From NCBI GenBank assembly GCA_964503955.1, contig CAZDCG010000001.1, positions 109,804 through 173,803 of the forward strand: a stretch of DNA of 64,000 nucleotides, written 5' to 3'. The position numbers were made by a program, and so were the translations under genes. Under the pieces are notes generated by a model. It saw nothing but the letters and a program-made list of their open reading frames with translations. It did not search any database and had not been told where the DNA came from. Shown piece by piece: positions 1 to 64,000 of the stretch (position 1 is the first letter of the stretch; each line of letters begins with the position of its first letter). Origin of the DNA: an uncultured Gammaproteobacteria bacterium. Its GTDB lineage: Bacteria; Patescibacteriota; Patescibacteriia; VMEV01; CAYQCH01.

Positions 1-322
1 TCCCTTCACCGGTTCTCATTTCAGCGATTTCACCGCGATGCAAGGTGATTCCGCCAATCAGCTGCACGTCATAATGACGCTGGCCAAGCGTTCGCTTGGA
101 TGCTTCGCGCACGGCGGCAAAAGCTTCCGGCAACAAGTCATCAAGTGTTTCTCCTTTGGCCAGACGCTCTTTAAATTCCTGCGTCTTTCCTTTCAATTGT
201 TCGGCGGAAAGTTTTTCAAATTCTGGTTCAAGCGCATTGATTTTATCTACCAGCGGCTGCAGCTTTTTAATGTACTTCTTATTTGCGTCACCGATCAGCA
301 GCTTTTCAAGAAATTTTTTCAT
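1..322 (-). CDS. secA: Preprotein translocase SecA, N-terminal ~107 aa only (gene continues past window start)
   Basis: Reverse translation from ATG at 322 gives [91 protein letters not shown], the canonical SecA N-terminus. It is absent from the ORF track because there is no in-window stop. Confidence 0.8.
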
Positions 323-403
323 AGATTCAACAAAATTGCCTTCTTTCAAGTATTTATGGGCTGATTTACCTTAGCAGAAAGCATGCAATGTGTCATGCGA
401 ACA

Positions 404-438
404 CTTGACAAAATACCTCAAGCTTATTATAAAAAAGT
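404..438 (+). promoter_or_regulatory. Candidate sigma70-type promoter (TTGACA-17-TATAAA) for ORF 478..768
   Basis: cacTTGACAaaatacctcaagcttatTATAAAaaag lies in the divergent secA/ORF intergenic region. Confidence 0.35.
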
Positions 439-477
439 CCGTTCTTCTCCCTCTCTTTCTCCAAAAGGTTCTTTGTC

Positions 478-768
478 ATGAAAACCCCGCAGCTGCCTCG
501 TTCAGGATTTGACGGCAGGAACACAACCCTGAAGCCGGGCGACCTCATCCACTATCACGAAGGCATGCCTTACTTGGAGATCATCCGCGACGGGATCAAC
601 CTGCTGAACGCGCATGGTACCCCCGAATTCAGTCTTCCTCTGATCCCCACGCAAGACGAGATGTCCGATTTCGTCCGCCTGCTCTGCGAGATCACCAGCA
701 CAACCTTCGAGCAGCTTCCGTCTGAGCTGATTGGCAGCCGCGAACGGCACCGCTTCCAGATCAGATGA
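478..768 (+). CDS. Hypothetical protein, 96 aa, in GC-rich islet
   Basis: ORF with an AAAAGG RBS-like stretch and its own promoter and terminator hairpin. There is no recognisable domain. GC is clearly above the flanking genes. Confidence 0.4.
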   Translation: MKTPQLPRSGFDGRNTTLKPGDLIHYHEGMPYLEIIRDGINLLNAHGTPEFSLPLIPTQDEMSDFVRLLCEITSTTFEQLPSELIGSRERHRFQIR

Positions 769-772
769 GCAC

Positions 773-830
773 AACCCCGCCTCTACTGGCATCTTCGACG
801 GATGTCACGAGGCGGGGTTCGCTAATTTCT
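773..830 (+). terminator. Hairpin AACCCCGCCTC/GAGGCGGGGTT followed by a T-rich tail
   Basis: An 11-bp perfect inverted repeat sits immediately after the stop of ORF 478..768. Confidence 0.4.
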
Positions 831-886
831 TCCCGCTTGAAATGGCATTATTTTCCCGTATTTCTAAGAAAACTTGACAAAGACTC

Positions 887-915
887 TTGACAATATTTTG
901 AAAAAATCCTATTGT
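887..915 (+). promoter_or_regulatory. Candidate promoter TTGACA-17-TATTGT (a second TTGACA lies 13 bp upstream)
   Basis: aaacTTGACAaagactcTTGACAatattttgaaaaaatccTATTGT lies upstream of ORF 954..1781. Confidence 0.4.
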
Positions 916-953
916 TTAGCGCGCACTAAACCCGATGAGAAGGGAATATCTGA

Positions 954-1781
954 GTGGATCATAAGACGTATCTGTCGCAGCTGCGTCGTCTTCCTATCAC
1001 CAATCCGGCCAGCGAGGACCTGACTCTTGTCTGTCCTCATCTCCCTCCTGATCAGGCCGTCGAGTCGTTCAACGAGCGAGGATTGATCGCATGCCCTCCC
1101 GTAAGGGTTTCCAATGTCGTTCAGGTGGTCGCCCTGCGGCCAGCTGAAGAGATGTTCCGGGACGAGTACAAGGACAACCAGAGAATCCGGGTCAGCGAAG
1201 GCATCATCCCTCCGAGGCTCGAGATCGCCTTCGTGTCCACCATGAACCTGCTGCTCCCCCACGCGGAGGAGGCCAGCCGATACGCGAAATCATGCTGGCC
1301 GGACCAGCTCGTACCGTCCGGCCCGAGGGGATCAACAATCCGCATCCGGATCGATGACCCAGCTGAGATGAACGAGTGGGGTCTGCCAAAGACGGTAAGA
1401 ACCGTCTTTCTCGCGCTGAACAGAAGCGTTGAGGAACTTACACAGCTAAAGACCCAGCCGCTTAGCGGGCTGGTGAACAGCGCGATCAATGGCATGACCG
1501 TCTGCGAGATCATTGGCAGTGAGTATGCCAAGGATCGCAAGACGCTTTTTGCCAGCAACTGCGCTCGCTGTGGTTCGGGGCTGCACGCGGATAGCTGCCT
1601 CGGCTGCAAGCGAACGTTTGCGCGCTGCCCCGGCAAGCCGGACTGGAACATGCCTCTGCCCCAGAAGGTTTGCGATCTGCTGGCAAGACTGGGCCATGTG
1701 TTCGAGGTGAACCCGCAGATCGCGCATGCAAAGGAGATCGAGAACTTCGAGCAATCCAGGCTCGTCCATATCCGGCTCTAA
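954..1781 (+). CDS. Hypothetical Cys-rich protein, 275 aa (GTG start), in GC-rich islet
   Basis: GTG start preceded by gaGAAGGGAAtatctgaGTG. The C-terminus has CxxC...CxxC...C spacing (CARCGSGLHADSCLGCKRTFARC). It is followed by a strong hairpin terminator. Overlapping ORFs in other frames are treated as GC artefacts. Confidence 0.45.
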   Translation: MDHKTYLSQLRRLPITNPASEDLTLVCPHLPPDQAVESFNERGLIACPPVRVSNVVQVVALRPAEEMFRDEYKDNQRIRVSEGIIPPRLEIAFVSTMNLLLPHAEEASRYAKSCWPDQLVPSGPRGSTIRIRIDDPAEMNEWGLPKTVRTVFLALNRSVEELTQLKTQPLSGLVNSAINGMTVCEIIGSEYAKDRKTLFASNCARCGSGLHADSCLGCKRTFARCPGKPDWNMPLPQKVCDLLARLGHVFEVNPQIAHAKEIENFEQSRLVHIRL

Positions 1782-1786
1782 TGCCA

Positions 1787-1835
1787 GAGGGGCCGCCGTC
1801 CATTCCCGGACAGGCGGCCCCTCATTCGTTTCATC
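1787..1835. terminator. Bidirectional hairpin GAGGGGCCGCC...GGCGGCCCCTC between convergent ORF 954..1781 and murB
   Basis: An 11-bp perfect inverted repeat with an internally palindromic loop and a T-rich downstream tract on the plus strand. Confidence 0.5.
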
Positions 1836-1844
1836 TGGATTTGA

Positions 1845-2849
1845 TTAAACCATTTCAACCTCTTCTTCAAGCTCTACACCGTACACGTCTTTTACTTTTT
1901 GTTTGATCATTTCCGCGTATTCTTTTACCGCCGCGGCATTTCCTGTTCCGGTATTCACCAGAAAATTGGCGTGCTTTTCAGAAACCATAATGCCTTTATG
2001 CGGATCACGCTGCTTAAAGCCGAGTTGTTCGATAATCCAACCGGCAGGCACTTTGCCGTTTTGAATAAACTCAGGGTGATGCCTTTCAATATCCGCAAAA
2101 AACTGCTCGGTCGGCTCGCCCGTGCTTGCGGCTGCCAAAGCCTTTTCGCCGGGAACAAGCTCGATATTCTTGAATAAACAACCCGCGCAAAGCTCGCCCA
2201 TGGGCTGGTCTGTTGTTTTCTTTTTGAGCATATCTTTCATCCGCTGGGTAGCTTCATTGGCCAGTGCAGGTGTTAATGTGAACACCGCGTCTAAAACAAT
2301 TTCTTTGCCGCCGTGTTTTTTTACGCGGCTTGAACGATAGGAAAATTCCAATGCTTCATTGGACAACGTTTTCATTTCTTTGCCGTCAAAAATACGCGCT
2401 GAAACAAGGGTATCTTTGATCTCACCACCAAAAGCACCGGCATTTCCCCGAACCGCGCCCCCCACGCTGCCAGGAACAGCAATACACCATTCAAGGCCGG
2501 TCAACCCCGCCTTGGCCGTTTCTCCGGCAAGCTTGGCCAGCGGCAAACCGGCTTCAACCCTGACGGTTGTTCCTTCAATGTGAATACCTCGGTTTTTAGG
2601 ATGCAGCACAATGCCCCGGAAACCGTCATCCGGCAAAAGCACATTTGCCCCTCCGCCGAGAATAAAATACGGGAGTTTGTTTTCAACGATAAATCGAAAA
2701 GCCTCGACAAGGGCATTGGTTGTATTCGGCATTAAAAAGATATCAGCCGTTCCACCGATCTTAAACGTGGAATGCTTAGAAAGCGGTTCGTCGAATTTGA
2801 CCTGGCCGGGGAATTTCTCTTCAAGTTGTTGTTTGATCTGAGGTGTCAT
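1845..2849 (-). CDS. murB: UDP-N-acetylenolpyruvoylglucosamine reductase
   Basis: MTPQIKQQLEEKFPGQVKFDEPLSKHSTFKIGGTADIFLMP... with the FAD-binding MurB fold. The ORF-track start at 2906 runs through the upstream hairpin repeat. The internal ATG at 2849 is the more likely start. Confidence 0.85.
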   Translation of the reverse strand: MTPQIKQQLEEKFPGQVKFDEPLSKHSTFKIGGTADIFLMPNTTNALVEAFRFIVENKLPYFILGGGANVLLPDDGFRGIVLHPKNRGIHIEGTTVRVEAGLPLAKLAGETAKAGLTGLEWCIAVPGSVGGAVRGNAGAFGGEIKDTLVSARIFDGKEMKTLSNEALEFSYRSSRVKKHGGKEIVLDAVFTLTPALANEATQRMKDMLKKKTTDQPMGELCAGCLFKNIELVPGEKALAAASTGEPTEQFFADIERHHPEFIQNGKVPAGWIIEQLGFKQRDPHKGIMVSEKHANFLVNTGTGNAAAVKEYAEMIKQKVKDVYGVELEEEVEMV

Positions 2850-2855
2850 AATTGT

Positions 2856-2890
2856 TGTCGGGCGCAGGGCTCTGTCCCCGCCCGGTCGCG
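2856..2890. repeat. GC-rich hairpin repeat copy 1 (TGTCGGGCGCAGGGCTCTGTCCCCGCCCGGTCGCG)
   Basis: Near-identical copies occur at 15815..15846 and, reverse-complemented, at 57776..57812. The GCGGGG/CCCCGC stem has a CTCTGT loop. This copy sits 6 nt 5' of the murB start between murC and murB. Confidence 0.6.
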
Positions 2891-2939
2891 CCCTACGACC
2901 GTTCATTGTCTGGCCAATCTAGCTAGTCTAGCAAATCTG

Positions 2940-4331
2940 TCAGGCCAGCTCCTCCGCCAATCGGTAAATGTCGCCAGCTCCCATAAAGAGAAGCACGTCA
3001 TCTTTTCTAACGATTTGGCTGAGCTTGTCTTTCAATTCAGCAAGATTCCCGCCATACATGACCTTTCTTTGCTGTTCGCGGCGAAGGTCGCGTTCTTTGA
3101 TTGCGTCAACCAGCATATGCGCATTCATTTCCTTGTCGGAAAGGACTTCGCGCCCGGCAACATCATAGATATCAGGAATGATAACCAGATCCGCTTCATC
3201 AAAGGAAGCGACAAAATCATTGAAAAGAGCTTTTGTTCGATGACGGGTATGCGGCTGAAAAATGGCGATAAGGCGGCGATCTCCGTAAAAATCTCTCGCC
3301 GCTTCAAGCGTGGCATGCACCGCTGAGGGATGATGCGCGTAGTCGCTGATCACCGCAGCCATATTGTACAGCCCAAGAATCTGAAAGCGGCGCCAGGTGC
3401 CTTTAAAGTGTGCAAACCCCATGGCGATTTGCTCAGGCGATACGCCAAGATGCAGGGCAACGGAGGTAGCGGCAAGCGCATTATAGACATTAAAGCGGCC
3501 GGGAAATGGAAAATGCCATTCGCCTAATTCCTGTCCATGCGCGGAAATATCGACCACCTGCTTGCCTTTGATGGCGCGCCGGTTTCTTCCCAAGACATCC
3601 GCCGTCGTGCGCATGCCAAATGTCTTGACCTGGCAATTTGGCAACGTGAGTTTTTTTACCCCCTCGTCATCATGGTTGTAGACAAGAAGCCCGTCATTTG
3701 GCAGCTTATCAACGAGTTTTTGAAATGCACTATAGTAAGCTTCTTCCGTGCCGAAATAATCAAGGTGATCCGGCTGCATATTGGTAATCACCACGATTTG
3801 CGGATTGAATTCCAAAAAATGTTCTTTAAACTCATCCCCTTCAATGACCAAATACTCCGAAGCCCCTCCGCGGAAATTGCATCGCCATTCATTAACGATG
3901 CTTCCAACCATGACGGTTGGATCACAACCCGCATTGGCCAATACATGCCCAAGCATTGCCGTTGTAGTTGTTTTCCCTTTGTTTCCGGCAATGACAATGG
4001 TCTTGTACTTCTTTGAAAGTTCCCCCACCGCTTGAAAATTTGTCATGGTCGCAATATCAAGCTCCTTAGCCCTGACTAGCTCGGGGTTATCCTGCGGGAT
4101 GGCGTCATTGTAGATGACAAGTTCAATATCTTCTGAAACAGTTGATGCCTCATGTCCCGCAAAGACCGAAGCCCCTTTTTCAGCCAGTTGATCTGTCACA
4201 ATATTGGAATGCAAGTCTGAACCGGAGACCACAGCTCCGCGCGCAAGAAAAAAATGTGCGACGTAGGAAATCCCAATGCCGCCAATTCCGACAAAATGCA
4301 CGCGTTTTTTCTCTTCAATGCGCATAATCAA
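2940..4331 (-). CDS. murC: UDP-N-acetylmuramate--L-alanine ligase
   Basis: VHFVGIGGIGISYVAHFFLARGAVVSGSDL... Mur ligase N-terminal, central and C-terminal signature. Confidence 0.9.
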   Translation of the reverse strand: MIMRIEEKKRVHFVGIGGIGISYVAHFFLARGAVVSGSDLHSNIVTDQLAEKGASVFAGHEASTVSEDIELVIYNDAIPQDNPELVRAKELDIATMTNFQAVGELSKKYKTIVIAGNKGKTTTTAMLGHVLANAGCDPTVMVGSIVNEWRCNFRGGASEYLVIEGDEFKEHFLEFNPQIVVITNMQPDHLDYFGTEEAYYSAFQKLVDKLPNDGLLVYNHDDEGVKKLTLPNCQVKTFGMRTTADVLGRNRRAIKGKQVVDISAHGQELGEWHFPFPGRFNVYNALAATSVALHLGVSPEQIAMGFAHFKGTWRRFQILGLYNMAAVISDYAHHPSAVHATLEAARDFYGDRRLIAIFQPHTRHRTKALFNDFVASFDEADLVIIPDIYDVAGREVLSDKEMNAHMLVDAIKERDLRREQQRKVMYGGNLAELKDKLSQIVRKDDVLLFMGAGDIYRLAEELA

Positions 4332-5407
4332 GAAGCCTCACCATACAGCATTTTATTGATTTCTTCAACCATATGGTCAAGCGCGCTTTCTCGATAAAAT
4401 TGCGCTATCGAAATAGAATACGCACGCTTGCGTTCTTCATCTTTCACCAGCTTGAGCAATTCAGCAGCAAAAAGTTGAGGGCTGAGCGTCCGCTGGTCAA
4501 GAATGAGGGCGCCATCCGCTTTCTTCAGCATGTCCGTATTATCTTCCTGATGGCTGCCGGGGATGGGTATAATCACGGCCGGTTTTTTTAGCGCCGCTAA
4601 TTCAAGCAGAGTTCCAATCCCCCCTCTGGTCACCACGATATCCGCGCGATGATACGCTTCTGCCATTTCTTCAGTCAAAAATTCCTTGGCGAGATACCGG
4701 CTTGCCACGACTCCACCAGCTTTGCCTATTCCCGTAACATGCAAAATATCCGCGCGGGCAACCAGCTCGTCAAGCGCACCCCAGACAAGTTCGTTGATGG
4801 CCTGCGCGCCCGTCCCGCCGCCAAAGATAAAAATAAGCGGACGCTTCCGAACGAATAAACCGAATGCATTGGTTTTGGGCGAAAAGATTTCTTCTCTCAC
4901 GGGCGCGCCGGTAAGAACCGTTTTCTCCGCCGGGTAATCCTCTAGCGAGGGTTCAAATGTTAAAAAAATTTTTTTGCTGAAAGGCGCCATCAGCTTATTG
5001 GCAAGCCCCGGACGGATATCAAGCTGATGGATAATAGAAGGAATGCCCATCAGTCGGCCCATCCAGACCAAAGGAACGGCCACAAATCCTCCGGCACCAA
5101 GAATGAGATCAGGCTTGACTTGGCGCAAAATCTTTCGAGCCTGCAAACAAGCCAGGAGCAGCCGAAAGGGCAAAAATAGATTTCGCAAACTGAAAAATCG
5201 ATCGAATTTTGCCATGGTCAAATCGCTGAACGGAATATGGCGGTTGGCAATCAGTTTGCGTTCGGGCCCCTCTTTTGTCCCCACCCAGGAAAAAGAAAGA
5301 TCCGGATCTTTTTTCAGCGCGTCATAAAGCGCGAGCAACGGAACAACGGGGCCCATCGTCCCGCCGCCGGCAAAAAGGATTGTTTTTCTTTTTTTGTCCA
5401 TATGCAC
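4328..5407 (-). CDS. murG: Undecaprenyldiphospho-muramoylpentapeptide beta-N-acetylglucosaminyltransferase
   Basis: ILFAGGGTMGPVVPLLAL... and HQLDIRPGLANKLM motifs. There is a 4-bp overlap with murC. Confidence 0.9.
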   Translation of the reverse strand: MHMDKKRKTILFAGGGTMGPVVPLLALYDALKKDPDLSFSWVGTKEGPERKLIANRHIPFSDLTMAKFDRFFSLRNLFLPFRLLLACLQARKILRQVKPDLILGAGGFVAVPLVWMGRLMGIPSIIHQLDIRPGLANKLMAPFSKKIFLTFEPSLEDYPAEKTVLTGAPVREEIFSPKTNAFGLFVRKRPLIFIFGGGTGAQAINELVWGALDELVARADILHVTGIGKAGGVVASRYLAKEFLTEEMAEAYHRADIVVTRGGIGTLLELAALKKPAVIIPIPGSHQEDNTDMLKKADGALILDQRTLSPQLFAAELLKLVKDEERKRAYSISIAQFYRESALDHMVEEINKMLYGEAS

Positions 5408-6574
5408 TTACGCGCGACGCAGCCCGCGCACCGCCCGGCGGACAACCTGCTTGCTGCCTTCAGTCGTTTGCCGCGAAATATTAATAACAATGCCCATGGC
5501 CGCGAAAAGGACGATTAAAGAAGAACTTCCATAACTGACGAATGGCAGCGGCAAACCGGTGATCGGCAGCAGCCCCACCATGGCCGAAATATTCACAAAG
5601 CTTTGAAAGCCGATCCAGCTCATAATCCCCGCCACCAAAAGTTTGGCAAAGACATCAGGAGCATGCCGAGCGATATGATAGCCGCGGAAAATCAATCCAA
5701 ACAAGACAAGCAAAAACATGGTGACAGCCAGAAAACCAAGTTCTTCAGCGATAATGGCAAAAATGGAGTCGCCGATCACTTCAGGAAGGTACAAATGCTT
5801 TTGACGGGAATAGCCAAACCCAAGCCCTAGCAAGCCGCCGGATCCGATGGCGAGCAGCGCCTGGTTGATGTGATAGCCGATTCCCTGCGGATCAAGTTCC
5901 GGATGCAAAAATACGGTAAACCGCGCCGCACGGTAAGGAGCGGCTTTGATCAGAATCCAAAGGAACGCCAAACCAAGCGCGCCCAATGCGGCAAGATGCT
6001 TCATATTCGCGCCGGCCACAAAATAAACCATCAGCGCGATCATCACGATAATCGACATGGTTCCCACATCCGGCTGCAGAAAAATCAAACCGATGACGAT
6101 TCCCAAAGAGATCAAAAAGGGCATTAATCCGTCGGAAAAATCTTTGATGACTTTTTTGTCGCGTTTCTCAAGCCAGGCGGCAAGATAAATAATGAACGCC
6201 AGTTTTGCGACTTCAGAGGGTTGAAAGGTAATCGGCCCAAGGCTCAGCCAGCTTTTTGCTCCGCCATAGGTCGCGCCAAGCCCGGGAATAAAGACGGCTA
6301 AGAGAAGGATAATGGCACCGACAAAGATCGGAAAAGCGAATTTCTTCCAGAGACGGTAATCAATCAAAGCCATGGCGATGCAAACAAAGATGCCGGGAAT
6401 AAATCCGTTAAAGAGCTGATGCTTTACATAGTAGAGACTGTCGCCGAAACGCTGAAATGCCACCGCCGTGGAAACGGATGAGAGCATGACAATGCCAAAA
6501 AGCGCGACAAAGGCAAATAGGCCAAGGAAAAGATAATCAGGCGCGCGATGATTTGATGCTTTGCGTAAACTCAC
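5408..6574 (-). CDS. ftsW: SEDS-family peptidoglycan glycosyltransferase FtsW
   Basis: A 10-TM SEDS protein inside the mur operon, directly abutting murG and overlapping murD. Confidence 0.85.
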   Translation of the reverse strand: MSLRKASNHRAPDYLFLGLFAFVALFGIVMLSSVSTAVAFQRFGDSLYYVKHQLFNGFIPGIFVCIAMALIDYRLWKKFAFPIFVGAIILLLAVFIPGLGATYGGAKSWLSLGPITFQPSEVAKLAFIIYLAAWLEKRDKKVIKDFSDGLMPFLISLGIVIGLIFLQPDVGTMSIIVMIALMVYFVAGANMKHLAALGALGLAFLWILIKAAPYRAARFTVFLHPELDPQGIGYHINQALLAIGSGGLLGLGFGYSRQKHLYLPEVIGDSIFAIIAEELGFLAVTMFLLVLFGLIFRGYHIARHAPDVFAKLLVAGIMSWIGFQSFVNISAMVGLLPITGLPLPFVSYGSSSLIVLFAAMGIVINISRQTTEGSKQVVRRAVRGLRRA

Positions 6575-7977
6575 ATGCTTGATCTTAGCTGCTGTACGGC
6601 TTGGTTGAACTGATCTCCGCGGTCAAATTCATTCTTGAACAGCCCGAAGCTGGCGCAGCCGGGAGAAAGCAGGATTACCGTTCCCTCACCCGCCAGAAGA
6701 TAAGCCTGCTTGACGGCATCCTGCATATTGGCTGCCTGAACCTGTTCAATTGATTCTGAAACAACCTGCCTGAAGCGATCCGTTCCCTCGCCAGGGAGCC
6801 AGACAATTGCTTTGACGCGCTCTACCTCTTGAGCGGCCTGCTCAAAATCAAGTCCTTTATCCGATCCGCCGGCAATCAGCACGATCGGACGGCCCTGCAT
6901 GGCCTTTAATCCGGCAACCAGCGCCACGGGAGTAGTTGATGTGGTGTCATTGATGAAGGTGCGTCCTTTCAGCTCATCGATGAATTGCAGACGCCCTTCA
7001 AGAGAACGGAATGAACCGATTTGCTCCTGCAGCGGCTTGAGTTCGGATTCCACCTGCCGCACGGCAGCGACCGCGGCAAGGATATTGTCGTAATTATGCT
7101 CGCCGCGAAGCGGAACCTGATTCACGTCAACAAGCTCGGTTTCTTTACCGTTCAGCCGCTCTATGACTTTGGACCCGCGCAGGAAATAACCTTCGAGCTC
7201 CTGCGAACGGTCATACCACCGGACCTTCGCTTGCGTTCTCTCGCCGATCTCTTTTGTAAAATCATTCGTATGGTTGATGATGGCCACCTGTTCAGGCGTT
7301 TGGTGCTTGGTGATCACTTCTTTTACCGCCGCGTAAGCATTCATATCGCCGTTATAACGATTGAGATGATCAGGGTAGACATTGAGCAAGACCGCTATAT
7401 CCGGACTTTGCTGCTTGCGGTCAAGATATTCGAGCATGAAGTTGGACAATTCAAGCACCACATAGTCATCTTCCTTTACACCGTCAAGAAATTCCAGCGG
7501 TGATTGCTTGGCGATATTGCCCCCAAGCCAGACTTTTTTCGGATAGGCTTTCAGCAAATGGGCGATCAAAGCCGTAGTCGTGCTCTTCCCCCTTGTTCCC
7601 GTAATCCCGATGATTTTGGACGGACATTGCGAGAAAAAAAGATTCATTTCCGTTTCAACGGGAATATCATGCTCAATAGCGAGCTGTACAAAACGAGATG
7701 TTACCGGCACGCCTGGGTTTGGCACGACCAGATCAGCTTTGAGAATATCCGCTTCATCATGGCCGCCAAGCTTCCATTCGATCGTGCCTTCATAGTTGAT
7801 TTTTCGCGCGTACACCTTCACGCGCTCCACCTGCCGAGCAAGCTCCTCCTCCCTCTTTAAATCTGTAATCACCACATGCGCGCCTTGGCGTAAAAAAAAG
7901 CATGCCGCGGCATAACCGCTGCCGTGCTCGTACTGGCCAAGCCCCAGGATCAAGATGGTTTTTCCTTTATAGTTCAT
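6571..7977 (-). CDS. murD: UDP-N-acetylmuramoylalanine--D-glutamate ligase
   Basis: KTILILGLGQYEHGSGYAAACFFLRQGAHVVITDLK... MurD N-terminal Rossmann plus Mur ligase core. Confidence 0.9.
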   Translation of the reverse strand: MNYKGKTILILGLGQYEHGSGYAAACFFLRQGAHVVITDLKREEELARQVERVKVYARKINYEGTIEWKLGGHDEADILKADLVVPNPGVPVTSRFVQLAIEHDIPVETEMNLFFSQCPSKIIGITGTRGKSTTTALIAHLLKAYPKKVWLGGNIAKQSPLEFLDGVKEDDYVVLELSNFMLEYLDRKQQSPDIAVLLNVYPDHLNRYNGDMNAYAAVKEVITKHQTPEQVAIINHTNDFTKEIGERTQAKVRWYDRSQELEGYFLRGSKVIERLNGKETELVDVNQVPLRGEHNYDNILAAVAAVRQVESELKPLQEQIGSFRSLEGRLQFIDELKGRTFINDTTSTTPVALVAGLKAMQGRPIVLIAGGSDKGLDFEQAAQEVERVKAIVWLPGEGTDRFRQVVSESIEQVQAANMQDAVKQAYLLAGEGTVILLSPGCASFGLFKNEFDRGDQFNQAVQQLRSSM

Positions 7978-8099
7978 ACTCCCATCATTTTAGCAGATTC
8001 ATCAACCATTGCACGGTTTAAAAGACACACAGACTCTTCAGATTTTACAGACACACAGACAAGGACATCTCCTCCATAATTGGTTTTTGTCTGTAAGTC

Positions 8100-8831
8100 T
8101 TAGAAGTCTGTGGATCTGTGATTCTTTATCCCTATAAAATTCCTAATCTCCACCCTCAACTCTTCCGGATCCCGGCGGTATGATGCCCAGGCAGGATCCT
8201 CAAATGTGCAGATACCGCTTAGCTCAATCTGGTGTTCAGGCACCCCCATCTCTAGGCAAAGCAGCTTATTGGCCAGCGGCAGATCAAGCCCGTTCCCCGC
8301 TTTTGTGTCCGTTATGACGGAAGTCCCTGGAAATAAACGCTTAAATTGGCTAAGTCTGTCATCCTGGACATTAGAAATGTCGTAGCAATTCCCGCAAATA
8401 GACGGCCCCGTCGCCATGAAAATTTCGGATGGATCAATATGGTATTCATGCTGAAAGGCTTTGACGGCCTCCTGAACAATTTTTTGGCTCGTCCCTTTCC
8501 AGCCGGCATGAACGACCGCGCAAGCCCTCTTTTGTGGAGCATAAAAAAAGACCGGTACACAGTCGGCTGTTCTGACGGCCAAAAGACAGCCGGGGACGTT
8601 TGTAATCAACGCGTCCGCGTCTTGCTCATCTGTTGGTTTTTGTCCGGATGAAATCGATATAACCGCTTTTCCATGCACCTGCCGCGCGGCGTAGATCGAT
8701 GTATTTGAAACACCTGTCTCTGCCGCCAGACAATCCCGCCAGTCCTGTGTGCAAGCTTGTTTCCACCTCTTGGAGGTACTGCCATGAATCAGCTCGGGGA
8801 ATTGAGAGAGTAGTTTTGAGGTCCAGACCAT
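8100..8831 (-). CDS. pgeF: Peptidoglycan editing factor PgeF / YfiH (DUF152 laccase-domain purine nucleoside phosphorylase family)
   Basis: LIHGSTSK...DADALITNVPGCLLAVRTADCVPVFFYAP...VVHAGWKGT signature. The ORF-track start at 8906 is inside the upstream repeat element. ATG at 8831 is preferred. Confidence 0.8.
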   Translation of the reverse strand: MVWTSKLLSQFPELIHGSTSKRWKQACTQDWRDCLAAETGVSNTSIYAARQVHGKAVISISSGQKPTDEQDADALITNVPGCLLAVRTADCVPVFFYAPQKRACAVVHAGWKGTSQKIVQEAVKAFQHEYHIDPSEIFMATGPSICGNCYDISNVQDDRLSQFKRLFPGTSVITDTKAGNGLDLPLANKLLCLEMGVPEHQIELSGICTFEDPAWASYRRDPEELRVEIRNFIGIKNHRSTDF

Positions 8832-8895
8832 ATGGGGTAAACGTACCAAATGTTTCCAAACGAGCCAAACGTTTCCAGAGCCGTCTAAATCAAGA
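8832..8895 (-). repeat. 5'-UTR periodic-unit element (copy upstream of pgeF), ending ...TTTGGTACGTTTACCCC-ATG in gene orientation
   Basis: Gene-orientation sequence is ctctGGAAACGTTTGGCTCGTTTGGAAACATTTGGTACGTTTACCCCATG. The same unit array and junction are found upstream of rplK (49411..49507) and yidC (50741..50835). Confidence 0.55.
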
Positions 8896-8928
8896 ACAAG
8901 TTCCACAAAAATCCACCCGTTAACAATA

Positions 8929-10143
8929 TCATCGAAATTGATGCGGTTCCTTAAATCCCCCGATTTTGGTTTTCAAGCGTGTTTTTAGTACAACGGCTCT
9001 TCTAACCGTTTGTTCTCCATAACGGTCATTGAGGATATCTTGCGCACGCACAAGACGGTCGCGCCGGCGCTCCTCTTCAAGAATCGGAAGCTGCTTTCCA
9101 CCTTTCTTCAACAAAGTTGTTCCAACTCCAACCAGGCGCACAGCTCGATTGATTGTCCATCGTTCTAGCATGGCCTGCGCGATGCAATAAACATCGTAGC
9201 CGTCGTCAATAAACCGCTTTAGTGTTTTTCCCTCATGCGAACCGGAAAAATCATCCCAGCGCAAATAGACCCACACATGGCGTGCCTGGTAGCCATCGCG
9301 GCGGAGACGGCGGCCGACTTTCTCAGCCAGACGCAGCAAGATACGATAAACTTCGTCGCGGTCGTAGGTGTCTTTTTCAAGCGTATAGGTATGCCCGATG
9401 GATTTTGCCTCTTCGCTTTCATTCACGTAAGGAATTTCGCTATGGTCGATTCCCCTGCCCATTTCCGAAAGCATAAGCCCGTTATTTGGACCAAAGACTC
9501 TTTGCAATTCCTGCACAGGATAATCGCCAAGCTGGCGCAAGGTACGGATTCCCATATCAAATAAACGCACCTGCAAACGACGGCCAATACCGGGAATATC
9601 GGTCAATTCCACCCAGTCAAGCACTTCTCGGACCTGGGCGGGGGGAATCATAGTGAGCCCGTCCGGCTTTTGCATGCTTGAAGCTAGCTTGGCCAGCATG
9701 CGGTTTGGCGCGATCCCAACAGAACAAGTGAGGTAATCTCCGACTTCGCGGTGCAGATCCGATTTGAGTTTTCTTGCCACAAGACAAGCTTGCGCGTAGG
9801 TTTTCACCCAACCGGTCAGATCCATAAACAACTCATCGATGCTGTACACTTCGATCCGGTCGGTAAAGCGTTTCCCAATATCGATGAATTTTTGCGTAAG
9901 CTCCTGATACTTAACCGGATCTCCGTCAATGAACATGAGGTGCGGGCAGAGCCTGAGCGCCTCAGAGGTAGGCATGGCTGTTTTTACGCCGAATGCTTTC
10001 GCCTCCTTTGAAGCGGCTACAATAACACTTCGTGATCCAGGCGATCCGCCAATTGCGATGGCTTTTCCGCGCAAAAAAGGATTGCACTGCTGCTCAGCAG
10101 TTGCAAAGTAAGAATTGAAGTCGATGTGGAGAATGATGCTCAT
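8929..10143 (-). CDS. dinB: DNA polymerase IV (Y-family)
   Basis: MSIILHIDFNSYFATAEQQCNPFLRGKAIAIGGS... the IMS/UmuC N-terminus, with palm, fingers and little-finger domains. Confidence 0.9.
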   Translation of the reverse strand: MSIILHIDFNSYFATAEQQCNPFLRGKAIAIGGSPGSRSVIVAASKEAKAFGVKTAMPTSEALRLCPHLMFIDGDPVKYQELTQKFIDIGKRFTDRIEVYSIDELFMDLTGWVKTYAQACLVARKLKSDLHREVGDYLTCSVGIAPNRMLAKLASSMQKPDGLTMIPPAQVREVLDWVELTDIPGIGRRLQVRLFDMGIRTLRQLGDYPVQELQRVFGPNNGLMLSEMGRGIDHSEIPYVNESEEAKSIGHTYTLEKDTYDRDEVYRILLRLAEKVGRRLRRDGYQARHVWVYLRWDDFSGSHEGKTLKRFIDDGYDVYCIAQAMLERWTINRAVRLVGVGTTLLKKGGKQLPILEEERRRDRLVRAQDILNDRYGEQTVRRAVVLKTRLKTKIGGFKEPHQFR

Positions 10144-10256
10144 TCACTACGAATTACAAATGGCTACAAATCTACAAATGAACAGCTACTCAATTTACAG
10201 ATTTGTAATGATTCGTCATTTGTAGTGTTTTCAAGGATTGACCCAATGAATAAAAG
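10144..10256. promoter_or_regulatory. Divergent dinB / islet-ORF control region carrying two copies of an ATTTGTAA-N(0-3)-(G)ATTCGT motif (candidate SOS operator)
   Basis: 10148-10161 is tacgaattacaaat (the motif on the minus strand, 5 bp from the dinB start). 10201-10222 is atttgtaatgattcgtcatttg. Equivalent motifs sit upstream of lexA and tatD. Confidence 0.5.
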
Positions 10257-10315
10257 ATGCTATTTATAAGTGTCGGTTTATCGTTAGAACCTACAACAAA
10301 GAGAAGGGAACTAAC

Positions 10316-11111
10316 CGTGTCCGACAAGAGGCTCCGTGGGCTTGAGCGTCGGTGGAAGGAAAGCGGCAGTATCGAGGATGAGGTTAAACTGCTACAGGAA
10401 CGTGTAAGAATGGGGGATCTCACCCAAGAGCGACTCAGGCTGGCGTCCTATTGCGGCCACCCTGCGTCCCTTGCTGCCCTAAACATGATTGGACCCACCT
10501 CCCCTGATTCTCTCGAAACGCTGGAGGAGTGGTTTAGAGGGCTTGAGGCCTGGGGAATCGAATCCCACTTAAGAGGCAGCCTAGCTGTTACAAAGCTCGT
10601 GTTGCCCTACTTTGAGAGAAGCACCCCGGAAGATCTCCGCCCCCGACAAGCTATCCAGTCTGCTATAGATTGGATCGCCTGTCCGTGTGAAGAGCATGTA
10701 GAGAAGACAAATTCAGCATCCGGAAGGCTGATGAATGATGATTTCTGCGATAGCTGGATTGGCGCCCCACCCCGCTCCAGGCCAGTCGGCATGCAACCTG
10801 GCGAACTGATGCTGATGGCGATATCGGTCAACTGGGAAAACAACATTCCACAAGAGGTCGCTTGTATCGTTTGGGATGTCTCTTATAGCTTTTGTGATGA
10901 CGAGAATCCGCTTGAACGGGTCATCCAAGCCATTAGAAACACACTTCAACTGCTGAACAGGATCAGCAACGAGACCCAAACGGACGCATCATGCAATGTA
11001 CCCATGATTCATGACTCCATCACGCAAGTCCTGACCCCCTGGGCCCTGGGATATCGGGATCCGGTTTTCGAACCAGACTTCCTTCCTCCCCTGCCAAGAG
11101 AAGGGACCTAG
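10316..11111 (+). CDS. Hypothetical protein, about 265 aa (GTG start; alternative ATG at 10257), in GC-rich SOS-linked islet
   Basis: aaGAGAAGGGAActaaccGTG RBS and GTG are analogous to ORF 954. There is no recognisable domain. It contains IDWIACPCEEH and FCDSWIG cysteine pairs. Its stop codon lies inside a 32-bp hairpin repeat. Confidence 0.45.
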
Positions 11112-11132
11112 CCGCGAGGCGATGGTCCCTTC
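11100..11132. repeat. 32-bp perfect hairpin GAAGGGACC-tagccgcgaggcgat-GGTCCCTTC, copy 1
   Basis: A 9-bp stem and 15-nt loop overlapping the stop of ORF 10316..11111. A near-identical copy (one loop substitution) is at 11523..11556. Confidence 0.6.
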
Positions 11133-11201
11133 CCGACACGAAGCATCAAAGCTGTTTGATGTCTCGTGTCGGACAACGAACAGAGAAAAGGAAGGTAAAT
11201 C

Positions 11202-11513
11202 GTGACAAAAGAACCCGAATTCCACGAAGGACGCCTTGTCCTTGACTTCGATCACTTCTGCCTGGGGCACACCCCTGAACCGCCGGGTTGCTGCCTCAAC
11301 AGCTTTCGGGGTGAAAGGGACGTAGACAAGGTCCTTGGCGTGAAGCAGGAGAACGAGCGGCTTGGACAAGAACTCAAGGCCAAGTACCGTGATTACGAGG
11401 GGACGCTGTTTGACGTGATCATCCGCCCTCATCTCGATGAGCGGACCGGATCAATCCGTTACGCCGTCTATTACGAACACAAGGAGGATAAGCCTGATGT
11501 GGATGATGAGTGA
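11202..11513 (+). CDS. Hypothetical protein, 103 aa (GTG start), flanked by the two 32-bp hairpin repeats
   Basis: aaGGAAGGtaaatcGTG start. The sequence MTKEPEFHEGRLVLDFDHFCLGHTPEPPGCCLNSF... has no recognisable family. It is GC-rich. Confidence 0.4.
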   Translation: MTKEPEFHEGRLVLDFDHFCLGHTPEPPGCCLNSFRGERDVDKVLGVKQENERLGQELKAKYRDYEGTLFDVIIRPHLDERTGSIRYAVYYEHKEDKPDVDDE

Positions 11514-11522
11514 CCCCCTTGC

Positions 11523-11556
11523 GAAGGGACCTAGCCGCAAGGCGATGGTCCCTTTC
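11523..11556. repeat. 32-bp hairpin repeat, copy 2 (GAAGGGACC-tagccgcaaggcgat-GGTCCCTTT), followed by a T-rich tract
   Basis: It lies between convergent ORFs 11202..11513 and 11558..11806 and is a likely bidirectional terminator. Confidence 0.55.
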
Positions 11557-11557
11557 T

Positions 11558-11806
11558 TCATTCCTGATAATGTTCAACAAGCAGCCACGTCAGGGTTTCC
11601 GTGTGGAATTCAATTCGGAAAAATTCTGTTTCCGTTGCCAAGGAAAAAAAGAAAATGCGTTCACGGCCGTCAAAGGTAGAATGCACATTGGTCACTTTTG
11701 CAATCGTGTAGGTATGCGCTCCCCACTTGAAGGCCTTTGGCTGAACACGCTCTCCATCAAACACGGCCAGCACCTTCACAGGATCGTGATAATGTTCGTG
11801 AAGCAT
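11558..11806 (-). CDS. Hypothetical protein, 82 aa
   Basis: ORF MLHEHYHDPVKVLAVFDGERVQPKAFKWGAHTYTIAKV... is convergent with the islet genes. There is no family assignment. Confidence 0.35.
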   Translation of the reverse strand: MLHEHYHDPVKVLAVFDGERVQPKAFKWGAHTYTIAKVTNVHSTFDGRERIFFFSLATETEFFRIEFHTETLTWLLVEHYQE

Positions 11807-12417
11807 AATTATTCAACAAAAAACACCCAATAATCCTCGACGAAAATTGGATGTTTTTTGTTTTACCTGTCGGAAAAGCAGGGTACAGATCTAAACGAGA
11901 AAAGAACACACTTTGAAGGGAAAGGAATTCCACTGGTTCTTAAAAGAACCTTATTCGCCCGGGAAGGGCGAGCCGGCATAACCAGACGACACTGTATTCC
12001 ATACCCATGCACCGATGTGACCGGATATGAGAATCAATAAATGTCTTTGGATATCATCTCATCTTAGCCGTCCCCGCATAAGAAAAGACGATGTTTTTAC
12101 GCCAGCACAGAGCAATTTTGATGTGAAGGATCTGTAACCCTGCCCTGCCGGCAGGAAGCAGGAATTAGTGCGACAGAGCGTAGACCATGACGCGATCAAG
12201 CATACGTCCCATTACACGACGATAGAGCGACTTTCTTTTTCTTCGTGACATATTTGTTTTTGCGCCCGCAGAGGCAAGGAAGCATCATTTCCACGCCGCA
12301 CAGTCGTATGACTCTAGTGCTGGCGGGTCACCCCCTATTTTGTGAAATAAGGATGGCGAAATCAGGACCTGCTTACCTCTGACAGGCTTTTTATTTAATA
12401 AGAGTTAATAAGTTGTG

Positions 12418-13038
12418 TTAGATACCCAGCGGAGAAAATGTACGGATCAGTCCTTTGACCACGCCTTGGATAATCGGATCTTTGACGTAAATAGGCTGCA
12501 TGGTGGAATTGGCTGGCTGTAAACGGATTTTGTTCTGTTCCCGGTAAAATCGTTTCAATGTGGCGTAGGTATTATCAAGCAGGGCAACAACAATATCTCC
12601 GTTTCGAGGACTTGGATTGCGCTGGACGATGACATAATCGCCGTCAAGAATTCCGTCTTCAATCATGGACTCTCCTTTCACCTTCAGGACATACGAATTC
12701 GCAGGATCGTCAACCAGAGTAATTGGCACACCAATTGTTTCTCTGGTTTCAACCGCTTCAATAGGTGAACCGGCAGTAATCAAACCGACAAGAGGAAGAG
12801 TAACCGCCTGAGGAGCAGGAAGACATTTCGCTGTTAATTCGATAGAACGAGCTTCATTGCTGGTTGTGATATACCCTTTCTCTTCAAGCGCCTTCATGTA
12901 CTGATGGATGCTGGCTGGTGAAGAAAGATCAAAAGCGTCAGCGATTTCTCGATAAGACGGCATATAGCCGTAGTCTGCAGAGAACTGCATGAGAAAGTCG
13001 AGAATCTGCTTTTGCTTTTTGGTTAAACTTTCGTTCAT
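12418..13038 (-). CDS. lexA: SOS transcriptional repressor LexA
   Basis: N-terminal winged HTH (LTKKQKQILDFLMQFSADYGYMPSYREIADAF) and C-terminal S24 peptidase with the GESM serine and the Lys in TLKRF. Confidence 0.9.
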   Translation of the reverse strand: MNESLTKKQKQILDFLMQFSADYGYMPSYREIADAFDLSSPASIHQYMKALEEKGYITTSNEARSIELTAKCLPAPQAVTLPLVGLITAGSPIEAVETRETIGVPITLVDDPANSYVLKVKGESMIEDGILDGDYVIVQRNPSPRNGDIVVALLDNTYATLKRFYREQNKIRLQPANSTMQPIYVKDPIIQGVVKGLIRTFSPLGI

Positions 13039-13185
13039 ATGAGAAGTTGTAAATGATGGTGGGTACGAATTACGAATTTACAAATTTCTTTTTAGTATCT
13101 TTTCGTTTAATAAGAAGCTTGTCTTATTTGTAAATTTGTATCAGATTTGTAATTTGCACCTTCTGCGATTCGTGATGTTTGTATT
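13039..13185. promoter_or_regulatory. lexA upstream region with a candidate promoter and repeated ATTTGTAA / ATTCGT motifs (candidate LexA autoregulatory operator)
   Basis: 13064-13087 is tacgaattacgaatttacaaattt (the motif on the gene strand, 26 bp from the start). 13145-13153 is atttgtaat and 13167-13181 is gattcgtgatgtttg. ATTTGTA is repeated several times between 13125 and 13153. Confidence 0.5.
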
Positions 13186-13361
13186 GTATACGAACAAAAC
13201 ACGAACGTCAAGTGTTGCCATAATTAGCTAAAATCGGAGATTTGTTCATATCTTGTTCGCTTTATCCACAGGTTAAGATCTTTTCCTTTTAAGGGCCAAG
13301 AGAGGTACGGCAAATCTGGCCATCGAGAACTCCCCCAAGAACATCTATCCTTTATCCAAAT

Positions 13362-13422
13362 CCTTCTCCCCCCTCTTTTCTAGAGGGGGTGGAGGAACAA
13401 ACTCCTTCCCCCTAGAAAAGGG
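13362..13422. repeat. Pair of inverted CCCCTCTTTTCTAGAGGGGG / CCTTCCCCCTAGAAAAGGGG elements
   Basis: A related copy, gcttttctagggggaagaag, is at 21161..21182 in the divergent sufB promoter region. Confidence 0.4.
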
Positions 13423-13539
13423 GACTGAATAAAGCGTGGAGTAAGAGAAAACATAGCAAGGGGGTTCTTGCGAACGTCCATACCCGTCGTCTGAAAATCT
13501 GTGCGTCTTAAACGTCTAACAAGTTTGTGCGTCTATAAA

Positions 13540-13575
13540 ACAAAACGCCCTGGTTTTTGCCAAGGGCGTTTTTCA
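13540..13575. terminator. Bidirectional rho-independent terminator AAAACGCCCT-ggtttttgcca-AGGGCGTTTTT
   Basis: A perfect 8-bp stem flanked by an A-run and a T-run, immediately 3' of the DUF378 gene. Confidence 0.7.
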
Positions 13576-13588
13576 TAGGTGTTTTGTG

Positions 13589-13852
13589 TTACATCTGCTG
13601 CCCCATGCTCTCTTCTTTCTTTTCCGGACCGCAGCAGCTTGCCATGCACTTCTTACATTTGCAGCCGAAAATAGACAGGATACCAGCCAAACCAACGAGA
13701 ACGTAGACAACACGTTCTACAGCCGGCCAGGAACCGAGCAGCCACATAACGGCGTTAAATTCGAAGGCTCCAACAAGCCCCCAGTTGAGCGCACCAATGA
13801 TTACCAACGTCATGGCAATCATATGAACCGTGCATCCTTTTCTCATCATCAT
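13589..13852 (-). CDS. DUF378-family small membrane protein with Cys-rich C-terminal tail
   Basis: VIIGALNWGLVGAFEFNAVMWLLGSWPAVERVVYVLVGLAGI matches the DUF378 hallmark. The C-terminus is CKCKKCMASCC. The start may be an internal Met. Confidence 0.6.
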   Translation of the reverse strand: MMMRKGCTVHMIAMTLVIIGALNWGLVGAFEFNAVMWLLGSWPAVERVVYVLVGLAGILSIFGCKCKKCMASCCGPEKKEESMGQQM

Positions 13853-14021
13853 AGGATTGAAAATGAATTTAATAGTAAAAGGATTCTTCCCTAAGTATAG
13901 AGGAAATCCAGGAGCGAGGGCAATAAATTTGTCAATAATTGTGTTAAACGTCAGCGAGCCGGCAGAACAGACAGACCTGTTGGGTCTGAACGTCCTGCCG
14001 GCTCGGCATGGAACTTGTGCC

Positions 14022-15650
14022 CTACTGCATGTAGGGCGTGAACTTGTCGAGCCAGGGATTGGCTCCGAAGTTCACACGCACCCACATCCCCTCATTACCA
14101 CCGTTGGAACCGTACCAGACGGACTGGTTGATGTCCTGTGGGTAAACCCAGTTGGACCTGTTCGTGGTTCCGTCATGGAACCCGACCCACTGAAACACGG
14201 GGATGTTGAAACTGCCCGTGTACTCGACTAGGTGCAGCCCCCACATGTCACCGAACTCATCGGGGAACACCTTCATTGTGGACGTACTGCCTGGGCTGTT
14301 GTACAGGGTGTACGGTGCCCCGGCCCAGGTAGGCTTGCTGATATCCAGCTGGTTCGTGCCGTTGCGGATGCAGTACCGCAGAGCCACGAGGACGGGCACG
14401 ACTCGCTTGCCCGTAGCCGCATCGAGGTAAGGTTCGCCCAGCCGCGTATGCGTATCCACGAACATCCGGGTGGTCCCATTGTCCGTGAATTCGCTCTGCA
14501 GCGGGTTGCCCATCACCACACGTCCCTGGAAGTCCACCGAGTTGCCGTTGTAGGTGGCCACCACGGTGAACGGACCTTCGATGCTAGCCGCCTTGTTCTC
14601 CGGAACCACGAGACGCCACAGCTGCCCGGCTTGGTTATTCACGAGCAGAACCCGATCCGTTCCGCTGGTGATCTGCAGGCTCAGATTGCCGTTGGCCGTG
14701 ACCTCGGTGAAGTCCGTGCCGTTGTAGGCCCAGACCCGGATCTCGCTCCACTCGCCCGGGCTCATGAACGCCCGCATCGAGATGAAGAGGGCGTTGGCCG
14801 GCGGGTCGTCCCCAGTCGAGGCGATCGACACGTCCGAAGACATGGTCACCCCGTTGGGCCGCTCATTGGTGTCGGTGAGGCCGATGATCATCGGTCCGGG
14901 AGCCCAGGCGCGGATGTTGGTCGAGATGTTCTTGTCACGGAACATCACGCGACCGATGGCATCGACCACAACCTTGCCGTCCTCGAACATCTGCCGATCG
15001 GCAACCAGGAAGCGGATCAGGTTCACGTCATTCGTGTTCCCGCCCGTCGCCAGGTTGATCGACCGGTCGAGCTGGTTGGACCAGACACCGACATCCACGT
15101 TGCCGCCGCTATTGGTCAGCGTGATCGATGTGGCCAACTGGTTGCTCGCGTACTTGTTCCCTCCCGTCTGACCGGGATTGGATCCGGACGGAGGAGGAGG
15201 CGGAGGTGTGCCCACGACTTCGATGGCGTCGGCGAAGGTCTTCGTCACGGTCGCGCCGTTCTTGGTCGCCTGCACCGTCAGGTCGGACTTGCCCGTATTC
15301 CCGGTATTCGCCGAGAACAGGCCGTTCTGAGTGATGGAACCGATACCCGTATTGACGAGCGTGTAGACCACCTCGCTGGCCTCGAAGGTGACGAACGTGC
15401 CGTCCTTGAGCTTACCACGCGCGTTGATCTGCTGCTGGTTGCCCTTCACCACCACGGTGTTGGCCACCACGAGCTCGACGGAGTCGAGAGGGCTCTTGCT
15501 GCCCGTATTGGTGTTGTTGCTCCCCGAGTTGTTCGGGGGCGTCATGGGCTGCAGATCGCCCTTGCGGCGCTTGGAGCAGCCGGCGACGAGCATGCCCGCC
15601 ATCAACAGGATCGCGGCACTCACCACGAGGTTGAATCTGAAGAACTGCAT
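14022..15650 (-). CDS. Surface lipoprotein with Big_2-like Ig domain, poly-Pro linker and large C-terminal domain (GC-rich, likely acquired)
   Basis: ATG at 15650 with a GGAGGG SD 6 nt upstream. Signal peptide plus lipobox LVAGC. PPPPPP linker. The ORF-track N-terminal extension to 15854 is rejected. The 538-aa antisense ORF is rejected. Confidence 0.6.
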   Translation of the reverse strand: MQFFRFNLVVSAAILLMAGMLVAGCSKRRKGDLQPMTPPNNSGSNNTNTGSKSPLDSVELVVANTVVVKGNQQQINARGKLKDGTFVTFEASEVVYTLVNTGIGSITQNGLFSANTGNTGKSDLTVQATKNGATVTKTFADAIEVVGTPPPPPPSGSNPGQTGGNKYASNQLATSITLTNSGGNVDVGVWSNQLDRSINLATGGNTNDVNLIRFLVADRQMFEDGKVVVDAIGRVMFRDKNISTNIRAWAPGPMIIGLTDTNERPNGVTMSSDVSIASTGDDPPANALFISMRAFMSPGEWSEIRVWAYNGTDFTEVTANGNLSLQITSGTDRVLLVNNQAGQLWRLVVPENKAASIEGPFTVVATYNGNSVDFQGRVVMGNPLQSEFTDNGTTRMFVDTHTRLGEPYLDAATGKRVVPVLVALRYCIRNGTNQLDISKPTWAGAPYTLYNSPGSTSTMKVFPDEFGDMWGLHLVEYTGSFNIPVFQWVGFHDGTTNRSNWVYPQDINQSVWYGSNGGNEGMWVRVNFGANPWLDKFTPYMQ

Positions 15651-15814
15651 ACATCCCTCCTGGAAGCGGGCCGAACGAAAAATCCCCCGGCCGGACCGGC
15701 CGAAAGGATTTCCCCTGAGATATCCATACCACCCTCTGCCCCACAAATGGCAAAGCTGATGGATGGAACATGGCAAATTAGCAAAAAAGAGAGATTTTGT
15801 CAAGAGACTAAAAA

Positions 15815-15846
15815 TGTCGGGCGCGGGGCTCTGTCCCCGCCCGACT
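15815..15846. repeat. GC-rich hairpin repeat copy 2 (TGTCGGGCGCGGGGCTCTGTCCCCGCCCGAC)
   Basis: Read on the minus strand it is followed by ATTTTT, so it is the likely intrinsic terminator of the malic-enzyme gene. The family is also at 2856 and 57776. Confidence 0.6.
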
Positions 15847-15896
15847 GATCGCAAACAGAGCCTGCGACCGACACTATTTTAATGTTTGGAGCCAGT

Positions 15897-17045
15897 CTAA
15901 CCCCTAGCCGCTTTCATCACAGCCTTAGCTACTTTTTCGGCAATCCCCTTTTGGAGCGGGTTTGGAATGATCAGCGACGGACTCGGCTTTTTCACCGCCT
16001 TTGCCAAAGCATGCGCGGCAGCGACTTTCATCTCTTCCGTGATCTGCTTGGCCCTGATATCTAGAGCACCGCGGAAAATCCCTGGAAATGCCAGTACATT
16101 GTTTACCTGATTAGGAAAATCGCTGCGGCCTGTTGCCACCACTCTGGCTCCGGCCTTTTTGGCCAGATCTGGCATAATTTCAGGAATCGGGTTTGCAAGA
16201 GCAAAGATAATCGAATTCTTATTCATGGAGCGCACCATGGTTTGCGACAGAATATTTCCTTTGCTGACACCAATAAACACGTCGCGTCCAGCCAGCGCCT
16301 CGGCCAGCCCCCCTTTGATATCTTCGTTATTTGTTATATTGAGCAGTTGTTTTTTCACAGCAGAAAGATCTTTGCGTCCGCGATGAATGATCCCCTGGCT
16401 GTCGACAAGCACAATATCTCTGGCTCCCTGGCTATGCAGCAATCTGGTAATCGCCACGCCGGCGGCTCCAACGCCATTGATCACAAAGCGCGTCTCTTCC
16501 ATTCTCCGTTTTGTGATCTTAAGCGCATTGATCAGCCCGGCATATACCACAATAGCCGTTCCATGCTGGTCATCATGAAAGACGGGAATATCAAGCTGCT
16601 TTTTCAACTCTTCTTCAATGTAAAAACAATTTGGCGCGCCGATATCCTCCAGGTTAATGCCGCCAAAGGTTGGGGCGAGCGCTTTGACGATCGCGATGAC
16701 TTCGTCTGGGTTCTGGGTATTTAAGCAAAGGGGAAACGCGTCCACGTCTGCAAATTCCTTAAACAAAACGGCTTTCCCTTCCATCACCGGCAAAGCAGCT
16801 TCGGGCCCGATATTGCCAAGTCCAAGCACCGAAGAACCGTCGCTGACAACGGCAACCCAGTTCCGGCGAGAGGTATACTGCCATACATCCTCTTTTTTTT
16901 CGGCGATGGCTGAAGAAACAGCTCCCACGCCGGGAGTGTACATGAGAGACAAATCCTTTTTCGTCTTGATCGGTGCTTTCGGCGCAAGAGCGATTTTTCC
17001 CTTAAGCTTCTTATGCAGCTTCTTGGATTCTGAAGCAAAGTTCAT
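15897..17045 (-). CDS. maeB: NAD(P)-dependent malic enzyme (small MaeB-type)
   Basis: LSLMYTPGVGAVSSAIAEKKEDVWQYTSRRNWVAVVSDGSSVLGLGNIGPEAALPVMEGKAVLFKEFADVDAFPL. The start is taken at MNFASE (ATG 17045) rather than the track start. Confidence 0.8.
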   Translation of the reverse strand: MNFASESKKLHKKLKGKIALAPKAPIKTKKDLSLMYTPGVGAVSSAIAEKKEDVWQYTSRRNWVAVVSDGSSVLGLGNIGPEAALPVMEGKAVLFKEFADVDAFPLCLNTQNPDEVIAIVKALAPTFGGINLEDIGAPNCFYIEEELKKQLDIPVFHDDQHGTAIVVYAGLINALKITKRRMEETRFVINGVGAAGVAITRLLHSQGARDIVLVDSQGIIHRGRKDLSAVKKQLLNITNNEDIKGGLAEALAGRDVFIGVSKGNILSQTMVRSMNKNSIIFALANPIPEIMPDLAKKAGARVVATGRSDFPNQVNNVLAFPGIFRGALDIRAKQITEEMKVAAAHALAKAVKKPSPSLIIPNPLQKGIAEKVAKAVMKAARG

Positions 17046-17118
17046 ACAGCAAATGTTTTTCAGTGGATAAAAAAACTGCCCACAGCATAGCACAGTTAAA
17101 AAATAATGCACTTAGCGT

Positions 17119-17580
17119 CTATCGATTCTGCGGACGATTATAGCGGCCCATGAGCTCAGCCCTCGCAAGCACCTTGCCTTGCATTGCAATTTCCACGTCT
17201 TTTTTCGACGCGGTTGGCGGTAGATCAAGCTCTTCGCTGAGAGCATAGAGCCTGAAATAGTAGCGATGCTCACGATCCGGCGGGCAAGGACCAACATAGC
17301 CGCGGCTGCCTGAAGTATTCTTACCAATAACGCCTTGCGGTTCTTTCCCCTCTTCAATAAAGGTTGTTGATGGTGGAATATTCCAGACAAGCCAATGATC
17401 AAACATCTGATCGGCACGAACATGCGCGGGAACATCCGGATCATCCATGATCAAAATCAGCGATTTTGCCCCTTCGGGAATCCCTTGAATCCGCAGCGGC
17501 GGATTGATATTCTGCCCGTCGCAGGTAAATCGCTCCGGAATCTCTCCTTCATGCTGAAAAAACTCGCAGGTCAACTGCAT
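17119..17580 (-). CDS. YbhB/YbcL-family PEBP (Raf kinase inhibitor-like) protein
   Basis: YVGPCPPDREHRYYFRLYAL motif typical of bacterial PEBP. Confidence 0.75.
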   Translation of the reverse strand: MQLTCEFFQHEGEIPERFTCDGQNINPPLRIQGIPEGAKSLILIMDDPDVPAHVRADQMFDHWLVWNIPPSTTFIEEGKEPQGVIGKNTSGSRGYVGPCPPDREHRYYFRLYALSEELDLPPTASKKDVEIAMQGKVLARAELMGRYNRPQNR

Positions 17581-17586
17581 AAAGCC

Positions 17587-17650
17587 GGTTAACGAGTTAA
17601 CGGGTTCACGGCCTAACGCATTAACAAGACAACTCGTTAACCCGTGAACA
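17587..17650. repeat. GTTAAC / AACTCGTTAAC / CCGTGAAC repeat cluster (two units in opposite orientation)
   Basis: ggttaacgagttaacgggttcacgg ... aactcgttaacccgtgaaca. The 14-mer ttaacccgtgaaca recurs exactly at 25591. The core AACTCGTTAAC is also at 25605, 44015 and 58419 (variant). Confidence 0.6.
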
Positions 17651-17660
17651 TGTATTCATA

Positions 17661-18200
17661 CTAGTACACCACCGGCGGCCTTTCGATTACCGGAAGCTGA
17701 TCCTTTTTCATGCGCTCGAATTCTTCTTCATCAATTTTCCAAGTGAAACACTGATCCCCCCCCTCATGCGAGAAATTGTCCCCTTTCGCCAGATAGTGCG
17801 GGTAGCCGTAATATTCCCTATTCTCTTCTGATGGCAAAGCAAAGGTGGCGCAGAGTTGAAACTCAAGCCGGCCAAGCGGCTTATATTCGTAGAGTTCGTC
17901 TGTGAGCGGATCTTTTGGCAGCTCCCTGAAATACTCCTCTTCAAGCGATGCAAGCTGCTCAGGCAATGCCCCTTCTTTCTGCCAATAATTGACAATTTGG
18001 TTTTGCAGCTGCGACAAATCCTCCACGCGATGATTGTCGATGCGGCGCAGCCTTTGCTGAGCCGGCGAACCGATTACCGTAAAAGCAACCACGGCAAAGC
18101 CTGCGATAACAAGCACAATGAGAGCAATAAAGAGTTGGAGTTTTTTATGCCGCATATGCTTTTTCATCCCAAAGATAATAACCAAAGATGGAACCGGCAA
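17661..18200 (-). CDS. Hypothetical membrane-anchored protein
   Basis: N-terminal TM helix then a soluble domain. The start is uncertain (alternative MKKHMRHKK). Confidence 0.4.
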   Translation of the reverse strand: MPVPSLVIIFGMKKHMRHKKLQLFIALIVLVIAGFAVVAFTVIGSPAQQRLRRIDNHRVEDLSQLQNQIVNYWQKEGALPEQLASLEEEYFRELPKDPLTDELYEYKPLGRLEFQLCATFALPSEENREYYGYPHYLAKGDNFSHEGGDQCFTWKIDEEEFERMKKDQLPVIERPPVVY

Positions 18201-18621
18201 CGAACAGAACCGTCAGCAGCTTGAGAATGAAGCGCAAAGTCACTTCACCATTCAAAAACGTATTTACCAACACCACAAGACTTCCGATAATAATCACCGC
18301 CGCGACAAAGAGTGTGAAATACACAAGCCAGCGGCGAATCCATAGCTTGCGGCGTTCTTTATCTTTTTTATAAGACTTGGCAAGCGCCCAGGCGGTAAAA
18401 AGGTACACAGGAAAAACAATAATTAGAAAAGAAAGCCCGCCTCGAATCAGCCCTCTGGCGGATTCTTCCGAATAATAGCGCTCAAGAACATCCGGAATCC
18501 ACAAATTTACCAGCTGGAAAATAATCACTGTAAAACTGATCGCGCTCGCGTAAAGCGTGAGCATGGAAAGCAAATGCAGAAAAAAATCCTTGGGCGTCAC
18601 TCTTGGGCTATTATCCGCCAT
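18145..18621 (-). CDS. Hypothetical integral membrane protein (4 TM)
   Basis: A hydrophobic 158-aa ORF with no antisense competitor of similar quality. Confidence 0.45.
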   Translation of the reverse strand: MADNSPRVTPKDFFLHLLSMLTLYASAISFTVIIFQLVNLWIPDVLERYYSEESARGLIRGGLSFLIIVFPVYLFTAWALAKSYKKDKERRKLWIRRWLVYFTLFVAAVIIIGSLVVLVNTFLNGEVTLRFILKLLTVLFVAGSIFGYYLWDEKAYAA

Positions 18622-18645
18622 ACAAAAAAGTTTAAAGATTAAACC

Positions 18646-19548
18646 CTAAAAAAGCTCGTATCTTCCTCTATTGTGCTTGAGAAAGCCTTCCCTGGTCAAA
18701 CGGGATAGCATGCCCTCAAACCAGCCCCCGTCTTTCGACTCCACATAACTGTGATCTACCAATGGAATAAGCTGTTCTTTTCTCAAAGGGCGTTCCGCAT
18801 TCTTAACCGCCTTCAGGATTCTGCCACGATAGATACGATCCGGATACGTTTTACCGGAGTGAATACGTTCTTTGCCTTTTTGGATGGAACGCTTTGGGAT
18901 AGGCACCTTACCGCCTAAAAAGCGCGGAGCCATTTTGCATGATCTTCTCAAAGGACACCGCGCGCAATCCGGCTCCTTTTTGCAGACCAGAGTCGCGAGG
19001 TCAAAGATCGCCTGCGGAATATCCTGATAGCGCTTTGTGCGGCTCAATATGGCAAGACCTGCCTGTTCAATACGCGCGTCATCCTTTGCGGTTGCAAACG
19101 GCTTTCCCAAAGAAAAACGCCCGATGACCCTGCGAATAATACTGTCGACAGGGAAAACCTTCTCACCTTGCGCAAAAAGTGCCACCGCGGCTGATGTATA
19201 CGGACCAACTCCCTTAAGCGCAAGCCACGCTTCCCTGCTTTTTGGAACACCGTGGTCCGCCACTTGCTTGGCAATATCGCGCAAAGCAAGCGCGCGGCGA
19301 TTATAGCCAAGCCCAGACCAGGCATGGATCACTTGTGCATTAGATGCTTTCGCAAGCACTCTCCAATTTGGAAATGTTTTTAACCACGATCGATAAAAGC
19401 CTCTCACGCGGTCAACCTGGGTCTGCTGCAGCATCATTTCGCTGACAAGAATTTTGTACGGATCGGTTGTTTTCCGCCAAGGCAGATCGCGTTTATATTT
19501 GTCATACCAACGGATCAGCAGGGTTGGCTCGGAGAGCGGCATACTCAC
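18646..19548 (-). CDS. mutY: HhH-GPD DNA glycosylase, MutY/Nth family, with 4Fe-4S cluster loop
   Basis: RWYDKYKRDLPWRKTTDPYKILVSEMMLQQTQV plus CKKEPDCARCPLRRSC (a C-X6-C-X2-C-X5-C motif). At 300 aa it lacks the MutY C-terminal domain, so the MutY versus Nth call is uncertain. Confidence 0.7.
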   Translation of the reverse strand: MSMPLSEPTLLIRWYDKYKRDLPWRKTTDPYKILVSEMMLQQTQVDRVRGFYRSWLKTFPNWRVLAKASNAQVIHAWSGLGYNRRALALRDIAKQVADHGVPKSREAWLALKGVGPYTSAAVALFAQGEKVFPVDSIIRRVIGRFSLGKPFATAKDDARIEQAGLAILSRTKRYQDIPQAIFDLATLVCKKEPDCARCPLRRSCKMAPRFLGGKVPIPKRSIQKGKERIHSGKTYPDRIYRGRILKAVKNAERPLRKEQLIPLVDHSYVESKDGGWFEGMLSRLTREGFLKHNRGRYELF

Positions 19549-20663
19549 TTTGAAACGACAATCATGGCTGTCGCCCGCTTTTGAGGCAAAGGAACATAAT
19601 CGCCGGAGGGATAATCCATCAGCGAATCGCGCATAACCTCGTATGAATAGCGGTAATCCTCTCCCTGCCTTGTACCCGGCTCATGCGTGATAAATTCCCC
19701 GGTTGACCAATCAAACCCCGTTACAACGATCATATGGCGAAGCGGACCGCCCGCGGTGAAGTACGGATTTTTCAATGTTCTGCCATTCACGTTCACCACA
19801 ACCAGATTCCCTTTTCTTAATTCCTCTCTGATATCTTTGGGCGAGATATCGTTTACCACGCGGACATTTTGATAATTGAGATATTCTTTAAATAAACGAT
19901 TTGCCGTGTCTTTTGCCGACGTATCGATGAAACTTCCGTACCGTTCTTTTTCCCAGTCGGACATGGCAACGATCTGCTCTCTTGCTGACTCTGGAGAAAG
20001 TGCTTCGCTCTTTGCCCAGGCAACCGCCATGAGAACGGAGGATTCTTCGCATCCTTCTTGCTGGCGCAAATCATCCCATTCTCCAAGCGGCGCTTGCGCG
20101 ACAAAAGGAACCGACTGGCGGGAAATCATCTCAACTCTTCCCCCGTCCTCAATTTCAAGCAATTGCCGACGAGAGATGCCAAGCCCAAAGGATTGCATAA
20201 TCGCAAACGCGTCAGCAGGACGGCCAAGATAGGTGCGTTTGAGTGAAACGGGATCTACATACCACGCTTCCCCATGCGACTGGACCTGCAATAAAATGCG
20301 GCCGGATAATCGCCGTCTCAATGCAAGATCCCCCTCAAATGACTGCTTTGCTTCAGGAATCAGCGCGAGATTGGCATTGTTGATACCAAGTCCCATCACC
20401 CGCATCATGGCAAGCGCGTCTTGCGGGCGGCCAAGGTAATAACGCTCAAGCGTGAGTGGATGTACATACCAGGCTTCTCCGTTTTGTTCAACGTTAAGCA
20501 AAATCCTACCCGCAACAGAGGCTGCCATATCATTGGCGGCATAGGCTGAAAAGATCATTCCGCTTGAAAAGAGAATTGCGGCCACGGCGAGGAGGAGAAA
20601 AAAAATCTGTTTCATCATATTCAGCCATTGTAACACAGCCGCCCCGCCGGCTTTCTTCCACAC
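19545..20663 (-). CDS. Secreted/membrane-anchored protein with two GRILLxVxxxGEAWYVxP repeats and a C-terminal papain-like (C39-like) peptidase domain
   Basis: N-terminal TM/signal, then duplicated about 50-aa repeats, then a Cys-containing GCEESSVLMAVAWAK region. The peptidase assignment is tentative. Confidence 0.45.
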   Translation of the reverse strand: MWKKAGGAAVLQWLNMMKQIFFLLLAVAAILFSSGMIFSAYAANDMAASVAGRILLNVEQNGEAWYVHPLTLERYYLGRPQDALAMMRVMGLGINNANLALIPEAKQSFEGDLALRRRLSGRILLQVQSHGEAWYVDPVSLKRTYLGRPADAFAIMQSFGLGISRRQLLEIEDGGRVEMISRQSVPFVAQAPLGEWDDLRQQEGCEESSVLMAVAWAKSEALSPESAREQIVAMSDWEKERYGSFIDTSAKDTANRLFKEYLNYQNVRVVNDISPKDIREELRKGNLVVVNVNGRTLKNPYFTAGGPLRHMIVVTGFDWSTGEFITHEPGTRQGEDYRYSYEVMRDSLMDYPSGDYVPLPQKRATAMIVVSK

Positions 20664-20666
20664 CCC

Positions 20667-21053
20667 TTACGCGAAAAATCCCTGCATGGTTAAATATGCG
20701 CCGACCAACAAAGAAGAAACAACGGAGACATAGTAGAAATTTCTATTGATATATTTTTTGAACAAGCTATACATCTGGTCAGGAAAAGCAAGATACGCCG
20801 CCCCTTCAAGCACAGCTCCCCATCCGAGAAGAGAGATAATGACCTCAAGCGGTGTATCCCATTCGTGATGCAGCAAAACAATCACAAGCCCCAAAGCAAA
20901 GATGAAAGCTCCCGCAACAAAGAGCAGCGCATCGTTCTTATAAAAATGTTTGAAGGCTTTACGATAATGCGCGCGTTGCAGCGCCATCGTGATACCGACA
21001 AAGAGGCCAAGTGTTCCAAATAATTGCGCGAAGAACATGGTGAAAGGATTCAT
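20667..21053 (-). CDS. Hypothetical membrane protein (4 TM)
   Basis: Hydrophobic ORF divergent from sufB. Confidence 0.4.
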   Translation of the reverse strand: MNPFTMFFAQLFGTLGLFVGITMALQRAHYRKAFKHFYKNDALLFVAGAFIFALGLVIVLLHHEWDTPLEVIISLLGWGAVLEGAAYLAFPDQMYSLFKKYINRNFYYVSVVSSLLVGAYLTMQGFFA

Positions 21054-21263
21054 AGAGGATTGTTAATGTTTGTTTTGATTCATTTTAGCCTGATATCGTG
21101 GAAAATACGAGATCCGAACAAGAACCCCCTTTCCAACTTTTATTTTCATGCACGCTTTATGTAGTCCCGCTTTTCTAGGGGGAAGAAGTTCGTCTATTTA
21201 GCGTACGAAGGGACCGCCTTAGCTGAATCAGCCGAAGCGGTAACGGGCAGCCCCCTGACACTC

Positions 21264-21292
21264 TTGCCAAAATCGCTATTTTCTGTTAAAGT
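21264..21292 (+). promoter_or_regulatory. Candidate suf promoter TTGCCA-17-TAAAGT
   Basis: ctcTTGCCAaaatcgctattttctgtTAAAGTct about 50 bp upstream of sufB. Confidence 0.3.
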
Positions 21293-21339
21293 CTGGCCAA
21301 GCAAAAACTAATTTGAGAAAGGTTCTCAATTTTACGAAA

Positions 21340-22782
21340 ATGGCGAAAAATAAGGCCTTAAACGAAATTGTCGCTGAAGACTATAAATACGGGTTTAGCT
21401 CGGATATTGAAACCGACTATGCCCCCAAAGGACTCAGCGAAGACATTATCCGGCTGACTTCAAAGAAGAAGAATGAGCCTGATTTCATGCTGGAATTCCG
21501 CCTGAAAGCCTATCGCCATTGGCTGACCATGAAAGAGCCTGCTTGGCAGAATGTGTCCTACCCTCCCATCAACTACCAGGACATCATCTACTACGCGGCT
21601 CCCAAGAAAAAGAAGGAGCTAAAAAGCCTTGACGAAGTTGATCCTGAAATCCGCCGGACATTTGAGAAGCTTGGCATTCCAATTGACGAACAAAAGAAAC
21701 TGAGCGGCGTGGCTGTTGACGCGGTGCTAGACAGCGTGTCGGTTGTTACAACCTTTAAGAAAAAGCTAGAGGAACACGGAGTGATTTTCTGCCCGATCAG
21801 CGAAGCGATTCAGAAATACCCGGAGCTTGTGAAAAAGTATCTGGGCACCGTTGTCCCCTATCATGATCATTTTTTCGCGGCACTCAACTCGGCCGTTTTT
21901 ACCGACGGTTCATTTGTGTATATTCCAAAAGGCGTGCATTGCCCGATGGAACTTTCAACATACTTTCGCATCAACGCGCAAAATACCGGCCAGTTTGAAC
22001 GCACGTTGATTATCGCCGAAGAAGATTCCTACGTTTCGTATCTTGAAGGCTGCACCGCACCTCAGCGCGACGAAAATCAGCTGCACGCGGCCATTGTAGA
22101 AATTATCGCTCTTGACAATGCGGAAGTAAAATACTCAACCGTACAGAACTGGTATCCAGGCGACAAAGACGGCAAAGGCGGCATTTACAATTTCGTGACC
22201 AAGCGCGGACTTTGCTACGGCGATGATTCAAAAATTTCCTGGACGCAGGTGGAAACAGGTTCCGCGATTACTTGGAAATACCCAAGCTGCATTTTGCGGG
22301 GCAATAATTCCATCGGAGAATTTTTTTCCATCGCTCTGACGAACCACAAGCAACAGGCCGACACCGGTTCAAAAATGATTCATATCGGAAAGAACACCAA
22401 GAGCAGCATCATTTCCAAGGCCATCACCGCCGGACAAAGCAAGAATACGTATCGAGGCCTGGTGAAAATGTCTAAACGTGCGGAGGGCGCGAGAAACTAC
22501 ACCCAATGCGACTCCCTGCTGATCGGACATGAAGCCAAAGCCGATACGTTCCCGTACATGGACATGAAAAACAGCAAGACGACCGTTGAACATGAAGCAA
22601 CTACCTCGCGCATCAGCGAAGATCAGCTCTTCTACCTGCAACAGCGCGGCATGACACCCGAGCAAGCGGCCGGCATGATCGTGAACGGCTATTGCCGCGA
22701 AGTGCTCGACCAGCTCCCGCTTGAATTCGCCGCCGAAGCGCATAAACTCCTCGAATTAAAACTTGAAGGCACAATCGGATAA
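21340..22782 (+). CDS. sufB: Fe-S cluster assembly scaffold SufB
   Basis: Start at [11 protein letters not shown]. Conserved SufB core throughout. Confidence 0.9.
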
Positions 22783-22830
22783 CCGCCGCCCGCTTCTCCC
22801 CTCCCTGCCCAGGAAGGGGCTGCAATCAAT

Positions 22831-23598
22831 ATGCTCACTATCAACAATCTTCACGCAAATAAAGACGGCAAAGAAATCCTGAAAGGGATCAACCTTGAAA
22901 TTGGCGCGGGCGAAATCCATGCCATTATGGGACCAAACGGCTCAGGTAAAAGTACGCTTGCTTCGCTGATCACCGGCATGGAAGGCTATGACATCACGCA
23001 AGGAGAGATCCTCTTTGAAGGAAAAAACTTGCTTGACATCTCCGCGCAGGACCGCGCGCATGCGGGCATCTTTTTAGCCTTTCAGCATCCCGTTGAGATC
23101 CCCGGTATCAATAATGAAACGTTTTTGCGCACGATCGTGAATGAACAGCGAAAAATGCAGGGACTTGAGCCGCTCGATATCATGGCATTCAAAAAAGTAT
23201 TGAAGGAAAAAGCCGGTCTTGTGGGACTAAGAGAATCGTTTTTGAAACGCTCGCTCAATGAGGGATTTTCAGGCGGAGAAAAGAAGCGCAATGAAATGCT
23301 GCAAATGTCTTTGCTTGAGCCAAAACTGAAAGTGCTTGATGAAATCGATTCGGGTCTTGATATTGACGCGCTGCAAGCGGTGGCGCAAAGCATCAAGCGC
23401 TTGCATTCCAAAGACTCTTCAACCCTTGTCATCACGCACTATCAGCGTATTTTAGAGCATCTGGATGTGGATTTTGTGCATGTGCTGGCAGATGGCAAAA
23501 TCATCAAATCCGGCGGCAAGGAACTTGCGCAGGAATTGGAAGAAAAAGGCTATGACTGGCTGCTGCCAAAAGCACCTTTGCGCGTCATGAATAAGTAA
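22831..23598 (+). CDS. sufC: Fe-S cluster assembly ATPase SufC
   Basis: Walker A GPNGSGKST, ABC signature LNEGFSGGEKKR, Walker B LLEPKLKVLDEIDSGLD. Confidence 0.9.
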   Translation: MLTINNLHANKDGKEILKGINLEIGAGEIHAIMGPNGSGKSTLASLITGMEGYDITQGEILFEGKNLLDISAQDRAHAGIFLAFQHPVEIPGINNETFLRTIVNEQRKMQGLEPLDIMAFKKVLKEKAGLVGLRESFLKRSLNEGFSGGEKKRNEMLQMSLLEPKLKVLDEIDSGLDIDALQAVAQSIKRLHSKDSSTLVITHYQRILEHLDVDFVHVLADGKIIKSGGKELAQELEEKGYDWLLPKAPLRVMNK

Positions 23599-23602
23599 AA
23601 AT

Positions 23603-24376
23603 ATGAAACCTGAGCAATTTGATGGAATCATTCTTCAAGAGTCTACCATTCGCGTCACAGAGGATACGAAGCAGCCTCTGATTCTTGCTCATGGTGGAAA
23701 AATGACCGTGCACGTGCTTTCCGGCATTGAATGCGAATTGATCCAATTGGCACCAGCCGAGCTTGAAATCAATCTTGGCTGCCAGGCGCGGTTAACGCAT
23801 TACGCGGCGCAAGGAGGATCCGTCAAAGTCACACAGCAGCAGGATTCGTCCTATTCCGCCGTTCTTGTAAATACCAACACCCCCATGTCTCAGGATCTGG
23901 AAGTGAAACTGCAGGAAGAAGGAAGCGAGGCTGATATCATCGGTCTGCTGACAGCAGACGGAACAGACAAAGTGCGCCAGCAGATTCGCATTGAGCATGC
24001 CGCTTCTCATACCCGCAGCAATCAATACGTCAAAAGCATTGCCAATGAACGCGGAGAAATCACCATGCACGCCCGCATTGTGGTGAACAAAAACGTCAAA
24101 CAGGTACAGGCAACCCAGCTGAATAAAAATATGCTCCTTTCAGATCAGGCGCTTGTACACGCGGAGCCGTGGCTTGAAATCGATTCAGACGATGTTCAGG
24201 TGGCGCATGGTTCGGCCACGGGCCAACTTGACCAGGAACAGCTTGCCTATCTGACAAGCCGCGGTATTGAAACCGAACAGGCGCAAACCATGCTTAAGCA
24301 GGCTTTTATTATCGAGCTGGCTGAGCTGATCGCCAATGATCGCTTCAGATCCCTTGTTCTGGAACAAACTGTATGA
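23603..24376 (+). CDS. sufD: SufD-like Fe-S assembly protein (short, 257 aa)
   Basis: C-terminal SufBD beta-helix motif and its position between sufC and sufS. Confidence 0.7.
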   Translation: MKPEQFDGIILQESTIRVTEDTKQPLILAHGGKMTVHVLSGIECELIQLAPAELEINLGCQARLTHYAAQGGSVKVTQQQDSSYSAVLVNTNTPMSQDLEVKLQEEGSEADIIGLLTADGTDKVRQQIRIEHAASHTRSNQYVKSIANERGEITMHARIVVNKNVKQVQATQLNKNMLLSDQALVHAEPWLEIDSDDVQVAHGSATGQLDQEQLAYLTSRGIETEQAQTMLKQAFIIELAELIANDRFRSLVLEQTV

Positions 24377-25575
24377 AACAAGATGACGTAAAAAATGATT
24401 TTCCCCTTTTTCAAAACGAGCCAAACCTCGTGTACCTTGACAGTGCGGCAACAGCGCAGAAACCGCAGGTTGTTCTTGATGCCATGAACGCGTTTTATAC
24501 GCGCGACAATGCAAATATACACCGCGGAGTGTATCAGCTCAGCCAGCGTGCAACGCATGCTTACGAAATAGCCCGCAGCAAAGTCGCCAAACTGATCAAT
24601 GCGAATACCAATGAAATGATTTTTGTGCGCTCCACCACGGAAGCAATTAATCTTGTAGCTTCCTCTTTTGGCCAAGAGTATGTCCATGAAGGCGATGAAA
24701 TCCTGATCAGCGGGATGGAACATCATGCCAATCTTGTGCCCTGGCAGCTGCTCGCCGCCAGCAAAAAGGCAAGGCTCTGCGTCATCCCGATTCAAGACGA
24801 CGGATCCATCAGCCTTGAAGACGTAAAACGATCGCTTTCAGACAAAACCAAATTGCTTGCGATCACGCATGTTTCAAATACGCTGGGGACCATCAACCCG
24901 GTAAAAGATATCATCCGCCTGGCGCATGAAAAAGGCATTCCGGTTCTTATTGACGGCGCGCAAGCCGTGCCGCATATGCGCGTGGATATTAAAGACCTCG
25001 ACGCGGATTTTTATGCCTTTTCAGGGCACAAAATGTACGGCCCGACCGGTATTGGCGCGCTATACATGAAAGAACAATGGATGGAAACTCTGCCTCCGTA
25101 TCAAAGCGGCGGAGATATGATTGAGTCGGTTACCTTTGAATCAACAACCTTTGCCAAAGGCCCGCAAAAATTTGAAGCCGGCACACCCGCTATTGCCGGA
25201 GCGATCGGGCTTGGCGCGGCTGCGGATTATCTCATGCGGCTTGGATTAAACAATATCGCGTCCCATGAACAGGCATTAACCGCGTACGCCAAGCAGGAAC
25301 TTTCTAATATCCCCGGTCTGCGCTTCATCGGCAATGCGCCAAAGCAAGCAGGAATTATCTCTTTTGTCATTGAAGGCATCCATCCGCATGATATCGGCAC
25401 CATTCTTGATCAGCATCAGATCGCCATTCGTACAGGACATCACTGCACGCAGCCGCTGATGGAGCGATTCAATGTACCGGCCACATCCCGCTTCTCATTT
25501 GGTGTTTACAATATGATGGAAGATATCGATAAGGCAGTGGACGCACTGAAAGAAGCCATCAAGCTCCTTGGCTAA
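24373..25575 (+). CDS. sufS: Cysteine desulfurase SufS (class V aminotransferase)
   Basis: YLDSAATAQKPQVV..., FSGHKMYGPTGIGALY PLP-lysine region and active-site loop HHCTQPL. Confidence 0.9.
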   Translation: MKQDDVKNDFPLFQNEPNLVYLDSAATAQKPQVVLDAMNAFYTRDNANIHRGVYQLSQRATHAYEIARSKVAKLINANTNEMIFVRSTTEAINLVASSFGQEYVHEGDEILISGMEHHANLVPWQLLAASKKARLCVIPIQDDGSISLEDVKRSLSDKTKLLAITHVSNTLGTINPVKDIIRLAHEKGIPVLIDGAQAVPHMRVDIKDLDADFYAFSGHKMYGPTGIGALYMKEQWMETLPPYQSGGDMIESVTFESTTFAKGPQKFEAGTPAIAGAIGLGAAADYLMRLGLNNIASHEQALTAYAKQELSNIPGLRFIGNAPKQAGIISFVIEGIHPHDIGTILDQHQIAIRTGHHCTQPLMERFNVPATSRFSFGVYNMMEDIDKAVDALKEAIKLLG

Positions 25576-25588
25576 CTGCCCTGCCACA

Positions 25589-25620
25589 CCTTAACCCGTG
25601 AACACATTAACTCGTTAACC
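25589..25620. repeat. GTTAAC-family repeat abutting the sufU start codon
   Basis: ccTTAACCCGTGAACAcATTAACTCGTTAACC-ATG. It shares a 14-mer with 17637 and a 16-mer with 44012. Confidence 0.6.
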
Positions 25621-26052
25621 ATGCTTGCTGATCTATATAAAGAACTTGTCCTTGAACACAATAAAAACCCGCGGAACAAGCGGAAGCTTTCTGCTGCCTC
25701 GCATACAGCCGAGGGATACAATCCGCTTTGCGGAGATCATCTCTGGGTGGAAATGCACATCAAAGATGATCAGATTGATGAAATCGCCTTTCAGGGAGAA
25801 GGCTGCGCGCTCTCAACCGCGTCGGCATCTATCATGACAACCTATTTGCAAAAAAAATCGGCAAGTGAAGCAGAAGCTAGCTGCAAACAAGTCACCAATG
25901 CATTTACGGGAGAAGGAACCTTGCCCGAAGAGCTTGAAGCGCTCTCAGGAGTGAATGCCTTTCCCATGCGGGTTAAATGCGTAACTTTGCCATGGCATAC
26001 AGCCAAGGCCGCATTGAACAAATCCCAGCAACCCGTGAAAACGGAAGAATAA
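25621..26052 (+). CDS. sufU: SufU/IscU-like zinc-dependent sulfurtransferase
   Basis: NPLCGDHLWVEM and QGEGCALSTASASIM motifs. Confidence 0.85.
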   Translation: MLADLYKELVLEHNKNPRNKRKLSAASHTAEGYNPLCGDHLWVEMHIKDDQIDEIAFQGEGCALSTASASIMTTYLQKKSASEAEASCKQVTNAFTGEGTLPEELEALSGVNAFPMRVKCVTLPWHTAKAALNKSQQPVKTEE

Positions 26053-26143
26053 CCTTTTTACCTCATCCTTATCCTTTGCCTAACAGAGCCGAGGCAAGCA
26101 AAAAGAGGAGAATTGACACCCCTTTCTTTGAGCGGTAAGGTCC

Positions 26144-27013
26144 GTGCCACTGGAGGACATCGTGCATGAGATCACCCTTATCGGGGAAGCCGGCGGCATG
26201 CGTAATGCATTTGCTTCCGGCCTTAAAAATGGATTTATCCAAAAAGGGCTGCACCCTGACATGATCAGCCGCGCCTATGGCTGCTCATCGGCAGTTCCGC
26301 AGCTCGCCTACTTCCTTACCGGCGATTGCGCGCAGACGCGCCGGATCTGGCTGAGGCTTACGGATCGAGCGCTTCTCAATCCGCGGCGAGTTTTCAGCGC
26401 CAAGCACGTGGGCGATATTGACCGGCTGGTCGACCATCACTGCGCGACCCTGAAGATACCCAAGCTTGACGAGGTGCGCCTCTTCGCCGTCCTGGCACAT
26501 CACAAATCCGCCGAGCCGCATTACCTGCGCGTGACCAGCACGAACGCACGCGAGGTACTGAAAGCGGGCTGCGTGGTCCCCACGCTTGGCCGTCCAATCT
26601 ATGTCAGCGGAGAACGCTACATTGACGGAGGGGTTCTAGACCCGCTCCCCGTCATTCACGCTTATAAAGAGGGCGCGCGCAGGATCATCGTTATCAGCAA
26701 CCGGCCGGCAGGCTATGCGCCTCGAGGAGCCATAAGAGAGCTGATCCTTCCCTGGCTGCTGTTTTGCAACCACCCAAAGCTGCTTGCGCGCTTCTCCCGC
26801 CTTTGGGAACACTACAATCAAACCATCGAGTTCATGAAGCGGCCTCCAGCCGATCTCGACCTGCTTGTGATACGGCCCGACCACCCGCTTCCACCCATGC
26901 TCACACGCAATCCGCGGCTCGTCCGCCAGGCCTACAACGCAGGCCGGCAGATCGCAAGCCGAGAATGGCCGAGAGTGGAGCAATTCCTCTCGCCGAAAAA
27001 GAGCCCCGCCTGA
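26144..27013 (+). CDS. Patatin-like phospholipase family protein (GC-rich, about 60%)
   Basis: Oxyanion-hole-like LIGEAGGMRNAFASG, nucleophile elbow YGCSSA (G-x-S-x-A instead of G-x-S-x-G) and the DGG motif IDGGVLDPLPV. Confidence 0.6.
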   Translation: MPLEDIVHEITLIGEAGGMRNAFASGLKNGFIQKGLHPDMISRAYGCSSAVPQLAYFLTGDCAQTRRIWLRLTDRALLNPRRVFSAKHVGDIDRLVDHHCATLKIPKLDEVRLFAVLAHHKSAEPHYLRVTSTNAREVLKAGCVVPTLGRPIYVSGERYIDGGVLDPLPVIHAYKEGARRIIVISNRPAGYAPRGAIRELILPWLLFCNHPKLLARFSRLWEHYNQTIEFMKRPPADLDLLVIRPDHPLPPMLTRNPRLVRQAYNAGRQIASREWPRVEQFLSPKKSPA

Positions 27014-27035
27014 CGGCCCGGGGCTCTTTGATTTT
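26996..27035 (+). terminator. Rho-independent terminator GAGCCCCG-cctgacggcc-CGGGGCTC + TTTGATTTTG
   Basis: An 8-bp perfect stem overlapping the patatin stop codon, with a T-rich tail. Confidence 0.6.
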
Positions 27036-27089
27036 GTACACAAGATATGACAAACCGCCCTGCGAAAACAGAAAAGAAGCTCTCGGCGT

Positions 27090-27103
27090 ATGCTATACTG
27101 TAA
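27090..27103 (+). promoter_or_regulatory. Candidate extended -10 element TGcTATACT upstream of the 27125-33614 operon
   Basis: gcgtaTGCTATACTgtaa lies 22 nt before the ATG at 27125. No good -35. Confidence 0.3.
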
Positions 27104-27124
27104 GCGGCCGGGAAGAGGTCAACT

Positions 27125-28156
27125 ATGGAAGGCAATTACTCAGCATGGGATATCAATATCCCGGATTTTTATGGTTTGGAACACGATCGCGACAAGCGTT
27201 TGTTCCTGATCCGTTTTGCTGTTCTCGCCCCCTCAAGTCATAATAGCCAGCCTTGGAAATTTCGTGTTTCCGATCAGACAATCGAAATCCGCCCTGAATC
27301 AAGCCGAGCCCTGCCGGACAGCGACGCAGACAACCGGCAGCTATTTATCAGCCTCGGATGCGCCATGGCCAATCTCCTCATTGCAGCTGAGCATTATGGA
27401 TATGCAACTGAAACTTTCATACAAGAGGCGGGGGCAGCTAGTTTCATACAAATCACCTTGCAACAACAAGACGACCGCCATTCGCGCGCATCGCAGCTGG
27501 AGCTGATCTACGCAATCTCTGAGCGCGTCACAAGCCGCGATAAATTCACGGAAACGATCATACCGGATTCGCTGCAGCGGTTCTTGCAAACAGCCAAAGA
27601 ACAGGATCTTTCCATCTTTTTAATCGATGAGCAAAACGTCAAGGAACAGATCGCGGATTGCGTCATGCGGGCGACCGATCAAGCCATGGCAGATAAACAA
27701 TTCCGTACCGAGCTTTCTCAATACGTTAAACCCAATACGACGAAGGATTTTCTCGGAATGCCTGCTTTTGGGATGGGCATTCCCACCCCTCTGTCACTGA
27801 TAGCCCCTCGAATCATCAAACATTTCGATGTAGGCAAACTCTCCCGCAAAACGGAAATGAATCTGCTGAAATCACATACGCCGTTTATGGGGATCATTGC
27901 CTCTGAGCAGGATACGCCAAAGGCATGGATCAAAACCGGAGCATTCTATCAGCAAATAGCACTGCGGGCGCATGCAAACGGGCTCGCCACGCACCCGCTG
28001 GCCGCGGCCATTCAAATTGGCGACCACTATAAAAATCTGCAGACAATTCTTCAGACAACCGCGCGCCCGCAATTCTTCTTCAGGCTTGGTATTGCCAAAT
28101 CCTTCCCCCATCACAGCCCGCGCATACCCGCAAAGGATGTAATCGAATCCGTATGA
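27125..28156 (+). CDS. Acg-family nitroreductase-like FMN-binding protein (double nitroreductase fold)
   Basis: VLAPSSHNSQPWKF motif near the N-terminus and 343-aa length typical of the Acg/Rv2032 family rather than SagB (no PSAGxLYP). Confidence 0.6.
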   Translation: MEGNYSAWDINIPDFYGLEHDRDKRLFLIRFAVLAPSSHNSQPWKFRVSDQTIEIRPESSRALPDSDADNRQLFISLGCAMANLLIAAEHYGYATETFIQEAGAASFIQITLQQQDDRHSRASQLELIYAISERVTSRDKFTETIIPDSLQRFLQTAKEQDLSIFLIDEQNVKEQIADCVMRATDQAMADKQFRTELSQYVKPNTTKDFLGMPAFGMGIPTPLSLIAPRIIKHFDVGKLSRKTEMNLLKSHTPFMGIIASEQDTPKAWIKTGAFYQQIALRAHANGLATHPLAAAIQIGDHYKNLQTILQTTARPQFFFRLGIAKSFPHHSPRIPAKDVIESV

Positions 28157-29208
28157 ACAGTTTAACCGCTTTACCTGAATACGACGGACATAAATATGTT
28201 CTGCGCTTCCAGGAGCCGCAATCCCAGCTGGTCGGCTATATTGCCATTCACCGAAGCGATGCCTTGCGCCCCGCTTTTGGCGCTACCCGCTTATGGCATT
28301 ATGAAACCGAAGAAGAAGCCCTGGCGGACGTTCTCCGGCTTTCAAAAGGCATGTCCAAAAAATCGGCATTGGCAGGATTGCGCTATGGAGGCGCCAAGGC
28401 GGTTATTATCGAACCGAAAGGAGCATATAATAGGAACAGACTCCTAAAAGCATATGCGCATGTTGTCAACGATCTTCACGGCCAATTTATTACCGGAACG
28501 GATGCAGGCATGACCAGAGATGATGTCATTGAAATGCGTAAATATTCGCGCTATTTCGTGGGGGTAAACGTGGATCCGACAAATTATACGGTGTTGGGCA
28601 TTTTATCAGCAATAAAAACAACGCTGAAATTCCTCTATCAGGACGGATCGCTTCAGCAACGTAGTTTTGCGATCCAAGGAGCAGGAAAAATCGGGGGGGA
28701 ACTCATCCGCCTCCTTTACCCCCAAACAAAGGCAATCTACGTAAGCGAAATTGACAAAACAAAGGTTTCAACATTAAAGGATCGTTACCCGGAAATTCAG
28801 TTTTGCGAGCCAGACGATATTCACAAAATGCCCGTTGATATTTTTTCCCCTTGTGCGCTGGCATACGCCATCAATAGAAAAACCGTTGCGGAAATCCAAA
28901 GCAAAGCTGTCGTAGGAGGAGCGAATAATCAGCTTGAAAATACCACATTAGCGGATGAACTCAGACTTCGAGGCATTCTCTACGCGCCTGATTATGTCGT
29001 AAATGCGGGAGGATTGATCAGCGTAGCGAGCGAATACGAATCGCATCACCTGTCTCCGCCTATCCTTGAAGAAAAGATTGGAAAAATCAGCTCTCTGCTG
29101 GAGCAGCTCTTCCGCGAAAGCTCCACCCTCAGAGCTTCAACGGTAGCAATCGCGGAACAGATAGCTCATCAACAGATAAATAGTTTTGAACCTTATCGAT
29201 ATAACTGA
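28153..29208 (+). CDS. Glu/Leu/Phe/Val dehydrogenase family protein (leucine/phenylalanine dehydrogenase-like)
   Basis: GATRLWHYETEEEALADVLRLSKGMSKKSALAGLRYGGAKAVII (catalytic Lys region), NAD Rossmann GAGKIGG, C-terminal NAGGLI. There is a 4-bp overlap with the upstream gene. Confidence 0.75.
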   Translation: MNSLTALPEYDGHKYVLRFQEPQSQLVGYIAIHRSDALRPAFGATRLWHYETEEEALADVLRLSKGMSKKSALAGLRYGGAKAVIIEPKGAYNRNRLLKAYAHVVNDLHGQFITGTDAGMTRDDVIEMRKYSRYFVGVNVDPTNYTVLGILSAIKTTLKFLYQDGSLQQRSFAIQGAGKIGGELIRLLYPQTKAIYVSEIDKTKVSTLKDRYPEIQFCEPDDIHKMPVDIFSPCALAYAINRKTVAEIQSKAVVGGANNQLENTTLADELRLRGILYAPDYVVNAGGLISVASEYESHHLSPPILEEKIGKISSLLEQLFRESSTLRASTVAIAEQIAHQQINSFEPYRYN

Positions 29209-29211
29209 CCT

Positions 29212-30024
29212 ATGAACAATATCCCAGATTCGATCGCTCCTGATTGGTGGAAAAGCGAAGGAGGATTCTTCGGAAAACTGTACGCGCAAGCCGATGACTC
29301 ATTGGAAGGATTTCTCAACCAGCCGCTCAGCATGAATCAACGCTTAATGGATGAAGTTGAAGGAGTCATGCGGCTGACAAATACCCAACCCGCTTCCCGG
29401 TTGATGGATTGTCCATCCGGCTACGGGCGCCACTCCCTCGGGCTTGCCCAAAAAGGGCTTGAGGTCACAGGCGTTGACATCAACGATGAACACCTTGAAC
29501 TCGCCGAACAGTCCCGTCAAAAAAGAGGAATCAAGAATGTTCGTTGGATAAAGCGCGACATGCGCGATCTTGATTTCGCAGAGGAATTCGACGCGGCCAT
29601 CAACATGTTCTATTCTTTTGGATTCTTTCAAGACGAAGCCGACGACCAGAAATCAATCGAGAATTTCTACCGCGCACTCAAACCGGGCGGGAAATGGCTG
29701 ATGCACACGTTTATCACGATTCCCAAAATCCGAGCCGGCAATTACAAAAAGCATGATGTCAGAACGCTCACATCTGGAAATAAGCTTGAGCTATACCGTG
29801 ATTTTGATGAGACGACCAAGAGAGAGATTGGCACCTGGTCTATTGTGAAACCGGATGGCAGCCGGGAAGAACTCGCGCCGTATTCAATGAGAATCTACGA
29901 CACAACGGAATATGAAGCGATGACGAAAAAAGCAGGTTTTAGCAAATGTGAGGCATTTGGTGACTGGAAAGGCACTCCGTATACCCCAGAATCCGAATTG
30001 CTGATTTTCGTCGCGACAAAATAA
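29212..30024 (+). CDS. Class I SAM-dependent methyltransferase
   Basis: Motif I LMDCPSGYGRHSLGLAQKG-LEVTGVDIN, with acidic residues at the ends of beta2 and beta4. Confidence 0.7.
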   Translation: MNNIPDSIAPDWWKSEGGFFGKLYAQADDSLEGFLNQPLSMNQRLMDEVEGVMRLTNTQPASRLMDCPSGYGRHSLGLAQKGLEVTGVDINDEHLELAEQSRQKRGIKNVRWIKRDMRDLDFAEEFDAAINMFYSFGFFQDEADDQKSIENFYRALKPGGKWLMHTFITIPKIRAGNYKKHDVRTLTSGNKLELYRDFDETTKREIGTWSIVKPDGSREELAPYSMRIYDTTEYEAMTKKAGFSKCEAFGDWKGTPYTPESELLIFVATK

Positions 30025-30026
30025 GT

Positions 30027-31550
30027 ATGGATTTTACGAAATCCTCAACCCAGCTTGATACAAAACAAGGATGGGAAGAATTTTTCAAGGAAAAAATTAT
30101 TGATTTTCCTGATCTTTCTGATACAAACGCTTTTTCACAAAACGCGTTGATGCTGTTCCGAAAAATGGCAACCAGTGTACCTGCTTATAAGGATTTCCTT
30201 AAAAAGCAGAGGGTCGCTCCAGAAAAAATCAAAACGGTTTCCGACCTAAAACAAGTTCCGTGTATCGACAAAGCAAATTATCTGAACCGGTATCCCCTCG
30301 AAGCCTTGTGCTGGAACGGCGATCTTCGCGCCCCCATTATCTCATCAAGCTCGGGTTCATCTGGCACCCCGACCTTCTGGCCTCGATCAGAGGAAATCGA
30401 ACTTGAAACAAGCATTATTTACGAGCTGTTTCTTACCCAGATTTACAAAATTCACGAAAAAAAAACCCTTTTGATCAATGGGTTTGCAATGGGAATCTAC
30501 ATTGGAGGAAGTTTCACATTAAACGCCTGCATGCGTTTAAGCAAAAAAGGCTACCCACTCTCCATAGTCACCCCTGGGATCAACAAGAAAGATTTCCTGA
30601 ACAGCCTTGAGCGCCTTCATCCCTACTTCGATCAAGTTATCCTTGGAGGGTACCCACCCTTTATTAAAGATATCCTCGATGATTGCAAGCAACAGGGCTT
30701 GGAGATCCCCTCAGGAAAACTGAAACTCTTTCTCGCAGCGGAAATGATCAGCGAAACTTTCCGTTCTTATTTGTATAAGCACGCATGCATAGACAATGAC
30801 GCATACTACTTCAATTCAATGAATCTGTACGGAACGGCTGACGCGGCCATTGCTGGACATGAAACCCCACTCACCATTTTCCTGAGCCGCCTTCTAGCAA
30901 ACAACGCAGAACTTTGCAGAAAAATTTTTGATGTTTCGTATGTTCCGTCTTTGAATATGGCCTACCCATTCTTCAAACACATGGATCTGCTTGAAAATGA
31001 GTTGCTTATCTCAACGTGGAATAATGCTATTCCCCTATGCCGGTATAACATTCACGACAAGGGGAAACTTTTCACCTTGGAGGACATGCTGCAAATCCTA
31101 GATCAAGCACAGATTTCCAAAGCAGAATTGGAACAAAGTATTGGAAACACGTTCCTTCTTCCTTACCAGTATGTGGCGGTTTATGGAAAAAGTGATAATA
31201 CCGCATCTCTGTACGGCCTGCTGATCTACCCCGAGACAATTAAAAAAGCTCTTTTTTCTCCAGAGTTAAATGATACCATCACGGGGAAATTTACGATGCA
31301 AACAAAACTTGACGCAAAGCAGAACCAATTCCTGGAAATCCACATTGAATTGCTTCCAAACGCGACAAGATCTCAAGAAATGGAAGAAAAAATTGTCGCC
31401 GCAATCGTGCGCACATTAATCGAAGATAATGCGGAATATCGATTCCTTCAAAAAGATCACCCGGAGCGATACAAACCCATCATTCGCCTCCACCCTTACG
31501 GAGAGCCGGAATATTTCCCGGAAGGAATTAAACAAAAATGGACGAGATAA
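30027..31550 (+). CDS. PaaK-like adenylate-forming enzyme (phenylacetate-CoA ligase / coenzyme F390 synthetase family, ANL superfamily)
   Basis: Phosphate-binding loop SSSGSSGTPTFWP and overall about 500-aa PaaK-like architecture. Confidence 0.65.
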   Translation: MDFTKSSTQLDTKQGWEEFFKEKIIDFPDLSDTNAFSQNALMLFRKMATSVPAYKDFLKKQRVAPEKIKTVSDLKQVPCIDKANYLNRYPLEALCWNGDLRAPIISSSSGSSGTPTFWPRSEEIELETSIIYELFLTQIYKIHEKKTLLINGFAMGIYIGGSFTLNACMRLSKKGYPLSIVTPGINKKDFLNSLERLHPYFDQVILGGYPPFIKDILDDCKQQGLEIPSGKLKLFLAAEMISETFRSYLYKHACIDNDAYYFNSMNLYGTADAAIAGHETPLTIFLSRLLANNAELCRKIFDVSYVPSLNMAYPFFKHMDLLENELLISTWNNAIPLCRYNIHDKGKLFTLEDMLQILDQAQISKAELEQSIGNTFLLPYQYVAVYGKSDNTASLYGLLIYPETIKKALFSPELNDTITGKFTMQTKLDAKQNQFLEIHIELLPNATRSQEMEEKIVAAIVRTLIEDNAEYRFLQKDHPERYKPIIRLHPYGEPEYFPEGIKQKWTR

Positions 31551-31551
31551 T

Positions 31552-32724
31552 ATGACTCTAGAGCAGCACCTCAAACGTTTCACGCAAGATCAGCGATTTA
31601 CTCCAGAATTTTTCGACTTGTCCAAAAGCATAGACCGAAAGAGATTGGCAGCATACTTTGACCAAAACTTGATTGTCGAAGTAAACGATTCTTATACGGA
31701 CCAATTAGAGGAATTATTTCAAATAGACAATCCCAGATTAGTTCATGCACAAGCGTATGAAACCTCATTGGCTGAATTTCTTGAGGAAATAGAATCGCGA
31801 GCCCCGCTTTACCAACAAGGTAAATGGGTCTATTTCCCATGGAACAGAAAATTGATCCATATTCTTGATGAACCATTTTTTCAAAAAGTCCGGTTCTCAA
31901 GAAACCGTAATTATATCAGCCGTGACGAACAAGCAAATTTCTACCACAGCTCTATCGGTATAGCAGGCTTGAGTGTTGGAAACAGCATCGCAACGACCAT
32001 CGTAATGCTCGGGGGAGCAAAACATATCCGATTGGCTGATTTTGATGAGCTTAGCTTATCAAACTGCAATAGGATCCGCACGAGCATTGAAAACCTTGGA
32101 ATTCCAAAAATTATTATCACGGCCAGACAAATCTACGAACTCAACCCGTACGCAAACGTGCAGATATTCCCTGAGGGGATCACCGAAGAAAATATTGAAG
32201 CATTCTTGAGTTCATCGCCCCCCCTCGATATCGTTATCGACGAGCTTGATAACCTCGCCATGAAATACTTGTTAAGAATGAAAGCGAAGGAAAACAGAAT
32301 TCCCGTACTTATGGGGACAGATAACGGTGACGACTGCATTATCGATTTGGAACGATACGATCTTGACCCCACACGGGAGATTTTTCACGGCCGCCTAAAC
32401 GGTGTAGAATTCAATGATCTAAAAAATCTCACAAAAGCACAAATAGGAAAAATCGCGGGGCGCCTTATCGGCATTGAAAATATTTCCTCGAGAATGATGG
32501 AATCTCTTCCCGAAATCGGAACATCGCTCATTTCATGGCCCCAGCTTGGAAGCGCGGCTCTTATGAATGGAGCTGCTCTGGCCTACTGTGCTCGCAGAAT
32601 TCTCAACAAGCAGCCAATTGCAGACGGCAGATGTTTCCTTTCCGTTGAAAAAGAGCTTTTGCCAGCCAAATCATATGATGCAGAACTGCAGAAAAGGAAA
32701 AAACTAGCTAGCCAATTAATGTGA
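31552..32724 (+). CDS. E1/ThiF/MoeB-family adenylyltransferase with about 170-aa N-terminal extension
   Basis: Rossmann nucleotide loop SIGIAGLSVGNSIATTIVMLGGAKHIRLADFDELSLSNCNRI matches the ThiF family. There are no C-terminal CxxC pairs. ATG at 31552 is 1 nt after the PaaK-like stop, so the ORF-track start at 31429 is rejected. Confidence 0.7.
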   Translation: MTLEQHLKRFTQDQRFTPEFFDLSKSIDRKRLAAYFDQNLIVEVNDSYTDQLEELFQIDNPRLVHAQAYETSLAEFLEEIESRAPLYQQGKWVYFPWNRKLIHILDEPFFQKVRFSRNRNYISRDEQANFYHSSIGIAGLSVGNSIATTIVMLGGAKHIRLADFDELSLSNCNRIRTSIENLGIPKIIITARQIYELNPYANVQIFPEGITEENIEAFLSSSPPLDIVIDELDNLAMKYLLRMKAKENRIPVLMGTDNGDDCIIDLERYDLDPTREIFHGRLNGVEFNDLKNLTKAQIGKIAGRLIGIENISSRMMESLPEIGTSLISWPQLGSAALMNGAALAYCARRILNKQPIADGRCFLSVEKELLPAKSYDAELQKRKKLASQLM

Positions 32725-33614
32725 TTTTTGTGACAGATGCCACATCAAAGCTATTACAAAAATGGGTAACATCTCCTGTGAAAGAATCTACTTTCAGCTC
32801 GGGGGGGACCATCATCAAGTATATAAAAACAGGGAACGGTCCTGCGGTATTGATGCTGCACGGAGCCAATATGGGGTGGAAGCAATGGTTTCCAAACATT
32901 GATCATTTAGCGAAATCTTGCACCATTTATGCTATCGATCTTCCAGGGGCGGGCGAATCATCTCCTATAAATTACGATGAAGTATGCTTTGAAAAAAACT
33001 ATGTACAACCCGTTTCATTTTTCATGAAGAATGTTCTCCCTCCTGATTTTTCAATGATTGCGCATTCTTTCTCAGGATGGTTATCTATGCGTCTCATTGA
33101 ACGGGAGCATATACCACAAAGCCTCGTCCTCATAAATCCGGTCGGCTTCACCAGGAAAATCCCTAAAAAACACCTCGCTTTATCATCCCGGGCGTTAACA
33201 CAGCTTCTTGTGAGGACGGTAATGAAACCGACTCAGAAAAATATCCGGAAGTTTTGCCGCGATGTTTGCTATAATAGTAGTACCATCCCCCCCGAGTTTA
33301 TCAATGCTTATACGGCAGATCTTCGTTTCGACAACCACCCCTTTTGCTTCATTCACAGCTTGATAGGATCAATGAAACTAAAAGAGGAACTGCTGATTCA
33401 GCCAAGCAACTATCTCCCACAAGTACCAATCTTACTTATCCATGGCAAATATGATCCGTTGGTTTTGGAAGAAACGATGACGAGAGCCAAAGAACTCCTT
33501 CGTCCACGGCGCTTTTACCAGTTTCAAAAATCAGGCCATGTCCCCTCAATTGAAGAATATCAACTCTTCAATTCTCTTGCATCGAGCTTCATAAGACAAA
33601 CATGCAGTTCATAA
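32721..33614 (+). CDS. Alpha/beta-hydrolase fold protein
   Basis: HGANMGWKQW oxyanion region and nucleophile elbow AHSFSGW. It overlaps the E1-like stop. Confidence 0.65.
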   Translation: MIFVTDATSKLLQKWVTSPVKESTFSSGGTIIKYIKTGNGPAVLMLHGANMGWKQWFPNIDHLAKSCTIYAIDLPGAGESSPINYDEVCFEKNYVQPVSFFMKNVLPPDFSMIAHSFSGWLSMRLIEREHIPQSLVLINPVGFTRKIPKKHLALSSRALTQLLVRTVMKPTQKNIRKFCRDVCYNSSTIPPEFINAYTADLRFDNHPFCFIHSLIGSMKLKEELLIQPSNYLPQVPILLIHGKYDPLVLEETMTRAKELLRPRRFYQFQKSGHVPSIEEYQLFNSLASSFIRQTCSS

Positions 33615-35227
33615 CGGAAATAATCTCTCTTCCTTCCTTTAGCCTGAGTTTTCTTGTCATTTCGGTATGCATAAACTTTATCCTAGCAATATTGGTCTTA
33701 AAGAATGATTATCGCAGCGACACAAACAGGTTGTACGGCATCCTTTCCATTTTTCTGTCGATTTGGCTCGTAGTAATTTTTGGCTCATCACGTTCAGATT
33801 TATCCCCCCAGAATGCTCTTTTCCTTGCAAGATTGAGTCTGTTCATTGCAGCTCCAATGACGCTGACATTCTTTATATTCGCCCATACTATCCCTTCGGA
33901 TCGAATACAGCTCAAGAAAAAATGGCTGGCAACAAGCGTACTAGTCACTCTTTTTATCATGGCAGCATGCTTTACGCCGTTTCTGATGATTCTAGGAGAA
34001 CAGAATGGAATAGAGCCATCGTGGGGAATGGCCGGCTTTGGTACATTAACTATTTTCTACAGTTTAAGCGCTGTTTTTCTCCTCACAAAAAAGCTCCTCA
34101 CATCTCAAGGGATCTTACGAAAGCAGTACCAATACATCATGCTTGGGCTGCTCCTTATGACCGGATTTATCACATCCACGATTTTTTTCCCCGTCCTGCT
34201 TGAAAACAATCAGACATACCTGCCCTTAGCCCCGCTTTACGCGCTGTTTTTCTTAGGCGCTACCGCGTATTCCATCATTCATCATCAACTCTTTGATTTA
34301 AAAATCATCGCGACTAAATTTTTTGTTGCGATTCTGTCAATCATCTTTTTTGCAAGGCTCTTCGCGACAAGTGACGTCGACACATTTCTATTTGAACTCT
34401 CCATCTTCCTCTCTACCGTCTTCTTCGGCTATCTCCTGATAAAGAGCGTAAATAAGGAAGTCGAGCAGCGCGAGCAGCTGGCAAAGCTCAACCGCCGCCT
34501 AAAGCGCTCCAATATCCGCTTAGAAGAATTATTAAAACTCAAATCAGAATTTGTGGGTATTGCTTCCCATCAGCTGCGAACTCCCCTGACCGTTCTTCGA
34601 GGACTGCTTGATATGCAGGTAAACGGCGATTTCAACAACCTCCCGGAAGCAAAAGTAAAATCCCTTCAAATGGACATGCTTAAAAGCGCGGTTCGTCTCA
34701 ACAGTCTCATCAGCGATCTGATGGATATGACGAAAATGGAAGGCGGCATCACTTTGCAGATTAAAGAAGTCAATCTATGTGATTTGCTGTCTGAAATCAC
34801 GCAGCAGCTCTCGTCAAATTTCAAGCAAAAAAATCTAGAAACCAGCATGGTTTGCGTCAATGAAATCCCGCCAATTGAAGGCGATCCTAAATACCTGCAT
34901 GAAGCCTTCTCAAACCTCATCGACAATGCCGAAAAGTACACTCAAAAAGGAGGCATTTCTATCCGCGTGCGGAGAGTGGGGCCGGAAGTCGTGGTTAAAA
35001 TTGTCGATACCGGTATCGGTTTAACCGCGGAAGACAAAGCCAAACTGTTTAAAAAATTCACGCGCGGCGAACGATCCACGACCATCCACACCGAAGGAAC
35101 CGGACTTGGACTCTATATCGTCAAACGCGTGATCGACGCGCATAACGGCCAGATCAGCTTCGACAGCGAGGGAGCCGGGAAAGGAACGACCGTAACGGTC
35201 ACCTTGCCGATCAAATACGAAAACTAG
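33602..35227 (+). CDS. Sensor histidine kinase with N-terminal 6-7 TM sensing domain (orphan, no adjacent response regulator)
   Basis: H-box FVGIASHQLRTPL, N/G boxes LIDNAEKYT and GTGLGLYIVKRVIDAHNG. Confidence 0.8.
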   Translation: MQFITEIISLPSFSLSFLVISVCINFILAILVLKNDYRSDTNRLYGILSIFLSIWLVVIFGSSRSDLSPQNALFLARLSLFIAAPMTLTFFIFAHTIPSDRIQLKKKWLATSVLVTLFIMAACFTPFLMILGEQNGIEPSWGMAGFGTLTIFYSLSAVFLLTKKLLTSQGILRKQYQYIMLGLLLMTGFITSTIFFPVLLENNQTYLPLAPLYALFFLGATAYSIIHHQLFDLKIIATKFFVAILSIIFFARLFATSDVDTFLFELSIFLSTVFFGYLLIKSVNKEVEQREQLAKLNRRLKRSNIRLEELLKLKSEFVGIASHQLRTPLTVLRGLLDMQVNGDFNNLPEAKVKSLQMDMLKSAVRLNSLISDLMDMTKMEGGITLQIKEVNLCDLLSEITQQLSSNFKQKNLETSMVCVNEIPPIEGDPKYLHEAFSNLIDNAEKYTQKGGISIRVRRVGPEVVVKIVDTGIGLTAEDKAKLFKKFTRGERSTTIHTEGTGLGLYIVKRVIDAHNGQISFDSEGAGKGTTVTVTLPIKYEN

Positions 35228-35423
35228 GTTCCGTTTTCGTAGGGAATTACCCTTTGCACGTCTTCGCGCAAATTATCGCTTCTGTCAAGATCCCGCTCCG
35301 GCAAAGACGCGTCTTTATACGCGATTGCCTGAACCAGCAGAACAAGAATGACAAGCAATCCAATCACAAGCACAATAGACCAGCAAGTAACCCATTTGAG
35401 TTTATCGCGTTCTCCTTGGCGCA
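35224..35423 (-). CDS. Small single-TM protein (66 aa)
   Basis: ATG at 35423 is preceded by GGAGGTGG 7 nt upstream. The track start at 35454 is less likely. Confidence 0.45.
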
Positions 35424-35493
35424 TAGTTGACCACCTCCAAGGATAGAACCACAACCTGCGGCCTTTTCTTGCAAAAGCAAAATCCCCACACTG

Positions 35494-35564
35494 CTCGGAG
35501 ACTAGGATTCGAACCTAGATTACCAGGGCCAGAACCTGGCGTCCTACCATTAGACGATCTCCGA
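35494..35564 (-). tRNA. tRNA-Gln (anticodon CUG)
   Basis: Manual fold gives a 7-bp acceptor stem with a U1-A72 pair (as in tRNA-Gln), D-arm GTC/AATGGTAG/GAC, anticodon stem CCAGG/CCTGG with loop UUCUGGC, T-arm CTAGG-TTCGAAT-CCTAG and discriminator G. CCA is not encoded. Confidence 0.8.
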
Positions 35565-35659
35565 ACAGCAAGGGGATTCTTGTTTGTACAAAAAGCGGCC
35601 TTTTCAAAAGCCGCAGATTGATCCTGCAAGGGCTAATGTACCAAGAAAAGGGCTCAGCG

Positions 35660-37321
35660 TCAATCCATGACCGATCCGCCAAAAGCGGCGGCCAATTCGC
35701 TTAGTTCCTGCCCCAACTCCTCTTTTTCTTCTTCTTTCAATTCAGTAACTTCATCATTTGTCTGGATCAGATCCGCATCAACAGCAAGGCGGAAGTACAC
35801 CTGCTTGCTTAGAAGCTTCTGCGCGACTTCATTGAGAGAAGAACGATGGCGCAAGACATGATCATGATGCATTTGAAATCGGAAAGCTATTTCAGGTTCT
35901 CCCTGCTCCCCTTTTCGCAGCATCGCGGTGCGCAAAACGATGAAAACGGAATGGAAATGATCCGCCATCTCTCGAAGAAATGCAGGCCAAATTGCTTCCA
36001 CTTCTTCATACAAAGCCGCGTCCTTCATCTCAACCGGCGGCTGCTCTTCTATAAGAGGAGTTTTTTTCTCCTGTACAGGCTTGCTTTCTGTTTTTTTCGG
36101 CGCGGCTGCAGGCTGCTTTGCCGCTGGTTTCACCGGCTGCTGTGGTGATGCCGGACGCGGAGCAGGCTGATGAGCGCTTGGCAGAGGGGCTGGCGACGAG
36201 CTTGCCGGCTTGGCTGACGGCTCGCTGAGAACCGTGCTGATTTCAACCGCGGCCAGTTCAAGCGGTATCTTGCCATGGTCATAATCTTTCAATTGAAGAT
36301 GCCGCTTCATTAAGATATCAAGTATTTTTAACAAATCAGCTGGCCGTACGCGGGAAACAATCTGCTGAATCTGCTCAAGCTGATGCGCCCCCACCTCGCC
36401 TGCGAACGCGTCAGGATCGCTTTGAGTGCTCACAAGCAGCAGCTTATGGCCAAACTCAATCAAATCTTGGCAAAACTGGCGCGGCCTGAATCCTTTGGTT
36501 TCAAGCTCCGCCAGCTGCTGCAGGGCCTGCGTGATTTCGCCGTTTGTAGTCGCCTCAAAAAAACTGATGATCTGCTCAGCATTGCTCATCGGCAGAATGA
36601 GAGCAGCCTTTTCAGGGGTAATCTCCCCCTCAAGGCTTAACACCTGCCCAAGCAAGCTGATGGCATCGCGGACATGTCCTGAACTTTTCTTAACAATGCT
36701 TAACAACACCTCATCCGCTACGTTTCGTTTTTCTTTCTTTGCAAGAAGAGCGAGGTGTTCCTTAAGCAGCTGCGCATCCACGGGATGAAAGTCAAAACGC
36801 TGGCAACGAGAGAGAATGGTCGCCGGTATCTTATGAATTTCCGTTGTCGCCAGAATGAATACGACGCGCTGAGGCGGCTCTTCCAATGTCTTTAACAGCG
36901 CGTTGAAAGATGAAGTGGAAAGCATATGCACTTCATCGATGATAAACACCTTAACCTCGTCTCCCTTCACCGCGACTCTGGCATTGGCAATGATATTTTC
37001 CCGGACATTATCAACGCCCGTTTGCGATGCCGCGTCCACCTCCACAAGATTCAAAAAAGCTCCTTCCTGAATCGATACGCAGGCTTCGCATTCGCCGCAA
37101 GGGTCCGGTTCCTTCTCCTTTCGTTTTTTGCAATTCAACGCCTTGGCAATTACGCGCGCCATGGTTGTTTTCCCTACCCCTCGCGGTCCGTGAAACAAAA
37201 AAGCGTGCGGCATTTGCCCCGTGCTTATTTCATGACGGATCGTTGTTTTTACATGGTCCTGATTGACAATCTCATCAAAAGATTGCGGCCGGTATTTGCG
37301 ATAAAGCGTGACAGAAGACAT
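35660..37321 (-). CDS. dnaX: DNA polymerase III subunits gamma/tau
   Basis: YRPQSFDEIVNQDHV...LFHGPRGVGKTTMARVIAKALNC, Zn module CGECEAC and Walker B FIIDEVHMLS. Confidence 0.9.
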   Translation of the reverse strand: MSSVTLYRKYRPQSFDEIVNQDHVKTTIRHEISTGQMPHAFLFHGPRGVGKTTMARVIAKALNCKKRKEKEPDPCGECEACVSIQEGAFLNLVEVDAASQTGVDNVRENIIANARVAVKGDEVKVFIIDEVHMLSTSSFNALLKTLEEPPQRVVFILATTEIHKIPATILSRCQRFDFHPVDAQLLKEHLALLAKKEKRNVADEVLLSIVKKSSGHVRDAISLLGQVLSLEGEITPEKAALILPMSNAEQIISFFEATTNGEITQALQQLAELETKGFRPRQFCQDLIEFGHKLLLVSTQSDPDAFAGEVGAHQLEQIQQIVSRVRPADLLKILDILMKRHLQLKDYDHGKIPLELAAVEISTVLSEPSAKPASSSPAPLPSAHQPAPRPASPQQPVKPAAKQPAAAPKKTESKPVQEKKTPLIEEQPPVEMKDAALYEEVEAIWPAFLREMADHFHSVFIVLRTAMLRKGEQGEPEIAFRFQMHHDHVLRHRSSLNEVAQKLLSKQVYFRLAVDADLIQTNDEVTELKEEEKEELGQELSELAAAFGGSVMD

Positions 37322-37471
37322 GGTTGCGATCCTTAAAGTGCCCTAAGTATAGGGGACTCATTGACGAGAATCAAGCAGCAAAAATCCCCTGTATCCTCAG
37401 ACATAAAAGACCAATAGACTGTCCGCATGTCTATTGGCCTTTAGGGTCTATTCAGTCTGATACGTCTGCAC

Positions 37472-38023
37472 CTAAAATTCTCCACCGCCTGAAATAATAT
37501 TATCCACGGCCGCCCAGGTGCTTTGTCCGCCCTGAGGGACAAGGATGATCGCCTCATCACCGACGGAACCGCGATAGTAGGTGACCGAAGCAAGCAAGAC
37601 TTTATACAGCCGATTTTCCACCAGTACCCGGTACTCGCCGGTTTCTTTGTCTTTTACCAGCTTGCCGCGCAAGCGCTCCCTGTCAATTGGTTTGATTTGT
37701 TTGTAAATAAACGCACCATCTGAAGAAATAGTGAGCTTAAGGATATCACCCTCCACCAGCTTGGATTTTGAAGCGTAATTTGCCGGCACGGAATACCGTC
37801 TTCCATCAGGCCCGATCATCTGGTAGCCGTCAAACACCCCTTCAATGATATTTCCCTCTTCGCCCGTTTCGCTTTCCGGAGTCAGCTGCAGGCGGTCTCG
37901 ATCTTCGTCGGAAATTTCAAGATTGCCGCCTTCAATTTCCCGGACCATGGTTTCAACCTGTTCCAGACTTTTCTTGATATTGGCAAGAATTTTGTGCACG
38001 GCTTTTAATTTCGCGTCTTCCAT
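37472..38023 (-). CDS. Hypothetical protein (183 aa)
   Basis: A clean ORF with no family assignment. Confidence 0.4.
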   Translation of the reverse strand: MEDAKLKAVHKILANIKKSLEQVETMVREIEGGNLEISDEDRDRLQLTPESETGEEGNIIEGVFDGYQMIGPDGRRYSVPANYASKSKLVEGDILKLTISSDGAFIYKQIKPIDRERLRGKLVKDKETGEYRVLVENRLYKVLLASVTYYRGSVGDEAIILVPQGGQSTWAAVDNIISGGGEF

Positions 38024-38119
38024 ACGTTGTTTTTGCTGTTTGTTTTGTTCTGCAAGTCTGCTATTTCAAGAAAACTATACCACAAAACAAATACAGTGCG
38101 CGAGTGGAAAAGTTTTCAA

Positions 38120-40681
38120 TTACAGATTTTCAAATGGCGACGGTCTTTTCGCCCCCTGCTTTGCCGCATGCACGCGGTCTAAAATTTCCTGTTCAACTTC
38201 CAAGCGGGACCGGCCGTATTTAAGACGCGATAATTCCGCCATGGCATTCTTAATGGCAAAACCATGCCCCTCTTCCCAGGCAGCGCTCTTCATGGAAAAT
38301 GGCCTGAGCGTCTGATTATTCACCAGCAATTTCACGTAGAACGAGAATTGCTCCATATTCAGCAAATCATATTCGTTAAAGACAGGCGCCAATTCTTTTG
38401 CAAAAATCTCCGCGTCTTCCACGCCGACTTTGCTGACTACCATTGTTCCGACATTTCCAAAAACCGCGTCTTTGATTTCTGAATCCCCCCCCTCAACAAG
38501 CTGGCCAACATATTGATGAGCAATGACCAGATTAAGCAAATACTTGCGTGCCTCTGAAAGAATGATGGCAATACTGTCGGTCGTAAAGTTTTGGAATTCA
38601 TCGATATACAAGTAAAAATCCTTTCGCTGCGATTTGGGTTGATCCGTGCGGCTCAAGGCCGCCATGAGAATTTTACCCACAATCACCATGCCAAGCAGAT
38701 GCGCGTTCAGCTCACCAATCTTTCCTTTGGACAGCTTTACCAACAAAATCTTTTGCTGGTCCATGAGTTCGCGGAAATTAAAGGCGCTCTTCTGCTGGCC
38801 GATAATCGGGCGCATAACATCGTTTGAGACGAATTGCGTCAGCTTGCTGGTGATATAGGGCACCATATTGGCCAGCGCCGCTTCCCCGCCCGCTTTTTCA
38901 GCTTCATTACGCCAGAAATCCACCACCACCTGGTTGCGGCATTTGGAAAGTTTATATGCCCTGAATTGTTCGTCTGAAAGCACGCGGGAAATCTCCATCA
39001 AGGTCGATCCGGATTCAGGATCATCCATGATCAGCAGCATGGCATTACGCATATACTGCTCAAACATCGGACCGCCCGTTGATTTCAGGTCGTATAGCTT
39101 GTCAAAGATTTTGAGCATTTCATTAATCACGAACGTTTTCTGCTCAGGGTATTTGGGATCATAATCAAGCAAATTCATGCCAAGCGGATACTCAATATCG
39201 GCAGGATCAAAAATCACCACGTCTTCCACGCGATGTTTGGGGATCCCCCCCAGCACATCGTCGATAAGGTCTCCATGCGGATCAATCACGCAAACGCCTT
39301 CGCCGGCCTCGATGTCGCGCCTTGCCATTGAGGTAATGAAGTATGTTTTCCCCGCCCCGGATTTACCAATCACGTACATGTGGCGGCGGCGGTCTTCACG
39401 CAGCATATGCACGGCCGTCTTTTTTCCTCGATATTCGTTATAGCCAAGCAATATCCCTTCCTGCGGCACATTAAGCGAAACAGGCGCGCGCTTTGCTTCA
39501 AGCCATTGGATATTCGTTGTTTCCGTTTGCGGCAAAGGGAAATGATAGAGGCTGGCCAGCTCCTCCGTATTAAAGATCATTTTATTTTTCGGATTGAAAT
39601 TGCGAAAAATAAAATCTTCGATCAGACGCTTCTGATTCTTTGGCTTGCGCTGACGGAAACTATTGCCGTATTCATAAATATTGTACTGGGCAAAAGCACC
39701 TGTGATCGAATCCAAATAGGCCTGCGCTTGAAAAGACTGGCCGGCGGAAACAACCACGCGGATATTCGCTTCAACGCCTCCCTTGCTGGCTTTTGTTTCG
39801 AGCCGTTTGATCATTTCCTCTTCAAGCGGTGAAAGCTGATACGGCTGATCATCTTTTTTGCCGGATGAAAACATGCTTGAAATAAAGCCGGAAAATCCGC
39901 CGGAAACCGCTTTTTTCGCTTCTTTCAAAGGCTTGCCTTGCCGCATGGCAGACGCAATTTTTCTCCCCCACTGATGCCATTGCCTTGGAGCGGAACGAAC
40001 AATGATTTGAATCGCCGCGCCGTCAAGCCCCTGGATTTGCGACAAAGGATGCGTGAGCGCGTTTAATGGATCCGATTCAAGCTCCTGATACGTTTTTATC
40101 GGGAAATACGGCTCGCGCTCAAAGGTGAGCGATGTCCCCATGGCATATCCCTGCGGATGAAAGATATTGTAATCTTCCGCTTCCTCGATATGCGCCTGCG
40201 GCCACTGCGCCTGAATCTGCTGCTCAATAAACTTATGCAGATATTGCGGCGCGGCCACATAGAAGGAAACGCGCTCATTGTGAACGACAATTTCAAACGA
40301 AATGGTATCTTCGCGGCCAAAGAACCAGGCTTTCAATCCGCTTTGCGGTTTCAGTCCGCCAATCGCGCTGAAAAATGTTTCCGCCACCGAAATGGATTCG
40401 CGCACGCCTTGCTGCGAATCCTGGGATTTCGCCTCCCCTTCCTGCTTAAGGCTTTCTTTTGGCACGAGAATCTGTAAAACCCGTTTTTCGTACTGAGCCG
40501 GCAAAGACCTTCCTTTGCGGGCAAGCGATCTAAGGACGAGGAGAACGATGATGCCAAACGCAACAAGGAGCGCGATGAGCAGAATAAGCAATACCGTGGG
40601 ATCACGGAAAAATTGCTCGGCATTTGCCTGCGAAGCCTGTGTATTGACCGACACAGGCAATTGGAAGAGAAACGAGAACAT
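38120..40681 (-). CDS. TraD/VirD4-like (type IV coupling protein / DUF87 AAA-like) membrane ATPase, 853 aa
   Basis: Two N-terminal TM helices, Walker A GKSGAGKT, Walker B YLYIDEFQNF and IAHQ motif. The family-level call is tentative. Confidence 0.5.
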   Translation of the reverse strand: MFSFLFQLPVSVNTQASQANAEQFFRDPTVLLILLIALLVAFGIIVLLVLRSLARKGRSLPAQYEKRVLQILVPKESLKQEGEAKSQDSQQGVRESISVAETFFSAIGGLKPQSGLKAWFFGREDTISFEIVVHNERVSFYVAAPQYLHKFIEQQIQAQWPQAHIEEAEDYNIFHPQGYAMGTSLTFEREPYFPIKTYQELESDPLNALTHPLSQIQGLDGAAIQIIVRSAPRQWHQWGRKIASAMRQGKPLKEAKKAVSGGFSGFISSMFSSGKKDDQPYQLSPLEEEMIKRLETKASKGGVEANIRVVVSAGQSFQAQAYLDSITGAFAQYNIYEYGNSFRQRKPKNQKRLIEDFIFRNFNPKNKMIFNTEELASLYHFPLPQTETTNIQWLEAKRAPVSLNVPQEGILLGYNEYRGKKTAVHMLREDRRRHMYVIGKSGAGKTYFITSMARRDIEAGEGVCVIDPHGDLIDDVLGGIPKHRVEDVVIFDPADIEYPLGMNLLDYDPKYPEQKTFVINEMLKIFDKLYDLKSTGGPMFEQYMRNAMLLIMDDPESGSTLMEISRVLSDEQFRAYKLSKCRNQVVVDFWRNEAEKAGGEAALANMVPYITSKLTQFVSNDVMRPIIGQQKSAFNFRELMDQQKILLVKLSKGKIGELNAHLLGMVIVGKILMAALSRTDQPKSQRKDFYLYIDEFQNFTTDSIAIILSEARKYLLNLVIAHQYVGQLVEGGDSEIKDAVFGNVGTMVVSKVGVEDAEIFAKELAPVFNEYDLLNMEQFSFYVKLLVNNQTLRPFSMKSAAWEEGHGFAIKNAMAELSRLKYGRSRLEVEQEILDRVHAAKQGAKRPSPFENL

Positions 40682-40687
40682 GTGTTT

Positions 40688-41194
40688 TTATAATTGATTT
40701 CTGCGAGACTGATCCAGCTCTTTTTTCAATGCGAGAATTTCATCGGCTTTCAGCTTGGCTTCTTGTTTTAGAAAATACTTATTCACGCCTGGAATCACTT
40801 TGAGCCATCCGAACAGGAGCTTGAAGACTTTTCTTGATCTGAGGCGAACCTTGTAGATCATGCTCTCAAGCTCTGCTGCCGTTGCTTCGCCGCGTTCTTT
40901 AAATTGCTTTTGCACGTCAGGAGGAAGCTGAGCATATACATCATCCAGATCATCTTCCATAATATCTTCAATTCGCTCAAGCGTCTCACTTTTTACATGC
41001 TCACGTCCGGGCACCGTGGCCTGTGTTAAAGGCAATGGCGCAGACGGCTGCGGTGCAGGCTGTTCATCTTGTTTGCTTGCCGGCTGTTCCGTCGGAGTTT
41101 TTGGCTGCTCCGAGCGCAGACCACGCTCAACAGGTGAAGAAGGTTCATTCTTCATGTCTTCCGGTCGATTTGTCAGAGGCACTTTTTCAACCAT
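40688..41194 (-). CDS. Hypothetical Pro/Gln-rich protein
   Basis: An ORF between the pilin and the ATPase genes with a low-complexity N-terminus. Confidence 0.35.
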   Translation of the reverse strand: MVEKVPLTNRPEDMKNEPSSPVERGLRSEQPKTPTEQPASKQDEQPAPQPSAPLPLTQATVPGREHVKSETLERIEDIMEDDLDDVYAQLPPDVQKQFKERGEATAAELESMIYKVRLRSRKVFKLLFGWLKVIPGVNKYFLKQEAKLKADEILALKKELDQSRRNQL

Positions 41195-41218
41195 AAAACG
41201 GCGAACAAAAGCAGATAA

Positions 41219-41626
41219 CTACGGGCGCGTATTCATCCCTTTTTGGCCGACGGAACCGGTTTCAAGATAGAAACGGAAGGCAAACTCGGTTCCCGCCTCA
41301 TTGGTTGTATAGAATAAACATTCTGCCCCCGTCTGATTCACGGGGTCGGTGATCGGAGTGCTGATCAAATTGGCTCCAAGCAAGGCAGTATTAACCGCGT
41401 CGGTTCCTGTCAAGCAAAATCCTGCCGGAGCCATTGGATAGGAAGCGCCGGTCTGATTGATGTATAAATCAAGCGCCTTGACCAATTGATCAACATCGGC
41501 TGAACGTTTCGCGTCTCTGGCTCGCGCCTGTACATTCGTAATCGTAAAGAGGACAGCCGCCGACAAGAGCGCGACAATGGAAATCGTAATAAGCAATTCC
41601 ATCAACGTAAAGCCCTTCTGATGCAT
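41219..41626 (-). CDS. Type IV pilin / pseudopilin
   Basis: Class III signal MHQKG-FTLMELLITISIVALL (a G|FTLxE prepilin peptidase site). Confidence 0.85.
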   Translation of the reverse strand: MHQKGFTLMELLITISIVALLSAAVLFTITNVQARARDAKRSADVDQLVKALDLYINQTGASYPMAPAGFCLTGTDAVNTALLGANLISTPITDPVNQTGAECLFYTTNEAGTEFAFRFYLETGSVGQKGMNTRP

Positions 41627-41628
41627 AT

Positions 41629-42690
41629 TTATTGTTGATTATGGATAGTGATTTGCGTTCCCTCCGGCACAACCTCAATCCAGGTAGCACCAGGCGCCAG
41701 CGCAACCGGCTGGCCGTCTTCCGTGGCGAAAAGAAGCGGAGACGATTGGGATGCTTTCTCCCATTCTACCTCAAATTGGCGGCCAAAGCGAAATAAGGAG
41801 GCCTTCCCTTTGCCAGATGTTCGAACGGAACGGCGGCTTTCTTCATCAATCACCTGGATATCGGTATAAAGAACGAAGACATTCGCCGCCTCCACCGCTC
41901 TTTGGTCCGCATCAAATTGCTGTTCCTGTCCCTGGTGGCGGATAAACACGTTTTTGGATTTGTCATACACCCATCGCGCCAAATACAGATTTGATGGGCC
42001 GGAAAACGGAATATCTACCGATGCAACCTCCGGCTCCCGCGTATCAGGCTCGTCCATATAACTGAAAACAGGAAATGTTTGCTGATCAAATTTACGATGA
42101 GCAAAGGCCTGATCCAGATTTTCAATTGACGTATACACATTGTGAGGAGCGTAACGGTCGGATGATCTCCAAAAGAAGCTGCCAAAATAAAATTCATTCA
42201 GCGACGGAACAATAAAGGCATTCAGCATGGACAATGCCTGGGGACTGCCGCCCACATGCGCGTACATCACGCCAAGCCCTGCCGCCCAGTCCACGTAATA
42301 TGGCCGGGCTGAACGCACTGGACCGATCTTTTCTGTCGTTTGCTTATTGTCATAAACCGCCATAAAGCGCGGAATCGATCCTTCCACTGGCGCCTCAAAC
42401 ACCAACCGGGCATCAGCCAAGCCGCTTAATGGCCAGGCTTCGGCGCTGTTTTCGATCATCACGGCGAAAAAGCGGTCAGGTTGTTCCTCTTCAGGAATAA
42501 AGATGCCGTCGGTCAACCGGCGGACGCCCCCTTCCGGGATGACGGAAGCAGCGGAAACTTCCTGTTCAATCCGCTGATATGTTTGCGAAGAGTCCGGATT
42601 CTGATGAAAAATAAAACTGAACGCGAGCAATCCGCCAAGAGCCAAAAGCCCGCCAAAGAGCATAAAACGTTTATCTTGTAATTGATGCAT
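41629..42690 (-). CDS. DUF3048-domain (YerB-like) secreted protein
   Basis: N-terminal TM/signal and about 330-aa DUF3048-type body. Assigned from recalled family features, with moderate confidence. Confidence 0.45.
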   Translation of the reverse strand: MHQLQDKRFMLFGGLLALGGLLAFSFIFHQNPDSSQTYQRIEQEVSAASVIPEGGVRRLTDGIFIPEEEQPDRFFAVMIENSAEAWPLSGLADARLVFEAPVEGSIPRFMAVYDNKQTTEKIGPVRSARPYYVDWAAGLGVMYAHVGGSPQALSMLNAFIVPSLNEFYFGSFFWRSSDRYAPHNVYTSIENLDQAFAHRKFDQQTFPVFSYMDEPDTREPEVASVDIPFSGPSNLYLARWVYDKSKNVFIRHQGQEQQFDADQRAVEAANVFVLYTDIQVIDEESRRSVRTSGKGKASLFRFGRQFEVEWEKASQSSPLLFATEDGQPVALAPGATWIEVVPEGTQITIHNQQ

Positions 42691-42768
42691 AGTAATGCTC
42701 AGTATAAACTAGAAGCGCCCGCAAGAACAATGCGGGCGCTTTTTGCGATAATAGATTGAGACCAAGCT

Positions 42769-43437
42769 TTATTCTTTAGAGGTTTCCGCAGCCGGAGCAG
42801 CAGGTGCAGCCCCTTCAGCGGGAGCTGCTTCCGCAGCTGGCGCAACAGGCTCAACCTCGAGTTTTGGCATGCTCACCGTGGCAATCAATTCCTCCGGATC
42901 ATTGAGCACTTTCAATGTTTCAGGAATCTCGATATCGCTGACAAGGATGACATCCTCGATGGTTTTAAGCTTGTCGAGGGGCACAGCAAGGGATTTTACC
43001 AAGTTTTTAGGCAAACAACTTACTGCCAATGTCGTAAGGCTTTTCACCAGAGAACCGCCTGATGTTTTAACAGCAGGAGCTTCCCCAATAAATTCGAGAG
43101 GAACTTCAACTTCAACTTCGGTATTGACATCGATCGCCTGAAAATCGGTGTGGATATAATCTCTTGTAACGGGGTGGATCTGAACTTCGCGGATAAGCAC
43201 ATCAACTTGTTTTCCTCCTTCAAGACCCAATTCCACAACCTGGCTTTCACCGGCTTCGTTATAGACTTTTTCAAATGCCTGATAATTTACTGCAATATTC
43301 TGACTCTCTTTTTGGCCGAAACCATAGAGAATAGCAGGAATCATGCTTTCCTGGCGCAGAGAGGCAACTTTCTTGCCTGAAACAGTTCTTGGTTGAGCTT
43401 GCAACGTGATTGCCATAGATTTACTTATCTCGTTCAA
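42769..43437 (-). CDS. rplY: 50S ribosomal protein L25 (Ctc-type, with acidic/Ala-Pro-rich C-terminal tail)
   Basis: RTVSGKKVASLRQESMIPAILYGFGQKESQNIAVNYQAFEKV and two L25 domains. The start is probably MAITLQ. Confidence 0.8.
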   Translation of the reverse strand: MNEISKSMAITLQAQPRTVSGKKVASLRQESMIPAILYGFGQKESQNIAVNYQAFEKVYNEAGESQVVELGLEGGKQVDVLIREVQIHPVTRDYIHTDFQAIDVNTEVEVEVPLEFIGEAPAVKTSGGSLVKSLTTLAVSCLPKNLVKSLAVPLDKLKTIEDVILVSDIEIPETLKVLNDPEELIATVSMPKLEVEPVAPAAEAAPAEGAAPAAPAAETSKE

Positions 43438-43786
43438 ACAATTCGTTTAGGAATGTTTTCGGTTTGTTCGTAAGCGTTTCAAAAGCTTCAAATACTTGAG
43501 CTTCTGAAATAGCCGGAGCGTCTTTGAATTTTTCGACATCCGCGGAATTCAGATCAGTGATGAGCCCTACGGATGTAAGCCCGATCTGGCCTTTGACGAT
43601 CAATGCGACAATGGCGCTTTGACATTTATGACATTGAATATGCACCAGCTGCGCTTCCGCTTTTTCCTCAACAATATTGGCCTGAAACGGCTGATATTGT
43701 TCCGAGCACAGTGGACATTTGGAGATCAGACGCAATCCTTCCGGAGAAAAATGGTACGAACCTGAAGGAAGATCGATTGAATCCAT
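43421..43786 (-). CDS. Hypothetical Zn-ribbon protein (CPLC...CHKC)
   Basis: A 121-aa ORF with paired Cys motifs. It overlaps the rplY ORF-track start by 17 nt. Confidence 0.35.
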   Translation of the reverse strand: MDSIDLPSGSYHFSPEGLRLISKCPLCSEQYQPFQANIVEEKAEAQLVHIQCHKCQSAIVALIVKGQIGLTSVGLITDLNSADVEKFKDAPAISEAQVFEAFETLTNKPKTFLNELFERDK

Positions 43787-44010
43787 AGGTCAAAAGGCAA
43801 TCCCTGCTTTAATGGCAGGGAAACATCATCTTTCGATGAAGTGCGCTCATTATACAGGTGAGAAAAGAATTGTCAATAATACCCCGTCTGTGGTCTATTA
43901 TACCACGGCTTGCCAGACGGACCAGAGGTTGTGCCAAGCGTTCCCGGACCAGGCTGGCACTGAATGCTGATTGCTAAAGCCCAAGCTAGCGCTAGCTTCC
44001 GTGCCCCCCT

Positions 44011-44048
44011 ACAACTCATTAACTCGTTAACCGCAACTCATTAACTAT
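44011..44048. repeat. GTTAAC-family repeat (acaactcattaactcgttaaccgcaactcattaact) overlapping the rodA stop
   Basis: The 16-mer cattaactcgttaacc is identical to 25605..25620. Confidence 0.55.
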
Positions 44049-45135
44049 ATATATGCACACTCTGCGCCAAACCAAGCATCATGAACACAGCCACAAGATA
44101 GGATCCTCCGGCACTGATAAGCGGCAATGAAATACCCGTGACGGGTATCAAGGCAAGATTCATTGCCATATGCAACATGGCCTGCCCTACGACCGCAAGC
44201 AAGACTCCGATCGCGATCAGCTGGCCAAAGTCGCTTCTGGTATTTCTTGCAATATGAATGAGCCGCCAGGAAATAATCACCAGCAAAGCGACAAAGACAA
44301 AAATGCCGGCAAATCCAAGTTCTTCGCCAATCACTGCAAAAATGAAATCGGTTTGCCGTTCAGGCAAAAATTGCAGTTGGCTTTGCGACCCAGAACCGAT
44401 TCCGCGCCCGAGAAGACGCCCGGATCCAATGGCGATCAGCGATTGCGTCACATTATAACCGGTACCAAGCGGGTCTGCTGCCGGATCAAGAAAGCTCACC
44501 AAGCGGCTTTTCTGGTATGGCTGCAAAAAGGTCGTCCAACCGACTAAAACAATCCCGAGAAAACCAAAGAACATCAAGCCGATCTGCCATTTGGATAATC
44601 CAAGCAAAAGCACAAATCCAAGCCAGATCAGAAAAAGAATCACGGCAGATCCCAAATCCGGCTGCGCAATCGTTAAAAAACCAAGAAGACCGACCGACAA
44701 GCCGGATACAATGAGCGGCTTCCATGTTTTCAGATGTCTCCCCTGCTTGCTGAAATACGCCGCGAGAATCAGAATGAGTAAAAATTTCACCAGCTCGACA
44801 GGTTGCCAAACGAAAAAACCGAAATCAAGCCAGGCGCGAATACCTCGAATAACTTCGCCCAAGGGCGTAAAGAGCAAGACAAGAAAAAAGATACAGAGAA
44901 GATACAGCCAGGGATAAAACGGCTGCCAGGTACGGTAATCAACCGTCATGAAAAAGAGAAATGCCCCCATGCCAAGCACCCCGTAAAAGAGTTGCTTGTA
45001 CAGCAGCGAAATCTGCTGCTCCTGAGAAGCCAGCCCCACGCTGTAGAGAATGGTCGCTCCGATTGAAAAAATCAGCAGCATGCTCACGAGCAGAATTTTA
45101 TCCGAACGCCGAAGCGCGGCCAAAACCTTTTGCAT
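44041..45135 (-). CDS. rodA: SEDS-family protein, second copy (RodA-like)
   Basis: A 10-TM SEDS protein outside the dcw cluster (ftsW is at 5408). No adjacent mrdA/mreB, so the RodA assignment is by exclusion. Confidence 0.6.
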   Translation of the reverse strand: MQKVLAALRRSDKILLVSMLLIFSIGATILYSVGLASQEQQISLLYKQLFYGVLGMGAFLFFMTVDYRTWQPFYPWLYLLCIFFLVLLFTPLGEVIRGIRAWLDFGFFVWQPVELVKFLLILILAAYFSKQGRHLKTWKPLIVSGLSVGLLGFLTIAQPDLGSAVILFLIWLGFVLLLGLSKWQIGLMFFGFLGIVLVGWTTFLQPYQKSRLVSFLDPAADPLGTGYNVTQSLIAIGSGRLLGRGIGSGSQSQLQFLPERQTDFIFAVIGEELGFAGIFVFVALLVIISWRLIHIARNTRSDFGQLIAIGVLLAVVGQAMLHMAMNLALIPVTGISLPLISAGGSYLVAVFMMLGLAQSVHIYS

Positions 45136-45162
45136 ACGAGAAGATAAACTGCTCCTGTTTTA

Positions 45163-46152
45163 CTAGAATCTGCGCCGTTGATCAAACTCCCGGAACCCCG
45201 GATCAAATTCCCCCTGAAACGAACTGAATGATGCGCGGTCAAGAATATTCACGCTTGGAATGATTTGCACGGTTGTAATCGCCGAAAGATTCTGCGTGAA
45301 ACGCACAGAAAGCGGCTTGCTCACGCCTGAAGGAAAATCCGGAATGACCACGGAATCAATCGCCGCGAGTCGATTTCCCGTAAAGAGCGCCACCTGTACT
45401 TCCATGCTGACGTAATTATACGCTGTCGCATTCGCAATGGTTGCGGTGACCTCGCTTACCGGCAGCTGATCGCTGAGCTCGGATTGCCTTGAGGAAAGGA
45501 AGCGTTTATTGGTGATCAAAAAATTCAGATAATCGGGCGCCCATTGCTCATAATTGGTCACGCGCTGCCACTCTTCATTCTCAAAGAAGACCTGAGGCGT
45601 GCCGGTCACAATGCCTTCTTGATTGAGCGCGAGAAGATATTTCTCTTCTCCAGGCAAAAAATACGTTTCCTGCGCCTGCAGAAACCGCCCGCCGATAGAA
45701 AACTGGTAGCTCACCCGTTCAAGCGCCCACTTGGTATTAGGGTTGCGCACAAGAACAGCGATATCCGAAGATTGCCCGCGCCCTGAAATGACCTGGCGGG
45801 ATACAACCTCAAGAGGTTGTATCGCATAACTTTGATGAACCTCTTCAATGTTGATATAGGTCTGTCCGGCTGTTTCTGCCCCTCGCCGGTATGATTCATA
45901 CTCAAAACCATAAAAACGGATCAATGCGAATAACGCATATCCGTATGTGATAGCGCAAAATGCGACCAGAAAACCAATAAGAAGCCTCCTGAGCTGCTCT
46001 CGATGCGTGACAAACCAATACCCAAATTTGAGCTCCTGCTCTGTCAGCTGCTGCACGTCAACGGATTTTGTATTGAACCCTTCTGATTGATTTGGCATAC
46101 ATCTTTGATAATCAGTCTGGCATGTCTGGCAACGTCTTTGAATGTCCGACAC
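45163..46152 (-). CDS. Hypothetical membrane-anchored protein (329 aa)
   Basis: N-terminal CxxC pair, one TM, and a large extracytoplasmic domain. Confidence 0.4.
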   Translation of the reverse strand: MSDIQRRCQTCQTDYQRCMPNQSEGFNTKSVDVQQLTEQELKFGYWFVTHREQLRRLLIGFLVAFCAITYGYALFALIRFYGFEYESYRRGAETAGQTYINIEEVHQSYAIQPLEVVSRQVISGRGQSSDIAVLVRNPNTKWALERVSYQFSIGGRFLQAQETYFLPGEEKYLLALNQEGIVTGTPQVFFENEEWQRVTNYEQWAPDYLNFLITNKRFLSSRQSELSDQLPVSEVTATIANATAYNYVSMEVQVALFTGNRLAAIDSVVIPDFPSGVSKPLSVRFTQNLSAITTVQIIPSVNILDRASFSSFQGEFDPGFREFDQRRRF

Positions 46153-46281
46153 GTCTGCGCAGCTATTGTATCACAGAGCTGATTTAGCCCCAATGTGTCA
46201 AGGTGCCTGTTTCGCGCTTCTATGCTACAATCTTGGTATCAATAGCTCCTCTGAAAAAGGGGAATTTCTCTTTATAAAGGT

Positions 46282-48315
46282 ATGGCAAAATCACCAGTGA
46301 AACCCAAGGAAAAAGCATACGACTCATCCGCAATCACCGTCCTTGAGGGACTCGACCCGGTTCGCAAACGCCCCGGAATGTATATCGGCAATACCGGCGA
46401 GGGCGGTTTGCACCATCTCGTCTGGGAAATCGTGGATAACTCCATCGACGAAGCCATGGCCGGCCATGGGAACCTGATCCAGGTATCGCTTCTGCCGGGA
46501 AATGAAGTCGAAGTTATCGACCATGGCCGCGGTATTCCGGTTGATAAGCATAAGACCACCAAGAAATCCACGCTTGAAACGGTTTTAACAACGCTGCATG
46601 CCGGAGGAAAATTCGGCGGCGGAGGGTATAAAGTCTCCGGCGGTCTGCATGGTGTGGGAGCTTCGGTTGTAAACGCGCTTTCCACCCACATGGTGGCGCA
46701 AGTACGCAGAGACGGCAAACTCTATGAGCAGGAATTCGTCGCCGGAAAACCGAAAAAAGATGTTAAGGTTGTGGGCAAAGCAAAAGATACCGGAACAACA
46801 ATCCGCTTCGCGCCGGATCCAAGTATTTTCAGCACCGTTGAATTCAAGCTGCAGACGATTCTGAACCGTTTGCGCCAGCAGGCATATCTAACCAAAGGCA
46901 TCCGCATTATTGTTCATGATAAACGGATCAAGTCAGACGAAAAGTCATACGGCTTTTACTTTGAAGGAGGTATCCGCTCCTATGTCCGCCACCTCAACCG
47001 TGATGAAACCGTGCAGCATCCGGAAATCTTCTACGTTGAAAAAGAGGAAGACAATGTTAAAGCGGAAATTGCTTTGCAATACACCGATAATATCAACGAA
47101 AACGTAAACGGATTTGCCAACAACATTCTCACTCCTGGAGGCGGGACGCATATTGTCGGCTTTGCCAAGGCGCTCACCAGGGTGTTGAATAATTACGGAC
47201 GCAAGAAAAACATTCTCAAAGAAAAAGATGAAAACCTGACGGGAGACGATACCCGCGAAGGGCTGACCGCCGTTATCAGCGTGAAGATTTCCGAGCCGCA
47301 ATTTGAAGGACAAACCAAAGACAAACTTGGAAACCCTGAAGTGAAAGGAATTGTCGAATCCATTTTTGCTACGGCATTTGGCGACTGGCTTGAAGAGCAT
47401 CCACGCGACGCGGAAAAAATGATCGGCAAATGCCTCTTAGCTGCACAGGCTCGCCGGGCGGCGAAATCCGCGCGCGAATCCGTTCTGCGAAAAGGCGCGC
47501 TGGACAGCTTCAACCTGCCCGGGAAATTGGCGGACTGTTCCTCAAAGAAAGCGGAAAACTGCGAACTCTTCATTGTGGAGGGTGATTCTGCAGGCGGTTC
47601 GGCAAAACAAGCTCGCAATCGTGAATTCCAGGCGATTCTTCCCTTGCGCGGAAAGCTGTTGAACGTTGAACGCGCGCGCCTCGACCGTATCATCAAATCC
47701 GAAACCATTTTGCCGATGATTATCGCGCTTGGCACCAATATCGGCGAAATGTTTGATCAGAGCAAATTACGCTATCACCGCATTATCCTCATGGCCGATG
47801 CTGACGTGGACGGATCGCATATCCGCACCTTGCTGCTGACCTTCTTCTATCGCCATTTCCGCAGTCTGGTGGAAGCGGGTCATTTGTATATCGCGCAGCC
47901 GCCGCTCTATAAAATCGCCAAAGGCAAAGAAGTCCATTATGCGTACACGGACGAAGACAAACAGAACATCCTTGACCGGATCATGAAAACGGTTGATGCC
48001 AAAACCAAAGAGAAGCTTAAAGAAGCGCTCGCGCAATCTGAAGAAGGTGAAGAACAGGAAGGCGAAGAAACGTCAACCCCGGAAAAGAATATTGCCGGTA
48101 TCAGCATCCAACGCTACAAAGGTCTTGGTGAAATGAATCCGGATCAGCTTTGGGAAACAACGCTCGACCCGGAGCGCCGCGTGATCAAACAGGTAACCAT
48201 TGACGACGCGGAACAGGCTGATGAATATATGCGCATTCTTATGGGCTCTGAAGTCGCTCCCCGCAAACGCTTTATTCAGACGCATGCGAAGAATGTGCAG
48301 AATCTTGATATTTAG
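46282..48315 (+). CDS. gyrB: DNA gyrase subunit B
   Basis: YDSSAITVLEGLDPVRKRPGMYIG, GHKL ATPase, Toprim EGDSAGG and PLRGKLLNVE. Confidence 0.9.
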   Translation: MAKSPVKPKEKAYDSSAITVLEGLDPVRKRPGMYIGNTGEGGLHHLVWEIVDNSIDEAMAGHGNLIQVSLLPGNEVEVIDHGRGIPVDKHKTTKKSTLETVLTTLHAGGKFGGGGYKVSGGLHGVGASVVNALSTHMVAQVRRDGKLYEQEFVAGKPKKDVKVVGKAKDTGTTIRFAPDPSIFSTVEFKLQTILNRLRQQAYLTKGIRIIVHDKRIKSDEKSYGFYFEGGIRSYVRHLNRDETVQHPEIFYVEKEEDNVKAEIALQYTDNINENVNGFANNILTPGGGTHIVGFAKALTRVLNNYGRKKNILKEKDENLTGDDTREGLTAVISVKISEPQFEGQTKDKLGNPEVKGIVESIFATAFGDWLEEHPRDAEKMIGKCLLAAQARRAAKSARESVLRKGALDSFNLPGKLADCSSKKAENCELFIVEGDSAGGSAKQARNREFQAILPLRGKLLNVERARLDRIIKSETILPMIIALGTNIGEMFDQSKLRYHRIILMADADVDGSHIRTLLLTFFYRHFRSLVEAGHLYIAQPPLYKIAKGKEVHYAYTDEDKQNILDRIMKTVDAKTKEKLKEALAQSEEGEEQEGEETSTPEKNIAGISIQRYKGLGEMNPDQLWETTLDPERRVIKQVTIDDAEQADEYMRILMGSEVAPRKRFIQTHAKNVQNLDI

Positions 48316-48340
48316 AAACGGTTAACGGGTTAAAAAGATG

Positions 48341-48370
48341 CAGCCTGGGATGTCCAGGCTGTTTTGTTTT
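48341..48370 (+). terminator. gyrB rho-independent terminator CAGCCTGG-gatgt-CCAGGCTG + TTTTGTTTT
   Basis: A perfect 8-bp stem with a T-run. Confidence 0.7.
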
Positions 48371-48437
48371 CACTGAACAGGGATTTTTTGATGCGTTTGT
48401 CTGTGAGTCTTAGGATCCAGGTCTGTGGCCCGCCAAC

Positions 48438-48466
48438 TTGCCCAAAAAGCCGTTCTCCGTTATACT
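48438..48466 (+). promoter_or_regulatory. Candidate promoter TTGCCC-17-TATACT for secE-nusG
   Basis: aacTTGCCCaaaaagccgttctccgtTATACTttg. Confidence 0.4.
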
Positions 48467-48482
48467 TTGCGCATAGATCAAA

Positions 48483-48505
48483 TAACCCCGCCGGGGTTGT
48501 TTTTA
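48483..48505 (+). other. GC hairpin AACCCCGCCGGGGTT + TTTTT between the promoter and secE (attenuator-like)
   Basis: A stem-loop plus T-run lying downstream of the candidate promoter and 35 nt before the secE ATG. Confidence 0.35.
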
Positions 48506-48540
48506 GATAAAATAGATTGTCGCTAATCTCAGCCTAAAAT

Positions 48541-48735
48541 ATGGCAAAAATGAAGACCCCGTGGATTGTCCGGTATTTCCGTGAGTCCTTTATTGAGCTT
48601 CAAAAGGTTGTCTGGCCTTCGCAGGAAACCGTGCGCAAGCATACTATTCTGGTTATCGCGATCAGCTTATTCGTGGCTGTGTATTTTGCGGCTTCCGACT
48701 ACGTTCTTAACTTCGCATTGGAATCTCTCATCTAA
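48541..48735 (+). CDS. secE: Preprotein translocase subunit SecE
   Basis: A 64-aa protein with a single C-terminal TM and a conserved amphipathic N-terminus (REVKKVVWPS-type: QKVVWPSQETVRKHT). Confidence 0.85.
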   Translation: MAKMKTPWIVRYFRESFIELQKVVWPSQETVRKHTILVIAISLFVAVYFAASDYVLNFALESLI

Positions 48736-48789
48736 GTCTCGTCTCTCCTAGCCTGGCTAATCTAGCCAGTCTAGCTGGTCTAAACAACT

Positions 48790-49335
48790 ATGGCTAAACA
48801 AACAGCAAATTACGGCCGAAGATGGTATGTGCTCCACACCTATTCAGGCTATGAAGAAAACGTTGAACGCAATCTGCGCCAGCGTATTGATTCCATGGAC
48901 ATGCAGGATAAGATCTTTGACATCATGATTCCAAAGGAAAAGAAGATCAAAATCAAGAACGGAAAACGCAAAGTCGTGGAAGAAAAAATCTTTCCCGGAT
49001 ATGTGCTCGTGAACATGATCGTAAACGATGATTCCTGGTATGTGGTGCGCAATACGCCGAATGTGACGGGATTCGTCGGCACAGGAACAACGCCGACTCC
49101 GATTTCTGAAGAGGAAGTAAAAACACTGCAGAAGAAAATGGGCATTGAAGAGCCGAAATACGAAATCGACGTTTCTGTTGGAACTCCCGTTAAAATTGTT
49201 GACGGTCCGTTCAAGAACTTTGAAGGCAAGATCTCTGAAGTGGACGCGGAACGAGGCAAGGTCAAAGTGCTTGTATCTATGTTCGGCCGCGAAACTCCGG
49301 TGGAACTCGACTTCTTGCAGGTGAAAAAGATCTAG
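48790..49335 (+). CDS. nusG: Transcription termination/antitermination factor NusG
   Basis: [19 protein letters not shown] (NGN) and C-terminal [21 protein letters not shown]. Confidence 0.9.
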
Positions 49336-49338
49336 ACC

Positions 49339-49368
49339 CTTAAAGACGGGTCTTCGGGTATGCCTCTT
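49339..49368 (+). terminator. Weak hairpin AGACCC-ttaaaga-CGGGTCT + TCGGGT after nusG
   Basis: A 6-bp stem. The T-tract is poor. Confidence 0.3.
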
Positions 49369-49410
49369 TCAGGCAGCTTCTTACTCGAATCCCCCATCTT
49401 TAAAAGACGC

Positions 49411-49507
49411 TGCCAAATGTGCCAAACGAGCCAAACGTTTCCAAATTTTCTCTAAGAATCTGGTAACGTTTGGGAACGTCTGGTGACGTTTGGTACGTTT
49501 ATCCCCT
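49411..49507 (+). repeat. 5'-UTR periodic-unit element (copy upstream of rplK)
   Basis: Left array tgCCAAATGTGCCAAACGAGCCAAACGTTTCCAAA. Spacer ttttctctaagaa. Right array TCTGGTAACG TTTGGGAACG TCTGGTGACG TTTGGTACG (exact 10-bp period) then TTTATCCCCT-ATG. The arrays are mutually inverted. Confidence 0.6.
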
Positions 49508-49933
49508 ATGGCAAAACCACTCAAAACCATCATCAAATTGCAAATCATGGGCGGAGCGGCTAACCCGGCTCCTCCAGTAGGTCCTGCGCTTGGTCAGCAT
49601 GGACTCAACATCGCTGAATTTTGTCAGAAATTCAACGAAGCAACGCAAGACAAGCGCGGACAGGTCGTTCCTGTTGAAATCTCGGTTTATGAAGACCGAA
49701 CCTATGATTTCAAGATGAAAACACCTCCGGCGGCCGAACTGCTCAAGCAGGCTGCCAAGGCGAAGAAGGGCTCTGGAAAACCAAATACCGATAAGATCGG
49801 AACCGTTACCAAAGCTCAGATTCGTGAAATCGCCGAAATCAAAATGCCCGATCTGAACACGCATAATGTGGAATCAGCGATGCGGACCATTGAAGGTACC
49901 GCTCGCCAGATGGGTATCATTGTTACTGAATAA
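49508..49933 (+). CDS. rplK: 50S ribosomal protein L11
   Basis: [35 protein letters not shown]... The start is set at MAKP (the element abuts it). Confidence 0.9.
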
Positions 49934-49985
49934 CAACCTTAATTCCGTGGGACCCGCCTCTAGCGGGGTTTGAACCACAAAATCT

Positions 49986-50663
49986 ATGTCTCGATCAAAA
50001 CGTTACCAGGCAGTTGCCGAGAAAGTCGATCCGTCAAAAACCTATACCATCGATGAAGCTGTAGCTTTGTTGAAAGAAACCGTGAAGACAAAATTTGATC
50101 CGTCTGTTGAGCTGCATGCCCGCTTAGGCATCGATGTTTCCAAAAGCGATCAGCAGGTCCGCAGCACCATTGACCTTCCTCACGGAAGCGGCAAGCAGGT
50201 CCGCATCGCGGTATTTGCCGAAGAGGAAAAGCAGGCCGATGCCGCAGCTGCCGATGTGGTTGGCGGCGAAGACTTGATCGAAAAAATCCAGAAATCAGGA
50301 AAAATTGACTTTGATGTGGCGGTTGCCACGCCAGGCATGATGAAGCATATGGCGAAAGTCGCAAAAGTGCTTGGACCAAAGGGATTGATGCCTTCTCCAA
50401 AGAATGAAACTGTTACGCCAAACGTCAAAGAAGCTATTGAAGCTCTGAAGAAAGGAAAAATCGCTTTCAAGAACGACGCTACAGGCAATGTGCATGTGAT
50501 TGTCGGCAAGGCCAGCTTCGCTGAGCAGCAGCTCAAAGAAAATCTGGTTGAAGCAATTGACGCAATCAGAAAAGCAAAGCCGTCTTCTAGCAAAGGAACC
50601 TACCTCAAGACACTCTCCGTGAATGTTACCATGGGGCCGGGTATCCGCATTACCACCGCGTAA
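49986..50663 (+). CDS. rplA: 50S ribosomal protein L1
   Basis: KRYQAVAEKVDPSKTYTIDEAVALLKE...FDPSVELHARLGIDVSKSDQQVR. Confidence 0.9.
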   Translation: MSRSKRYQAVAEKVDPSKTYTIDEAVALLKETVKTKFDPSVELHARLGIDVSKSDQQVRSTIDLPHGSGKQVRIAVFAEEEKQADAAAADVVGGEDLIEKIQKSGKIDFDVAVATPGMMKHMAKVAKVLGPKGLMPSPKNETVTPNVKEAIEALKKGKIAFKNDATGNVHVIVGKASFAEQQLKENLVEAIDAIRKAKPSSSKGTYLKTLSVNVTMGPGIRITTA

Positions 50664-50674
50664 ATAAGGCAAGC

Positions 50675-50705
50675 AAGAGGGCCCCGCAGGGGCTCTTTTG
50701 ATTTA
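50675..50705 (+). terminator. Hairpin AAGAGGGCCCC-gca-GGGGCTCTT + TTTGATTT after rplA
   Basis: A GC stem with a T-rich tail. Confidence 0.5.
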
Positions 50706-50740
50706 TAGGCAGTAGCCTTGGAAAAATGGTATAATATTTT

Positions 50741-50835
50741 AAACGTTGCCAAATCCGCCAAACGGGCCAAATGTTCCCAGACTTTCTTTCAAAGATGCTT
50801 GGTAACGTTTGAGAACGCTTGGTACGTTTATCTCT
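50741..50835 (+). repeat. 5'-UTR periodic-unit element (copy upstream of yidC)
   Basis: aaaCGTTGCCAAATCCGCCAAACGGGCCAAATGTTCCCAGA then ctttctttcaaagat then GCTTGGTAACGTTTGAGAACGCTTGGTACGTTTATCTCT-ATG. It is preceded by an extended -10 TGGTATAAT at 50727-50735. Confidence 0.6.
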
Positions 50836-51606
50836 ATGGCTTTTCTCTGGCATGAAATCTTCTTCAGGCCGCTATTGAACGTCCTTATCGGTCTTTACAA
50901 TACAGTCGGGTTTGAAAACCTTGGAATTGCCATCATTGTCTTAACCATTCTTGTCCGCCTCCTGCTTTTGCCTTTCTCTCTCAAAGATTCCGCGGCCAAG
51001 AGAAAACGGGAATTGCTGGAAAAGGAGCTTGCAGAAGTAGCCAGGCATTATGCCAATACGCCAAGCATTCTGCGTGAGGAACAGAAACGGCTTTTCAAGG
51101 AATATCGTTTCCGGCGCTGGCCAAGAATCGTTAGTTTAGCCTCCCAGGGTTTTGTGCTCTTGATCCTCTATCAGGTTTTTATCGGAGGAATCAAGCTCAG
51201 CGCGATTGTCGACGAGCTGTACGCATTCGTGCAGGTTCCCCGCACAATAGATACGATGCTGCTTGGAATCGACATTGCAAAACCAAGCTTCTCCCTCACG
51301 CTGGTGACGGTTCTGGTTCTATTCGCCAGCATTGTCTATGAACATGGCGGCATCCGGACCCGATGGACGGCACGGGATCTGCTCTATGCAGTAGGCTTGC
51401 CGGCTGGAACCTATCTTTTTCTCATCATGCTGCCGGCCGTAAAAGCCTTATTCGTCCTTTCTTCGTTGATCTTTAGTATTTTGCTTCGAGCCCTTACAGA
51501 TTTCTTTGCAGGAATTGCTGAACAGGACCGCCTTATGGCTGAAAAGGCCGCAGCAAAAGCCAAACTGAAGCCTTCGCTCCCTCATCCTAAAGAACGTTTT
51601 AAGTAA
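50836..51606 (+). CDS. yidC: YidC/Oxa1-family membrane protein insertase (short form)
   Basis: LGIAIIVLTILVRLLLLPFSLK signature, 5 TM. The start is at MAFLWHE. Confidence 0.8.
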   Translation: MAFLWHEIFFRPLLNVLIGLYNTVGFENLGIAIIVLTILVRLLLLPFSLKDSAAKRKRELLEKELAEVARHYANTPSILREEQKRLFKEYRFRRWPRIVSLASQGFVLLILYQVFIGGIKLSAIVDELYAFVQVPRTIDTMLLGIDIAKPSFSLTLVTVLVLFASIVYEHGGIRTRWTARDLLYAVGLPAGTYLFLIMLPAVKALFVLSSLIFSILLRALTDFFAGIAEQDRLMAEKAAAKAKLKPSLPHPKERFK

Positions 51607-51607
51607 T

Positions 51608-52180
51608 ATGAAAGACGATAATTCATTAGACAAACTGGTCTACTCATTCGTCGTAGAAGATGTTTTGGGCGGATTTTTCATCTCTGTTCCGCCCGGACAT
51701 GTCGCTTGCGTCTACGACCGCGGCAAAGGCGTTCTACGCAAGGTGTATACGCCTGGTCTCCACCTTAAACTTCCCTTTTGGCAGAAAGCCAAACTGTTCA
51801 ATACACAGACGCTTGAATATTCCATCCACCATGAGTTTGACCTGAAACATGCCAGAGCGCTTGGTGACCAGCCAATCCGCACGGTCACGTCAGACCGCCG
51901 CGAAGTGGAAATTGAAGGAACAATTTTGCTGCGGCTGGACGCGAAACTGCTGCCGTCTATTTGGCAGAATATCGGCGAGGATTTTGTCCCGAAAGTGATC
52001 CGCCCGTCCATCCGCAGCCGATTACGCCAGGTTTCTTCCCGTTATAGCGCGGACGAAATTATTTCCACCAAGCGCGACCAGGTCGAGAACGATATGGTAG
52101 AAGCGCTCAAAGAAGTTCTCTACCCGCGCGGGATCTATATCGAAAATGTTTTGCTTGGACAGATCCGGCAAGTCAGCTAA
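51608..52180 (+). CDS. SPFH/Band-7 domain protein
   Basis: A prohibitin-like core, about 190 aa. The family-level call is tentative. Confidence 0.5.
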   Translation: MKDDNSLDKLVYSFVVEDVLGGFFISVPPGHVACVYDRGKGVLRKVYTPGLHLKLPFWQKAKLFNTQTLEYSIHHEFDLKHARALGDQPIRTVTSDRREVEIEGTILLRLDAKLLPSIWQNIGEDFVPKVIRPSIRSRLRQVSSRYSADEIISTKRDQVENDMVEALKEVLYPRGIYIENVLLGQIRQVS

Positions 52181-52698
52181 AGCTCGGAATCTGAGACAGA
52201 TTGAGCGATGAATGACGGTTCCCCTTCCGCCTGAGGCAGAGGGGGAATTTGTTTTCGCTCGAAAATAGGTTCGTAACCGGCAGAAGGCGATTCCTGATCG
52301 ATTGTCTGCGTATGCGTACTGAGCCGTCTTTCCCGTAGCAGCTGAGTCATTTCAAGGCCGAAGACAACGGCGAAAAGCCCCAAGAGGATCCACCACCGCA
52401 ATAAACGCTGCCCCTGCAGAAAAAGCGTGATCAGGAAAAAAATCGACATGGCCACGGATTGCCGGACGGCAAGCGTGACCAGACGGTAGAGAGCCTGTTC
52501 ATGAACCCATTTTCTGCGCAGAAAAATCCCGATCAGCGAAAAGGTTCCAAGCAGCGCCAGAAACAAAGTGAAATAGAAGAGCACATGGCCAATCCAGTTT
52601 GTTTGAAGCGGATTGATGGCATAGACCGTCCAGAAAAATCCCGCCCAAAGCAGCAGGGTCATGCATGCCATGACAAACATGAATTGGCGAAATGTCAT
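52177..52698 (-). CDS. Hypothetical membrane protein (4 TM)
   Basis: Hydrophobic ORF. Confidence 0.4.
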   Translation of the reverse strand: MTFRQFMFVMACMTLLLWAGFFWTVYAINPLQTNWIGHVLFYFTLFLALLGTFSLIGIFLRRKWVHEQALYRLVTLAVRQSVAMSIFFLITLFLQGQRLLRWWILLGLFAVVFGLEMTQLLRERRLSTHTQTIDQESPSAGYEPIFERKQIPPLPQAEGEPSFIAQSVSDSEL

Positions 52699-52701
52699 AG
52701 A

Positions 52702-53001
52702 CTAAATGATAATCTGAATCTGCTTAATCTGGTTTTTTCCAGCCTGTTGATTGACCGCGTCTTTTATTTCCTCCGCGTGCATACTGATAGCATGGCGCAA
52801 GGAGGCATCCACCGAGGCAATCTGCAGCCGGCCGAATTTCACCGCGACCGCCCGCGCATGATGGCGCACCATGTCGGCACCAAATAGTTCTTCGAGTTTC
52901 TTATTGGCCGTTTCAAGCATTAAGGCAGCTTGAACCGGCTGGGAAAGTCCGGCCTGCTGCAAATGCCGTGGAAGAAGGTTTCCAAGCTTCTTGAATGCCA
53001 T
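52702..53001 (-). CDS. DUF721 (DciA-like) small protein
   Basis: About 100 aa. LETANKKLEELFGADMVRHHARAVAVKFGRLQIASVDA resembles the DUF721 core. Confidence 0.45.
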   Translation of the reverse strand: MAFKKLGNLLPRHLQQAGLSQPVQAALMLETANKKLEELFGADMVRHHARAVAVKFGRLQIASVDASLRHAISMHAEEIKDAVNQQAGKNQIKQIQIII

Positions 53002-53015
53002 AGATAGGTATTATA

Positions 53016-56015
53016 TCAAACAAGACTGTACGGACAGATGCTTCTAAAATCGCAGTTTTGACAGGCCTTCTTGTCTTTGCTTGTTTCTTCAAAGGTGCTT
53101 TGCGTCAATTCGTCCAATGTTTCGATGATATCGTTCTTTAACTTTTCTTTCTGCTTGTCCGTTGCGATGAATGACTTGCCTTCATTTTCTTTCAGATAGT
53201 AGTACGTCAGCTCTTCAACCTCTTTGCCAAGCACTTCTTCGGCAGCAATTTGATACAGTGTGAGCTGATGTTTATCTAATGATCGATCGTTTTTGGGCAT
53301 TTTACCCGTTTTATAATCAACCAGTTTCAAGCCTGAACGCCCCTGATCCACGCGGTCGATGGAGCCCCGTAATTTGTATTTGCCGATTTGAATCGTAAAT
53401 GCCTGCTCGGTGGCAATAACATTCGGCCATTCATGTTCATGACGGTCGTAGAAAGCAGACAAAGCCTCCTTCCCTTTTTCATAATTTTCCTTTTTCTCTT
53501 TCTCATTGGCATACCATTCATCAATCCAATGTTCTTCATAGAGAGCAAGGAGATCTTCTTTTGAAGGAGCTTTGGGATTTCCCTGCGCCATGATTTTGAA
53601 AAATTCCTCAAGCGCCTTATGCATGGATTTGCCAAAGCTTGCGGCATGCGTGCTGCGCACGGGAATTTTGAGAATATAATTGTAACGGTACTGCCAGGGA
53701 CAGGTTTCAAAGGCTTTGAGCTGGGAATAACTGAAGATTTTTGGCAAATATGGACGATAATCCATGGAGCGGGCGCGCAGCCGCTCAGGATTTTTTACCT
53801 GCATGGCAAGGAATGGCGCGGCCGCTTTGGTTTGTTTTGGCTCGGTTTGTTCAAAGCCAAGCTCAAAGAGAAAGCGTGATAATTTTTTCTTCCTCGCTCC
53901 GCCATAATCCTGCGCCGAGGTAAGAAAGAGTCCTTCTTTAGCACGGGTTAACGCCACATAGAATAAACGGCGCTCTTCTTCCAAATGCGGATTATCGCCA
54001 GGTGTCACCTCATTGACAAATGCTTCCGGCAAAGGGATGGCATCTTTGCGCTCGCTGGTTGGAAAGCGTCGATCCACCAGGCTGACAACAAAGACATGCT
54101 TGAATTCCAAGCCTTTTGATCCATGGATCGTCATGACTTTGACCGTTTCAGGCCCGATTTCCACATCCGCCGGCAAAGCACCATTGTCCCCGGCCTGTTT
54201 GACAAGCTCAAGATACGCCAGAAATTCTCGCGTGGTTTTTACTTCCGCCTGGCGCTCGAATTCCTGCATATGGCGCCAAAATTGATTCAGCAATCCATAG
54301 GTTTCGCGCTGGGTTTGCGGATCAAGCGATTCATAGTAGGTTTTCAGACCATAGTCGTCGATAAAGGCCATCGCCACTTCGCTCACCCGCTTGTCGCGTG
54401 CAAAATGCGCGTGCTTTTCCAGATGATCAAGAATGATGCGGCAAATACTCTGCCCCGCTTCACTGACATTGATTTCTGAAGCATGTTTAACGGCTTCTCT
54501 CAAAGAAACCGCGTTCTTCTTTGCATAATGCAGCAAGGCCATGAGATCCTCATTGGAGAGATTGGTCGTGGGAAGAATAAGAATGCGGTACAGCGCGGTG
54601 CTTTCGGCATAGTCGTCGAGCAGCCGCAAATACGAAAGAATATCAAGCACCGCGGGCGTGGAGAATAATCCCTGCGATGCAAGAAATTGAAACGGGATCT
54701 CCGCCATCGTAAGCTGCTGAATGAACGGTTCGGCCGAGCTATGGGCGCGCACAAGAATCGCAAAATCTCCCCAGGTAAGCTCTGGGTCTTCCTGTTTGAG
54801 GGCAAGCATCTTTTCAACTACCCCGGCAGCTTCATCGTCTAAACGTTCGTAATGAAGATGCTCAATGATTCCTTTCTTTTGCGATGAGGCGATCAATTCC
54901 TTTTTGATCGGCGCAAAACCCGCTAAATCAAGCTGCTTCTTTTCCGCTTTGTCGGTAAGCTCCTTATCTACAGAGAGCTGAAATTCCAGGCGGTGCGGAT
55001 TATTATGCTGAATAAACGCGTATGCCAGGTCAAGAATATTCTGTGAAGAGCGGTAATTGTGTGTAAGGACAACCTGCTGCGCTTCAGGAAAATCGCTTTT
55101 AAAACCGAGAATATTGCTTAATGAAGCGCCGCGGAATTTATAAATGCTCTGATCATCATCCCCCACGACATTGATATTTTTCTGATCGGAAGCAAGGAGC
55201 TTAATCAGATCATACTGCGCCCAATTGGTGTCTTGGAATTCATCCACCAGAATAAATTTGAATTGATGGCGGTACTTTTCAAGAATGAGTGCGCGTTCCT
55301 GAAAGAGGCGGCGTAACGAAAGAATCAAATCGCCGAAATCAAGCGCATCCTGTTCATGCAGCAGCTGCTGATAGACAGCGTATGCATGCGCTACTTCCTT
55401 GATTTTTTCCATCTCCTCTCTCCATAGCTGCGCTAATTTTTCATCTTCATATTTGCGGCCGGCCAGTCTTGAAGCGAATTCCTTAAAGGCTTCACTCTCC
55501 GGGTCATCTGCCAATGCATCCGCATAAGAAAGATATTGCTGAGGCGTGACCCCTTCGTCTTTTGCCCGGGAAAAATGCGTTAAGAGCTCTGAAAGGAATT
55601 TTGTCGGTTTGCCCAGAGGACGGTAATAATCCAGAGCAAATCGGTCCAGATTCGTTTTCATGAGCATCCACTGATTGGTTTGATCAAGCACGCGAAAATC
55701 CGGGGAGATGCCAATCGCGATTCCTTCCTGGCGGAGAATGCGCTCGGCAAAGGCGTGAAAAGTCATGACCCAGAGATTAACGTATCCAAACGGGAGAAGA
55801 TGATCAATACGCTCTTCCATCTCCCCGGCGGCTTTATCCGTGAAGGTGAGGCAAAGAATCTCTTCGGGTTTGGCAAGCCCCTGATCAATCAGCCAGCCGA
55901 CGCGATGCGTGAGCACCGTCGTTTTTCCCGTACCGGCTCCCGCCACAATCAGCAAAGGCCCTTCCCCGTGGGTAACGGCTTGTTTTTGCTCTTCATTTAG
56001 TCGGGAGAGATCCAT
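53016..56015 (-). CDS. UvrD/PcrA-family SF1 helicase fused to C-terminal RecB-family (PD-(D/E)xK, Cas4-like 4-Cys) nuclease; AddA-like
   Basis: Walker A LIVAGAGTGKTTVL, helicase motifs throughout, and a C-terminus ETCPWQYRYNYILK...DYKTGK...CQNCDFRSICPY. No addB partner is adjacent. Confidence 0.8.
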   Translation of the reverse strand: MDLSRLNEEQKQAVTHGEGPLLIVAGAGTGKTTVLTHRVGWLIDQGLAKPEEILCLTFTDKAAGEMEERIDHLLPFGYVNLWVMTFHAFAERILRQEGIAIGISPDFRVLDQTNQWMLMKTNLDRFALDYYRPLGKPTKFLSELLTHFSRAKDEGVTPQQYLSYADALADDPESEAFKEFASRLAGRKYEDEKLAQLWREEMEKIKEVAHAYAVYQQLLHEQDALDFGDLILSLRRLFQERALILEKYRHQFKFILVDEFQDTNWAQYDLIKLLASDQKNINVVGDDDQSIYKFRGASLSNILGFKSDFPEAQQVVLTHNYRSSQNILDLAYAFIQHNNPHRLEFQLSVDKELTDKAEKKQLDLAGFAPIKKELIASSQKKGIIEHLHYERLDDEAAGVVEKMLALKQEDPELTWGDFAILVRAHSSAEPFIQQLTMAEIPFQFLASQGLFSTPAVLDILSYLRLLDDYAESTALYRILILPTTNLSNEDLMALLHYAKKNAVSLREAVKHASEINVSEAGQSICRIILDHLEKHAHFARDKRVSEVAMAFIDDYGLKTYYESLDPQTQRETYGLLNQFWRHMQEFERQAEVKTTREFLAYLELVKQAGDNGALPADVEIGPETVKVMTIHGSKGLEFKHVFVVSLVDRRFPTSERKDAIPLPEAFVNEVTPGDNPHLEEERRLFYVALTRAKEGLFLTSAQDYGGARKKKLSRFLFELGFEQTEPKQTKAAAPFLAMQVKNPERLRARSMDYRPYLPKIFSYSQLKAFETCPWQYRYNYILKIPVRSTHAASFGKSMHKALEEFFKIMAQGNPKAPSKEDLLALYEEHWIDEWYANEKEKKENYEKGKEALSAFYDRHEHEWPNVIATEQAFTIQIGKYKLRGSIDRVDQGRSGLKLVDYKTGKMPKNDRSLDKHQLTLYQIAAEEVLGKEVEELTYYYLKENEGKSFIATDKQKEKLKNDIIETLDELTQSTFEETSKDKKACQNCDFRSICPYSLV

Positions 56016-56039
56016 AGTTCAGGTATCTTAACATATGAG

Positions 56040-56500
56040 ACTCAAGCAGCAATGAGATACACTGCGGATGAAATGTGTACATAGGCGGACTCTGGACAAG
56101 TCTGAGCTTTTCTGCTATAGTCGGTGCAAAGGTTTCACCGGGGCCGGCGGTCGTAAGGTCTCGCCTTCCCCCTGGGCCCCATACACCCAAGCCCCGGTGA
56201 AACTCTACATTTAGGGAGAGAAGCTCGGCGAGGCGGACCTCGACCGAAGCTGAATGGATAGGGGTTACCTATGCCCCGCGCCAATTGGATTACGGCATGG
56301 TTCGCGCTAACCGTGCTTCTCCCCCTTTCAAACTAGTTCTTGACAGTCCGGCATGGCTGGACTATAGTGCGACAGTCTACGAATGTCCATTCGGACAGAC
56401 GACTAACGAGGTGTGGCTCTACCGTTTTCCCCACTTTCCCCCTTTTCGGTACGTGACACACCAGGGGGCAGCACGCGATTCCCCGTTGCGAGCTGCCCCC
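56040..56500. ncRNA. ORF-poor, highly structured about 460-nt region (candidate structured RNA of unknown class)
   Basis: Nested perfect inverted repeats TTCACCGGGGC/GCCCCGGTGAA (56135/56190), AGGGAGAGAAGC/GCTTCTCCCCCT (56212/56315), GGGGGCAGC/GCTGCCCCC (56464/56491), plus local hairpins. I could not match it to RNase P, tmRNA or SRP consensus by eye. Confidence 0.25.
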
Positions 56501-56503
56501 ACT

Positions 56504-56537
56504 AAAAAAGCTCTCTTCAATCGAAGAGAGCTTTTTG
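56504..56537. terminator. Bidirectional terminator AAAAAAGCTCTCTTC-aatc-GAAGAGAGCTTTTT (rmuC 3' end)
   Basis: A perfect 10-bp stem flanked by A6 and T5. Confidence 0.75.
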
Positions 56538-56554
56538 GTTTTTCAAGATACTGT

Positions 56555-57673
56555 TTATGCTTCAAGCTGCGGTTTGTCGATGAGTTCGGTTTCAATACTT
56601 CCTCCGATAGCGCCGTCCGTAATCTTGACCACGTCTTTGTCGATCTTCTTCAGCTCTTTAGAAGAAGCATTATAGGCATTGACCATGGTTGTCATATGAT
56701 TGCCTACCTTCTTGTGGTATTCCTCAAACACGGCCATATGCTTGCCAAGCTCTCCGACGCGCTTAATCACTTCTTTGACAGAAGCCTCCATCTTCAAGGC
56801 TTTTAATCCTTGTAAAACGGTTTGCAGATACGCGAAGAACGATGTTGGAGAAACGATGATCACCCGCTTCTTGAATGCGTATTCAATCAAGTCTTCTGAG
56901 CGGACGTCAGTGCTCCCTACTTTATAAATCAATAGATTGTAATAAATCCCTTCAGCAGGAATGAACATAAAGGCGAAGTCCGTCGTATCCTCGTTGGGGC
57001 GGATATATTTAGCTGTTTCATCAATACGGTTTTTCACGTCCATTTTAAACTCTTTGCTAAGCTTCTCCCGCTTGGCCGCGTCTTGTGCCTCCATCAGCTG
57101 ATTATACTTTTCAAGCGAGAATTTCGCGTCGATCGGAATAATTTTGTCATTCATGAAAATCGCCGCATCAACGATTTCACCGTTATCAAACTTGTACTGG
57201 ATTTTGTATTGGTTCGGTTGCAGAACATGCGACAAAAGCGTTTCCAGAAAATATTCTCCAAGGATTCCGCGCTGTTTTGGATTCTTCAGGATATTTTCCA
57301 GGCTCTGCAGCTGCTCGGAAAAGCCCAGAATCTGCTTATTGGTCCCTTCGACCTGGGTGAGCTTGCGGGTGATTTCTTCAATGATTTTGCCGGTATTCTC
57401 AAAATGCGCCTGGATATTTTGCGCCTGGGACTGATGGGACTTATGCAGAATGGCATTCATCTGATCAAGACGGGCCTGGATTTCCTGCCGATTCTGCGCG
57501 CCGCTTTGTGAAACTTCTTTGCGCAGCCCTTCAACCATCTCAAAGAGCATTTTTTGAACAGGGTCATCCGACGAATCAGCTGTCATGGATGACAATTTCT
57601 TAAACAGCAGAAAAACAACTCCCAGCAAAACGATGAGAAGCAAGAAGACAAGGATGAGAACGATATCGCTCAT
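56555..57673 (-). CDS. rmuC: DNA recombination protein RmuC
   Basis: N-terminal TM, long coiled-coil, and a C-terminal RmuC nuclease-like domain (FAFMFIPAEGIYYN...IIVSPTSFFAYLQTV). Confidence 0.8.
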   Translation of the reverse strand: MSDIVLILVFLLLIVLLGVVFLLFKKLSSMTADSSDDPVQKMLFEMVEGLRKEVSQSGAQNRQEIQARLDQMNAILHKSHQSQAQNIQAHFENTGKIIEEITRKLTQVEGTNKQILGFSEQLQSLENILKNPKQRGILGEYFLETLLSHVLQPNQYKIQYKFDNGEIVDAAIFMNDKIIPIDAKFSLEKYNQLMEAQDAAKREKLSKEFKMDVKNRIDETAKYIRPNEDTTDFAFMFIPAEGIYYNLLIYKVGSTDVRSEDLIEYAFKKRVIIVSPTSFFAYLQTVLQGLKALKMEASVKEVIKRVGELGKHMAVFEEYHKKVGNHMTTMVNAYNASSKELKKIDKDVVKITDGAIGGSIETELIDKPQLEA

Positions 57674-57775
57674 AAAGCTGTAAAGCTAAAAATCTTAAAA
57701 GCTGAAAACGGGACAGTTGGTTTTTTTCAGCTTTTGAGTTTTTTAGGTTTCCTACAATTCGGTCACAGGCTGTGT

Positions 57776-57812
57776 CTGCGACCGGGCGGGGTCGGAGCCC
57801 CACGCCCGACAG
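57776..57812. repeat. GC-rich hairpin repeat copy 3 (reverse orientation: TGTCGGGCGTGGGGCTCCGACCCCGCCCGGTCGCA)
   Basis: It lies downstream of the idi-like gene on the minus strand. An A/T hairpin terminator (agctgaaaa...ttttcagct) follows at about 57690..57730. Confidence 0.55.
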
Positions 57813-57852
57813 GTATCTGTTTAACTAAAACCTAAAAACTGCAACCTATAAC

Positions 57853-58398
57853 CTACCCCAGCTGCTCTTTCACATTCTTCATCACATGATCGTGGTGTTT
57901 TTCCCACCAGGTCAGCACGACTTCGCAGGATGGTGTCAACAGATACCCTGCTTTTGCTTCTGCAGGCTTGATCCAGCGGACTTCGGAGACTTTTTCCGGA
58001 TTTGGCTGCACAAGATCAGCATTGCTGACGTATCCGACGAACACAGCGATAAAGCGATCCGCTTTGCCGGGGATATGGTAGCGGTTTTTATGCTCATGGA
58101 AAAGCGGCACGCGCATATTCAGCTCATCCGGCAGCTTTCGATTGGCCGCGTCAACATACCCTTCCCCCGGCCAGACCGCACCCGACGCGGAGATTTCCCA
58201 ATGATTCGGGAATCGCTCGATATCGGGATTGCGGCGCTGCAAGAGTACTTCGCCTTCATCATTGAACAGAAGGACATAGACATAGCGGATCAGCTTTGAT
58301 TCATCAGCTTCAGCAACTTTGCGAGGCAGAATTTCAACCTGGTTGTCTTGGTCGTCGACAACAATGACAGGCTCCTCGCTTTGATCAAATTCTTTCAT
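57853..58398 (-). CDS. idi: NUDIX hydrolase, isopentenyl-diphosphate delta-isomerase (type 1)-like
   Basis: YVYVLLFNDEGEVLLQRRNPDIERFPNHWEISASGAVWPGEGYVDAANRKLPDELNM parallels the IDI-1 core and Nudix box. Confidence 0.6.
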   Translation of the reverse strand: MKEFDQSEEPVIVVDDQDNQVEILPRKVAEADESKLIRYVYVLLFNDEGEVLLQRRNPDIERFPNHWEISASGAVWPGEGYVDAANRKLPDELNMRVPLFHEHKNRYHIPGKADRFIAVFVGYVSNADLVQPNPEKVSEVRWIKPAEAKAGYLLTPSCEVVLTWWEKHHDHVMKNVKEQLG

Positions 58399-58405
58399 AG
58401 ACAGT

Positions 58406-58438
58406 GGTTACGAGTTCACAGATTAACGAGTTAGCGCG
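58406..58438. repeat. Degenerate GTTAAC-family repeat (ggttacgagttcacagattaacgagttagcgcg)
   Basis: It contains a TTAACGAGTTA variant of the core. It lies between tatD and the idi-like gene. Confidence 0.4.
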
Positions 58439-58447
58439 TTTGTTCAT

Positions 58448-59293
58448 TTACCTCGCGTCATCTTTGATTCCAAAAAAAGCGAGTGCGTTTTGGAATGTCT
58501 GCTCGGCAACATGTTCCTCTGAAAGCCCTTTTCTTCTGGCAATATCCTGTACGATGTATTTCACATGAGCCGGCTCATTACGTTTACCACGAAACGGCGG
58601 AGGTGTTAAGTACGGTGCATCCGTTTCAACGAGCATCTGCTCTAATGGAAGTTTGGCCGCCACCTGTCCTACTGCGTCGGCAAAAACGGCAATGCCTGAA
58701 AATGAAATATACCAGCCAATGTCAATGTATTTTTTCGCCTCCTCGTAGGTTCCCGTAAAGCAATGGATAACACCCCGCTTCCCTTCTCCCCATTGCTGTG
58801 CGGCTTCCTGAATAGCCGCAAACTGATCGTCATGCGCTTCACGGCAATGAATAATCAGCGGCAAGGTGTTTTTGCGGGCGAATTCCGCCTGCGCCATGAA
58901 TGCGGCATACTGCGTCTGTTTCATGGTCTTCGCATCACCTTCGGGCAGGCGGTAATAATCAAGCCCGCATTCGCCAACAGCCACGACTTTGGATGAAGCA
59001 TCTTTAAGAGATTGATAGTAGGCAGGATCAAAGGCTTCCGCTCTGGGTTTGAAGTCAAGCTCCTGCGTATCATTAAAGCCATGCGCGATGGTATGCGTGG
59101 GATGCAGTCCGATGGACGCATAAACACCTTTTTCAAACTTCTCGGCCGTCTCAATTGCCGTTTTGCTTGTGTCCCGCTGAGTGCCAACCGTTACCATCCA
59201 GACTTCGTCAGCCAAGGCACGCTCAATCACCTCCCGAGCATCATCTTCATAAGCTTTGAAATGAACATGAGCATGACTATCAAATAATCTCAT
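58448..59293 (-). CDS. tatD: TatD-family metal-dependent DNase
   Basis: MRLFDSHAHVHF..., GLHP and DAPY motifs of the TatD TIM-barrel hydrolases. Confidence 0.85.
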   Translation of the reverse strand: MRLFDSHAHVHFKAYEDDAREVIERALADEVWMVTVGTQRDTSKTAIETAEKFEKGVYASIGLHPTHTIAHGFNDTQELDFKPRAEAFDPAYYQSLKDASSKVVAVGECGLDYYRLPEGDAKTMKQTQYAAFMAQAEFARKNTLPLIIHCREAHDDQFAAIQEAAQQWGEGKRGVIHCFTGTYEEAKKYIDIGWYISFSGIAVFADAVGQVAAKLPLEQMLVETDAPYLTPPPFRGKRNEPAHVKYIVQDIARRKGLSEEHVAEQTFQNALAFFGIKDDAR

Positions 59294-59316
59294 ATCGATT
59301 GGTGATGTAAATCCTG

Positions 59317-59341
59317 CAAATGACGAATCCGTTACAAATCT
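59317..59341 (-). promoter_or_regulatory. Third locus carrying the ATTTGTAA-N-GATTCGTCATTTG motif (upstream of tatD)
   Basis: Gene-strand reading is agATTTGTAAcgGATTCGTCATTTGcagg. It is almost identical to the dinB distal site agATTTGTAAtGATTCGTCATTTGtag. Confidence 0.5.
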
Positions 59342-59372
59342 ATAAAAGACTGAATATGGAATTTGTAGTGAG

Positions 59373-59897
59373 TCAAAGACTCAGTACTTCCTGTGCTCTT
59401 TGCACAACGGTTGGGAGAAAAGGCGCCACCTGGTCAGCGACGTCAAGCAAGTAGTCGACCACCATGGATTGCGACAAGGCATTGGTCAAGGTATCGCTGA
59501 GCGGATAGCGAGCCAGCATGAATAAGGCAAGAGACATGAGCACCACGCCTTCAATTAATCCAAGTAATGCTCCGCCTAAACGGTTGAAGGTTTTTAGAAA
59601 CGGCAGCACGGCAATCAAATTGAAGAGTTTATTGATCAGCCAAAAAACAAAGCCGACCAGGCGCGTCACAAGCAGGAAAAGGAGAATAAAGGTTACAACG
59701 CGGCCGAGATTATCTCTTCCCCCGAACAAGAAAGAAAGCTTTTCCGCCACAAACTCAAAATAATTGCCGCTGATCACCGCGGCAACCACAATGCTGACAA
59801 AAGAACCGACCATGTGAATAAGCCCGAACCAAAATCCTGTAAAAGCAAATCCGGCGATGATCAGGATCAAAACCGCGTCGGTAATGGTAAGCAGCAT
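59373..59897 (-). CDS. cvpA: CvpA-family membrane protein
   Basis: 4-TM CvpA fold (ILIIAGFAFTGFWFG...). Confidence 0.7.
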   Translation of the reverse strand: MLLTITDAVLILIIAGFAFTGFWFGLIHMVGSFVSIVVAAVISGNYFEFVAEKLSFLFGGRDNLGRVVTFILLFLLVTRLVGFVFWLINKLFNLIAVLPFLKTFNRLGGALLGLIEGVVLMSLALFMLARYPLSDTLTNALSQSMVVDYLLDVADQVAPFLPTVVQRAQEVLSL

Positions 59898-59900
59898 AAT

Positions 59901-61346
59901 TTACTCCTCAAGGCGAGGAAATAAAGGCTGAAGCTTCTTTATTGTATCAGCATTAAAGGCCTGTTCCAACTGATCCGCCGTTGCAGGCAGATAGGGGTTG
60001 AGCAGATATGCGACAAGCCGGATTTGCGCGACAAGTTTGCCAAGAACAGTTTGCAATCGCTCAGGGTCGGATTTCGCTAATTCCCAAGGTTTTTCAGCAT
60101 CAATAAGCCGGTTTCCTTCATTGACGACCTCCCAGATGCGACCCAGAGCTTTGTCGAAGCGGAATTGTTCGGTGTACGAATACACTTCCTGTTTAATGAT
60201 CGCTGTTTCAGCTAGTTCCTGAACAACAATATTGCCCGCGAGATATTTCTCTACCATATTGGACAAACGGCTCGCCAGATTCCCTAAGTCATTAGCTAGA
60301 TCGGCTGTATAACGTTCACGGAAGCGCTGGTCGGAAAAATCGCCGTCCGCGCCGAACGGGATTTCGCGCAGGAGAAAATAGCGGACCGCATCCGCGCCGT
60401 ATTGCTCAACCAGAGCAAGCGGATCAACGGTATTGCCAAGCGATTTGCTGATTTTCTGCCCGTCTTTGGTGATAAATCCATGAATAAAAATTTGCTTTGA
60501 AGCGGGCAAACCAGCGGAAAAAAGCATGGCCTGCCACATAGCTGATTGCTGGCGAAGATTGTCTTTGCCGGCCACCTGCACGCCGGGCCAGAATGCTTCA
60601 AAGTTTTCCTGCTGATCAGGCCAACCTAAAGTGGAAATATAGTTTACCAAGGCGTCAAACCACACATACATGACATGCTCTTCATCATCTGGAACCGGCA
60701 CGCCCCATGGCATTTTTTCCTTCAGACGCGACACGCTGAAATCTTCAAGCCCTCCGGCAACAAAGTTCCGGATTTCTGTCAGACGGAAATCAGGTACGAC
60801 AAAATCAGGACGCTGTTCGTATAAATCCAATAAAGCCTGCTGGTATTTGGAAAAACGAAAGAAGTAATTTTCTTCATCGATCAGCTCCAGCTCAAGATTT
60901 GGATGGATCTGGCAATGTCCGCTTTCAAGCTCCGAATCGGTTTTTTCAAGCTCGCAACCGATGCAATATTTTACCTGGTACTGTTTTTTATAAATATCGC
61001 CGTTCTCTTTGCAGCGTCGCCAGAATTCCTGAGCAGCTTTTTTGTGATCAGCGTCGGTGGTGCGGATAAAATTGGTATAGCTGAGATTCAGTGCTTCTTT
61101 AAGCGCATGGAATTTGGCGGCATACCGGTCGACATAAGCTTGCGCGTCAATGCCTTCTTCCTGCGCCTTGCGGTAAATTTTAATGCCATGTTCGTCCGTT
61201 CCGGTATTAAAGACAACGTCATTTCCCTTCTGACGTTGATGGCGCGCCAACACATCGGCCTGGACAATCTCTAAAGCAAAGCCGATATGCGGATCGGCAT
61301 TCACGTACGGCAAGGTGGTCGTAATGTAGAAACGTTCGCTTTTCAT
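59901..61346 (-). CDS. metG: Methionyl-tRNA synthetase (short form)
   Basis: LPYVNADPHIGFALEIVQADVLARHQRQKGNDVVFNTGTDEHGIKI (HIGH region and MetRS-specific IQADV) and KISKSLGN (KMSKS). Confidence 0.85.
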   Translation of the reverse strand: MKSERFYITTTLPYVNADPHIGFALEIVQADVLARHQRQKGNDVVFNTGTDEHGIKIYRKAQEEGIDAQAYVDRYAAKFHALKEALNLSYTNFIRTTDADHKKAAQEFWRRCKENGDIYKKQYQVKYCIGCELEKTDSELESGHCQIHPNLELELIDEENYFFRFSKYQQALLDLYEQRPDFVVPDFRLTEIRNFVAGGLEDFSVSRLKEKMPWGVPVPDDEEHVMYVWFDALVNYISTLGWPDQQENFEAFWPGVQVAGKDNLRQQSAMWQAMLFSAGLPASKQIFIHGFITKDGQKISKSLGNTVDPLALVEQYGADAVRYFLLREIPFGADGDFSDQRFRERYTADLANDLGNLASRLSNMVEKYLAGNIVVQELAETAIIKQEVYSYTEQFRFDKALGRIWEVVNEGNRLIDAEKPWELAKSDPERLQTVLGKLVAQIRLVAYLLNPYLPATADQLEQAFNADTIKKLQPLFPRLEE

Positions 61347-61439
61347 AGTGCAAAAACCTTAGCAATTTGGACTTTAAATGGCAAGACTCACAGACAAATA
61401 GATTCTTCAGACATAACAGACAAGGATACTGAAATAAAT

Positions 61440-61495
61440 TGACACCAGTCTGTGATGTCTGAGAAGTCTGTGCGTCTGAAAAGTCAGTGAGCGAA
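61440..61495. repeat. TCTGTG/CGTCTGAA repeat (ctgtgatgtctgagaagtctgtgcgtctgaaaagtc) just 3' of mutL
   Basis: An about 40-bp near-identical copy lies inside mutL at 62229..62270. Related GTCTGTG motifs are at 8076-8110, 13490-13530 and 48394-48420. Confidence 0.55.
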
Positions 61496-61502
61496 GCGAA
61501 CC

Positions 61503-63284
61503 CTAGTGCCGATGAAACTTCTTATTCAGCTCCTCCACGCTTAAACCAAATATCGTTGGCCGTCCATGGCAGCAGGAAACTGCATTGTAGGTCTGGATAT
61601 CAGCCATAAGCTGCAACTGTTCCTCGCGCGTAAGCGGCTGGTGAAACGTAACCGCCGCCTTGCAGGCTGCCATCTGCGCGATTGCCATCCGGCGCTCTTC
61701 AACGCTTGAAGGACGGGATGTATCCTGTTCCATTTCTTCAAGCAGATTGAGAAAAAAGTGACGCAAGTCTTTAATGGTTAAATCCTGAGGCACGCCAGTA
61801 AGGCGGAATGTCCGCTCTCCAAATTCTTCGCCCTCAACCCCAAGGGAAGAGAGCATGTCCATTTGTTCCGTCAACAGGCTCCATTGTTTAGCCGAGAGTT
61901 CAAAAACTTCCGGCACAAGCAATTGCTGCACCTTAGGCTTGCTTCCCAGCGCAAGCAGTTTTTCAAGCAAAACACGTTCTGCCGCCGCATGCTGATCAAT
62001 CATCAGCAAGTCCTGACCGTCTTCAACAATGAGATAGCAATTATGGCTTTGACCGATGAGTTTCCACGTACCAAGCAGCCCCATCTCCTTATCCTCCTCT
62101 CTCACCTGCGACGGAAATGACTGTTTCTGCGTCTTAAAGGAGAAAGAAAGACCTCCCTGGATGGAATGCGGCCCATCATTTTTTGCAGACATGCCGCCGC
62201 CAAATTCAGGATAATGAGCAAGCTGTGGATTCGCCTGTGATGTCTGAGAAATCTGTGCGTCTGAATAGTCTGCGGTGCCACTTGACACCGATTCGGCAAC
62301 GAGCCTGCTTAAAACCTGCTTCACCGCATGATACACCTCTCTATATACCGCCGATGGATCCGCGAACTTCACTTCCGCCTTTCTTGGATGCACATTGACA
62401 TCGACAAGATCAGGTGCAATTGTCAGGTGCACGACAAAGGCAGGCTTGAATCCATTGGCGATGAGCGTTCCATACCCCTGCTGGATGGCTCTGGCAATGG
62501 TGTAATCTGATACCGCCCTTCCGTTCACGAAAAGATACTGCTCCGTCTGTCTCTCACGAGCCGATGAAGGATAACCAAGAAATCCGTTTAAGACTAAGGA
62601 GGCGCGCTGATAATGAAGCTCGACAAGTTCCTTGGACAGGTCCGGCCCAAGCACGTCCTGCACGCGGTGCTTCCAGTTATCGGTTTTCGCATAGGAAGCG
62701 ATTTGCTTGCCATTATGCGTCAGCTTGAATGAGATATTCGGCAAAAGCAGCGCCTGCCTCGTAAAAACATCCACGATTTGCCGAAACTCAGCATTGGCGG
62801 ATTTTAAAAATTTCTTTCTTGCCGGAACAGTATCAAATAAACCTTTCACCTCAATGATAGTTCCTGTCTGGCCCGCCGCTTCTTTTGATGTGATTTGTCC
62901 CTCGATAACATGAAGCTCGGTTGCGGCAAGACTTGTTTCCTCCTTGGTCAGCAGTCGAAATGATGAGACGGAAGAAATCGCCGCCAGAGCCTCTCCGCGA
63001 AAACCGAGTGTGCTGATTTTATGCAAATCATTGAGCTCGCGGATTTTACTGGTCGCATGCCGGCGCAAAGCCATCTGCGCATCGTCGGGCGACATCCCCG
63101 AACCATTGTCGATCACTTTGATCAATCGATGACCGCCCTCCTCAATCTCAACCGTAATCTGATCAGCACCTGCATCAATCGAATTCTCCACCAGCTCTTT
63201 GACAACCGAAGCGGGGCGTTCAACCACTTCGCCGGCTGAGATTTTGTTGATCAGATTTTGGTCTAATAAATGAATTTTAGCCAT
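61503..63284 (-). CDS. mutL: DNA mismatch repair protein MutL
   Basis: GHKL ATPase N-terminus (ISAGEVVERPASVVKELVENSIDAGA), a flexible linker, and a C-terminal dimerisation domain. Confidence 0.9.
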   Translation of the reverse strand: MAKIHLLDQNLINKISAGEVVERPASVVKELVENSIDAGADQITVEIEEGGHRLIKVIDNGSGMSPDDAQMALRRHATSKIRELNDLHKISTLGFRGEALAAISSVSSFRLLTKEETSLAATELHVIEGQITSKEAAGQTGTIIEVKGLFDTVPARKKFLKSANAEFRQIVDVFTRQALLLPNISFKLTHNGKQIASYAKTDNWKHRVQDVLGPDLSKELVELHYQRASLVLNGFLGYPSSARERQTEQYLFVNGRAVSDYTIARAIQQGYGTLIANGFKPAFVVHLTIAPDLVDVNVHPRKAEVKFADPSAVYREVYHAVKQVLSRLVAESVSSGTADYSDAQISQTSQANPQLAHYPEFGGGMSAKNDGPHSIQGGLSFSFKTQKQSFPSQVREEDKEMGLLGTWKLIGQSHNCYLIVEDGQDLLMIDQHAAAERVLLEKLLALGSKPKVQQLLVPEVFELSAKQWSLLTEQMDMLSSLGVEGEEFGERTFRLTGVPQDLTIKDLRHFFLNLLEEMEQDTSRPSSVEERRMAIAQMAACKAAVTFHQPLTREEQLQLMADIQTYNAVSCCHGRPTIFGLSVEELNKKFHRH

Positions 63285-63285
63285 A

Positions 63286-64000
63286 TCACTCAGCCTCCTC
63301 TTTCAACTCGAACAATAATTCCAGCGCCTTCATAGGCGTTATTTTATTGGGATCAATCTCTTTCAGTTTCTTTACAGCGGGATGGTCCGCCTGTTTCTGA
63401 ATCGGCATAAGGGGCAAGCTTTGTTGGCGCTGTTTTTTCTCGGCCTGATCCCAGGCATGCTGCTCCAAACGGGCGAGCAAATCCTTTGAACGGACAATGA
63501 GCTGATGCGGCAACCCCGCCAATTTAGCCACTTCAATGCCATAGCTTCGGCTGATTCCGCCTTCAATAACCTGATGCAAAAAGACAATGCCGTCTTCCTG
63601 CTCGGAAACCGCCACGGAAAAGTTTTTGGCTTTTTTCATGTCGGCAACCACTTCGATCAATTCATGGTAATGGGTCGCGAATAATGTTTTGGCACCGATG
63701 ATATCGTGCAGATACTCCGTGATTGCCCAGGCAAGACTTAAGCCGTCATACGTGCTCGTCCCTCGTCCAAGCTCATCAAGAATGACAAGGCTTTTTTCCG
63801 TGGCATGATGCAGGATATAGGATGCCTCCTGCATCTCAACCATGAAGGTGGATCGTCCTCGCGCGAGATTATCTGAAGCCCCTACGCGGGTAAAAATCCG
63901 GTCCATCACCGGCCAGGACATTTCTTTGGCCGGAACATAGCTGCCGATTTGCGAGAGCAGAACAATCAGCGCGTTCTGGCGCAAGTAGCTGGATTTTCCA
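63286..64000 (-). CDS. mutS: DNA mismatch repair protein MutS, C-terminal part (gene continues past window end)
   Basis: SLVILDELGRGTSTYDGLSLAWAITEYLHD (Walker B / ABC region) and a C-terminal HTH/dimerisation tail. The N-terminus is outside the window. Confidence 0.85.
   Translation of the reverse strand, partial: GKSSYLRQNALIVLLSQIGSYVPAKEMSWPVMDRIFTRVGASDNLARGRSTFMVEMQEASYILHHATEKSLVILDELGRGTSTYDGLSLAWAITEYLHDIIGAKTLFATHYHELIEVVADMKKAKNFSVAVSEQEDGIVFLHQVIEGGISRSYGIEVAKLAGLPHQLIVRSKDLLARLEQHAWDQAEKKQRQQSLPLMPIQKQADHPAVKKLKEIDPNKITPMKALELLFELKEEAE

What the first reader, a model, noticed from the sequence alone, without database searches (positions are those of the whole stretch)
10257..11560. 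GC-rich two-gene islet wedged between dinB and lexA, divergent from dinB and sharing its putative SOS operator
Seen in sequence: ORFs 10316..11111 and 11202..11513 have clearly higher GC than dinB and lexA on either side. Both start with GTG preceded by purine-rich GAGAAGGGAA/AAGGAAGG RBSs, the same pattern as ORF 954 in another islet. Neither has a recognisable domain. The first is transcribed divergently from dinB, from a 113-bp region containing two copies of the ATTTGTAA-GATTCGT motif also present upstream of lexA. The second is bracketed by two copies of a 32-bp perfect hairpin. Inference: these are acquired genes that have been placed under the host DNA-damage regulon. This is typical of mutagenesis cassettes, prophage remnants or toxin-like SOS cargo, but these proteins resemble none of the usual suspects (imuAB, umuDC, sulA, yebG).
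Basis: partly seen in the sequence, partly recalled or inferred. Interest (0 to 1): 0.7.

Follow-up and report, generated by a model that had tools for sequence, protein, structure and literature searches.

The report
Two orphan genes splitting lexA–dinB operon
Two small genes of unknown function were inserted, in two steps, into an ancestral lexA–dinB DNA-damage operon of an uncultured bacterium, but the conserved LexA operator is absent from their promoter, so this is a fairly ordinary gene islet and not a demonstrated SOS cargo.

Summary
The observation largely holds. orfA (GTG 10317–11111, 264 aa) and orfB (11202–11513, 103 aa) lie on the opposite strand between dinB and lexA. They are moderately GC-rich, have purine-rich RBSs, and each is followed by a copy of a 32-nt hairpin element (31/32 identical, not a perfect hairpin).

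Comparative genomics supports insertion. Two relatives (L013, L007) have lexA–small ORF–DUF6504-like–dinB on one strand with no islet. Two others (L006, L008) have orfB alone. Only the window's organism has orfA, which sits on what is orfB's promoter and 5'UTR in L006/L008.

orfB is under purifying selection but is almost unique: two real clusters among 1.84 billion representatives. orfA belongs to a small all-helical family that forms tandem paralog arrays and sometimes neighbours RHS or PT-HINT toxins. Its best fold matches are DUF416 and the SsdAI immunity protein, so it is probably an orphan immunity-like protein (weak evidence).

The SOS reading is not supported. The LexA box conserved upstream of lexA in six lineages is GTTC-N7-GTTC, and it is absent from the dinB–orfA spacer.

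The parts
8929..10143 (-). dinB (Y-family DNA polymerase IV, 404 aa). It forms the left flank of the islet. In relatives it lies directly downstream of the DUF6504-like gene.
   Evidence: Pfam IMS, IMS_C and IMS_HHH_1. NCBIfam NF002677 scores 279 bits against a cut-off of 256. Orthologues are found in L013, L007, L006 and L008.
10145..10227 (.). Quasi-palindromic module of ATTYGTAR units. Four units point towards dinB (10147–10179, − strand) and abut its ATG. A 3–4 unit array points towards orfA (10193–10225, + strand). The roughly 95 nt that hold this module are absent from the orthologous spacer of L006 and L008.
   Evidence: Inverted repeat I1 has 35-nt arms that are 77% complementary. Alignment A8 shows the module as extra sequence. 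A 29/35-identical copy lies upstream of tatD.
10238..10266 (+). Predicted sigma-70 promoter for orfA. It consists of TTGACC (10238–10243), a 17-nt spacer with TG at 10258–10259, and TATTTA (10261–10266), followed by a 50-nt 5'UTR. It is collinear with the orfB promoter of L008 (TTGACA-17-TATCAT) and of L006.
   Evidence: Read from the sequence and from alignment A8. It falls below the 9/12 threshold of the consensus scan, so it is an inferred promoter and not a called one.
10317..11111 (+). orfA, 264 aa, all-helical. The N-terminal motif (SDKRLRGLERRWKESGSIEDE…LASYCGHPA), the WIACPCEEH motif and the C-terminal PWALGYRDPV motif are all intact. It is probably an orphan immunity-like protein.
11100..11131 (+). 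Hairpin element copy 1. It contains orfA's TAG stop codon and is a recent duplicate of copy 2.
   Evidence: It is 31/32 identical to copy 2 and folds at −23.2 kcal/mol with z −4.5.
11133..11172 (+). Second strong hairpin between orfA and orfB. It has no U-tract. Its right arm carries a duplicate of orfA's start (CGTGTCGGACAA).
   Evidence: Inverted repeat I4. It folds at −26.5 kcal/mol with z −6.8.
11166..11198 (+). A 10-codon mini-ORF (VSDNEQRKGR*) that starts like orfA (MSD…). It is probably the vestige of a second tandem paralog or of the duplication that accompanied the insertion.
   Evidence: Translation is. An interrupted direct repeat links 10299–10327 to 11096–11114 plus 11167–11176, 26/29 identical (read, families D1 and I9).
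11202..11513 (+). orfB, 103 aa. It is a lineage-restricted orphan protein under purifying selection, and its function is unknown.
   Evidence: Three clusters were found in the 5.8-billion-protein search. An exhaustive profile search of 1.84 billion representatives found only the P0016 cluster and P0025 as real relatives. dN/dS between L006 and L008 is 0.27. There is no family or PDB match. The structure model is poor, with pLDDT 44.
11523..11554 (.). Hairpin element copy 2, followed by UUUCUUCAUU. It is a likely bidirectional terminator between the convergent orfB and the DUF6504-like gene. It is orthologous to the hairpin after orfB in L008.
   Evidence: It folds at −21.1 kcal/mol on the + strand and −17.6 on the − strand. 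The L008 sequence is and the alignment is A4.
11558..11806 (-). DUF6504-like gene (82 aa). In relatives it lies immediately upstream of dinB in the same orientation. The islet separates the two genes here.
   Evidence: Pfam DUF6504 at E 8.5e-4, 20 bits against a cut-off of 24.2; 3 of 4 orthologues match.
12418..13038 (-). lexA.
   Evidence: TIGR00498 scores 183.9 bits against a cut-off of 110.95. Pfam LexA_DNA_bind and Peptidase_S24 also match.
13183..13260 (-). The lexA promoter (TTGACG 13211–13206, TACAAT 13188–13183) with the conserved LexA box GTTCGTGTTTTGTTC (13192–13206, −) in its spacer. A second box, GTTCATATCTTGTTC (13244–13258, +), lies upstream. This motif is absent from the islet's promoter region.
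   Evidence: Promoter scan, pattern search, phylogenetic footprint across six lineages and PWM scan.
13064..13158 (.). ATTYGTAR arrays in the lexA 5' leader, in both orientations. This is the 'motif also present upstream of lexA'.
   Evidence: (I6). The arrays are absent from the lexA leaders of L014, L015 and L018.

Best explanation
The segment is a real two-gene insertion of about 1.4 kb (10144–11557). It interrupts an ancestral same-strand unit: lexA – 28-aa small ORF – non-coding leader – DUF6504-like gene – dinB.

Step 1, the older event, is shared with the L006 and L008 lineages. orfB was inserted antisense between the DUF6504-like gene and dinB. It has its own sigma-70 promoter with an extended −10 and a hairpin terminator facing the DUF6504-like gene.

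Step 2 is seen only in the window's organism. orfA was inserted at orfB's translation start, so it now uses orfB's promoter and 5'UTR. orfA comes from a family that elsewhere forms tandem arrays of paralogs with conserved ends and variable middles. The event left a duplicated RBS/start segment, a duplicated hairpin and a vestigial 'MSD…' start in front of orfB.

Inferred functions: orfA is most likely an orphan immunity-type or other protein-binding helical protein of the DUF416/Imm5-like kind. orfB is a conserved orphan of unknown role.

Regulation: the insertion, with its terminator hairpin, uncouples dinB from the LexA-controlled lexA promoter. The islet's own promoter region has no LexA box. 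It carries lineage-specific ATTYGTAR arrays that are also present in the lexA leader and upstream of tatD. Their binding factor is unknown.

Shown: the gene orders, the repeats, the motif statistics, purifying selection on orfB and the absence of the conserved LexA box. Inferred: the order of events, promoter usage, the immunity-like role and the terminator function.
For: Gene order:
- L013 has lexA – 655 nt – DUF6504-like – dinB with a 1-nt spacer and no islet. L007 has the same order.
- L006 and L008 have orfB alone, divergent from dinB. In L008 the hairpin and the end of the DUF6504-like gene follow it.
- orfA and orfB are the only + strand genes in a − strand run from murB to lexA.

Insertion of orfA at orfB's start:
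- The region upstream of orfA aligns with the region upstream of orfB in L006 and L008 (−35, TGn−10, ~50-nt UTR, RBS, CCGTG). About 95 nt of ATTYGTAR module are extra.
- Hairpin copies 1 and 2 are 31/32 identical. The orthologous L008 hairpin has diverged strongly, so the duplication is recent.

orfB:
- dN/dS is 0.27. pN is 0.25 and pS 0.8 against relatives, similar to the DUF6504-like gene.
- Its GC exceeds that of dinB by 4–7 points in all three genomes while tracking each genome's overall GC.

orfA family:
- L026 has three overlapping paralogs in tandem. L025 has two plus a frameshifted remnant. L011 has at least five copies or fragments.
- Neighbours include an RHS/YD protein (L009) and a PT-HINT protein (L010).
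- Two family members give weak Imm5_like and Imm5 hits.

LexA box:
- Established by footprinting and a PWM scan. The GTTC-N7-GTTC direct repeat is the known LexA motif type of Alphaproteobacteria (PMC4951493).
Against: - DinB identities (window–L013 82%, window–L006 79%, window–L008 79%, L013–L006 83%) do not resolve a clade of orfB carriers. A gain in a common ancestor cannot be told apart from repeated gain, loss or recombination.
- The immunity-like call is weak. Pfam scores are below gathering (17.8 against 25). Foldseek against the PDB finds nothing (best E 0.23). The profile search against PDB sequences finds nothing.
- In both toxin-adjacent contexts the homologue is convergent with the toxin gene, not downstream in the same orientation. 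Three other contexts show no toxin.
- No toxin gene adjoins the islet in the window.
- The orfA promoter is weak by consensus and was not called by the scan.
- ATTYGTAR units resemble the LexA half-site (ATTCGTA against GTTCGTA), so weak LexA binding cannot be excluded.
- All five metagenome copies of the locus are 100% identical, so there is no population-level presence/absence evidence.
Confidence: 0.55

Rival explanations
1. The two acquired genes are SOS cargo. LexA binds the ATTTGTAA/ATTCGT repeats shared by the dinB–orfA spacer and the lexA upstream region, so orfA and orfB are induced by DNA damage together with dinB.
For: The motif is strongly clustered at dinB/orfA and lexA, and a 29/35-identical copy precedes a tatD-like DNA exonuclease gene. 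All three marked units are DNA-repair genes. Units such as ATTCGTA differ from the conserved LexA half-site GTTCGTA by one base.
Against: The element conserved upstream of lexA in six lineages is GTTC-N7-GTTC inside the promoter, and the PWM maximum in the dinB–orfA spacer is 0.2 bits. The arrays are missing from the lexA leaders of L014 (LexA 87% identical), L015 and L018. Unit spacing varies (7, 8, 10 or 11 nt) and orientation flips, which does not fit a fixed LexA dimer site. The + array lies upstream of orfA's −35, which is not a typical repressor position.
Confidence: 0.15
2. The ATTYGTAR arrays are the operator of a second, lineage-specific regulator that is not LexA. It could be a ribbon-helix-helix-type protein that binds tandem 7–8-bp repeats, as MetJ and omega do. 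This regulator would co-control lexA, dinB, tatD and the captured orfA–orfB unit.
For: Arrays of 3–5 units with 7–10-nt periods occur in both orientations at three promoter-proximal sites in 64 kb, all next to DNA-repair genes. Similar arrays flank lexA in L007. The comparison with tandem-repeat operators of RHH repressors rests on general knowledge and was not tested.
Against: No candidate regulator was identified. Only two genomes show the arrays. The modules look like insertions, since they are extra sequence relative to L006, L008, L014, L015 and L018, so they could be a small palindromic repeat element with no regulatory role.
Confidence: 0.2
3. orfB, and possibly orfA, is a functional partner of DinB or an SOS effector such as a translesion-synthesis modulator or a cell-division inhibitor. 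It would be kept next to dinB for that reason.
For: orfB is divergent from dinB in three lineages and is under purifying selection. Genes for SOS division inhibitors often sit next to lexA (general knowledge).
Against: Relatives with near-identical DinB and LexA lack orfB (L013, L007). Shared position is explained by inheritance of a single insertion. orfB resembles no UmuD, YolD, SulA, YebG or ImuA family and is unrelated to the DUF6504-like protein. No orfA homologue is ever next to a Y-family polymerase or lexA.
Confidence: 0.08
4. The islet is a miniature cassette array. Each ORF would be followed by a recombination hairpin, so the ORFs would be mobilised by site-specific recombination in an integron-like or att-flanked manner.
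For: There are three copies of the left-arm segment GAAGGGAMCTARCCG (10303, 11100, 11523), and both ORFs end in the same hairpin. orfA is bracketed by a 26/29 interrupted direct repeat.
Against: The element is 32 nt, whereas attC sites are 57–141 nt, and it lacks a GTTRRRY core. It has only two copies in 64 kb. Copy 2 is orthologous to an ordinary terminator hairpin in L008. No recombinase was seen next to the islet. The repeats are explained more simply by a duplication that accompanied the orfA insertion.
Confidence: 0.05

Closest known systems
Orphan or tandemly arrayed immunity proteins of polymorphic toxin systems (Pfam Imm5 PF14423, Imm5_like PF21805; structurally DUF416 and SsdAI, PDB 7jtu_B)
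   Different: Scores are below the Pfam gathering cut-offs, and Foldseek and sequence searches against the PDB are negative. Homologues are convergent with the toxin genes instead of lying downstream of them. The window has no adjacent toxin. The family has its own N-terminal (LERRWKETG…AAYCGH) and C-terminal (PWALGYxDPV) signatures and a CPCxxH motif.
lexA–dinB operons and lexA-linked mutagenesis cassettes (for example lexA–imuA–imuB–dnaE2, or the lexA–dinB operons described in Geobacter; general knowledge)
   Same: In relatives, lexA is followed on the same strand by a Y-family polymerase gene. The only LexA boxes in the interval are at the lexA promoter.
   Different: Here a small ORF, a long structured leader and a DUF6504-like gene lie between lexA and dinB. 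In the window's organism two antisense orphan genes and a terminator hairpin break the unit. No imuA, imuB or dnaE2 is present.
Alphaproteobacterial-type LexA operator (GTTC-N7-GTTC direct repeat; PMC4951493)
   Same: The motif conserved in the lexA promoter of the window's organism and five related lineages is GTTC(G/A)T-N5-GTTC(G/A)T.
   Different: The islet's promoter region lacks this motif.
Tandem-repeat operators of ribbon-helix-helix repressors (MetJ metboxes, omega heptads; general knowledge)
   Same: Both consist of contiguous 7–8-nt units, 3–5 per array, in direct and inverted orientation close to promoters.
   Different: No cognate protein was identified and the unit sequence is unrelated. 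Regulatory function is untested.

Membership tests
LexA (SOS) regulon member | A LexA box of the clade's type lies in or near the promoter. | tested here: not met
   The conserved box GTTC-N7-GTTC was defined by footprinting six lexA promoters. The PWM scores 27.7 and 23.2 bits at lexA and at most 0.2 bits in 10100–10330. The exact pattern occurs only at 13192, 13244 and 18191.
LexA (SOS) regulon member | Transcription is induced by DNA damage and depends on RecA and LexA. | not testable with these tools
   This needs mitomycin C or UV transcriptomics, or LexA ChIP or EMSA.
Polymorphic-toxin immunity protein (Imm5 / Imm5_like) | The protein matches the family HMM above the curated cut-off. | tested here: not met
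   orfA scores 17.8 bits against Imm5_like (cut-off 25; E 0.0032). One homologue hits Imm5 at E 0.0079.
Polymorphic-toxin immunity protein (Imm5 / Imm5_like) | The fold is similar to that of solved immunity proteins. | tested here: inconclusive
Polymorphic-toxin immunity protein (Imm5 / Imm5_like) | The gene lies next to a toxin gene, usually just downstream on the same strand. | tested here: not met
   No toxin gene adjoins the islet in the window. Two of six homologue contexts adjoin RHS or PT-HINT genes, but in convergent orientation. The others do not.
Polymorphic-toxin immunity protein (Imm5 / Imm5_like) | The family occurs as arrays of divergent paralogs (poly-immunity loci). | tested here: met
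   This holds for homologues only. L026 has three tandem copies, L025 has two plus a remnant, and L011 has at least five copies or fragments. The window has one copy plus a 10-codon vestige.
Known SOS cargo (UmuD/UmuC, ImuA/ImuB, SulA, YebG, YolD) | The protein is homologous in sequence to the family. | tested here: not met
   orfA and orfB have no Pfam or NCBIfam hit at E ≤ 0.1, apart from the weak Imm5_like hit of orfA.
Integron gene cassette | An attC site of 57–141 nt with R''/L''/L'/R' cores (GTTRRRY) follows each ORF. | tested here: not met
   The element is 32 nt with no GTTRRRY core.
Integron gene cassette | An intI integrase and attI site lie adjacent. | not tested
   The neighbouring genes are dinB, pgeF, the DUF6504-like gene and lexA. 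The rest of the window was not screened systematically for recombinases.
Prophage or plasmid remnant | The DNA or its proteins are similar to phage or plasmid records. | tested here: not met
   The 1.4-kb segment has no blastn match in 50,697 phage records. orfA has no tblastn match in 72,556 plasmids. orfA and orfB have no PHROGs hits. orfB has no relative in IMG/VR. One distant orfA relative, present in two copies, lies in an IMG/VR contig.
DUF6504 (PF20114), for the 82-aa gene next to the islet | The protein matches the family HMM above the curated cut-off. | tested here: inconclusive
   It scores 20.0 bits against a cut-off of 24.2 (E 8.5e-4), covering profile positions 5–77 of 103. Three of four orthologues match weakly.
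Intrinsic terminator (hairpin copy 2) | A GC-rich stem is followed by a U-tract. | tested here: inconclusive
   The stem folds at −21.1 kcal/mol and is followed by UUUCUUCAUU. The consensus scan did not call it because the stem is interrupted. The L008 orthologue has a clear T-run.

The most novel reading that the evidence does not exclude
The ATTYGTAR arrays are the operator of an undescribed regulator. It would be independent of LexA or auxiliary to it, and it would define a small DNA-damage regulon (lexA, dinB, tatD) in this uncultured lineage. After the islet cut dinB off from the lexA promoter, dinB and the captured immunity-like orfA–orfB unit would have been rewired to this regulator. 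This would link defence against DNA-targeting interbacterial toxins to a damage response.
Probability: 0.15. Interest if true: 0.65.

Novelty: new member of a known kind. Interest (0 to 1): 0.35.

Why it matters
The locus gives a clean snapshot in three states: no islet, orfB alone, and orfA plus orfB. It shows how orphan genes can invade and split a conserved lexA–dinB damage-response operon, and how a later arrival can take over an earlier one's promoter. It also shows that a motif shared with the lexA upstream region is not necessarily the LexA operator. Phylogenetic footprinting pointed to a different box, GTTC-N7-GTTC.

Three things may be worth experiments:
- the ATTYGTAR arrays, whose function is unknown;
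- the orfA family, which forms tandem arrays with conserved ends and variable middles;
- the conserved small ORF and structured leader upstream of the DUF6504-like gene and dinB.

None of these is shown here to be a new mechanism.

Tried and rejected
- Family searches for orfA and orfB in Pfam, NCBIfam, PADLOC and PHROGs found nothing above threshold.
- The AlphaFold model of orfB, built from 3 sequences, was unusable (pLDDT 44), so no fold search was run on it.
- Foldseek of the orfA model against the PDB gave no significant hit. The afdb50 library was unavailable.
- Profile searches against PDB sequences for orfA and orfB gave nothing.
- The exhaustive profile search for orfB added only one new relative, P0025. 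Its genomic context is not on record.
ORF 954 shares only a similar RBS and has a different downstream hairpin.
- orfB is unrelated to the DUF6504-like protein.
- Rfam found nothing in 9900–14000 at E ≤ 1 except chance hits, and only one tRNA in the whole window.
- The toxin domains of the RHS and PT-HINT neighbours of orfA homologues could not be typed.
- Phage and plasmid searches were negative.
- The literature search for DUF6504 returned no paper. The sample accessions gave nothing useful.
- The organism could not be identified. The only related genome record is labelled 'uncultured Gammaproteobacteria', and that label is unverified.
- I first took a stretch at 12160–12190 for a degenerate ATTYGTAR copy. 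It is the reverse complement of the small ORF's 3' end, so I dropped that idea.
Full report
**1. What is at the coordinates**

The window is chromosomal. On the − strand it carries murB, murC, murG, ftsW, murD, pgeF, dinB, then a DUF6504-like gene, lexA and a DUF378-like gene. The only + strand genes in this run are the two ORFs of the finding.

It ends at 11111 and encodes 264 aa.
- Ten of its 12 homologues start at the same aligned position, with M/V-S/T/G/A-D.
- The ATG at 10257 that gene callers used (284 aa) lies inside the predicted promoter spacer.
- orfB runs from 11202 to 11513 and encodes 103 aa.

**2. Composition**

- orfA has GC 0.539 and orfB 0.548. dinB has 0.504, lexA 0.452, and the window mean is 0.489 with an sd of 0.035 per kb.
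- Among 50 long non-overlapping ORFs, orfA ranks 4th.
- orfA's GC3 (0.449) is below the mean (0.537), so its excess GC sits at codon positions 1 and 2.
- Three other ORFs (954–1781, 14022–15854, 26144–27013) are much more GC-rich.
- 'Clearly higher GC' is therefore true but modest.

**3. Repeats**

- The 32-nt element GAAGGGACCTAGCCGC(G/A)AGGCGATGGTCCCTT occurs twice and nowhere else in the window, even allowing 3 mismatches.
- It folds as a 9-bp stem, an internal loop, a 3-bp stem and a tetraloop (−23.2 and −21.1 kcal/mol). It is not a perfect hairpin.
- Copy 2 is followed by a U-rich tail. It sits between the convergent orfB and the DUF6504-like gene.
- Copy 2 corresponds to a hairpin with a clear T-run after orfB in L008, so it is probably a bidirectional terminator.
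- Copy 1 contains orfA's stop codon. A second strong hairpin follows it (11133–11172, −26.5 kcal/mol) with no U-tract.
- orfA is bracketed by an interrupted direct repeat. AAGAGAAGGGAACTAACCG|TGTCCGACAA (10299–10327) matches 11096–11114 plus 11167–11176 at 26 of 29 positions.
- The right-hand copy opens a 10-codon mini-ORF, VSDNEQRKGR*, that begins like orfA.

**4. Comparative genomics of the interval**

- L013 (DinB 82% identical over the first 136 aa) has the lexA 3' end, 655 nt, the DUF6504-like gene and dinB. The last two are separated by one base (TAGtATG).
- L007 (a MAG, DinB 71% identical) has lexA, a gap, the DUF6504-like gene, dinB, pgeF and murD on one strand. There is no orfA or orfB. 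A different insert of GC-rich hairpins lies at the DUF6504|dinB junction.
- L006 and L008 (orfB 63–64% identical to the window's) have orfB directly divergent from dinB and no orfA. In L008, orfB is followed by the hairpin and by the 3' end of the DUF6504-like gene.
- This gives three states: no islet, orfB alone, and orfA plus orfB.
- DinB identities do not resolve which lineages are closest. The polarity (insertion, not loss) rests on two points: the translational coupling in L013, and the fact that the islet is the only antisense block in the run.

**5. How orfA was added**

- The sequence upstream of orfA aligns with the sequence upstream of orfB in L006 and L008. The shared features are −35 TTGACx, a 17-nt spacer ending in TGn, a −10, a 48–52-nt UTR, a purine-rich RBS and CCGTG.
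- The window has about 95 extra bases between the dinB ATG and the −35.
- orfA therefore occupies what is orfB's promoter and 5'UTR in L006/L008, and orfB follows behind two hairpins with its own RBS.
- The two hairpin copies are 31/32 identical, while the L008 orthologue has diverged strongly. This makes the duplication, and so the orfA insertion, recent.

**6. orfB**

- It has three clusters among 5.8 billion proteins.
- An exhaustive profile search of 1.84 billion representatives found only the P0016 cluster and one further protein, P0025 (E 1.6e-27). The other hits are long repetitive proteins.
- It is a real gene. dN/dS is 0.27 between L006 and L008. Against the window, pN is 0.25 and pS about 0.8, like the neighbouring DUF6504-like gene.
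- Its GC exceeds that of dinB by 4–7 points in all three genomes while following each genome's overall GC. It is therefore a long-term resident.
- There is no family, PDB or phage match. The structure model is unusable. Its function is unknown.

**7. orfA**

- It has 13 homologues with three conserved motifs:
  - an N-terminal motif, SDERLRELERRWKETGSVEDEAAYLLERVRVGDLTQERLELAAYCGH;
  - a W-x-x-CPCxxH motif, present in some members;
  - a C-terminal motif, PWALGYxDPV.

  The middle of the protein is variable.
- The model is all-helical, with pLDDT 76 and pTM 0.74.
- Foldseek against the PDB finds nothing, and so does a profile search of PDB sequences.
- Two different members give weak hits to Imm5_like and Imm5, both below the cut-offs.
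- Gene contexts vary:
  - convergent with an RHS/YD giant protein (L009);
  - convergent with a PT-HINT protein (L010);
  - downstream of a Ser/Thr kinase (L024);
  - in tandem arrays of paralogs: L026 has three overlapping copies, L025 has two plus a frameshifted remnant, and L011 has at least five copies or fragments.
- Two distant copies lie in an IMG/VR contig.
- No homologue is next to a Y-family polymerase or lexA.
- Tandem arrays with conserved ends would explain the vestigial 'MSD' start left downstream of orfA.
- My reading is that orfA is an orphan immunity-type or protein-binding helical protein acquired from such an array. I hold this with low to moderate confidence.

**8. Regulation**

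- The only consensus sigma-70 promoter in 10050–13400 is the one upstream of lexA (TTGACG-17-TACAAT). GTTCGTGTTTTGTTC lies in its spacer.
- The lexA upstream regions of the window's organism, L007, L014 (LexA 87% identical), L015, L018 and L016/L017 (47%) all keep this promoter and box.
- Where enough upstream sequence is held (all but L015), they also keep a second, inverted copy about 55 nt upstream. Four of them (the window, L007, L014, L018) also keep a DnaA-box-like TGTGGATAA.
- A direct-repeat GTTC-N7-GTTC is the LexA motif type described for Alphaproteobacteria (PMC4951493).
- A PWM built from 11 such sites scores 27.7 and 23.2 bits at lexA, and nothing above 10.6 bits elsewhere in the window (within the range of shuffled sequence). 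It scores 0.2 bits at best in the dinB–orfA spacer, and low in the lexA–DUF6504 interval of the window's organism, L007 and L013.
- The conserved LexA operator is therefore not in the islet's promoter region.
- In relatives, dinB probably depends on transcription coming from the lexA side. The antisense islet with its terminator hairpin interrupts this. This last step is inference.

**9.

- ATTYGTAR occurs 15 times in the window, against 6.6 ± 2.6 expected.
  - Six copies lie in 10147–10225.
  - Four lie in 13070–13152.
  - Two lie at 59332 and 59361, upstream of a YchF/TatD-family exonuclease gene.
- The copy upstream of orfA and the copy upstream of tatD are 29/35 identical.
- The units form arrays with 7–11-nt periods, in both orientations.
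- Similar arrays flank lexA in L007. None occur in L006, L008, L013, L014, L015 or L018.
- The arrays account for extra sequence relative to those loci.
- They are real and non-random, lineage-specific, and not the conserved LexA box.
- They could be the operator of another factor, degenerate LexA half-sites, or a small palindromic repeat element. I cannot decide among these with 64 kb of sequence.

**10. Verdict**

The 'acquired' inference is supported and refined into two steps. The 'under SOS control' inference is not supported. The proteins remain uncharacterised, with a weak immunity-like lead for orfA. This is an ordinary kind of event, an orphan-gene islet in a conserved operon, with some unexplained regulatory sequence. 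Interest is moderate to low.

Noticed in passing
window 12165–12251 (− strand): A conserved 28-aa basic small ORF (MSRRKRKSLYRRVMGRMLDRVMVYALSH) lies between lexA and the DUF6504-like gene. Orthologues with the same start and similar length occur downstream of lexA in L013, L007 and L015, and partly in L014. It is not annotated by the gene callers. Its position resembles that of small SOS effectors next to lexA in other bacteria.
   Followed up: partly
window 11807–12164 (− strand); hairpin at 11815–11862: A conserved non-coding leader lies upstream of the DUF6504-like gene and dinB. It contains a conserved stem-loop, CTTTTCTTAT-TTGGGGACGG-GTAAGAGAAG. It also has a strong hairpin flanked by A and T runs (−23.5 kcal/mol) that ends 8 nt before the DUF6504-like ATG in the window, L013 and L007. 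The layout looks like an attenuator or riboswitch. There is no Rfam match.
   Followed up: partly
window 13262–13270: A perfect DnaA box, TTATCCACA, lies next to the distal LexA box upstream of lexA. It is conserved as TGTGGATAA in L007, L014 and L018.
   Followed up: no
window 59318–59372: A third ATTYGTAR module lies directly upstream of a YchF/TatD-family DNA exonuclease gene (58448–59293, −). It is 29/35 identical to the copy upstream of orfA.
   Followed up: partly
L007 5819–6000: This related MAG carries a different insert at the same DUF6504|dinB junction, made of GC-rich REP-like hairpins. The junction may be an insertion hot spot.
   Followed up: no
window 954–1781, 14022–15854, 26144–27013: Three ORFs or regions are much more GC-rich than the finding (0.588, 0.606, 0.600) and have no Pfam or NCBIfam family. 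The region at 14–15.9 kb has long ORFs on both strands. ORF 954 is unrelated to orfA.
   Followed up: partly
window 38120–40681 and 53016–56015: There is an 853-aa protein with weak TraD/VirD4 coupling-protein matches, which may be a conjugative-element remnant. There is also a 999-aa UvrD/PcrA-type helicase with a C-terminal Cas4/PD-(D/E)XK nuclease domain.
   Followed up: no
L026 2–2319; L025 2–1400; L011 3186–9349; L027 3992–7278: The orfA family forms tandem, sometimes overlapping, arrays of paralogs with conserved N- and C-termini and variable middles. The arrays include frameshifted fragments that retain only the 5' motif. This is an uncharacterised diversifying family that may deserve its own study.
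   Followed up: partly
window 10257: Public gene calls start orfA at ATG 10257 (284 aa). Homologue N-termini and the RBS support GTG 10317 (264 aa). The ATG lies in the spacer of the predicted promoter.
   Followed up: yes
window 10141–10179: dinB has no Shine-Dalgarno sequence. The ATTYGTAR array ends 3 nt before its ATG. dinB in L006 and L008 also lacks one, whereas in L013 dinB is translationally coupled to the DUF6504-like gene. dinB may be translated from a leaderless or very short-leader mRNA after the insertion.
   Followed up: no

Follow-up and report, generated by a model that had tools for sequence, protein, structure and literature searches.

The 64-kb stretch of DNA analyzed here (the window) carries, from 27125 to 35227, seven co-directional plus-strand genes that are nearly gap-free in the ORF listing, with junctions of -4, +3, +2, +1, -4 and -13 nt when the ThiF gene is started at 31552 and the hydrolase gene at 32721. 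The genes and the elements preceding them are:

about 27001-27038, plus strand: hairpin with T-rich tail (AGAGCCCCG-loop-CGGGGCTCT, then TTGATTTTGT) across the stop of the upstream patatin gene, read by eye
about 27091-27099, plus strand: extended -10-like TGcTATACT, about 26 nt upstream of the first ATG, read by eye
just 5' of 27125, plus strand: Shine-Dalgarno-like GAAGAGG, read by eye
27125-28156, plus strand: Acg/Rv3131-family FMN oxidoreductase (NF047509, 233.6 bits, cutoff 199)
28153-29208, plus strand: NAD(P)-dependent Leu/Phe/Trp-type amino-acid dehydrogenase (ELFV; PF00208, PF02812)
29212-30024, plus strand: class I SAM-dependent methyltransferase (Methyltransf_25/31/11)
30027-31550, plus strand: PaaK-clade ANL adenylate-forming ligase, 507 aa (PaaK N-terminal match, 46 bits)
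31552-32724, plus strand: ThiF/E1-like ATP-dependent cyclase (NF005901, 352.5 bits, E 4e-105, model positions 6-343 of 722)
32721-33614 (or from GTG 32778), plus strand: alpha/beta-fold hydrolase (Abhydrolase_1/6)
33602-35227, plus strand: polytopic membrane sensor histidine kinase (HisKA_7TM, HisKA and HATPase_c in Pfam)

This layout agrees with that given in an earlier note on the same DNA, with a caveat on the hydrolase start. All seven of its family assignments were recovered by Pfam and NCBIfam or, for the ligase, by an AF2 fold match, and the translations contain the motifs APSSHNSQPW, GGAKAVI and SSGSSGTP. The GxSxG motif ascribed to the hydrolase is only approximate, its nucleophile elbow reading AHSFSG. 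The ORF listing begins the ThiF gene at an upstream ATG (31429); the start was set at 31552 because public collections hold the resulting 390-aa product and homologues match it end to end. The hydrolase start used here, GTG 32721, differs from the public gene call, GTG 32778 (locus L001), which would make the junction +53; homologue alignments of this protein start at residue 28.

The hairpin at the patatin stop is likely a terminator that isolates the operon, and was missed by a generic terminator scan because of its loop limit of 8 nt. The terminator and extended -10 described earlier can both be seen by eye, but generic scanning found no excess of promoter- or terminator-like sites over shuffled sequence, and TGcTATACT is without statistical support.

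The ThiF-like cyclase and its flavin oxidase

Residues 11-373 of the ThiF protein, N-terminal extension included, match the N-terminal half of the Rv1355c (TrzS) model at E 4e-105, and the GxGxxG, ADFDxLxLSNxNR and DExDN motifs are invariant in the alignment. The best PDB sequence match is TcdA (E 1.7e-15), and the AF2 model (pLDDT 87) finds AclA, MoeB, ThiF and PaaA among its fold matches. Judged by its sequence, this gene is the N-terminal half of a Rv1355c/TrzS-type oxazolone synthetase, encoded separately.

The oxidase at the operon start is predicted to be the desaturase partner of this cyclase. It also matches the C-terminal half of the Rv1355c model (378-653). Aligned with the fused ThiF-FDO protein P0302, it shows 32% identity (E 2e-53) to the FDO domain at 431-752; its best PDB match is Acg (2ymv, E 3.6e-11). 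Its branch is Acg/Rv3131, which has no known substrate, and not TrzS, and the gene stands apart from the ThiF gene. By comparison, 47 related loci have an oxidase directly after ThiF, and this oxidase matches the C-terminal half of Rv1355c (376-716) at 209-235 bits. The two domains are fused in the patescibacterial proteins P0252, P0256, P0302 and P0304, which occur in the same gene context. A query made by concatenating patescibacterial ThiF and FDO is covered over 85-96% of its length by mycobacterial Rv1355c proteins, which are about 33% identical to it and have the N-terminal extension and all nucleotide-binding motifs in common with patescibacterial ThiF. On homology, the ThiF protein and the flavin oxidase are thus the two halves of an oxazolone synthetase of the Rv1355c/TrzS-OxzB type.

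The earlier note knew of no described pathway with this gene combination. In fact, ThiF paired with a nitroreductase-family oxidase is the characterized oxazolone synthetase of OxzB, TyzB/TyzC and TrzS (PMC10404671; PMC12856293; bioRxiv 10.1101/2020.06.11.147165). In the characterized members the ThiF part activates an N-acyl amino acid by adenylating its carboxylate and closes it to the oxazolone, after which the flavin-dependent oxidase introduces a C-alpha/C-beta double bond.

The mycobacterial N-acyl tryptazolone pathway TrzA/TrzS (Rv1356c/Rv1355c; PMC12856293) is alike in its ThiF-like cyclase family, N-terminal extension and nitroreductase-superfamily flavin oxidase. Most patescibacterial relatives have an oxidase of the same branch, with an order matching that of the TrzS fusion, and some carry the fusion itself. 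In contrast, the window has the two domains as separate genes at opposite operon ends, with an oxidase of the Acg/Rv3131 branch, and has no N-acyltransferase, a PaaK-like ligase and an amino-acid dehydrogenase standing in place of TrzA. The cassette also includes a 7TM histidine kinase, and its proteins are only about 33% identical to their mycobacterial counterparts.

The OxzA/OxzB pathway of Pseudoalteromonas rubra and the TyzA/TyzB/TyzC (Rv2336-2338c) tyrazolone pathway likewise use ATP to cyclize an N-acyl aromatic amino acid and a flavin enzyme to desaturate it, and in the Tyz system the cyclase and desaturase activities work as separate proteins (bioRxiv 10.1101/2020.06.11.147165; PMC10404671). 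Those pathways use fatty acyl-CoA via a FeeM/AHL-synthase-like acyltransferase, whereas the patescibacterial cassette has no such gene. The clusters of stieleriacine, of thalassotalic acid and of kyonggic acid combine an N-acyl amino acid synthase with a methyltransferase, ThiF and a nitroreductase (PMC12479983), and the window similarly has a methyltransferase with its ThiF/nitroreductase pair. They differ in using the synthase where the window has an ANL ligase and in having no dehydrogenase, hydrolase or kinase. Their end products are ring-open N-acyl dehydrotyrosines (PMC12479983), which suggests a possible role for a ring-opening hydrolase.

Conservation of the cassette, its ligase and its deaminating enzymes

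The cassette was compared across 80 related loci, all from Patescibacteria MAGs; 37 of these had at least 6 kb on each side, and adjacency was counted on the 68 with enough flank. Their core order is PaaK-like ligase, ThiF, oxidase and 7TM histidine kinase, with median gaps of 2-10 nt, while the genes flanking the cassette vary. Among the 37 fully flanked loci the ligase is found in all, the oxidase in 34, the kinase in 32, a deaminating enzyme in 23 and a receiver domain in 14. Hundreds of related uncultured bacteria carry the same core, ligase and kinase included. What is missing is the N-acyltransferase used in the known oxazolone pathways.

Two genes of the window are less widespread. The methyltransferase, whose best NCBIfam match is a glycine/sarcosine N-methyltransferase at only 56 bits, has no orthologue in the 80 loci, where other putative methyltransferases (c10, c107, c39) occupy accessory positions; it appears to be a window-specific tailoring gene. 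The hydrolase is an accessory gene of the DH/ABH subtype, a homologue recurring between ThiF(-FDO) and the kinase only in L018, L021, L085 and L086.

The ligase has no Pfam match. Its profile finds PaaK in the PDB (E 2.4e-12), its AF2 model (pLDDT 88) matches PaaK1/2 at E 1e-19 to 1e-20, and the Foldseek matches also include BT_0428, AjiA1, ClxA and HCL. Its family numbers 1036 50%-identity clusters at E<=1e-30. The nearest solved relatives are mostly CoA ligases. AjiA1 and ClxA we take to be CoA-independent ester- or amide-forming enzymes; together with NatL2 they are PaaK-clade ligases of benzoxazole pathways, of the same fold clade as the window ligase (AjiA1 6wuq, E 1e-15; ClxA 9s45, E 1e-13), and presumably a precedent for PaaK-like acyl-adenylate transfer to a non-CoA nucleophile. 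The window ligase differs from them in being only 14-16% identical and about 75 residues longer, and their substrates are unrelated.

The dehydrogenase is predicted to convert an amino acid to a 2-oxo acid. It scores 263 bits against Trp_DH_ScyB, under the equivalog cutoff of that model, and its best PDB match is Trp dehydrogenase (5b37, 1.5e-59), followed by LeuDH and PheDH. The gene 5' of the ligase varies between loci: a dehydrogenase homologue lies directly upstream in 25 and an FlxA-like tyrosine ammonia-lyase (TAL; 615 bits) in 13, and IlvE-type or HisC-type aminotransferases are also found there. These enzymes are interchangeable in this position and all deaminate an amino acid. That they play the same role is not proven, as 2-oxo acids differ chemically from aryl-acrylates as acyl donors, and the dehydrogenase and aminotransferases could instead supply the amino-acid nucleophile.

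The flexirubin pair FlxA/FlxY (tyrosine ammonia-lyase and PaaK-like acyl-CoA ligase; NF053541, NF053551) is a precedent for such a lyase acting with a PaaK-like ligase, the common logic being that an aromatic amino acid is deaminated and the acid then adenylated. The window ligase is a weak FlxY match. On the other hand, scores lie under the equivalog cutoffs, in the window a dehydrogenase takes the place of the lyase, and a ThiF cyclase lies downstream rather than a polyketide/fatty-acid-type synthase. Database proteins with ThiF-oxidase, ANL-ThiF, ThiF-ANL, DH-ANL and DH-ANL-ThiF fusions support a single pathway, although the multi-domain fusions could be read-through gene calls.

The sensor kinase, the proposed pathway and its alternatives

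The kinase has about 8 hydrophobic segments in residues 15-280 and its H-box His at 323. It lies inside 6 kb of ThiF in 32/37 fully flanked loci, also follows fused ThiF-FDO genes, and is retained in split, fused, DH-, TAL- and hydrolase-containing variants. It is therefore co-conserved with the biosynthetic core and not a passenger. The description of it as an orphan is apt insofar as the whole 64-kb window has no response-regulator gene, but across relatives it is among the most conserved cassette members. In the quorum-sensing pairs CqsA/CqsS, LuxM/LuxN and AgrBD/AgrC, synthesis genes are likewise co-transcribed with a multi-pass histidine kinase without an extracytoplasmic domain, a likeness drawn on architecture. 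Loop-less polytopic sensors such as CqsS, LuxN and AgrC bind membrane-soluble ligands. The present cassette differs in signal chemistry and in the receiver-only response regulator of the relatives, and judged from its genes it is a candidate for signaling.

We favor, at somewhat better than even confidence, the reading that these genes make an N-acyl-(dehydro)amino-acid metabolite of the oxazolone (azlactone) type and that their pathway is tied to a membrane sensor kinase. The dehydrogenase, replaced in relatives by tyrosine ammonia-lyase or aminotransferase, would deaminate a hydrophobic or aromatic amino acid to a carboxylic acid. The ligase is predicted to adenylate this deaminated acid, and may couple it, independently of CoA, to the amino group of a second amino acid, giving an N-acyl amino acid and taking the place of the missing acyl-CoA/ACP-dependent N-acyltransferase; conserved gene order and fusions point to this step. 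ThiF would then cyclize the product to the oxazolone and the flavin oxidase desaturate its C-alpha/C-beta bond. In this window only, the methyltransferase may add a lineage-specific methylation, and the hydrolase possibly opens or turns over the labile azlactone ring. Synteny suggests functional coupling of kinase and pathway: the kinase would most likely sense the lipophilic product or a related cue and, in relatives, signal via the adjacent receiver-only response regulator. The cassette would thus be a variant of known oxazolone systems with a ligase in place of the N-acyltransferase, where the ligase chemistry and the role of the kinase are what we infer. Counting against the oxazolone reading, known FDO desaturases use O2 and many Patescibacteria inhabit anoxic habitats. 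Further points against it are that the window oxidase is of the Acg/Rv3131 branch and detached from ThiF, that the solved structures nearest to the ligase are mostly CoA ligases, and that the methyltransferase and hydrolase recur rarely or not at all among relatives. The earlier idea of a single compact accessory operon for an amino-acid-derived small molecule holds, and its second option, a cyclic or activated amino-acid-derived metabolite, comes close to this reading.

It is possible, if doubtful, that the kinase is only a neighbor or generic regulator sensing something unrelated, and that the metabolite has a non-signaling role as an antimicrobial, an envelope lipid-like compound or a stress protectant, along lines discussed for the oxazolones of mycobacteria. 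Stress or antimicrobial roles have been proposed for known oxazolones (PMC12856293), the window has no response regulator, and 5/37 fully flanked loci have no kinase inside 6 kb. Against this, the median gap after the oxidase is 2 nt, the kinase is kept across variants while the outer flanks change, and a loop-less polytopic sensor is of the type that binds membrane-soluble ligands.

We think it unlikely that the ligase is an ordinary aryl-acid CoA ligase, with N-acylation by an unlinked acyltransferase or with ThiF and FDO acting on a different carboxylate, so that the product is not an N-acyl oxazolone. Its nearest solved structures and NCBIfam matches are indeed CoA ligases (PaaK, BT_0428, HCL, FlxY), and the FlxA/FlxY precedent, by its NCBIfam names, gives a CoA thioester. 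However, the 80 loci share no conserved acyltransferase family, the fusions ANL-ThiF and DH-ANL-ThiF suggest that the ligase passes its product straight to the cyclase, and the presumably CoA-free AjiA1 and ClxA are among the fold matches. To our knowledge, Patescibacteria are without fatty-acid synthesis and often without CoA biosynthesis, which also counts against a CoA ligase.

A microcin C-like pathway, along the lines of the earlier analogy, or any other RiPP pathway now seems very improbable. In it the N-terminally extended E1 would, like MccB, PaaA or TOMM enzymes, adenylate or cyclize a ribosomal peptide at its C-terminus, with the flavoenzyme and methyltransferase as tailoring enzymes. 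In its favor, N-terminally extended ThiF-like enzymes can have peptide substrates, PaaA (5ff5) ranks fifth among the fold matches of the ThiF protein, E1-like and FMN dehydrogenase pairs occur in azole-forming RiPP systems, and 4 related loci have a radical SAM/SPASM gene close to the core. Nevertheless, MccB is absent from both the PDB profile matches (E<1e-3) and the top 50 fold matches of ThiF, and the N-terminal extension is common to the small-molecule family Rv1355c/TrzS, which ThiF does match. There is no YcaO, and the search for an MccA-like short ORF ending in Asn/Asp found none; junctions of -13 to +3 nt, and median gaps of 2-10 nt in relatives, leave no intergenic space for a precursor peptide gene. 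Least credible is a catabolic or salvage role, in which the dehydrogenase and ligase degrade aromatic or branched-chain amino acids beside an unrelated ThiF and oxidase: an amino-acid dehydrogenase with an aryl-acid ligase after it is reminiscent of how aromatic amino-acid catabolism begins, but no downstream paa or beta-oxidation genes were found in the window, the ligase scores 46 bits against a PaaK equivalog cutoff of 646, and its linkage to ThiF is near-universal (immediately upstream in 58/68 loci, inside 6 kb in 37/37), with fusions in existence.

Returning to the oxazolone-type pathway, the recurring core, the unusual ligase and the membrane sensor kinase make this a candidate chemical-signaling cassette in tiny-genome bacteria of the Patescibacteria type.

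Gene layout of the operon and its surroundings

The seven plus-strand genes from 27125 to 35227 form a single compact run. Its extent and its junctions of -4, +3, +2, +1, -4 and -13 nt agree with what the earlier note had read from the sequence, and the family assignments made there for all seven products were borne out by Pfam and NCBIfam, with the ligase lacking a Pfam match. The ORF list gives:

27125-28156, plus strand, nitroreductase-superfamily oxidase, flavin-dependent (FDO)
28153-29208, plus strand, ELFV amino-acid dehydrogenase
29212-30024, plus strand, methyltransferase
30027-31550, plus strand, PaaK-clade adenylate-forming ligase
31552-32724, plus strand, ThiF-like protein
32721-33614, plus strand, alpha/beta hydrolase
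33602-35227, plus strand, sensor kinase

The ThiF ORF in the list begins at an upstream ATG (31429); the 390-aa product from 31552 is the form present in public collections, and homologues match it end to end. The hydrolase start used here (GTG 32721) differs from the public call (GTG 32778), which gives a junction of +53 nt, and homologue alignments to this protein start at residue 28.

Operon boundaries were read from the sequence by eye. A GC-rich 9-bp hairpin with a T-rich tail follows the stop codon of the upstream patatin gene, and a TGcTATACT element lies about 26 nt upstream of the first ATG of the operon; these are the terminator and the extended -10 named in the earlier note. A scan with promoter and terminator consensus patterns showed no enrichment against shuffled sequence, and the hairpin at the patatin stop falls outside the loop length that it allows. 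The boundary signals thus stay at the level of plausible candidates. Compared with their surroundings, the genes for ligase, ThiF and hydrolase have a slightly higher AT content (GC 0.43 against 0.49 for the window), a shift too small to claim horizontal transfer of these three genes.

Several features around the operon deserve mention:

14022-15854, minus strand, ORF of 610 aa, no Pfam match at E<=1e-5
14232-15848, plus strand, ORF of 538 aa, no Pfam match at E<=1e-5
26144-27013, plus strand, patatin-like phospholipase with DUF6363
35224-35454, minus strand, small ORF for a single-pass membrane protein
35494-35564, minus strand, tRNA gene (Rfam, 63 bits)
35614-35595, terminator-like hairpin following the tRNA gene
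38120-40681, minus strand, 853-aa protein with an N-terminal membrane segment

The patatin gene, directly upstream of the operon, is an outlier in composition (GC 0.60 and GC3 0.69, compared with 0.49 in the window), which points to horizontal transfer in the recent past, and in none of the 80 related loci does such a gene adjoin the cassette. The small membrane-protein ORF is convergent with the end of the kinase gene. The two long overlapping ORFs on opposite strands occupy a high-GC island (14001-16000, GC 0.599), which could be a foreign or a repetitive low-complexity gene. The 853-aa protein has weak matches to TrwB/VirD4-type type IV coupling proteins and to HerA/DUF87 ATPases. Type IV secretion-like machinery has reportedly been found in Patescibacteria, and the protein fits such machinery.

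A candidate split oxazolone synthetase

TrzS, the mycobacterial fused ThiF-FDO protein also known as Rv1355c, converts N-acyl tryptophan to N-acyl tryptazolone by ATP-dependent cyclization followed by O2-dependent desaturation (PMC12856293). Equivalent chemistry is carried out by OxzB of Pseudoalteromonas rubra (bioRxiv 10.1101/2020.06.11.147165) and, by separate proteins, by TyzB and TyzC of M. tuberculosis (PMC10404671). All share with the window operon a core of a ThiF-like protein and a nitroreductase-superfamily FDO. The window ThiF matches positions 6-343 of the 722-position NCBIfam model of the Rv1355c family (NF005901) with 352.5 bits (E 4e-105), a score that falls short of the 476 set for whole proteins only because the match covers half of the model. 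The FDO matches positions 378-653 of the same model with 73 bits, its best score being to the Acg/Rv3131 family (233.6 bits, cutoff 199; NCBIfam). Because the two proteins match the two halves of the Rv1355c model, the window is predicted from sequence to encode an oxazolone synthetase in split form, the halves lying at opposite ends of the operon. Whereas the two activities are fused or adjacent in known oxazolone synthetases, the window FDO is detached: it lies in the same operon as ThiF, yet does not directly adjoin the ThiF gene. That the two work together is suggested by a fused database protein (P0302) in which homologous domains are joined, a Rosetta-stone type of evidence; the window FDO is 32% identical to its FDO domain (E 2e-53) and the window ThiF 38% identical to its N-terminal half.

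Residue-level comparison is consistent with this assignment. The GxGxxG, ADFDxLxLSNxNR and DExDN columns of ThiF are invariant with mycobacterial members, and every invariant acidic or basic column of the motifs is kept in the alignment with the Rv1355c family. The catalytic residues of TrzS are D217 and R540 in the published numbering, which is that of the M. smegmatis enzyme (PMC12856293). Searched against PDB, the ThiF family profile found TcdA best (1.7e-15), then ThiF, UBA5 and MoeB; TcdA is described in a ThiF review as forming an oxazolone ring on tRNA (PMC12596934). The AlphaFold model of ThiF (pLDDT 87) matches the folds of AclA, MoeB, ThiF, PaaA and the SUMO E1. The top structural match of the ThiF core was AclA of Tenacibaculum discolor (PDB 9egb, "in complex with substrate", released August 2025), the chemistry of which could bear on the cyclase mechanism.

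The earlier note had described the ThiF as an MccB-like E1 enzyme and raised a microcin C-like pathway. This part of it did not hold. By NCBIfam the protein is of the Rv1355c type; MccB was neither among the matches at E<1e-3 when the ThiF family was searched against PDB by profile nor in the top 50 of a Foldseek search with the ThiF model. The N-terminal extension of about 115 residues is not the MccB peptide-clamp domain, aligning instead with mycobacterial Rv1355c proteins and including an invariant W..PW among its columns. The short-ORF check suggested in that note found no credible MccA-like substrate: junctions of -13 to +3 nt leave no room for a precursor gene ending in a C-terminal Asn, the flanks hold no candidate, and neither the 111-nt upstream gap nor the downstream region has a small ORF that could credibly serve as precursor. 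With family, profile, fold and small-ORF checks all against it, the microcin C reading was dropped. So was an azole RiPP (TOMM/LAP) reading, as the YcaO domain is absent from the operon proteins (Pfam) and from the conserved families of related loci. The more general idea of a cyclic or activated metabolite derived from an amino acid is supported by our results.

Architecture of the cassette in other Patescibacteria

ThiF homologues number more than 1200 at E<=0.001, with about 50% identity among the matches listed, and wherever a listed match carries an organism name, that organism belongs to Patescibacteria. With each species represented by one genome, a scan returned 269 loci, the best 80 of which were analyzed by calling ORFs and clustering their products. 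All 80 are from Patescibacteria MAGs, spanning Uhr-, Lipton-, Doudna-, Taylor-, Adler- and Nomurabacteria, Paceibacteria, and MAGs labelled Saccharibacteria. Their canonical core order is ligase, ThiF, FDO and 7TM histidine kinase, with median gaps of 10, 6 and 2 nt, the last between FDO and kinase. The ligase lies directly upstream of ThiF at 58 of the 68 loci with enough upstream flank. Where at least 6 kb is available on both sides, it is present at 37 of 37 loci, the FDO at 34, the kinase at 32 and a deaminating enzyme at 23. Genes outside the core vary (DnaK/DnaJ, RNase R, SMC, TypA, AspRS, TrpRS and others), and because neighbors beyond the core differ between loci, linkage of the cassette is not simple genome synteny.

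Two groups of FDOs can be told apart, and they exclude each other. In the first (47 loci), the FDO is encoded between ThiF and the kinase and matches positions 376-716 of the Rv1355c model with 209-235 bits, an arrangement that by its model coordinates appears to be TrzS split exactly at the domain boundary. The second, to which the window belongs (14 loci in all), is Acg-like and variable in position, often at the operon start. Fused ThiF-FDO proteins also occur in Patescibacteria, in the orders lyase, ligase, ThiF-FDO and kinase (loci L082 and L084) and dehydrogenase, ligase, ThiF-FDO, alpha/beta hydrolase, kinase and receiver (L085 and L086). The window belongs to this dehydrogenase/hydrolase subtype, from which it differs by its detached oxidase, an extra methyltransferase and a missing receiver gene.

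Other variations were seen at individual loci. At L005, L017, L068 and L075 a gene near the ligase-ThiF pair encodes a radical SAM/SPASM protein of about 316-448 aa; at L005, which carries a second ligase-ThiF pair, it directly follows ThiF in the usual place of the oxidase. At 12 loci there is a family of about 305 aa (c10; e.g., L028:5363-6283), mostly between oxidase and kinase and in a few cases elsewhere near the cassette. It has no Pfam match, and its profile gave weak methyltransferase matches in PDB (E 0.008); its sequence shows the motif LxDLGAGG, and His-His and Trp residues in it are invariant.

Substrate supply, sensing and significance

In characterized oxazolone pathways a FeeM/AHL-synthase-like acyltransferase uses an acyl-CoA or acyl-ACP donor to form the N-acyl amino acid (bioRxiv 10.1101/2020.06.11.147165; PMC10404671; PMC12856293). 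No acyltransferase domain of the OxzA/TyzA/TrzA type was detected by Pfam or NCBIfam in the operon proteins or the patatin neighbor, and no acyltransferase family is conserved across the 80 related loci. In contrast to those pathways, the ever-present partner in the patescibacterial cassette is the PaaK-clade ligase. The AlphaFold model of the window ligase (pLDDT 88) matches PaaK1/2 and BT_0428 (E about 1e-19 to 1e-20), rather than GH3-type amido synthetases, as the closest relatives in fold, and the family profile found PaaK in PDB (E 2.4e-12). Its likeness to PaaK is confined to the fold and the N-terminal P-loop region, the score to the PaaK equivalog (TIGR02155) being 45.9 bits against a cutoff of 646.3, and the window holds no paa genes. 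Fold neighbors include AjiA1 and ClxA, which we take to be PaaK-like enzymes handing an acyl-adenylate to a non-CoA nucleophile. The ligase family is large: in a library of 1.84 billion proteins, 1036 clusters at 50% identity represent it at E<=1e-30.

The gene directly 5' of the ligase is interchangeable. Among the best 80 of the 269 loci, it encodes an ELFV dehydrogenase at 25 and an aromatic amino-acid lyase at 13 (best match the flexirubin tyrosine ammonia-lyase FlxA, 615 bits); elsewhere it is an IlvE-type class IV or a HisC-like class I/II aminotransferase. Each of these enzyme types strips the alpha-amino group from an amino acid to leave a carboxylic acid. The flexirubin pair FlxA/FlxY is a named precedent for the tyrosine ammonia-lyase (TAL) and PaaK-like ligase seen together in relatives, and NCBIfam gives a weak match of the window ligase to FlxY. 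The window dehydrogenase has both ELFV Pfam domains and the GGAKAVI catalytic Lys region, and by sequence is assigned to that family; it scores 263 bits to Trp_DH_ScyB (cutoff 600; NCBIfam), and its best PDB matches are tryptophan dehydrogenase (5b37, 1.5e-59) and leucine dehydrogenases (1.8e-56). Four multi-domain proteins in the representative library join these enzymes to one another or to ThiF (ligase-ThiF P0365, ThiF-ligase P0408, dehydrogenase-ligase P0394 and dehydrogenase-ligase-ThiF P0390), some of which could be read-through gene calls. Four loci have an alanine racemase gene on or close to the upstream side of ThiF. At L013, L029 and L050 a gene for an RNHCP-domain zinc ribbon stands between the two, directly upstream of ThiF; at L075, where an RNHCP-domain gene was not seen, the racemase is upstream of lyase, ligase and ThiF in succession. 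These neighbors hint at use of a D-amino acid in some variants.

A pathway can be proposed in which the dehydrogenase would oxidatively deaminate a hydrophobic or aromatic amino acid, and the ligase would adenylate the resulting acid and join it to a second amino acid through the amino group of the latter. By homology to assayed enzymes, ThiF would then adenylate the N-acyl amino acid and cyclize it to an oxazolone, which the FDO would desaturate. The methyltransferase and hydrolase may tailor the product or open the ring. To our knowledge, Patescibacteria lack fatty-acid synthesis, and an ATP-only route from amino acids would suit such organisms. Stieleriacine-type clusters, which yield ring-open N-acyl dehydrotyrosines, have a methyltransferase adjoining ThiF and nitroreductase genes (PMC12479983).

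The kinase has HisKA_7TM, HisKA and HATPase_c domains (Pfam). Residues 15-280 hold about eight hydrophobic segments joined by short loops, and residue 323 is the H-box His. The biosynthetic genes are co-oriented with this polytopic kinase, and the two are co-conserved in all architectural variants. A receiver-only response regulator adjoins the cassette at 14 of the 37 fully flanked related loci; an HMM built from these receiver genes found no response regulator in the 64-kb window. At L034, L051, L079 and L081 the cassette is followed by two pairs of kinase and receiver-only regulator, one after the other (HK-RR-HK-RR), which points to a sensing module duplicated in some lineages. Signalling pairs of the CqsA/CqsS type likewise consist of synthesis genes followed by a loop-less polytopic kinase, a layout that the present cassette shares at the level of synteny. 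Oxazolones have been likened in print to acyl-homoserine lactones and are, like many signals, hydrolytically labile. From gene order, sensing of the pathway product by the kinase is conceivable, if on the doubtful side.

Tentatively, and with the odds somewhat against it, the cassette may be a self-contained chemical signalling system widespread in Patescibacteria (Candidate Phyla Radiation), comprising an oxazolone autoinducer, a kinase receptor and turnover by the hydrolase. Scavenged amino acids would be converted, without fatty-acid or CoA metabolism, to a labile, membrane-permeant oxazolone (azlactone) autoinducer. The adjacent kinase would be its receptor and signal through the receiver-only regulator, the alpha/beta hydrolase would remove the signal, and variation in the deaminating enzyme (dehydrogenase, TAL or aminotransferase) and tailoring genes would create lineage-specific "dialects".

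Patescibacteria account for much of the diversity of uncultured bacteria, with genomes of about 0.5-1 Mb and very little biosynthesis. In the literature searched we found neither a small-molecule signalling system described for them nor a paper connecting oxazolones or ThiF with them, and a recent perspective on the group makes no mention of quorum sensing or histidine kinases. The ThiF and FDO core is already known, OxzB being the only ThiF-like enzyme with a small-molecule substrate listed in a 2025 review (PMC12596934). Not described in the literature searched are the ligase-based substrate supply, the interchangeable deaminating enzyme and the linked kinase, nor the breadth of the cassette within Patescibacteria and its restriction to them among everything retrieved. 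A cassette of four to seven genes found in more than 1000 sequence clusters of reduced genomes is probably not dispensable. Until now oxazolone biosynthesis was known from Proteobacteria, Actinomycetota and Planctomycetota; it would here extend to a new phylum-level group, and replacement of the acyl-CoA/ACP acyltransferase by an ATP-dependent PaaK-like ligase would, if true, add new enzymology. On what oxazolones do in the cell, a matter still under discussion (PMC12856293), the conserved physical link to a sensor kinase offers a directly testable hypothesis.

What the first reader, a model, noticed from the sequence alone, without database searches (positions are those of the whole stretch)
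31552..32724. E1/ThiF-like enzyme with a long N-terminal extension and no zinc-binding CxxC tail
The Rossmann nucleotide-binding segment (GIAGLSVGNSIATTIVMLGGAKHIRLADFDELSLSNCNRI) starts only at about residue 175. The preceding about 170 aa have no obvious family. MccB (microcin C synthetase) is the established precedent for an E1 that uses an N-terminal 'peptide clamp' to adenylate a peptide C-terminus. E1-like enzymes of bacterial ubiquitin-like and CBASS systems also carry extra domains, but here no Ubl, E2 or JAB gene is nearby. Its immediate 1-nt spacing to a PaaK-like ligase suggests sequential carboxylate activation steps.
Basis: inference. Interest (0 to 1): 0.7.

Follow-up and report, generated by a model that had tools for sequence, protein, structure and literature searches.

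The report
Split oxazolone-synthase-like ThiF enzyme operon
The gene is not an orphan E1 with a microcin-type peptide clamp: it is the stand-alone cyclase half of the recently characterised TrzS/OxzB "oxazolone synthetase" family, and across candidate-phyla-radiation (CPR) bacteria it sits in a conserved, uncharacterised operon with an unusual acid-activating ligase, a flavin oxidase and a membrane sensor kinase.

Summary
The ORF 31552-32724 (390 aa) is real. It is ThiF-like, has no CxxC pair, and starts 1 nt after a PaaK-like gene.

The extension has a family. Alone it matches the N-terminus of NCBIfam "Rv1355c family" (E 2.6e-12), and the whole protein matches that model's ThiF half (E 4e-105). 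[quoted passage not shown] An FDO gene lies in the same operon.

What is new is the context. In Patescibacteria the usual N-acyltransferase is absent. Instead, a ~500-aa PaaK-like ligase is present in 26 of 27 well-flanked loci, an FDO in 23 and a 7TM histidine kinase in 20. One natural ORF fuses the amino-acid dehydrogenase, the PaaK-like ligase and the ThiF-like enzyme.

Best reading: the ligase N-acylates an amino acid using ATP, the ThiF-like enzyme adenylates and cyclises the product, and the FDO desaturates it. The product may be sensed by the kinase. This is a new variant of a known kind; the chemistry is inferred.

The parts
31552..32724 (+). ThiF-like ATP-dependent adenylating enzyme/cyclase, 390 aa. 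It is the stand-alone equivalent of the N-terminal (ThiF) half of TrzS/Rv1355c.
   Evidence: NCBIfam NF005901: residues 11-373 match model positions 6-343, E 4e-105, 352 bits. 34% identity to a Rhodococcus Rv1355c-family fusion, E 5e-58. AF2 model pLDDT 89.5, pTM 0.90.
31552..31866 (+). Clade-specific N-terminal domain (residues ~1-105; beta-alpha-beta-alpha-alpha-beta-beta; W92-x3-P96-W97 motif). Fold has no solved relative.
31870..32331 (+). Adenylation core: Arg-finger helix (R114, R117, N118, R119), Gly loop 136-143, D163/D165, S170-N171-x-N173-R174, K186, E231-x-D233.
   Evidence: Alignment to E. coli MoeB: R14~R119, D62~D163, R73~R174, K86~K186, D130~D233. These residues are invariant across the six CPR, Streptomyces and Rhodococcus sequences aligned.
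32332..32724 (+). C-terminal region with the invariant W329-P330-Q331-L332 motif and no CxxC zinc site. It has no sequence-detectable PDB relative.
   Evidence: Lower model confidence (pLDDT 57-80) over residues ~290-340.
30027..31550 (+). Divergent PaaK-like adenylate-forming ligase, 507 aa; proposed ATP-dependent acylating enzyme that stands in for the N-acyltransferase.
   Evidence: No Pfam hit. Profile vs PDB: PaaK 2y4o at E 8.5e-15, with a conserved STSGSTGxP motif. Present in 26 of 27 loci. Fused to the ThiF-like enzyme in P0378.
27125..28156 (+). [quoted passage not shown]
   Evidence: NF047509 at 233.6 bits, above the cutoff of 199; also matches the C-terminal half of the Rv1355c model at E 1.5e-20. 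24% identity to the C-half of the Rhodococcus fusion, E 1e-14. Acg-type and TrzS-type FDOs never co-occur across loci.
28153..29208 (+). Trp/Leu-type amino-acid dehydrogenase (ELFV family); interconverts an amino acid and its 2-oxo acid.
   Evidence: Pfam ELFV. Closest PDB entries: TrpDH 5b37 (205 bits), LeuDH (195), PheDH (112). Present in 10 of 27 loci, with a class IV aminotransferase in 4 others and never both. Fused in P0378.
29212..30024 (+). Class I SAM-dependent methyltransferase (tailoring enzyme).
   Evidence: Pfam. The same MTase-PaaK-like-ThiF-like order recurs in the closest subclade. Stieleria BGCs also pair a methyltransferase with ThiF and nitroreductase genes.
32721..33614 (+). 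Alpha/beta-fold hydrolase overlapping both neighbours. It may open or transfer the activated ring; that role is inferred.
   Evidence: Pfam. A homologue sits in the same position in L097 (31% identity), L010, L035 and L045.
33602..35227 (+). HisKA_7TM sensor histidine kinase, translationally coupled to the operon.
   Evidence: Pfam HisKA_7TM, HisKA and HATPase_c. Overlaps the hydrolase gene by 13 nt. Present in 20 of 27 loci, usually directly after the last biosynthetic gene.

Best explanation
The gene encodes the ThiF-like, ATP-dependent cyclase component of a split, variant oxazolone-synthetase-type pathway (TrzS/TyzB/OxzB kind).

Proposed mechanism:
(1) The Trp/Leu-type dehydrogenase interconverts a hydrophobic or aromatic amino acid and its 2-oxo acid.
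(2) The PaaK-like ligase adenylates a carboxylic acid and couples it directly to an amino acid, giving an N-acyl amino acid. It thereby replaces the acyl-CoA-dependent N-acyltransferase of the known systems.
(3) The ThiF-like enzyme adenylates the free carboxylate of that product, using R117/R119, R174, K186 and D233. The amide oxygen attacks the acyl-adenylate and closes a 5(4H)-oxazolone or similar ring.
(4) The FDO desaturates C-alpha/C-beta with O2.
(5) The methyltransferase and the alpha/beta hydrolase tailor or open the reactive ring.
(6) The co-transcribed 7TM histidine kinase may sense the product.

Shown here: clade membership, conserved ATP-site residues, the conserved operon, and the gene fusion. 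Inferred: the substrate, the acylation role of the ligase, the ring chemistry, and any link to the kinase. The roughly 105-aa N-domain is a hallmark of the clade; its role is unknown.
For: Family assignment: 352 bits, E 4e-105, to the ThiF half of NF005901. The next-best models score about 53-67 bits (PRK08223 67.2, PRK14851 64.9, ThiF models 53-59), and MoeB and TcdA score about 43. 34% identity to an annotated Rv1355c-family fusion, with shared WVYFPW..RNRN and WPQLG motifs.

Biochemistry of the family: TrzS catalyses ATP-dependent cyclisation and then O2-dependent desaturation, and its D217A variant is inactive (PMC12856293). TyzB/TyzC are a split version (PMC10404671). OxzB is the fused proteobacterial version.

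ATP-site residues are conserved.

FDO partner: one is in the same operon. In most relatives the adjacent downstream FDO matches the TrzS C-terminal half at E 1e-34 to 1e-70. An FDO is present in 23 of 27 loci, and the two FDO types never co-occur.

PaaK-like partner: present in 26 of 27 loci and directly upstream in 43 of 50. No TrzA-like or GNAT gene is found in the window or in the CPR loci L001-L092. PaaK-family enzymes can couple an acyl-AMP to a non-CoA nucleophile, as NatL2 does (PMC7204872).

Fusion: a natural ELFV + PaaK-like + ThiF-like ORF has no internal stop and is flanked by FDO, hydrolase and kinase genes in the same order as the window.

Coupling: gaps of -13 to +3 nt from the FDO gene to the kinase gene.
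Against: No biochemistry exists for any CPR member.

A defining partner of the known systems, the N-acyl amino acid synthase/acyltransferase, is absent, so the substrate may not be an N-acyl amino acid at all.

The window's FDO is Acg-type and not adjacent to the ThiF-like gene. It scores only 73 bits against the TrzS C-terminal half.

Some relatives lack an FDO: 4 of 27 loci, and L096, which has an NAD(P)-Rossmann protein instead. Streptomyces homologues pair with a GNAT and no FDO.

The score against NF005901 is below its full-length cutoff of 476.

The Stieleria paper notes that the role of the ThiF proteins in related pathways is still 'enigmatic', because no oxazolones were observed there.
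Confidence: 0.6

Rival explanations
1. Same clade and same adenylation chemistry, but a different product. The ThiF-like enzyme activates a carboxylate for an intermolecular or other intramolecular capture, such as amide or ester formation, a six-membered ring from an N-(2-oxoacyl) amino acid, or a lactam. The operon then makes something other than an oxazolone.
For: The acyltransferase is replaced by a PaaK-like ligase, and a 2-oxo-acid-forming dehydrogenase or aminotransferase is often present. Some loci lack an FDO. ThiF-like enzymes use many different nucleophiles (PMC12596934). An alpha/beta hydrolase follows the gene in this subtype.
Against: The closest characterised relatives all form oxazolones. 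The FDO partner is retained in 23 of 27 loci.
Confidence: 0.25
2. One reading: an MccB-like enzyme whose N-terminal 'peptide clamp' binds a ribosomal peptide and adenylates its C-terminus (RiPP maturation).
For: A ThiF core with an N-terminal extension and no Ubl partner. PaaA, a RiPP ThiF-like enzyme, is among the fold hits to the core.
Confidence: 0.04
3. A canonical ThiF/MoeB-type activator of a sulfur-carrier or ubiquitin-like protein, perhaps linked to the SufS/SufU genes 5 kb upstream.
For: The ThiF fold and conserved ATP site. SufD/SufS/SufU lie at 23603-26052.
Against: No ThiS/MoaD-like ORF ending in GG. No CxxC zinc site. ThiF and MoeB models score 37-59 bits against cutoffs of 152-376. 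SufS and SufU are not found near any of the 24 well-flanked related loci.
Confidence: 0.03
4. A TcdA-like tRNA t6A dehydratase, or a defence-system E1 such as CBASS Cap2.
For: TcdA is the best PDB sequence hit, E 3e-9. There are weak PADLOC E1-E2 hits.
Against: The TcdA model scores 43.8 bits against a cutoff of 304. PADLOC hits are at most 24 bits and cover only the Rossmann segment, and there is no E2 domain. A conserved operon with a ligase, an FDO and a kinase fits neither role.
Confidence: 0.03

Closest known systems
TrzS (Rv1355c, 'MoeY') of Mycobacterium tuberculosis, M. smegmatis and Rhodococcus jostii RHA1: the ThiF-FDO fusion that makes N-acyl tryptazolones (Kleetz et al., JBC 2025, PMC12856293)
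   Same: The same ThiF subclade, including the N-terminal extension. The adenylation Asp is conserved (D233). The WPQLG motif is shared. An FDO partner is present.
   Different: Here the ThiF half is a separate 390-aa protein. The N-domain is about 19 residues longer, with an extra helix at 69-83. The FDO in the window is Acg-type and four genes away. There is no TrzA acyltransferase; a PaaK-like ligase takes its place. The host is a CPR bacterium, not an actinobacterium.
TyzB/TyzC/TyzA of M. tuberculosis: the split ThiF + FDO + acyltransferase system that makes N-acyl tyrazolones (Grigg et al., JBC 2023, PMC10404671)
   Same: A split architecture, with a stand-alone ThiF-like cyclase and a stand-alone FDO in one operon.
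   Different: TyzB is 318 aa, about 70 residues shorter than the window protein. Whether it carries the N-domain was not tested here. TyzA, an acyl-CoA-dependent N-acyltransferase, is required in that system and is absent here.
OxzB/OxzA of Pseudoalteromonas rubra: the first oxazolone synthetase (de Rond et al. 2021; bioRxiv 10.1101/2020.06.11.147165)
   Same: ThiF plus nitroreductase chemistry acting on a small molecule rather than on a protein.
   Different: OxzB is a fusion and is paired with the OxzA N-acyltransferase. It belongs to a different SSN subcluster from TrzS. It was not compared directly here.
MccB (microcin C7 synthetase) and PaaA: RiPP-modifying ThiF-like enzymes with an N-terminal peptide clamp/RRE
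   Same: A ThiF core carrying an N-terminal appendage, with no Ubl substrate.
   Different: The N-domain fold is unrelated to any solved structure. There is no precursor peptide gene. MccB is not among the sequence or fold hits.
NatL2/BomJ and AjiA1: PaaK-family ligases that couple an acyl-AMP to a non-CoA nucleophile (PMC7204872). This is the comparison for the partner gene.
   Same: The partner at 30027-31550 belongs to the PaaK branch and, like NatL2, is proposed to work without CoA.
   Different: Similarity is only weak (E about 4e-3). The CPR protein is about 65-70 aa longer than PaaK, and its nucleophile is unknown.

Membership tests
TrzS/Rv1355c-type ThiF-like oxazolone cyclase clade (NCBIfam NF005901, ThiF half) | Sequence match to the family model over the whole ThiF half, clearly better than to other ThiF families | tested here: met
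   352.5 bits, E 4e-105, residues 11-373 to model positions 6-343. Next-best models score about 53-67 bits (PRK08223 67.2, PRK14851 64.9, ThiF models 53-59), and MoeB and TcdA about 43. The score is below the full-length cutoff of 476 because the FDO half is a separate gene. BLASTP to an annotated family member gives 34% identity, E 5e-58.
TrzS/Rv1355c-type ThiF-like oxazolone cyclase clade | Clade-specific N-terminal region preceding the ThiF domain | tested here: met
   Residues 1-116 alone match model positions 6-90 at E 2.6e-12. hhalign gives 96.3% probability against the Rhodococcus fusion's N-terminus. 40 of the top 150 N-domain hits are 640-799 aa, the size of ThiF-FDO fusions; one of them (P0301) was confirmed by Pfam.
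TrzS/Rv1355c-type ThiF-like oxazolone cyclase clade | Conserved adenylation-site Asp (TrzS D217 in M. smegmatis, equivalent to MoeB D130) and the other ATP-binding residues | tested here: met
   D233 aligns with MoeB D130 and with the Asp of the Rhodococcus fusion. R174, K186 and D163 are also conserved.
TrzS/Rv1355c-type ThiF-like oxazolone cyclase clade | FDO (nitroreductase-superfamily oxidase) fused or adjacent | tested here: met
   An FDO is in the same translationally coupled operon at 27125-28156, but it is Acg-type and not adjacent. In relatives the adjacent FDO matches the TrzS C-terminal half. An FDO is present in 23 of 27 loci.
TrzS/Rv1355c-type ThiF-like oxazolone cyclase clade | Adjacent N-acyl amino acid synthase/acyltransferase (TrzA, TyzA or OxzA) | tested here: not met
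   No such domain among the operon's genes. tblastn with a candidate Rhodococcus neighbour and with the Streptomyces GNAT partners finds nothing in the window or in the CPR loci L001-L092.
TrzS/Rv1355c-type ThiF-like oxazolone cyclase clade | ATP-dependent cyclisation of an N-acyl amino acid to an oxazolone | not testable with these tools
   Requires enzyme assays or heterologous expression with LC-MS.
MccB-type peptide-adenylating E1 with an N-terminal peptide clamp (RRE) | N-terminal domain with the clamp/RRE (winged-helix-like) fold | tested here: not met
MccB-type peptide-adenylating E1 with an N-terminal peptide clamp (RRE) | Adjacent short precursor-peptide gene | tested here: not met
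   Intergenic gaps from the FDO gene to the kinase gene are -13 to +3 nt, and no small ORF is conserved.
ThiF/MoeB sulfur-carrier-activating E1 | ThiS/MoaD-like partner ending in GG, a CxxC zinc site, and a model score above cutoff | tested here: not met
   No credible GG-ending ORF. No CxxC. Scores of 37-59 bits against cutoffs of 152-376.
TcdA/CsdL tRNA ct6A dehydratase | Equivalog model score above cutoff | tested here: not met
   NF011696 scores 43.8 bits against a cutoff of 304.
CBASS/defence E1-E2 (Cap2-like) | E1 and E2 domains with a significant PADLOC model match | tested here: not met
   Best match is 24 bits over residues 131-240 only. There is no E2 region, and no defence hits among the ligase, FDO, hydrolase or patatin-like proteins scanned.

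The most novel reading that the evidence does not exclude
Patescibacteria (CPR), organisms known for having almost no biosynthetic capacity, widely conserve a dedicated operon for an amino-acid-derived heterocyclic small molecule (an oxazolone or a relative). A CoA-independent PaaK-like ligase replaces the acyltransferase. The operon is transcriptionally welded to a 7TM sensor histidine kinase that detects the product. This would be an autoinducer-type or host-directed signalling circuit, and it would give oxazolones the physiological role that is still missing in mycobacteria.
Probability: 0.2. Interest if true: 0.85.

Novelty: new variant of a known kind. Interest (0 to 1): 0.6.

Why it matters
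A 2025 review counts oxazolone-forming enzymes as the only validated case of a ThiF-like enzyme acting on a small molecule, and the physiological role of oxazolones is an open question in tuberculosis research.

This window shows that the same enzyme clade is widespread in CPR bacteria. More than 1,200 homologues of the protein were found, and the top-ranked ones, including every named source among them, are from Patescibacteria. There the clade has a different first enzyme, optional amino-acid dehydrogenase or aminotransferase genes, and an almost obligatory co-transcribed sensor kinase.

If the inferred chemistry holds, it would give three things. First, a CoA-independent route to N-acyl amino acids and oxazolones. 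Second, a rare example of conserved specialised metabolism in ultra-small episymbionts. Third, a testable signalling hypothesis for the whole compound class.

The clade-defining N-terminal domain has no solved structural relative and is a well-defined target for structural work.

Tried and rejected
- Rhodanese, nucleotidyltransferase or TcdA-type explanation for the N-domain: no fold or family support.
- Ubl or sulfur-carrier activation linked to the nearby Suf genes: no GG-ending ORF, no CxxC, and the Suf genes are not conserved near relatives.
- Defence E1: PADLOC gives only weak Rossmann-level hits.
- AFDB fold search for the N-domain: the library was unavailable.
- Genome-contig scan with the single protein: only 4 loci returned. 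The metagenome scan with an alignment gave 80.
- Literature on AclA (PDB 9egb), the best structural neighbour of the core: nothing found.
- Literature on this CPR operon or on HisKA_7TM ligands: nothing relevant.
- Source-record lookup: the cluster look-up for the protein returned no accession or name.
- P0374 (1984 aa, Kelch repeats): dismissed as a spurious repeat match to the N-domain profile.
- Possible gene-calling artefact in the triple fusion P0378: checked, with no internal stop under table 11.
Full report
**1. The observation**

Window 31552-32724 (+) is an intact ORF of 390 aa, starting at an ATG one base after the TAA of the upstream gene, with a GGAcGAG stretch just upstream. A longer reading from the ATG at 31429 would overlap the upstream gene by 122 nt. 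It is not supported by the roughly 395-aa homologues, whose N-termini line up with the 31552 start.

Pfam places a ThiF domain at residues 116-255. The quoted Rossmann motif GIAGLSVGN begins at residue 136, which is 177 only when counted from the upstream ATG. The extension is therefore about 105-115 aa, not about 170. The four cysteines (172, 262, 346, 361) form no CxxC pair.

**2. What the protein is**

NCBIfam's 722-position model NF005901, "Rv1355c family protein", aligns to residues 11-373 over model positions 6-343 (E 4e-105, 352 bits). The next-best models score about 53-67 bits (PRK08223, PRK14851 and the ThiF models), and MoeB and TcdA about 43. The N-terminal 116 residues alone still hit positions 6-90 of that model at E 2.6e-12.

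A direct BLASTP against a Rhodococcus qingshengii plasmid gene annotated "Rv1355c family protein" (710 aa) gives 34% identity over residues 49-369 (E 5e-58). It shares the WVYFPW...RNRN and WPQLG motifs. A profile of the N-domain matches that protein's first 90 residues with 96% probability; the actinobacterial version lacks about 19 residues, corresponding to helix 69-83.

Rv1355c is now characterised. [quoted passage not shown] It converts N-acyl tryptophan, made by the acyltransferase TrzA, into N-acyl tryptazolone. Cyclisation comes before desaturation, and the D217A variant abolishes activity (PMC12856293). TyzB/TyzC/TyzA are a split version in M. tuberculosis (PMC10404671). OxzB/OxzA are the founding proteobacterial system.

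**3. Catalytic apparatus**

I aligned the protein to E. coli MoeB. I wrote that sequence from memory and verified it against 1jw9_B. The alignment pairs MoeB R14, D62, R73, K86 and D130 with target R119, D163, R174, K186 and D233. The importance of these MoeB residues rests on my recollection of the published MoeB-MoaD structural work.

In a six-way alignment spanning CPR, Streptomyces and Rhodococcus proteins, the following are invariant: R114, R117, N118, R119, the G-x-SVG loop, D163, D165, SN-x-NR, K186, E231-x-D233 and W329-P-Q-L332. The N-domain residues W92, P96 and W97 are invariant too. MoeB's two CxxC zinc ligand pairs have no counterpart.

**4. The N-terminal domain**

AlphaFold2 with a 48-sequence alignment gives a confident single-body model (pLDDT 89.5, pTM 0.90). 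Residues 1-120 modelled alone give pLDDT 94, with the topology beta19-21, alpha26-37, beta43-46, alpha48-59, alpha69-83, beta91-95, beta100-104, followed by the Arg-finger helix 107-119.

Searching with the whole model matches only the ThiF core, about 265 columns: AclA 9egb, ThiF, MoeB, yeast Tcd1, PaaA. MccB is not in the top 50.

An exhaustive HMM search of 1.84 billion cluster representatives with the N-domain profile finds 981 proteins (451 at E<=1e-10). Among the best 150, the lengths break down as follows:
- 71 under 300 aa, probably mostly fragments
- 34 of stand-alone size (300-449 aa)
- 40 of 640-799 aa, the size of ThiF-FDO fusions (one, P0301, confirmed by Pfam)
- 5 longer or intermediate

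The domain sits at the extreme N-terminus in nearly all of them; the clear exception is described in section 6. The extension is thus a hallmark of this ThiF clade and not an add-on peculiar to this gene. Its function is unknown. Because its last hairpin runs straight into the Arg-finger helix, I infer, weakly, that it helps to shape the substrate pocket or docks a partner enzyme.

**5. Genomic context in the window**

Seven genes from 27125 to 35227 are separated by -13 to +3 nt:
- Acg-type FDO. It passes the NF047509 cutoff and also matches the C-terminal half of the Rv1355c model at E 1.5e-20. It is 24% identical to the C-terminal half of the Rhodococcus fusion.
- A Trp/Leu-type amino-acid dehydrogenase.
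- A SAM-dependent methyltransferase.
- The PaaK-like ligase.
- The ThiF-like gene.
- An alpha/beta hydrolase.
- A HisKA_7TM histidine kinase.

No Ubl, E2, JAB, precursor-peptide or acyltransferase gene is present.

**6. Conservation**

The protein has 1,266 homologues at E<=1e-5. The best 120 are stand-alone proteins of about 373-430 aa, most of them 385-405, at roughly 50% identity, and all named sources are Patescibacteria. The window itself therefore very likely comes from a CPR genome.

I collected 92 related CPR loci. Among the 27 non-redundant loci with at least 4 kb on both sides:
- the PaaK-like gene is present in 26
- an FDO is present in 23: 19 TrzS-type, 4 Acg-type, never both
- the 7TM kinase is present in 20
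- a response regulator is present in 11
- an ELFV dehydrogenase is present in 10 and a class IV aminotransferase in 4 others, never both

The PaaK-like gene is directly upstream on the same strand in 43 of 50 loci. In the common arrangement the FDO follows the ThiF-like gene, and it matches positions 374-720 of the Rv1355c model at E 1e-34 to 1e-70. That makes it a literal split TrzS in the same domain order.

The window belongs to a rarer subtype with the order FDO (Acg-type), dehydrogenase, methyltransferase, ligase, ThiF-like, hydrolase, kinase. The methyltransferase-ligase-ThiF order recurs in the closest relatives.

In L097/L098 the dehydrogenase, ligase and ThiF-like enzyme are one 1,242-aa ORF. 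It has no internal stop under the standard code. The same sequence is present in two assemblies. It is flanked by homologues of the window's FDO (38% identity), hydrolase (31%) and kinase (33%). This natural fusion is the strongest evidence that the three enzymes act in one pathway.

**7. The partner ligase**

It has no Pfam hit. A 33-sequence profile matches phenylacetate-CoA ligases (2y4o, E 8.5e-15), with the STSGSTGxP motif and an invariant C-terminal Lys conserved. It defines a Patescibacteria-wide family of about 500-520 aa (726 hits).

PaaK-family enzymes that pass the acyl-adenylate to a non-CoA nucleophile are documented, for example NatL2 (PMC7204872). No TrzA-like or GNAT gene is detectable in the window or in the CPR loci L001-L092. 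The ligase is therefore the only conserved candidate for making the acylated substrate.

From general knowledge, CPR bacteria typically lack fatty-acid and CoA biosynthesis, which would rationalise an ATP-driven, CoA-free acylation. That point is inference.

**8. Mechanism proposed**

The steps are: amino acid/2-oxo acid interconversion (dehydrogenase); ATP-dependent N-acylation of an amino acid (ligase); adenylation of the product's carboxylate and ring closure (ThiF-like enzyme, by analogy with TrzS, TyzB and OxzB); O2-dependent desaturation (FDO); and tailoring or ring opening (methyltransferase, hydrolase).

A parallel exists in Stieleria, where methyltransferase + ThiF + nitroreductase + N-acyl amino acid synthase clusters give methylated N-acyl dehydrotyrosines (PMC12479983).

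Only family membership, residue conservation and gene linkage are shown here. The substrates, the product and the order of steps are inferred. I put 0.6 on this mechanism and 0.25 on the variant in which the same adenylation chemistry leads to a different, non-oxazolone product.

**9. Rivals**

Four other readings each fail defining tests: MccB-like RiPP maturation, Ubl or sulfur-carrier activation, TcdA-like tRNA modification, and defence E1.

**10. Novelty and interest**

The gene itself is explained by a family characterised between 2021 and 2025, so the puzzle of an "orphan extension" largely dissolves. I found no literature on three things:
- the CPR-wide variant with a PaaK-like ligase in place of the acyltransferase
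- the near-obligatory co-transcription with a 7TM sensor kinase
- a clade-defining N-domain of unknown fold

Signal-transduction genes also accompany TrzS-type genes in actinobacteria. In M. tuberculosis these are c-di-GMP genes, and on Rhodococcus pLP1 a GGDEF gene lies nearby. This keeps alive the idea that these reactive heterocycles are signals.

I rate it a new variant of a known kind, with interest 0.6.

Noticed in passing
window 14000-15900: A 1.9-kb island of GC 0.56-0.63 against about 0.48 elsewhere. It carries two long overlapping ORFs on opposite strands (14022-15854 on the minus strand, 610 aa; 14232-15848 on the plus strand, 538 aa), neither with a Pfam hit, next to a malic-enzyme gene at 15897-17111 on the minus strand. 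Unexplained.
   Followed up: partly
L097:4001-7729 and L098:819-4547: A natural 1,242-aa triple fusion of ELFV dehydrogenase, PaaK-like ligase and N-domain/ThiF-like enzyme. It has no internal stops and is flanked by FDO, alpha/beta hydrolase and 7TM kinase genes in the same order as the window.
   Followed up: yes
L096:3696-13888: A Patescibacteria locus with two tandem PaaK-like/ThiF-like pairs separated by a methyltransferase. It has no FDO. Instead it has a 461-aa NAD(P)-Rossmann protein carrying a precomputed PF27054 'Beta_methylindole_red_C' hit, and a 7TM-GAF histidine kinase. This suggests pathway diversification and possibly an indole link.
   Followed up: partly
L093:6914-8712 and L095:6932-8706: Streptomyces linear plasmids carry stand-alone homologues (388-390 aa, 34-39% identity, N-domain included). 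Each overlaps a downstream GNAT (Acetyltransf_3) gene, and no FDO is nearby. This is a third partner arrangement for the clade.
   Followed up: partly
L094:2797-7121: On Rhodococcus qingshengii plasmid pLP1, the Rv1355c-family fusion gene lies near a GGDEF-domain gene. This echoes the c-di-GMP genes that flank trzAS in M. tuberculosis (PMC12856293).
   Followed up: no
L002:13198-16254 and L092:11851-12771: In Uhrbacteria-type loci the operon is followed by chorismate mutase, a Trp-repressor-like gene and, in L002/L003, anthranilate synthase genes. This hints at an aromatic amino-acid connection.
   Followed up: no
window 26144-27013: A patatin-like phospholipase with a DUF6363 tail lies just upstream of the operon, in a slightly GC-richer stretch (GC 0.543). 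It is not found near any related locus, so its membership of the system is doubtful.
   Followed up: partly
window 33602-35227: No response-regulator homologue of those paired with this kinase family in related loci (L002, L090) is detectable anywhere in the 64-kb window by tblastn. 11 of 27 related loci have one nearby.
   Followed up: partly
window 38120-40681 (minus strand): An 853-aa TraD/VirD4/TrwB-like coupling-protein ATPase with an N-terminal membrane segment.
   Followed up: no
PDB 9egb/9egc/9egd (AclA, Tenacibaculum discolor): This is the closest solved structure to the ThiF core (Foldseek E 7e-13), deposited 'in complex with substrate'. I could find no paper in the library describing its function.
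   Followed up: partly
P0369 (1061 aa): An N-domain/ThiF/nitroreductase fusion with about 300 further C-terminal residues of unassigned function.
   Followed up: no
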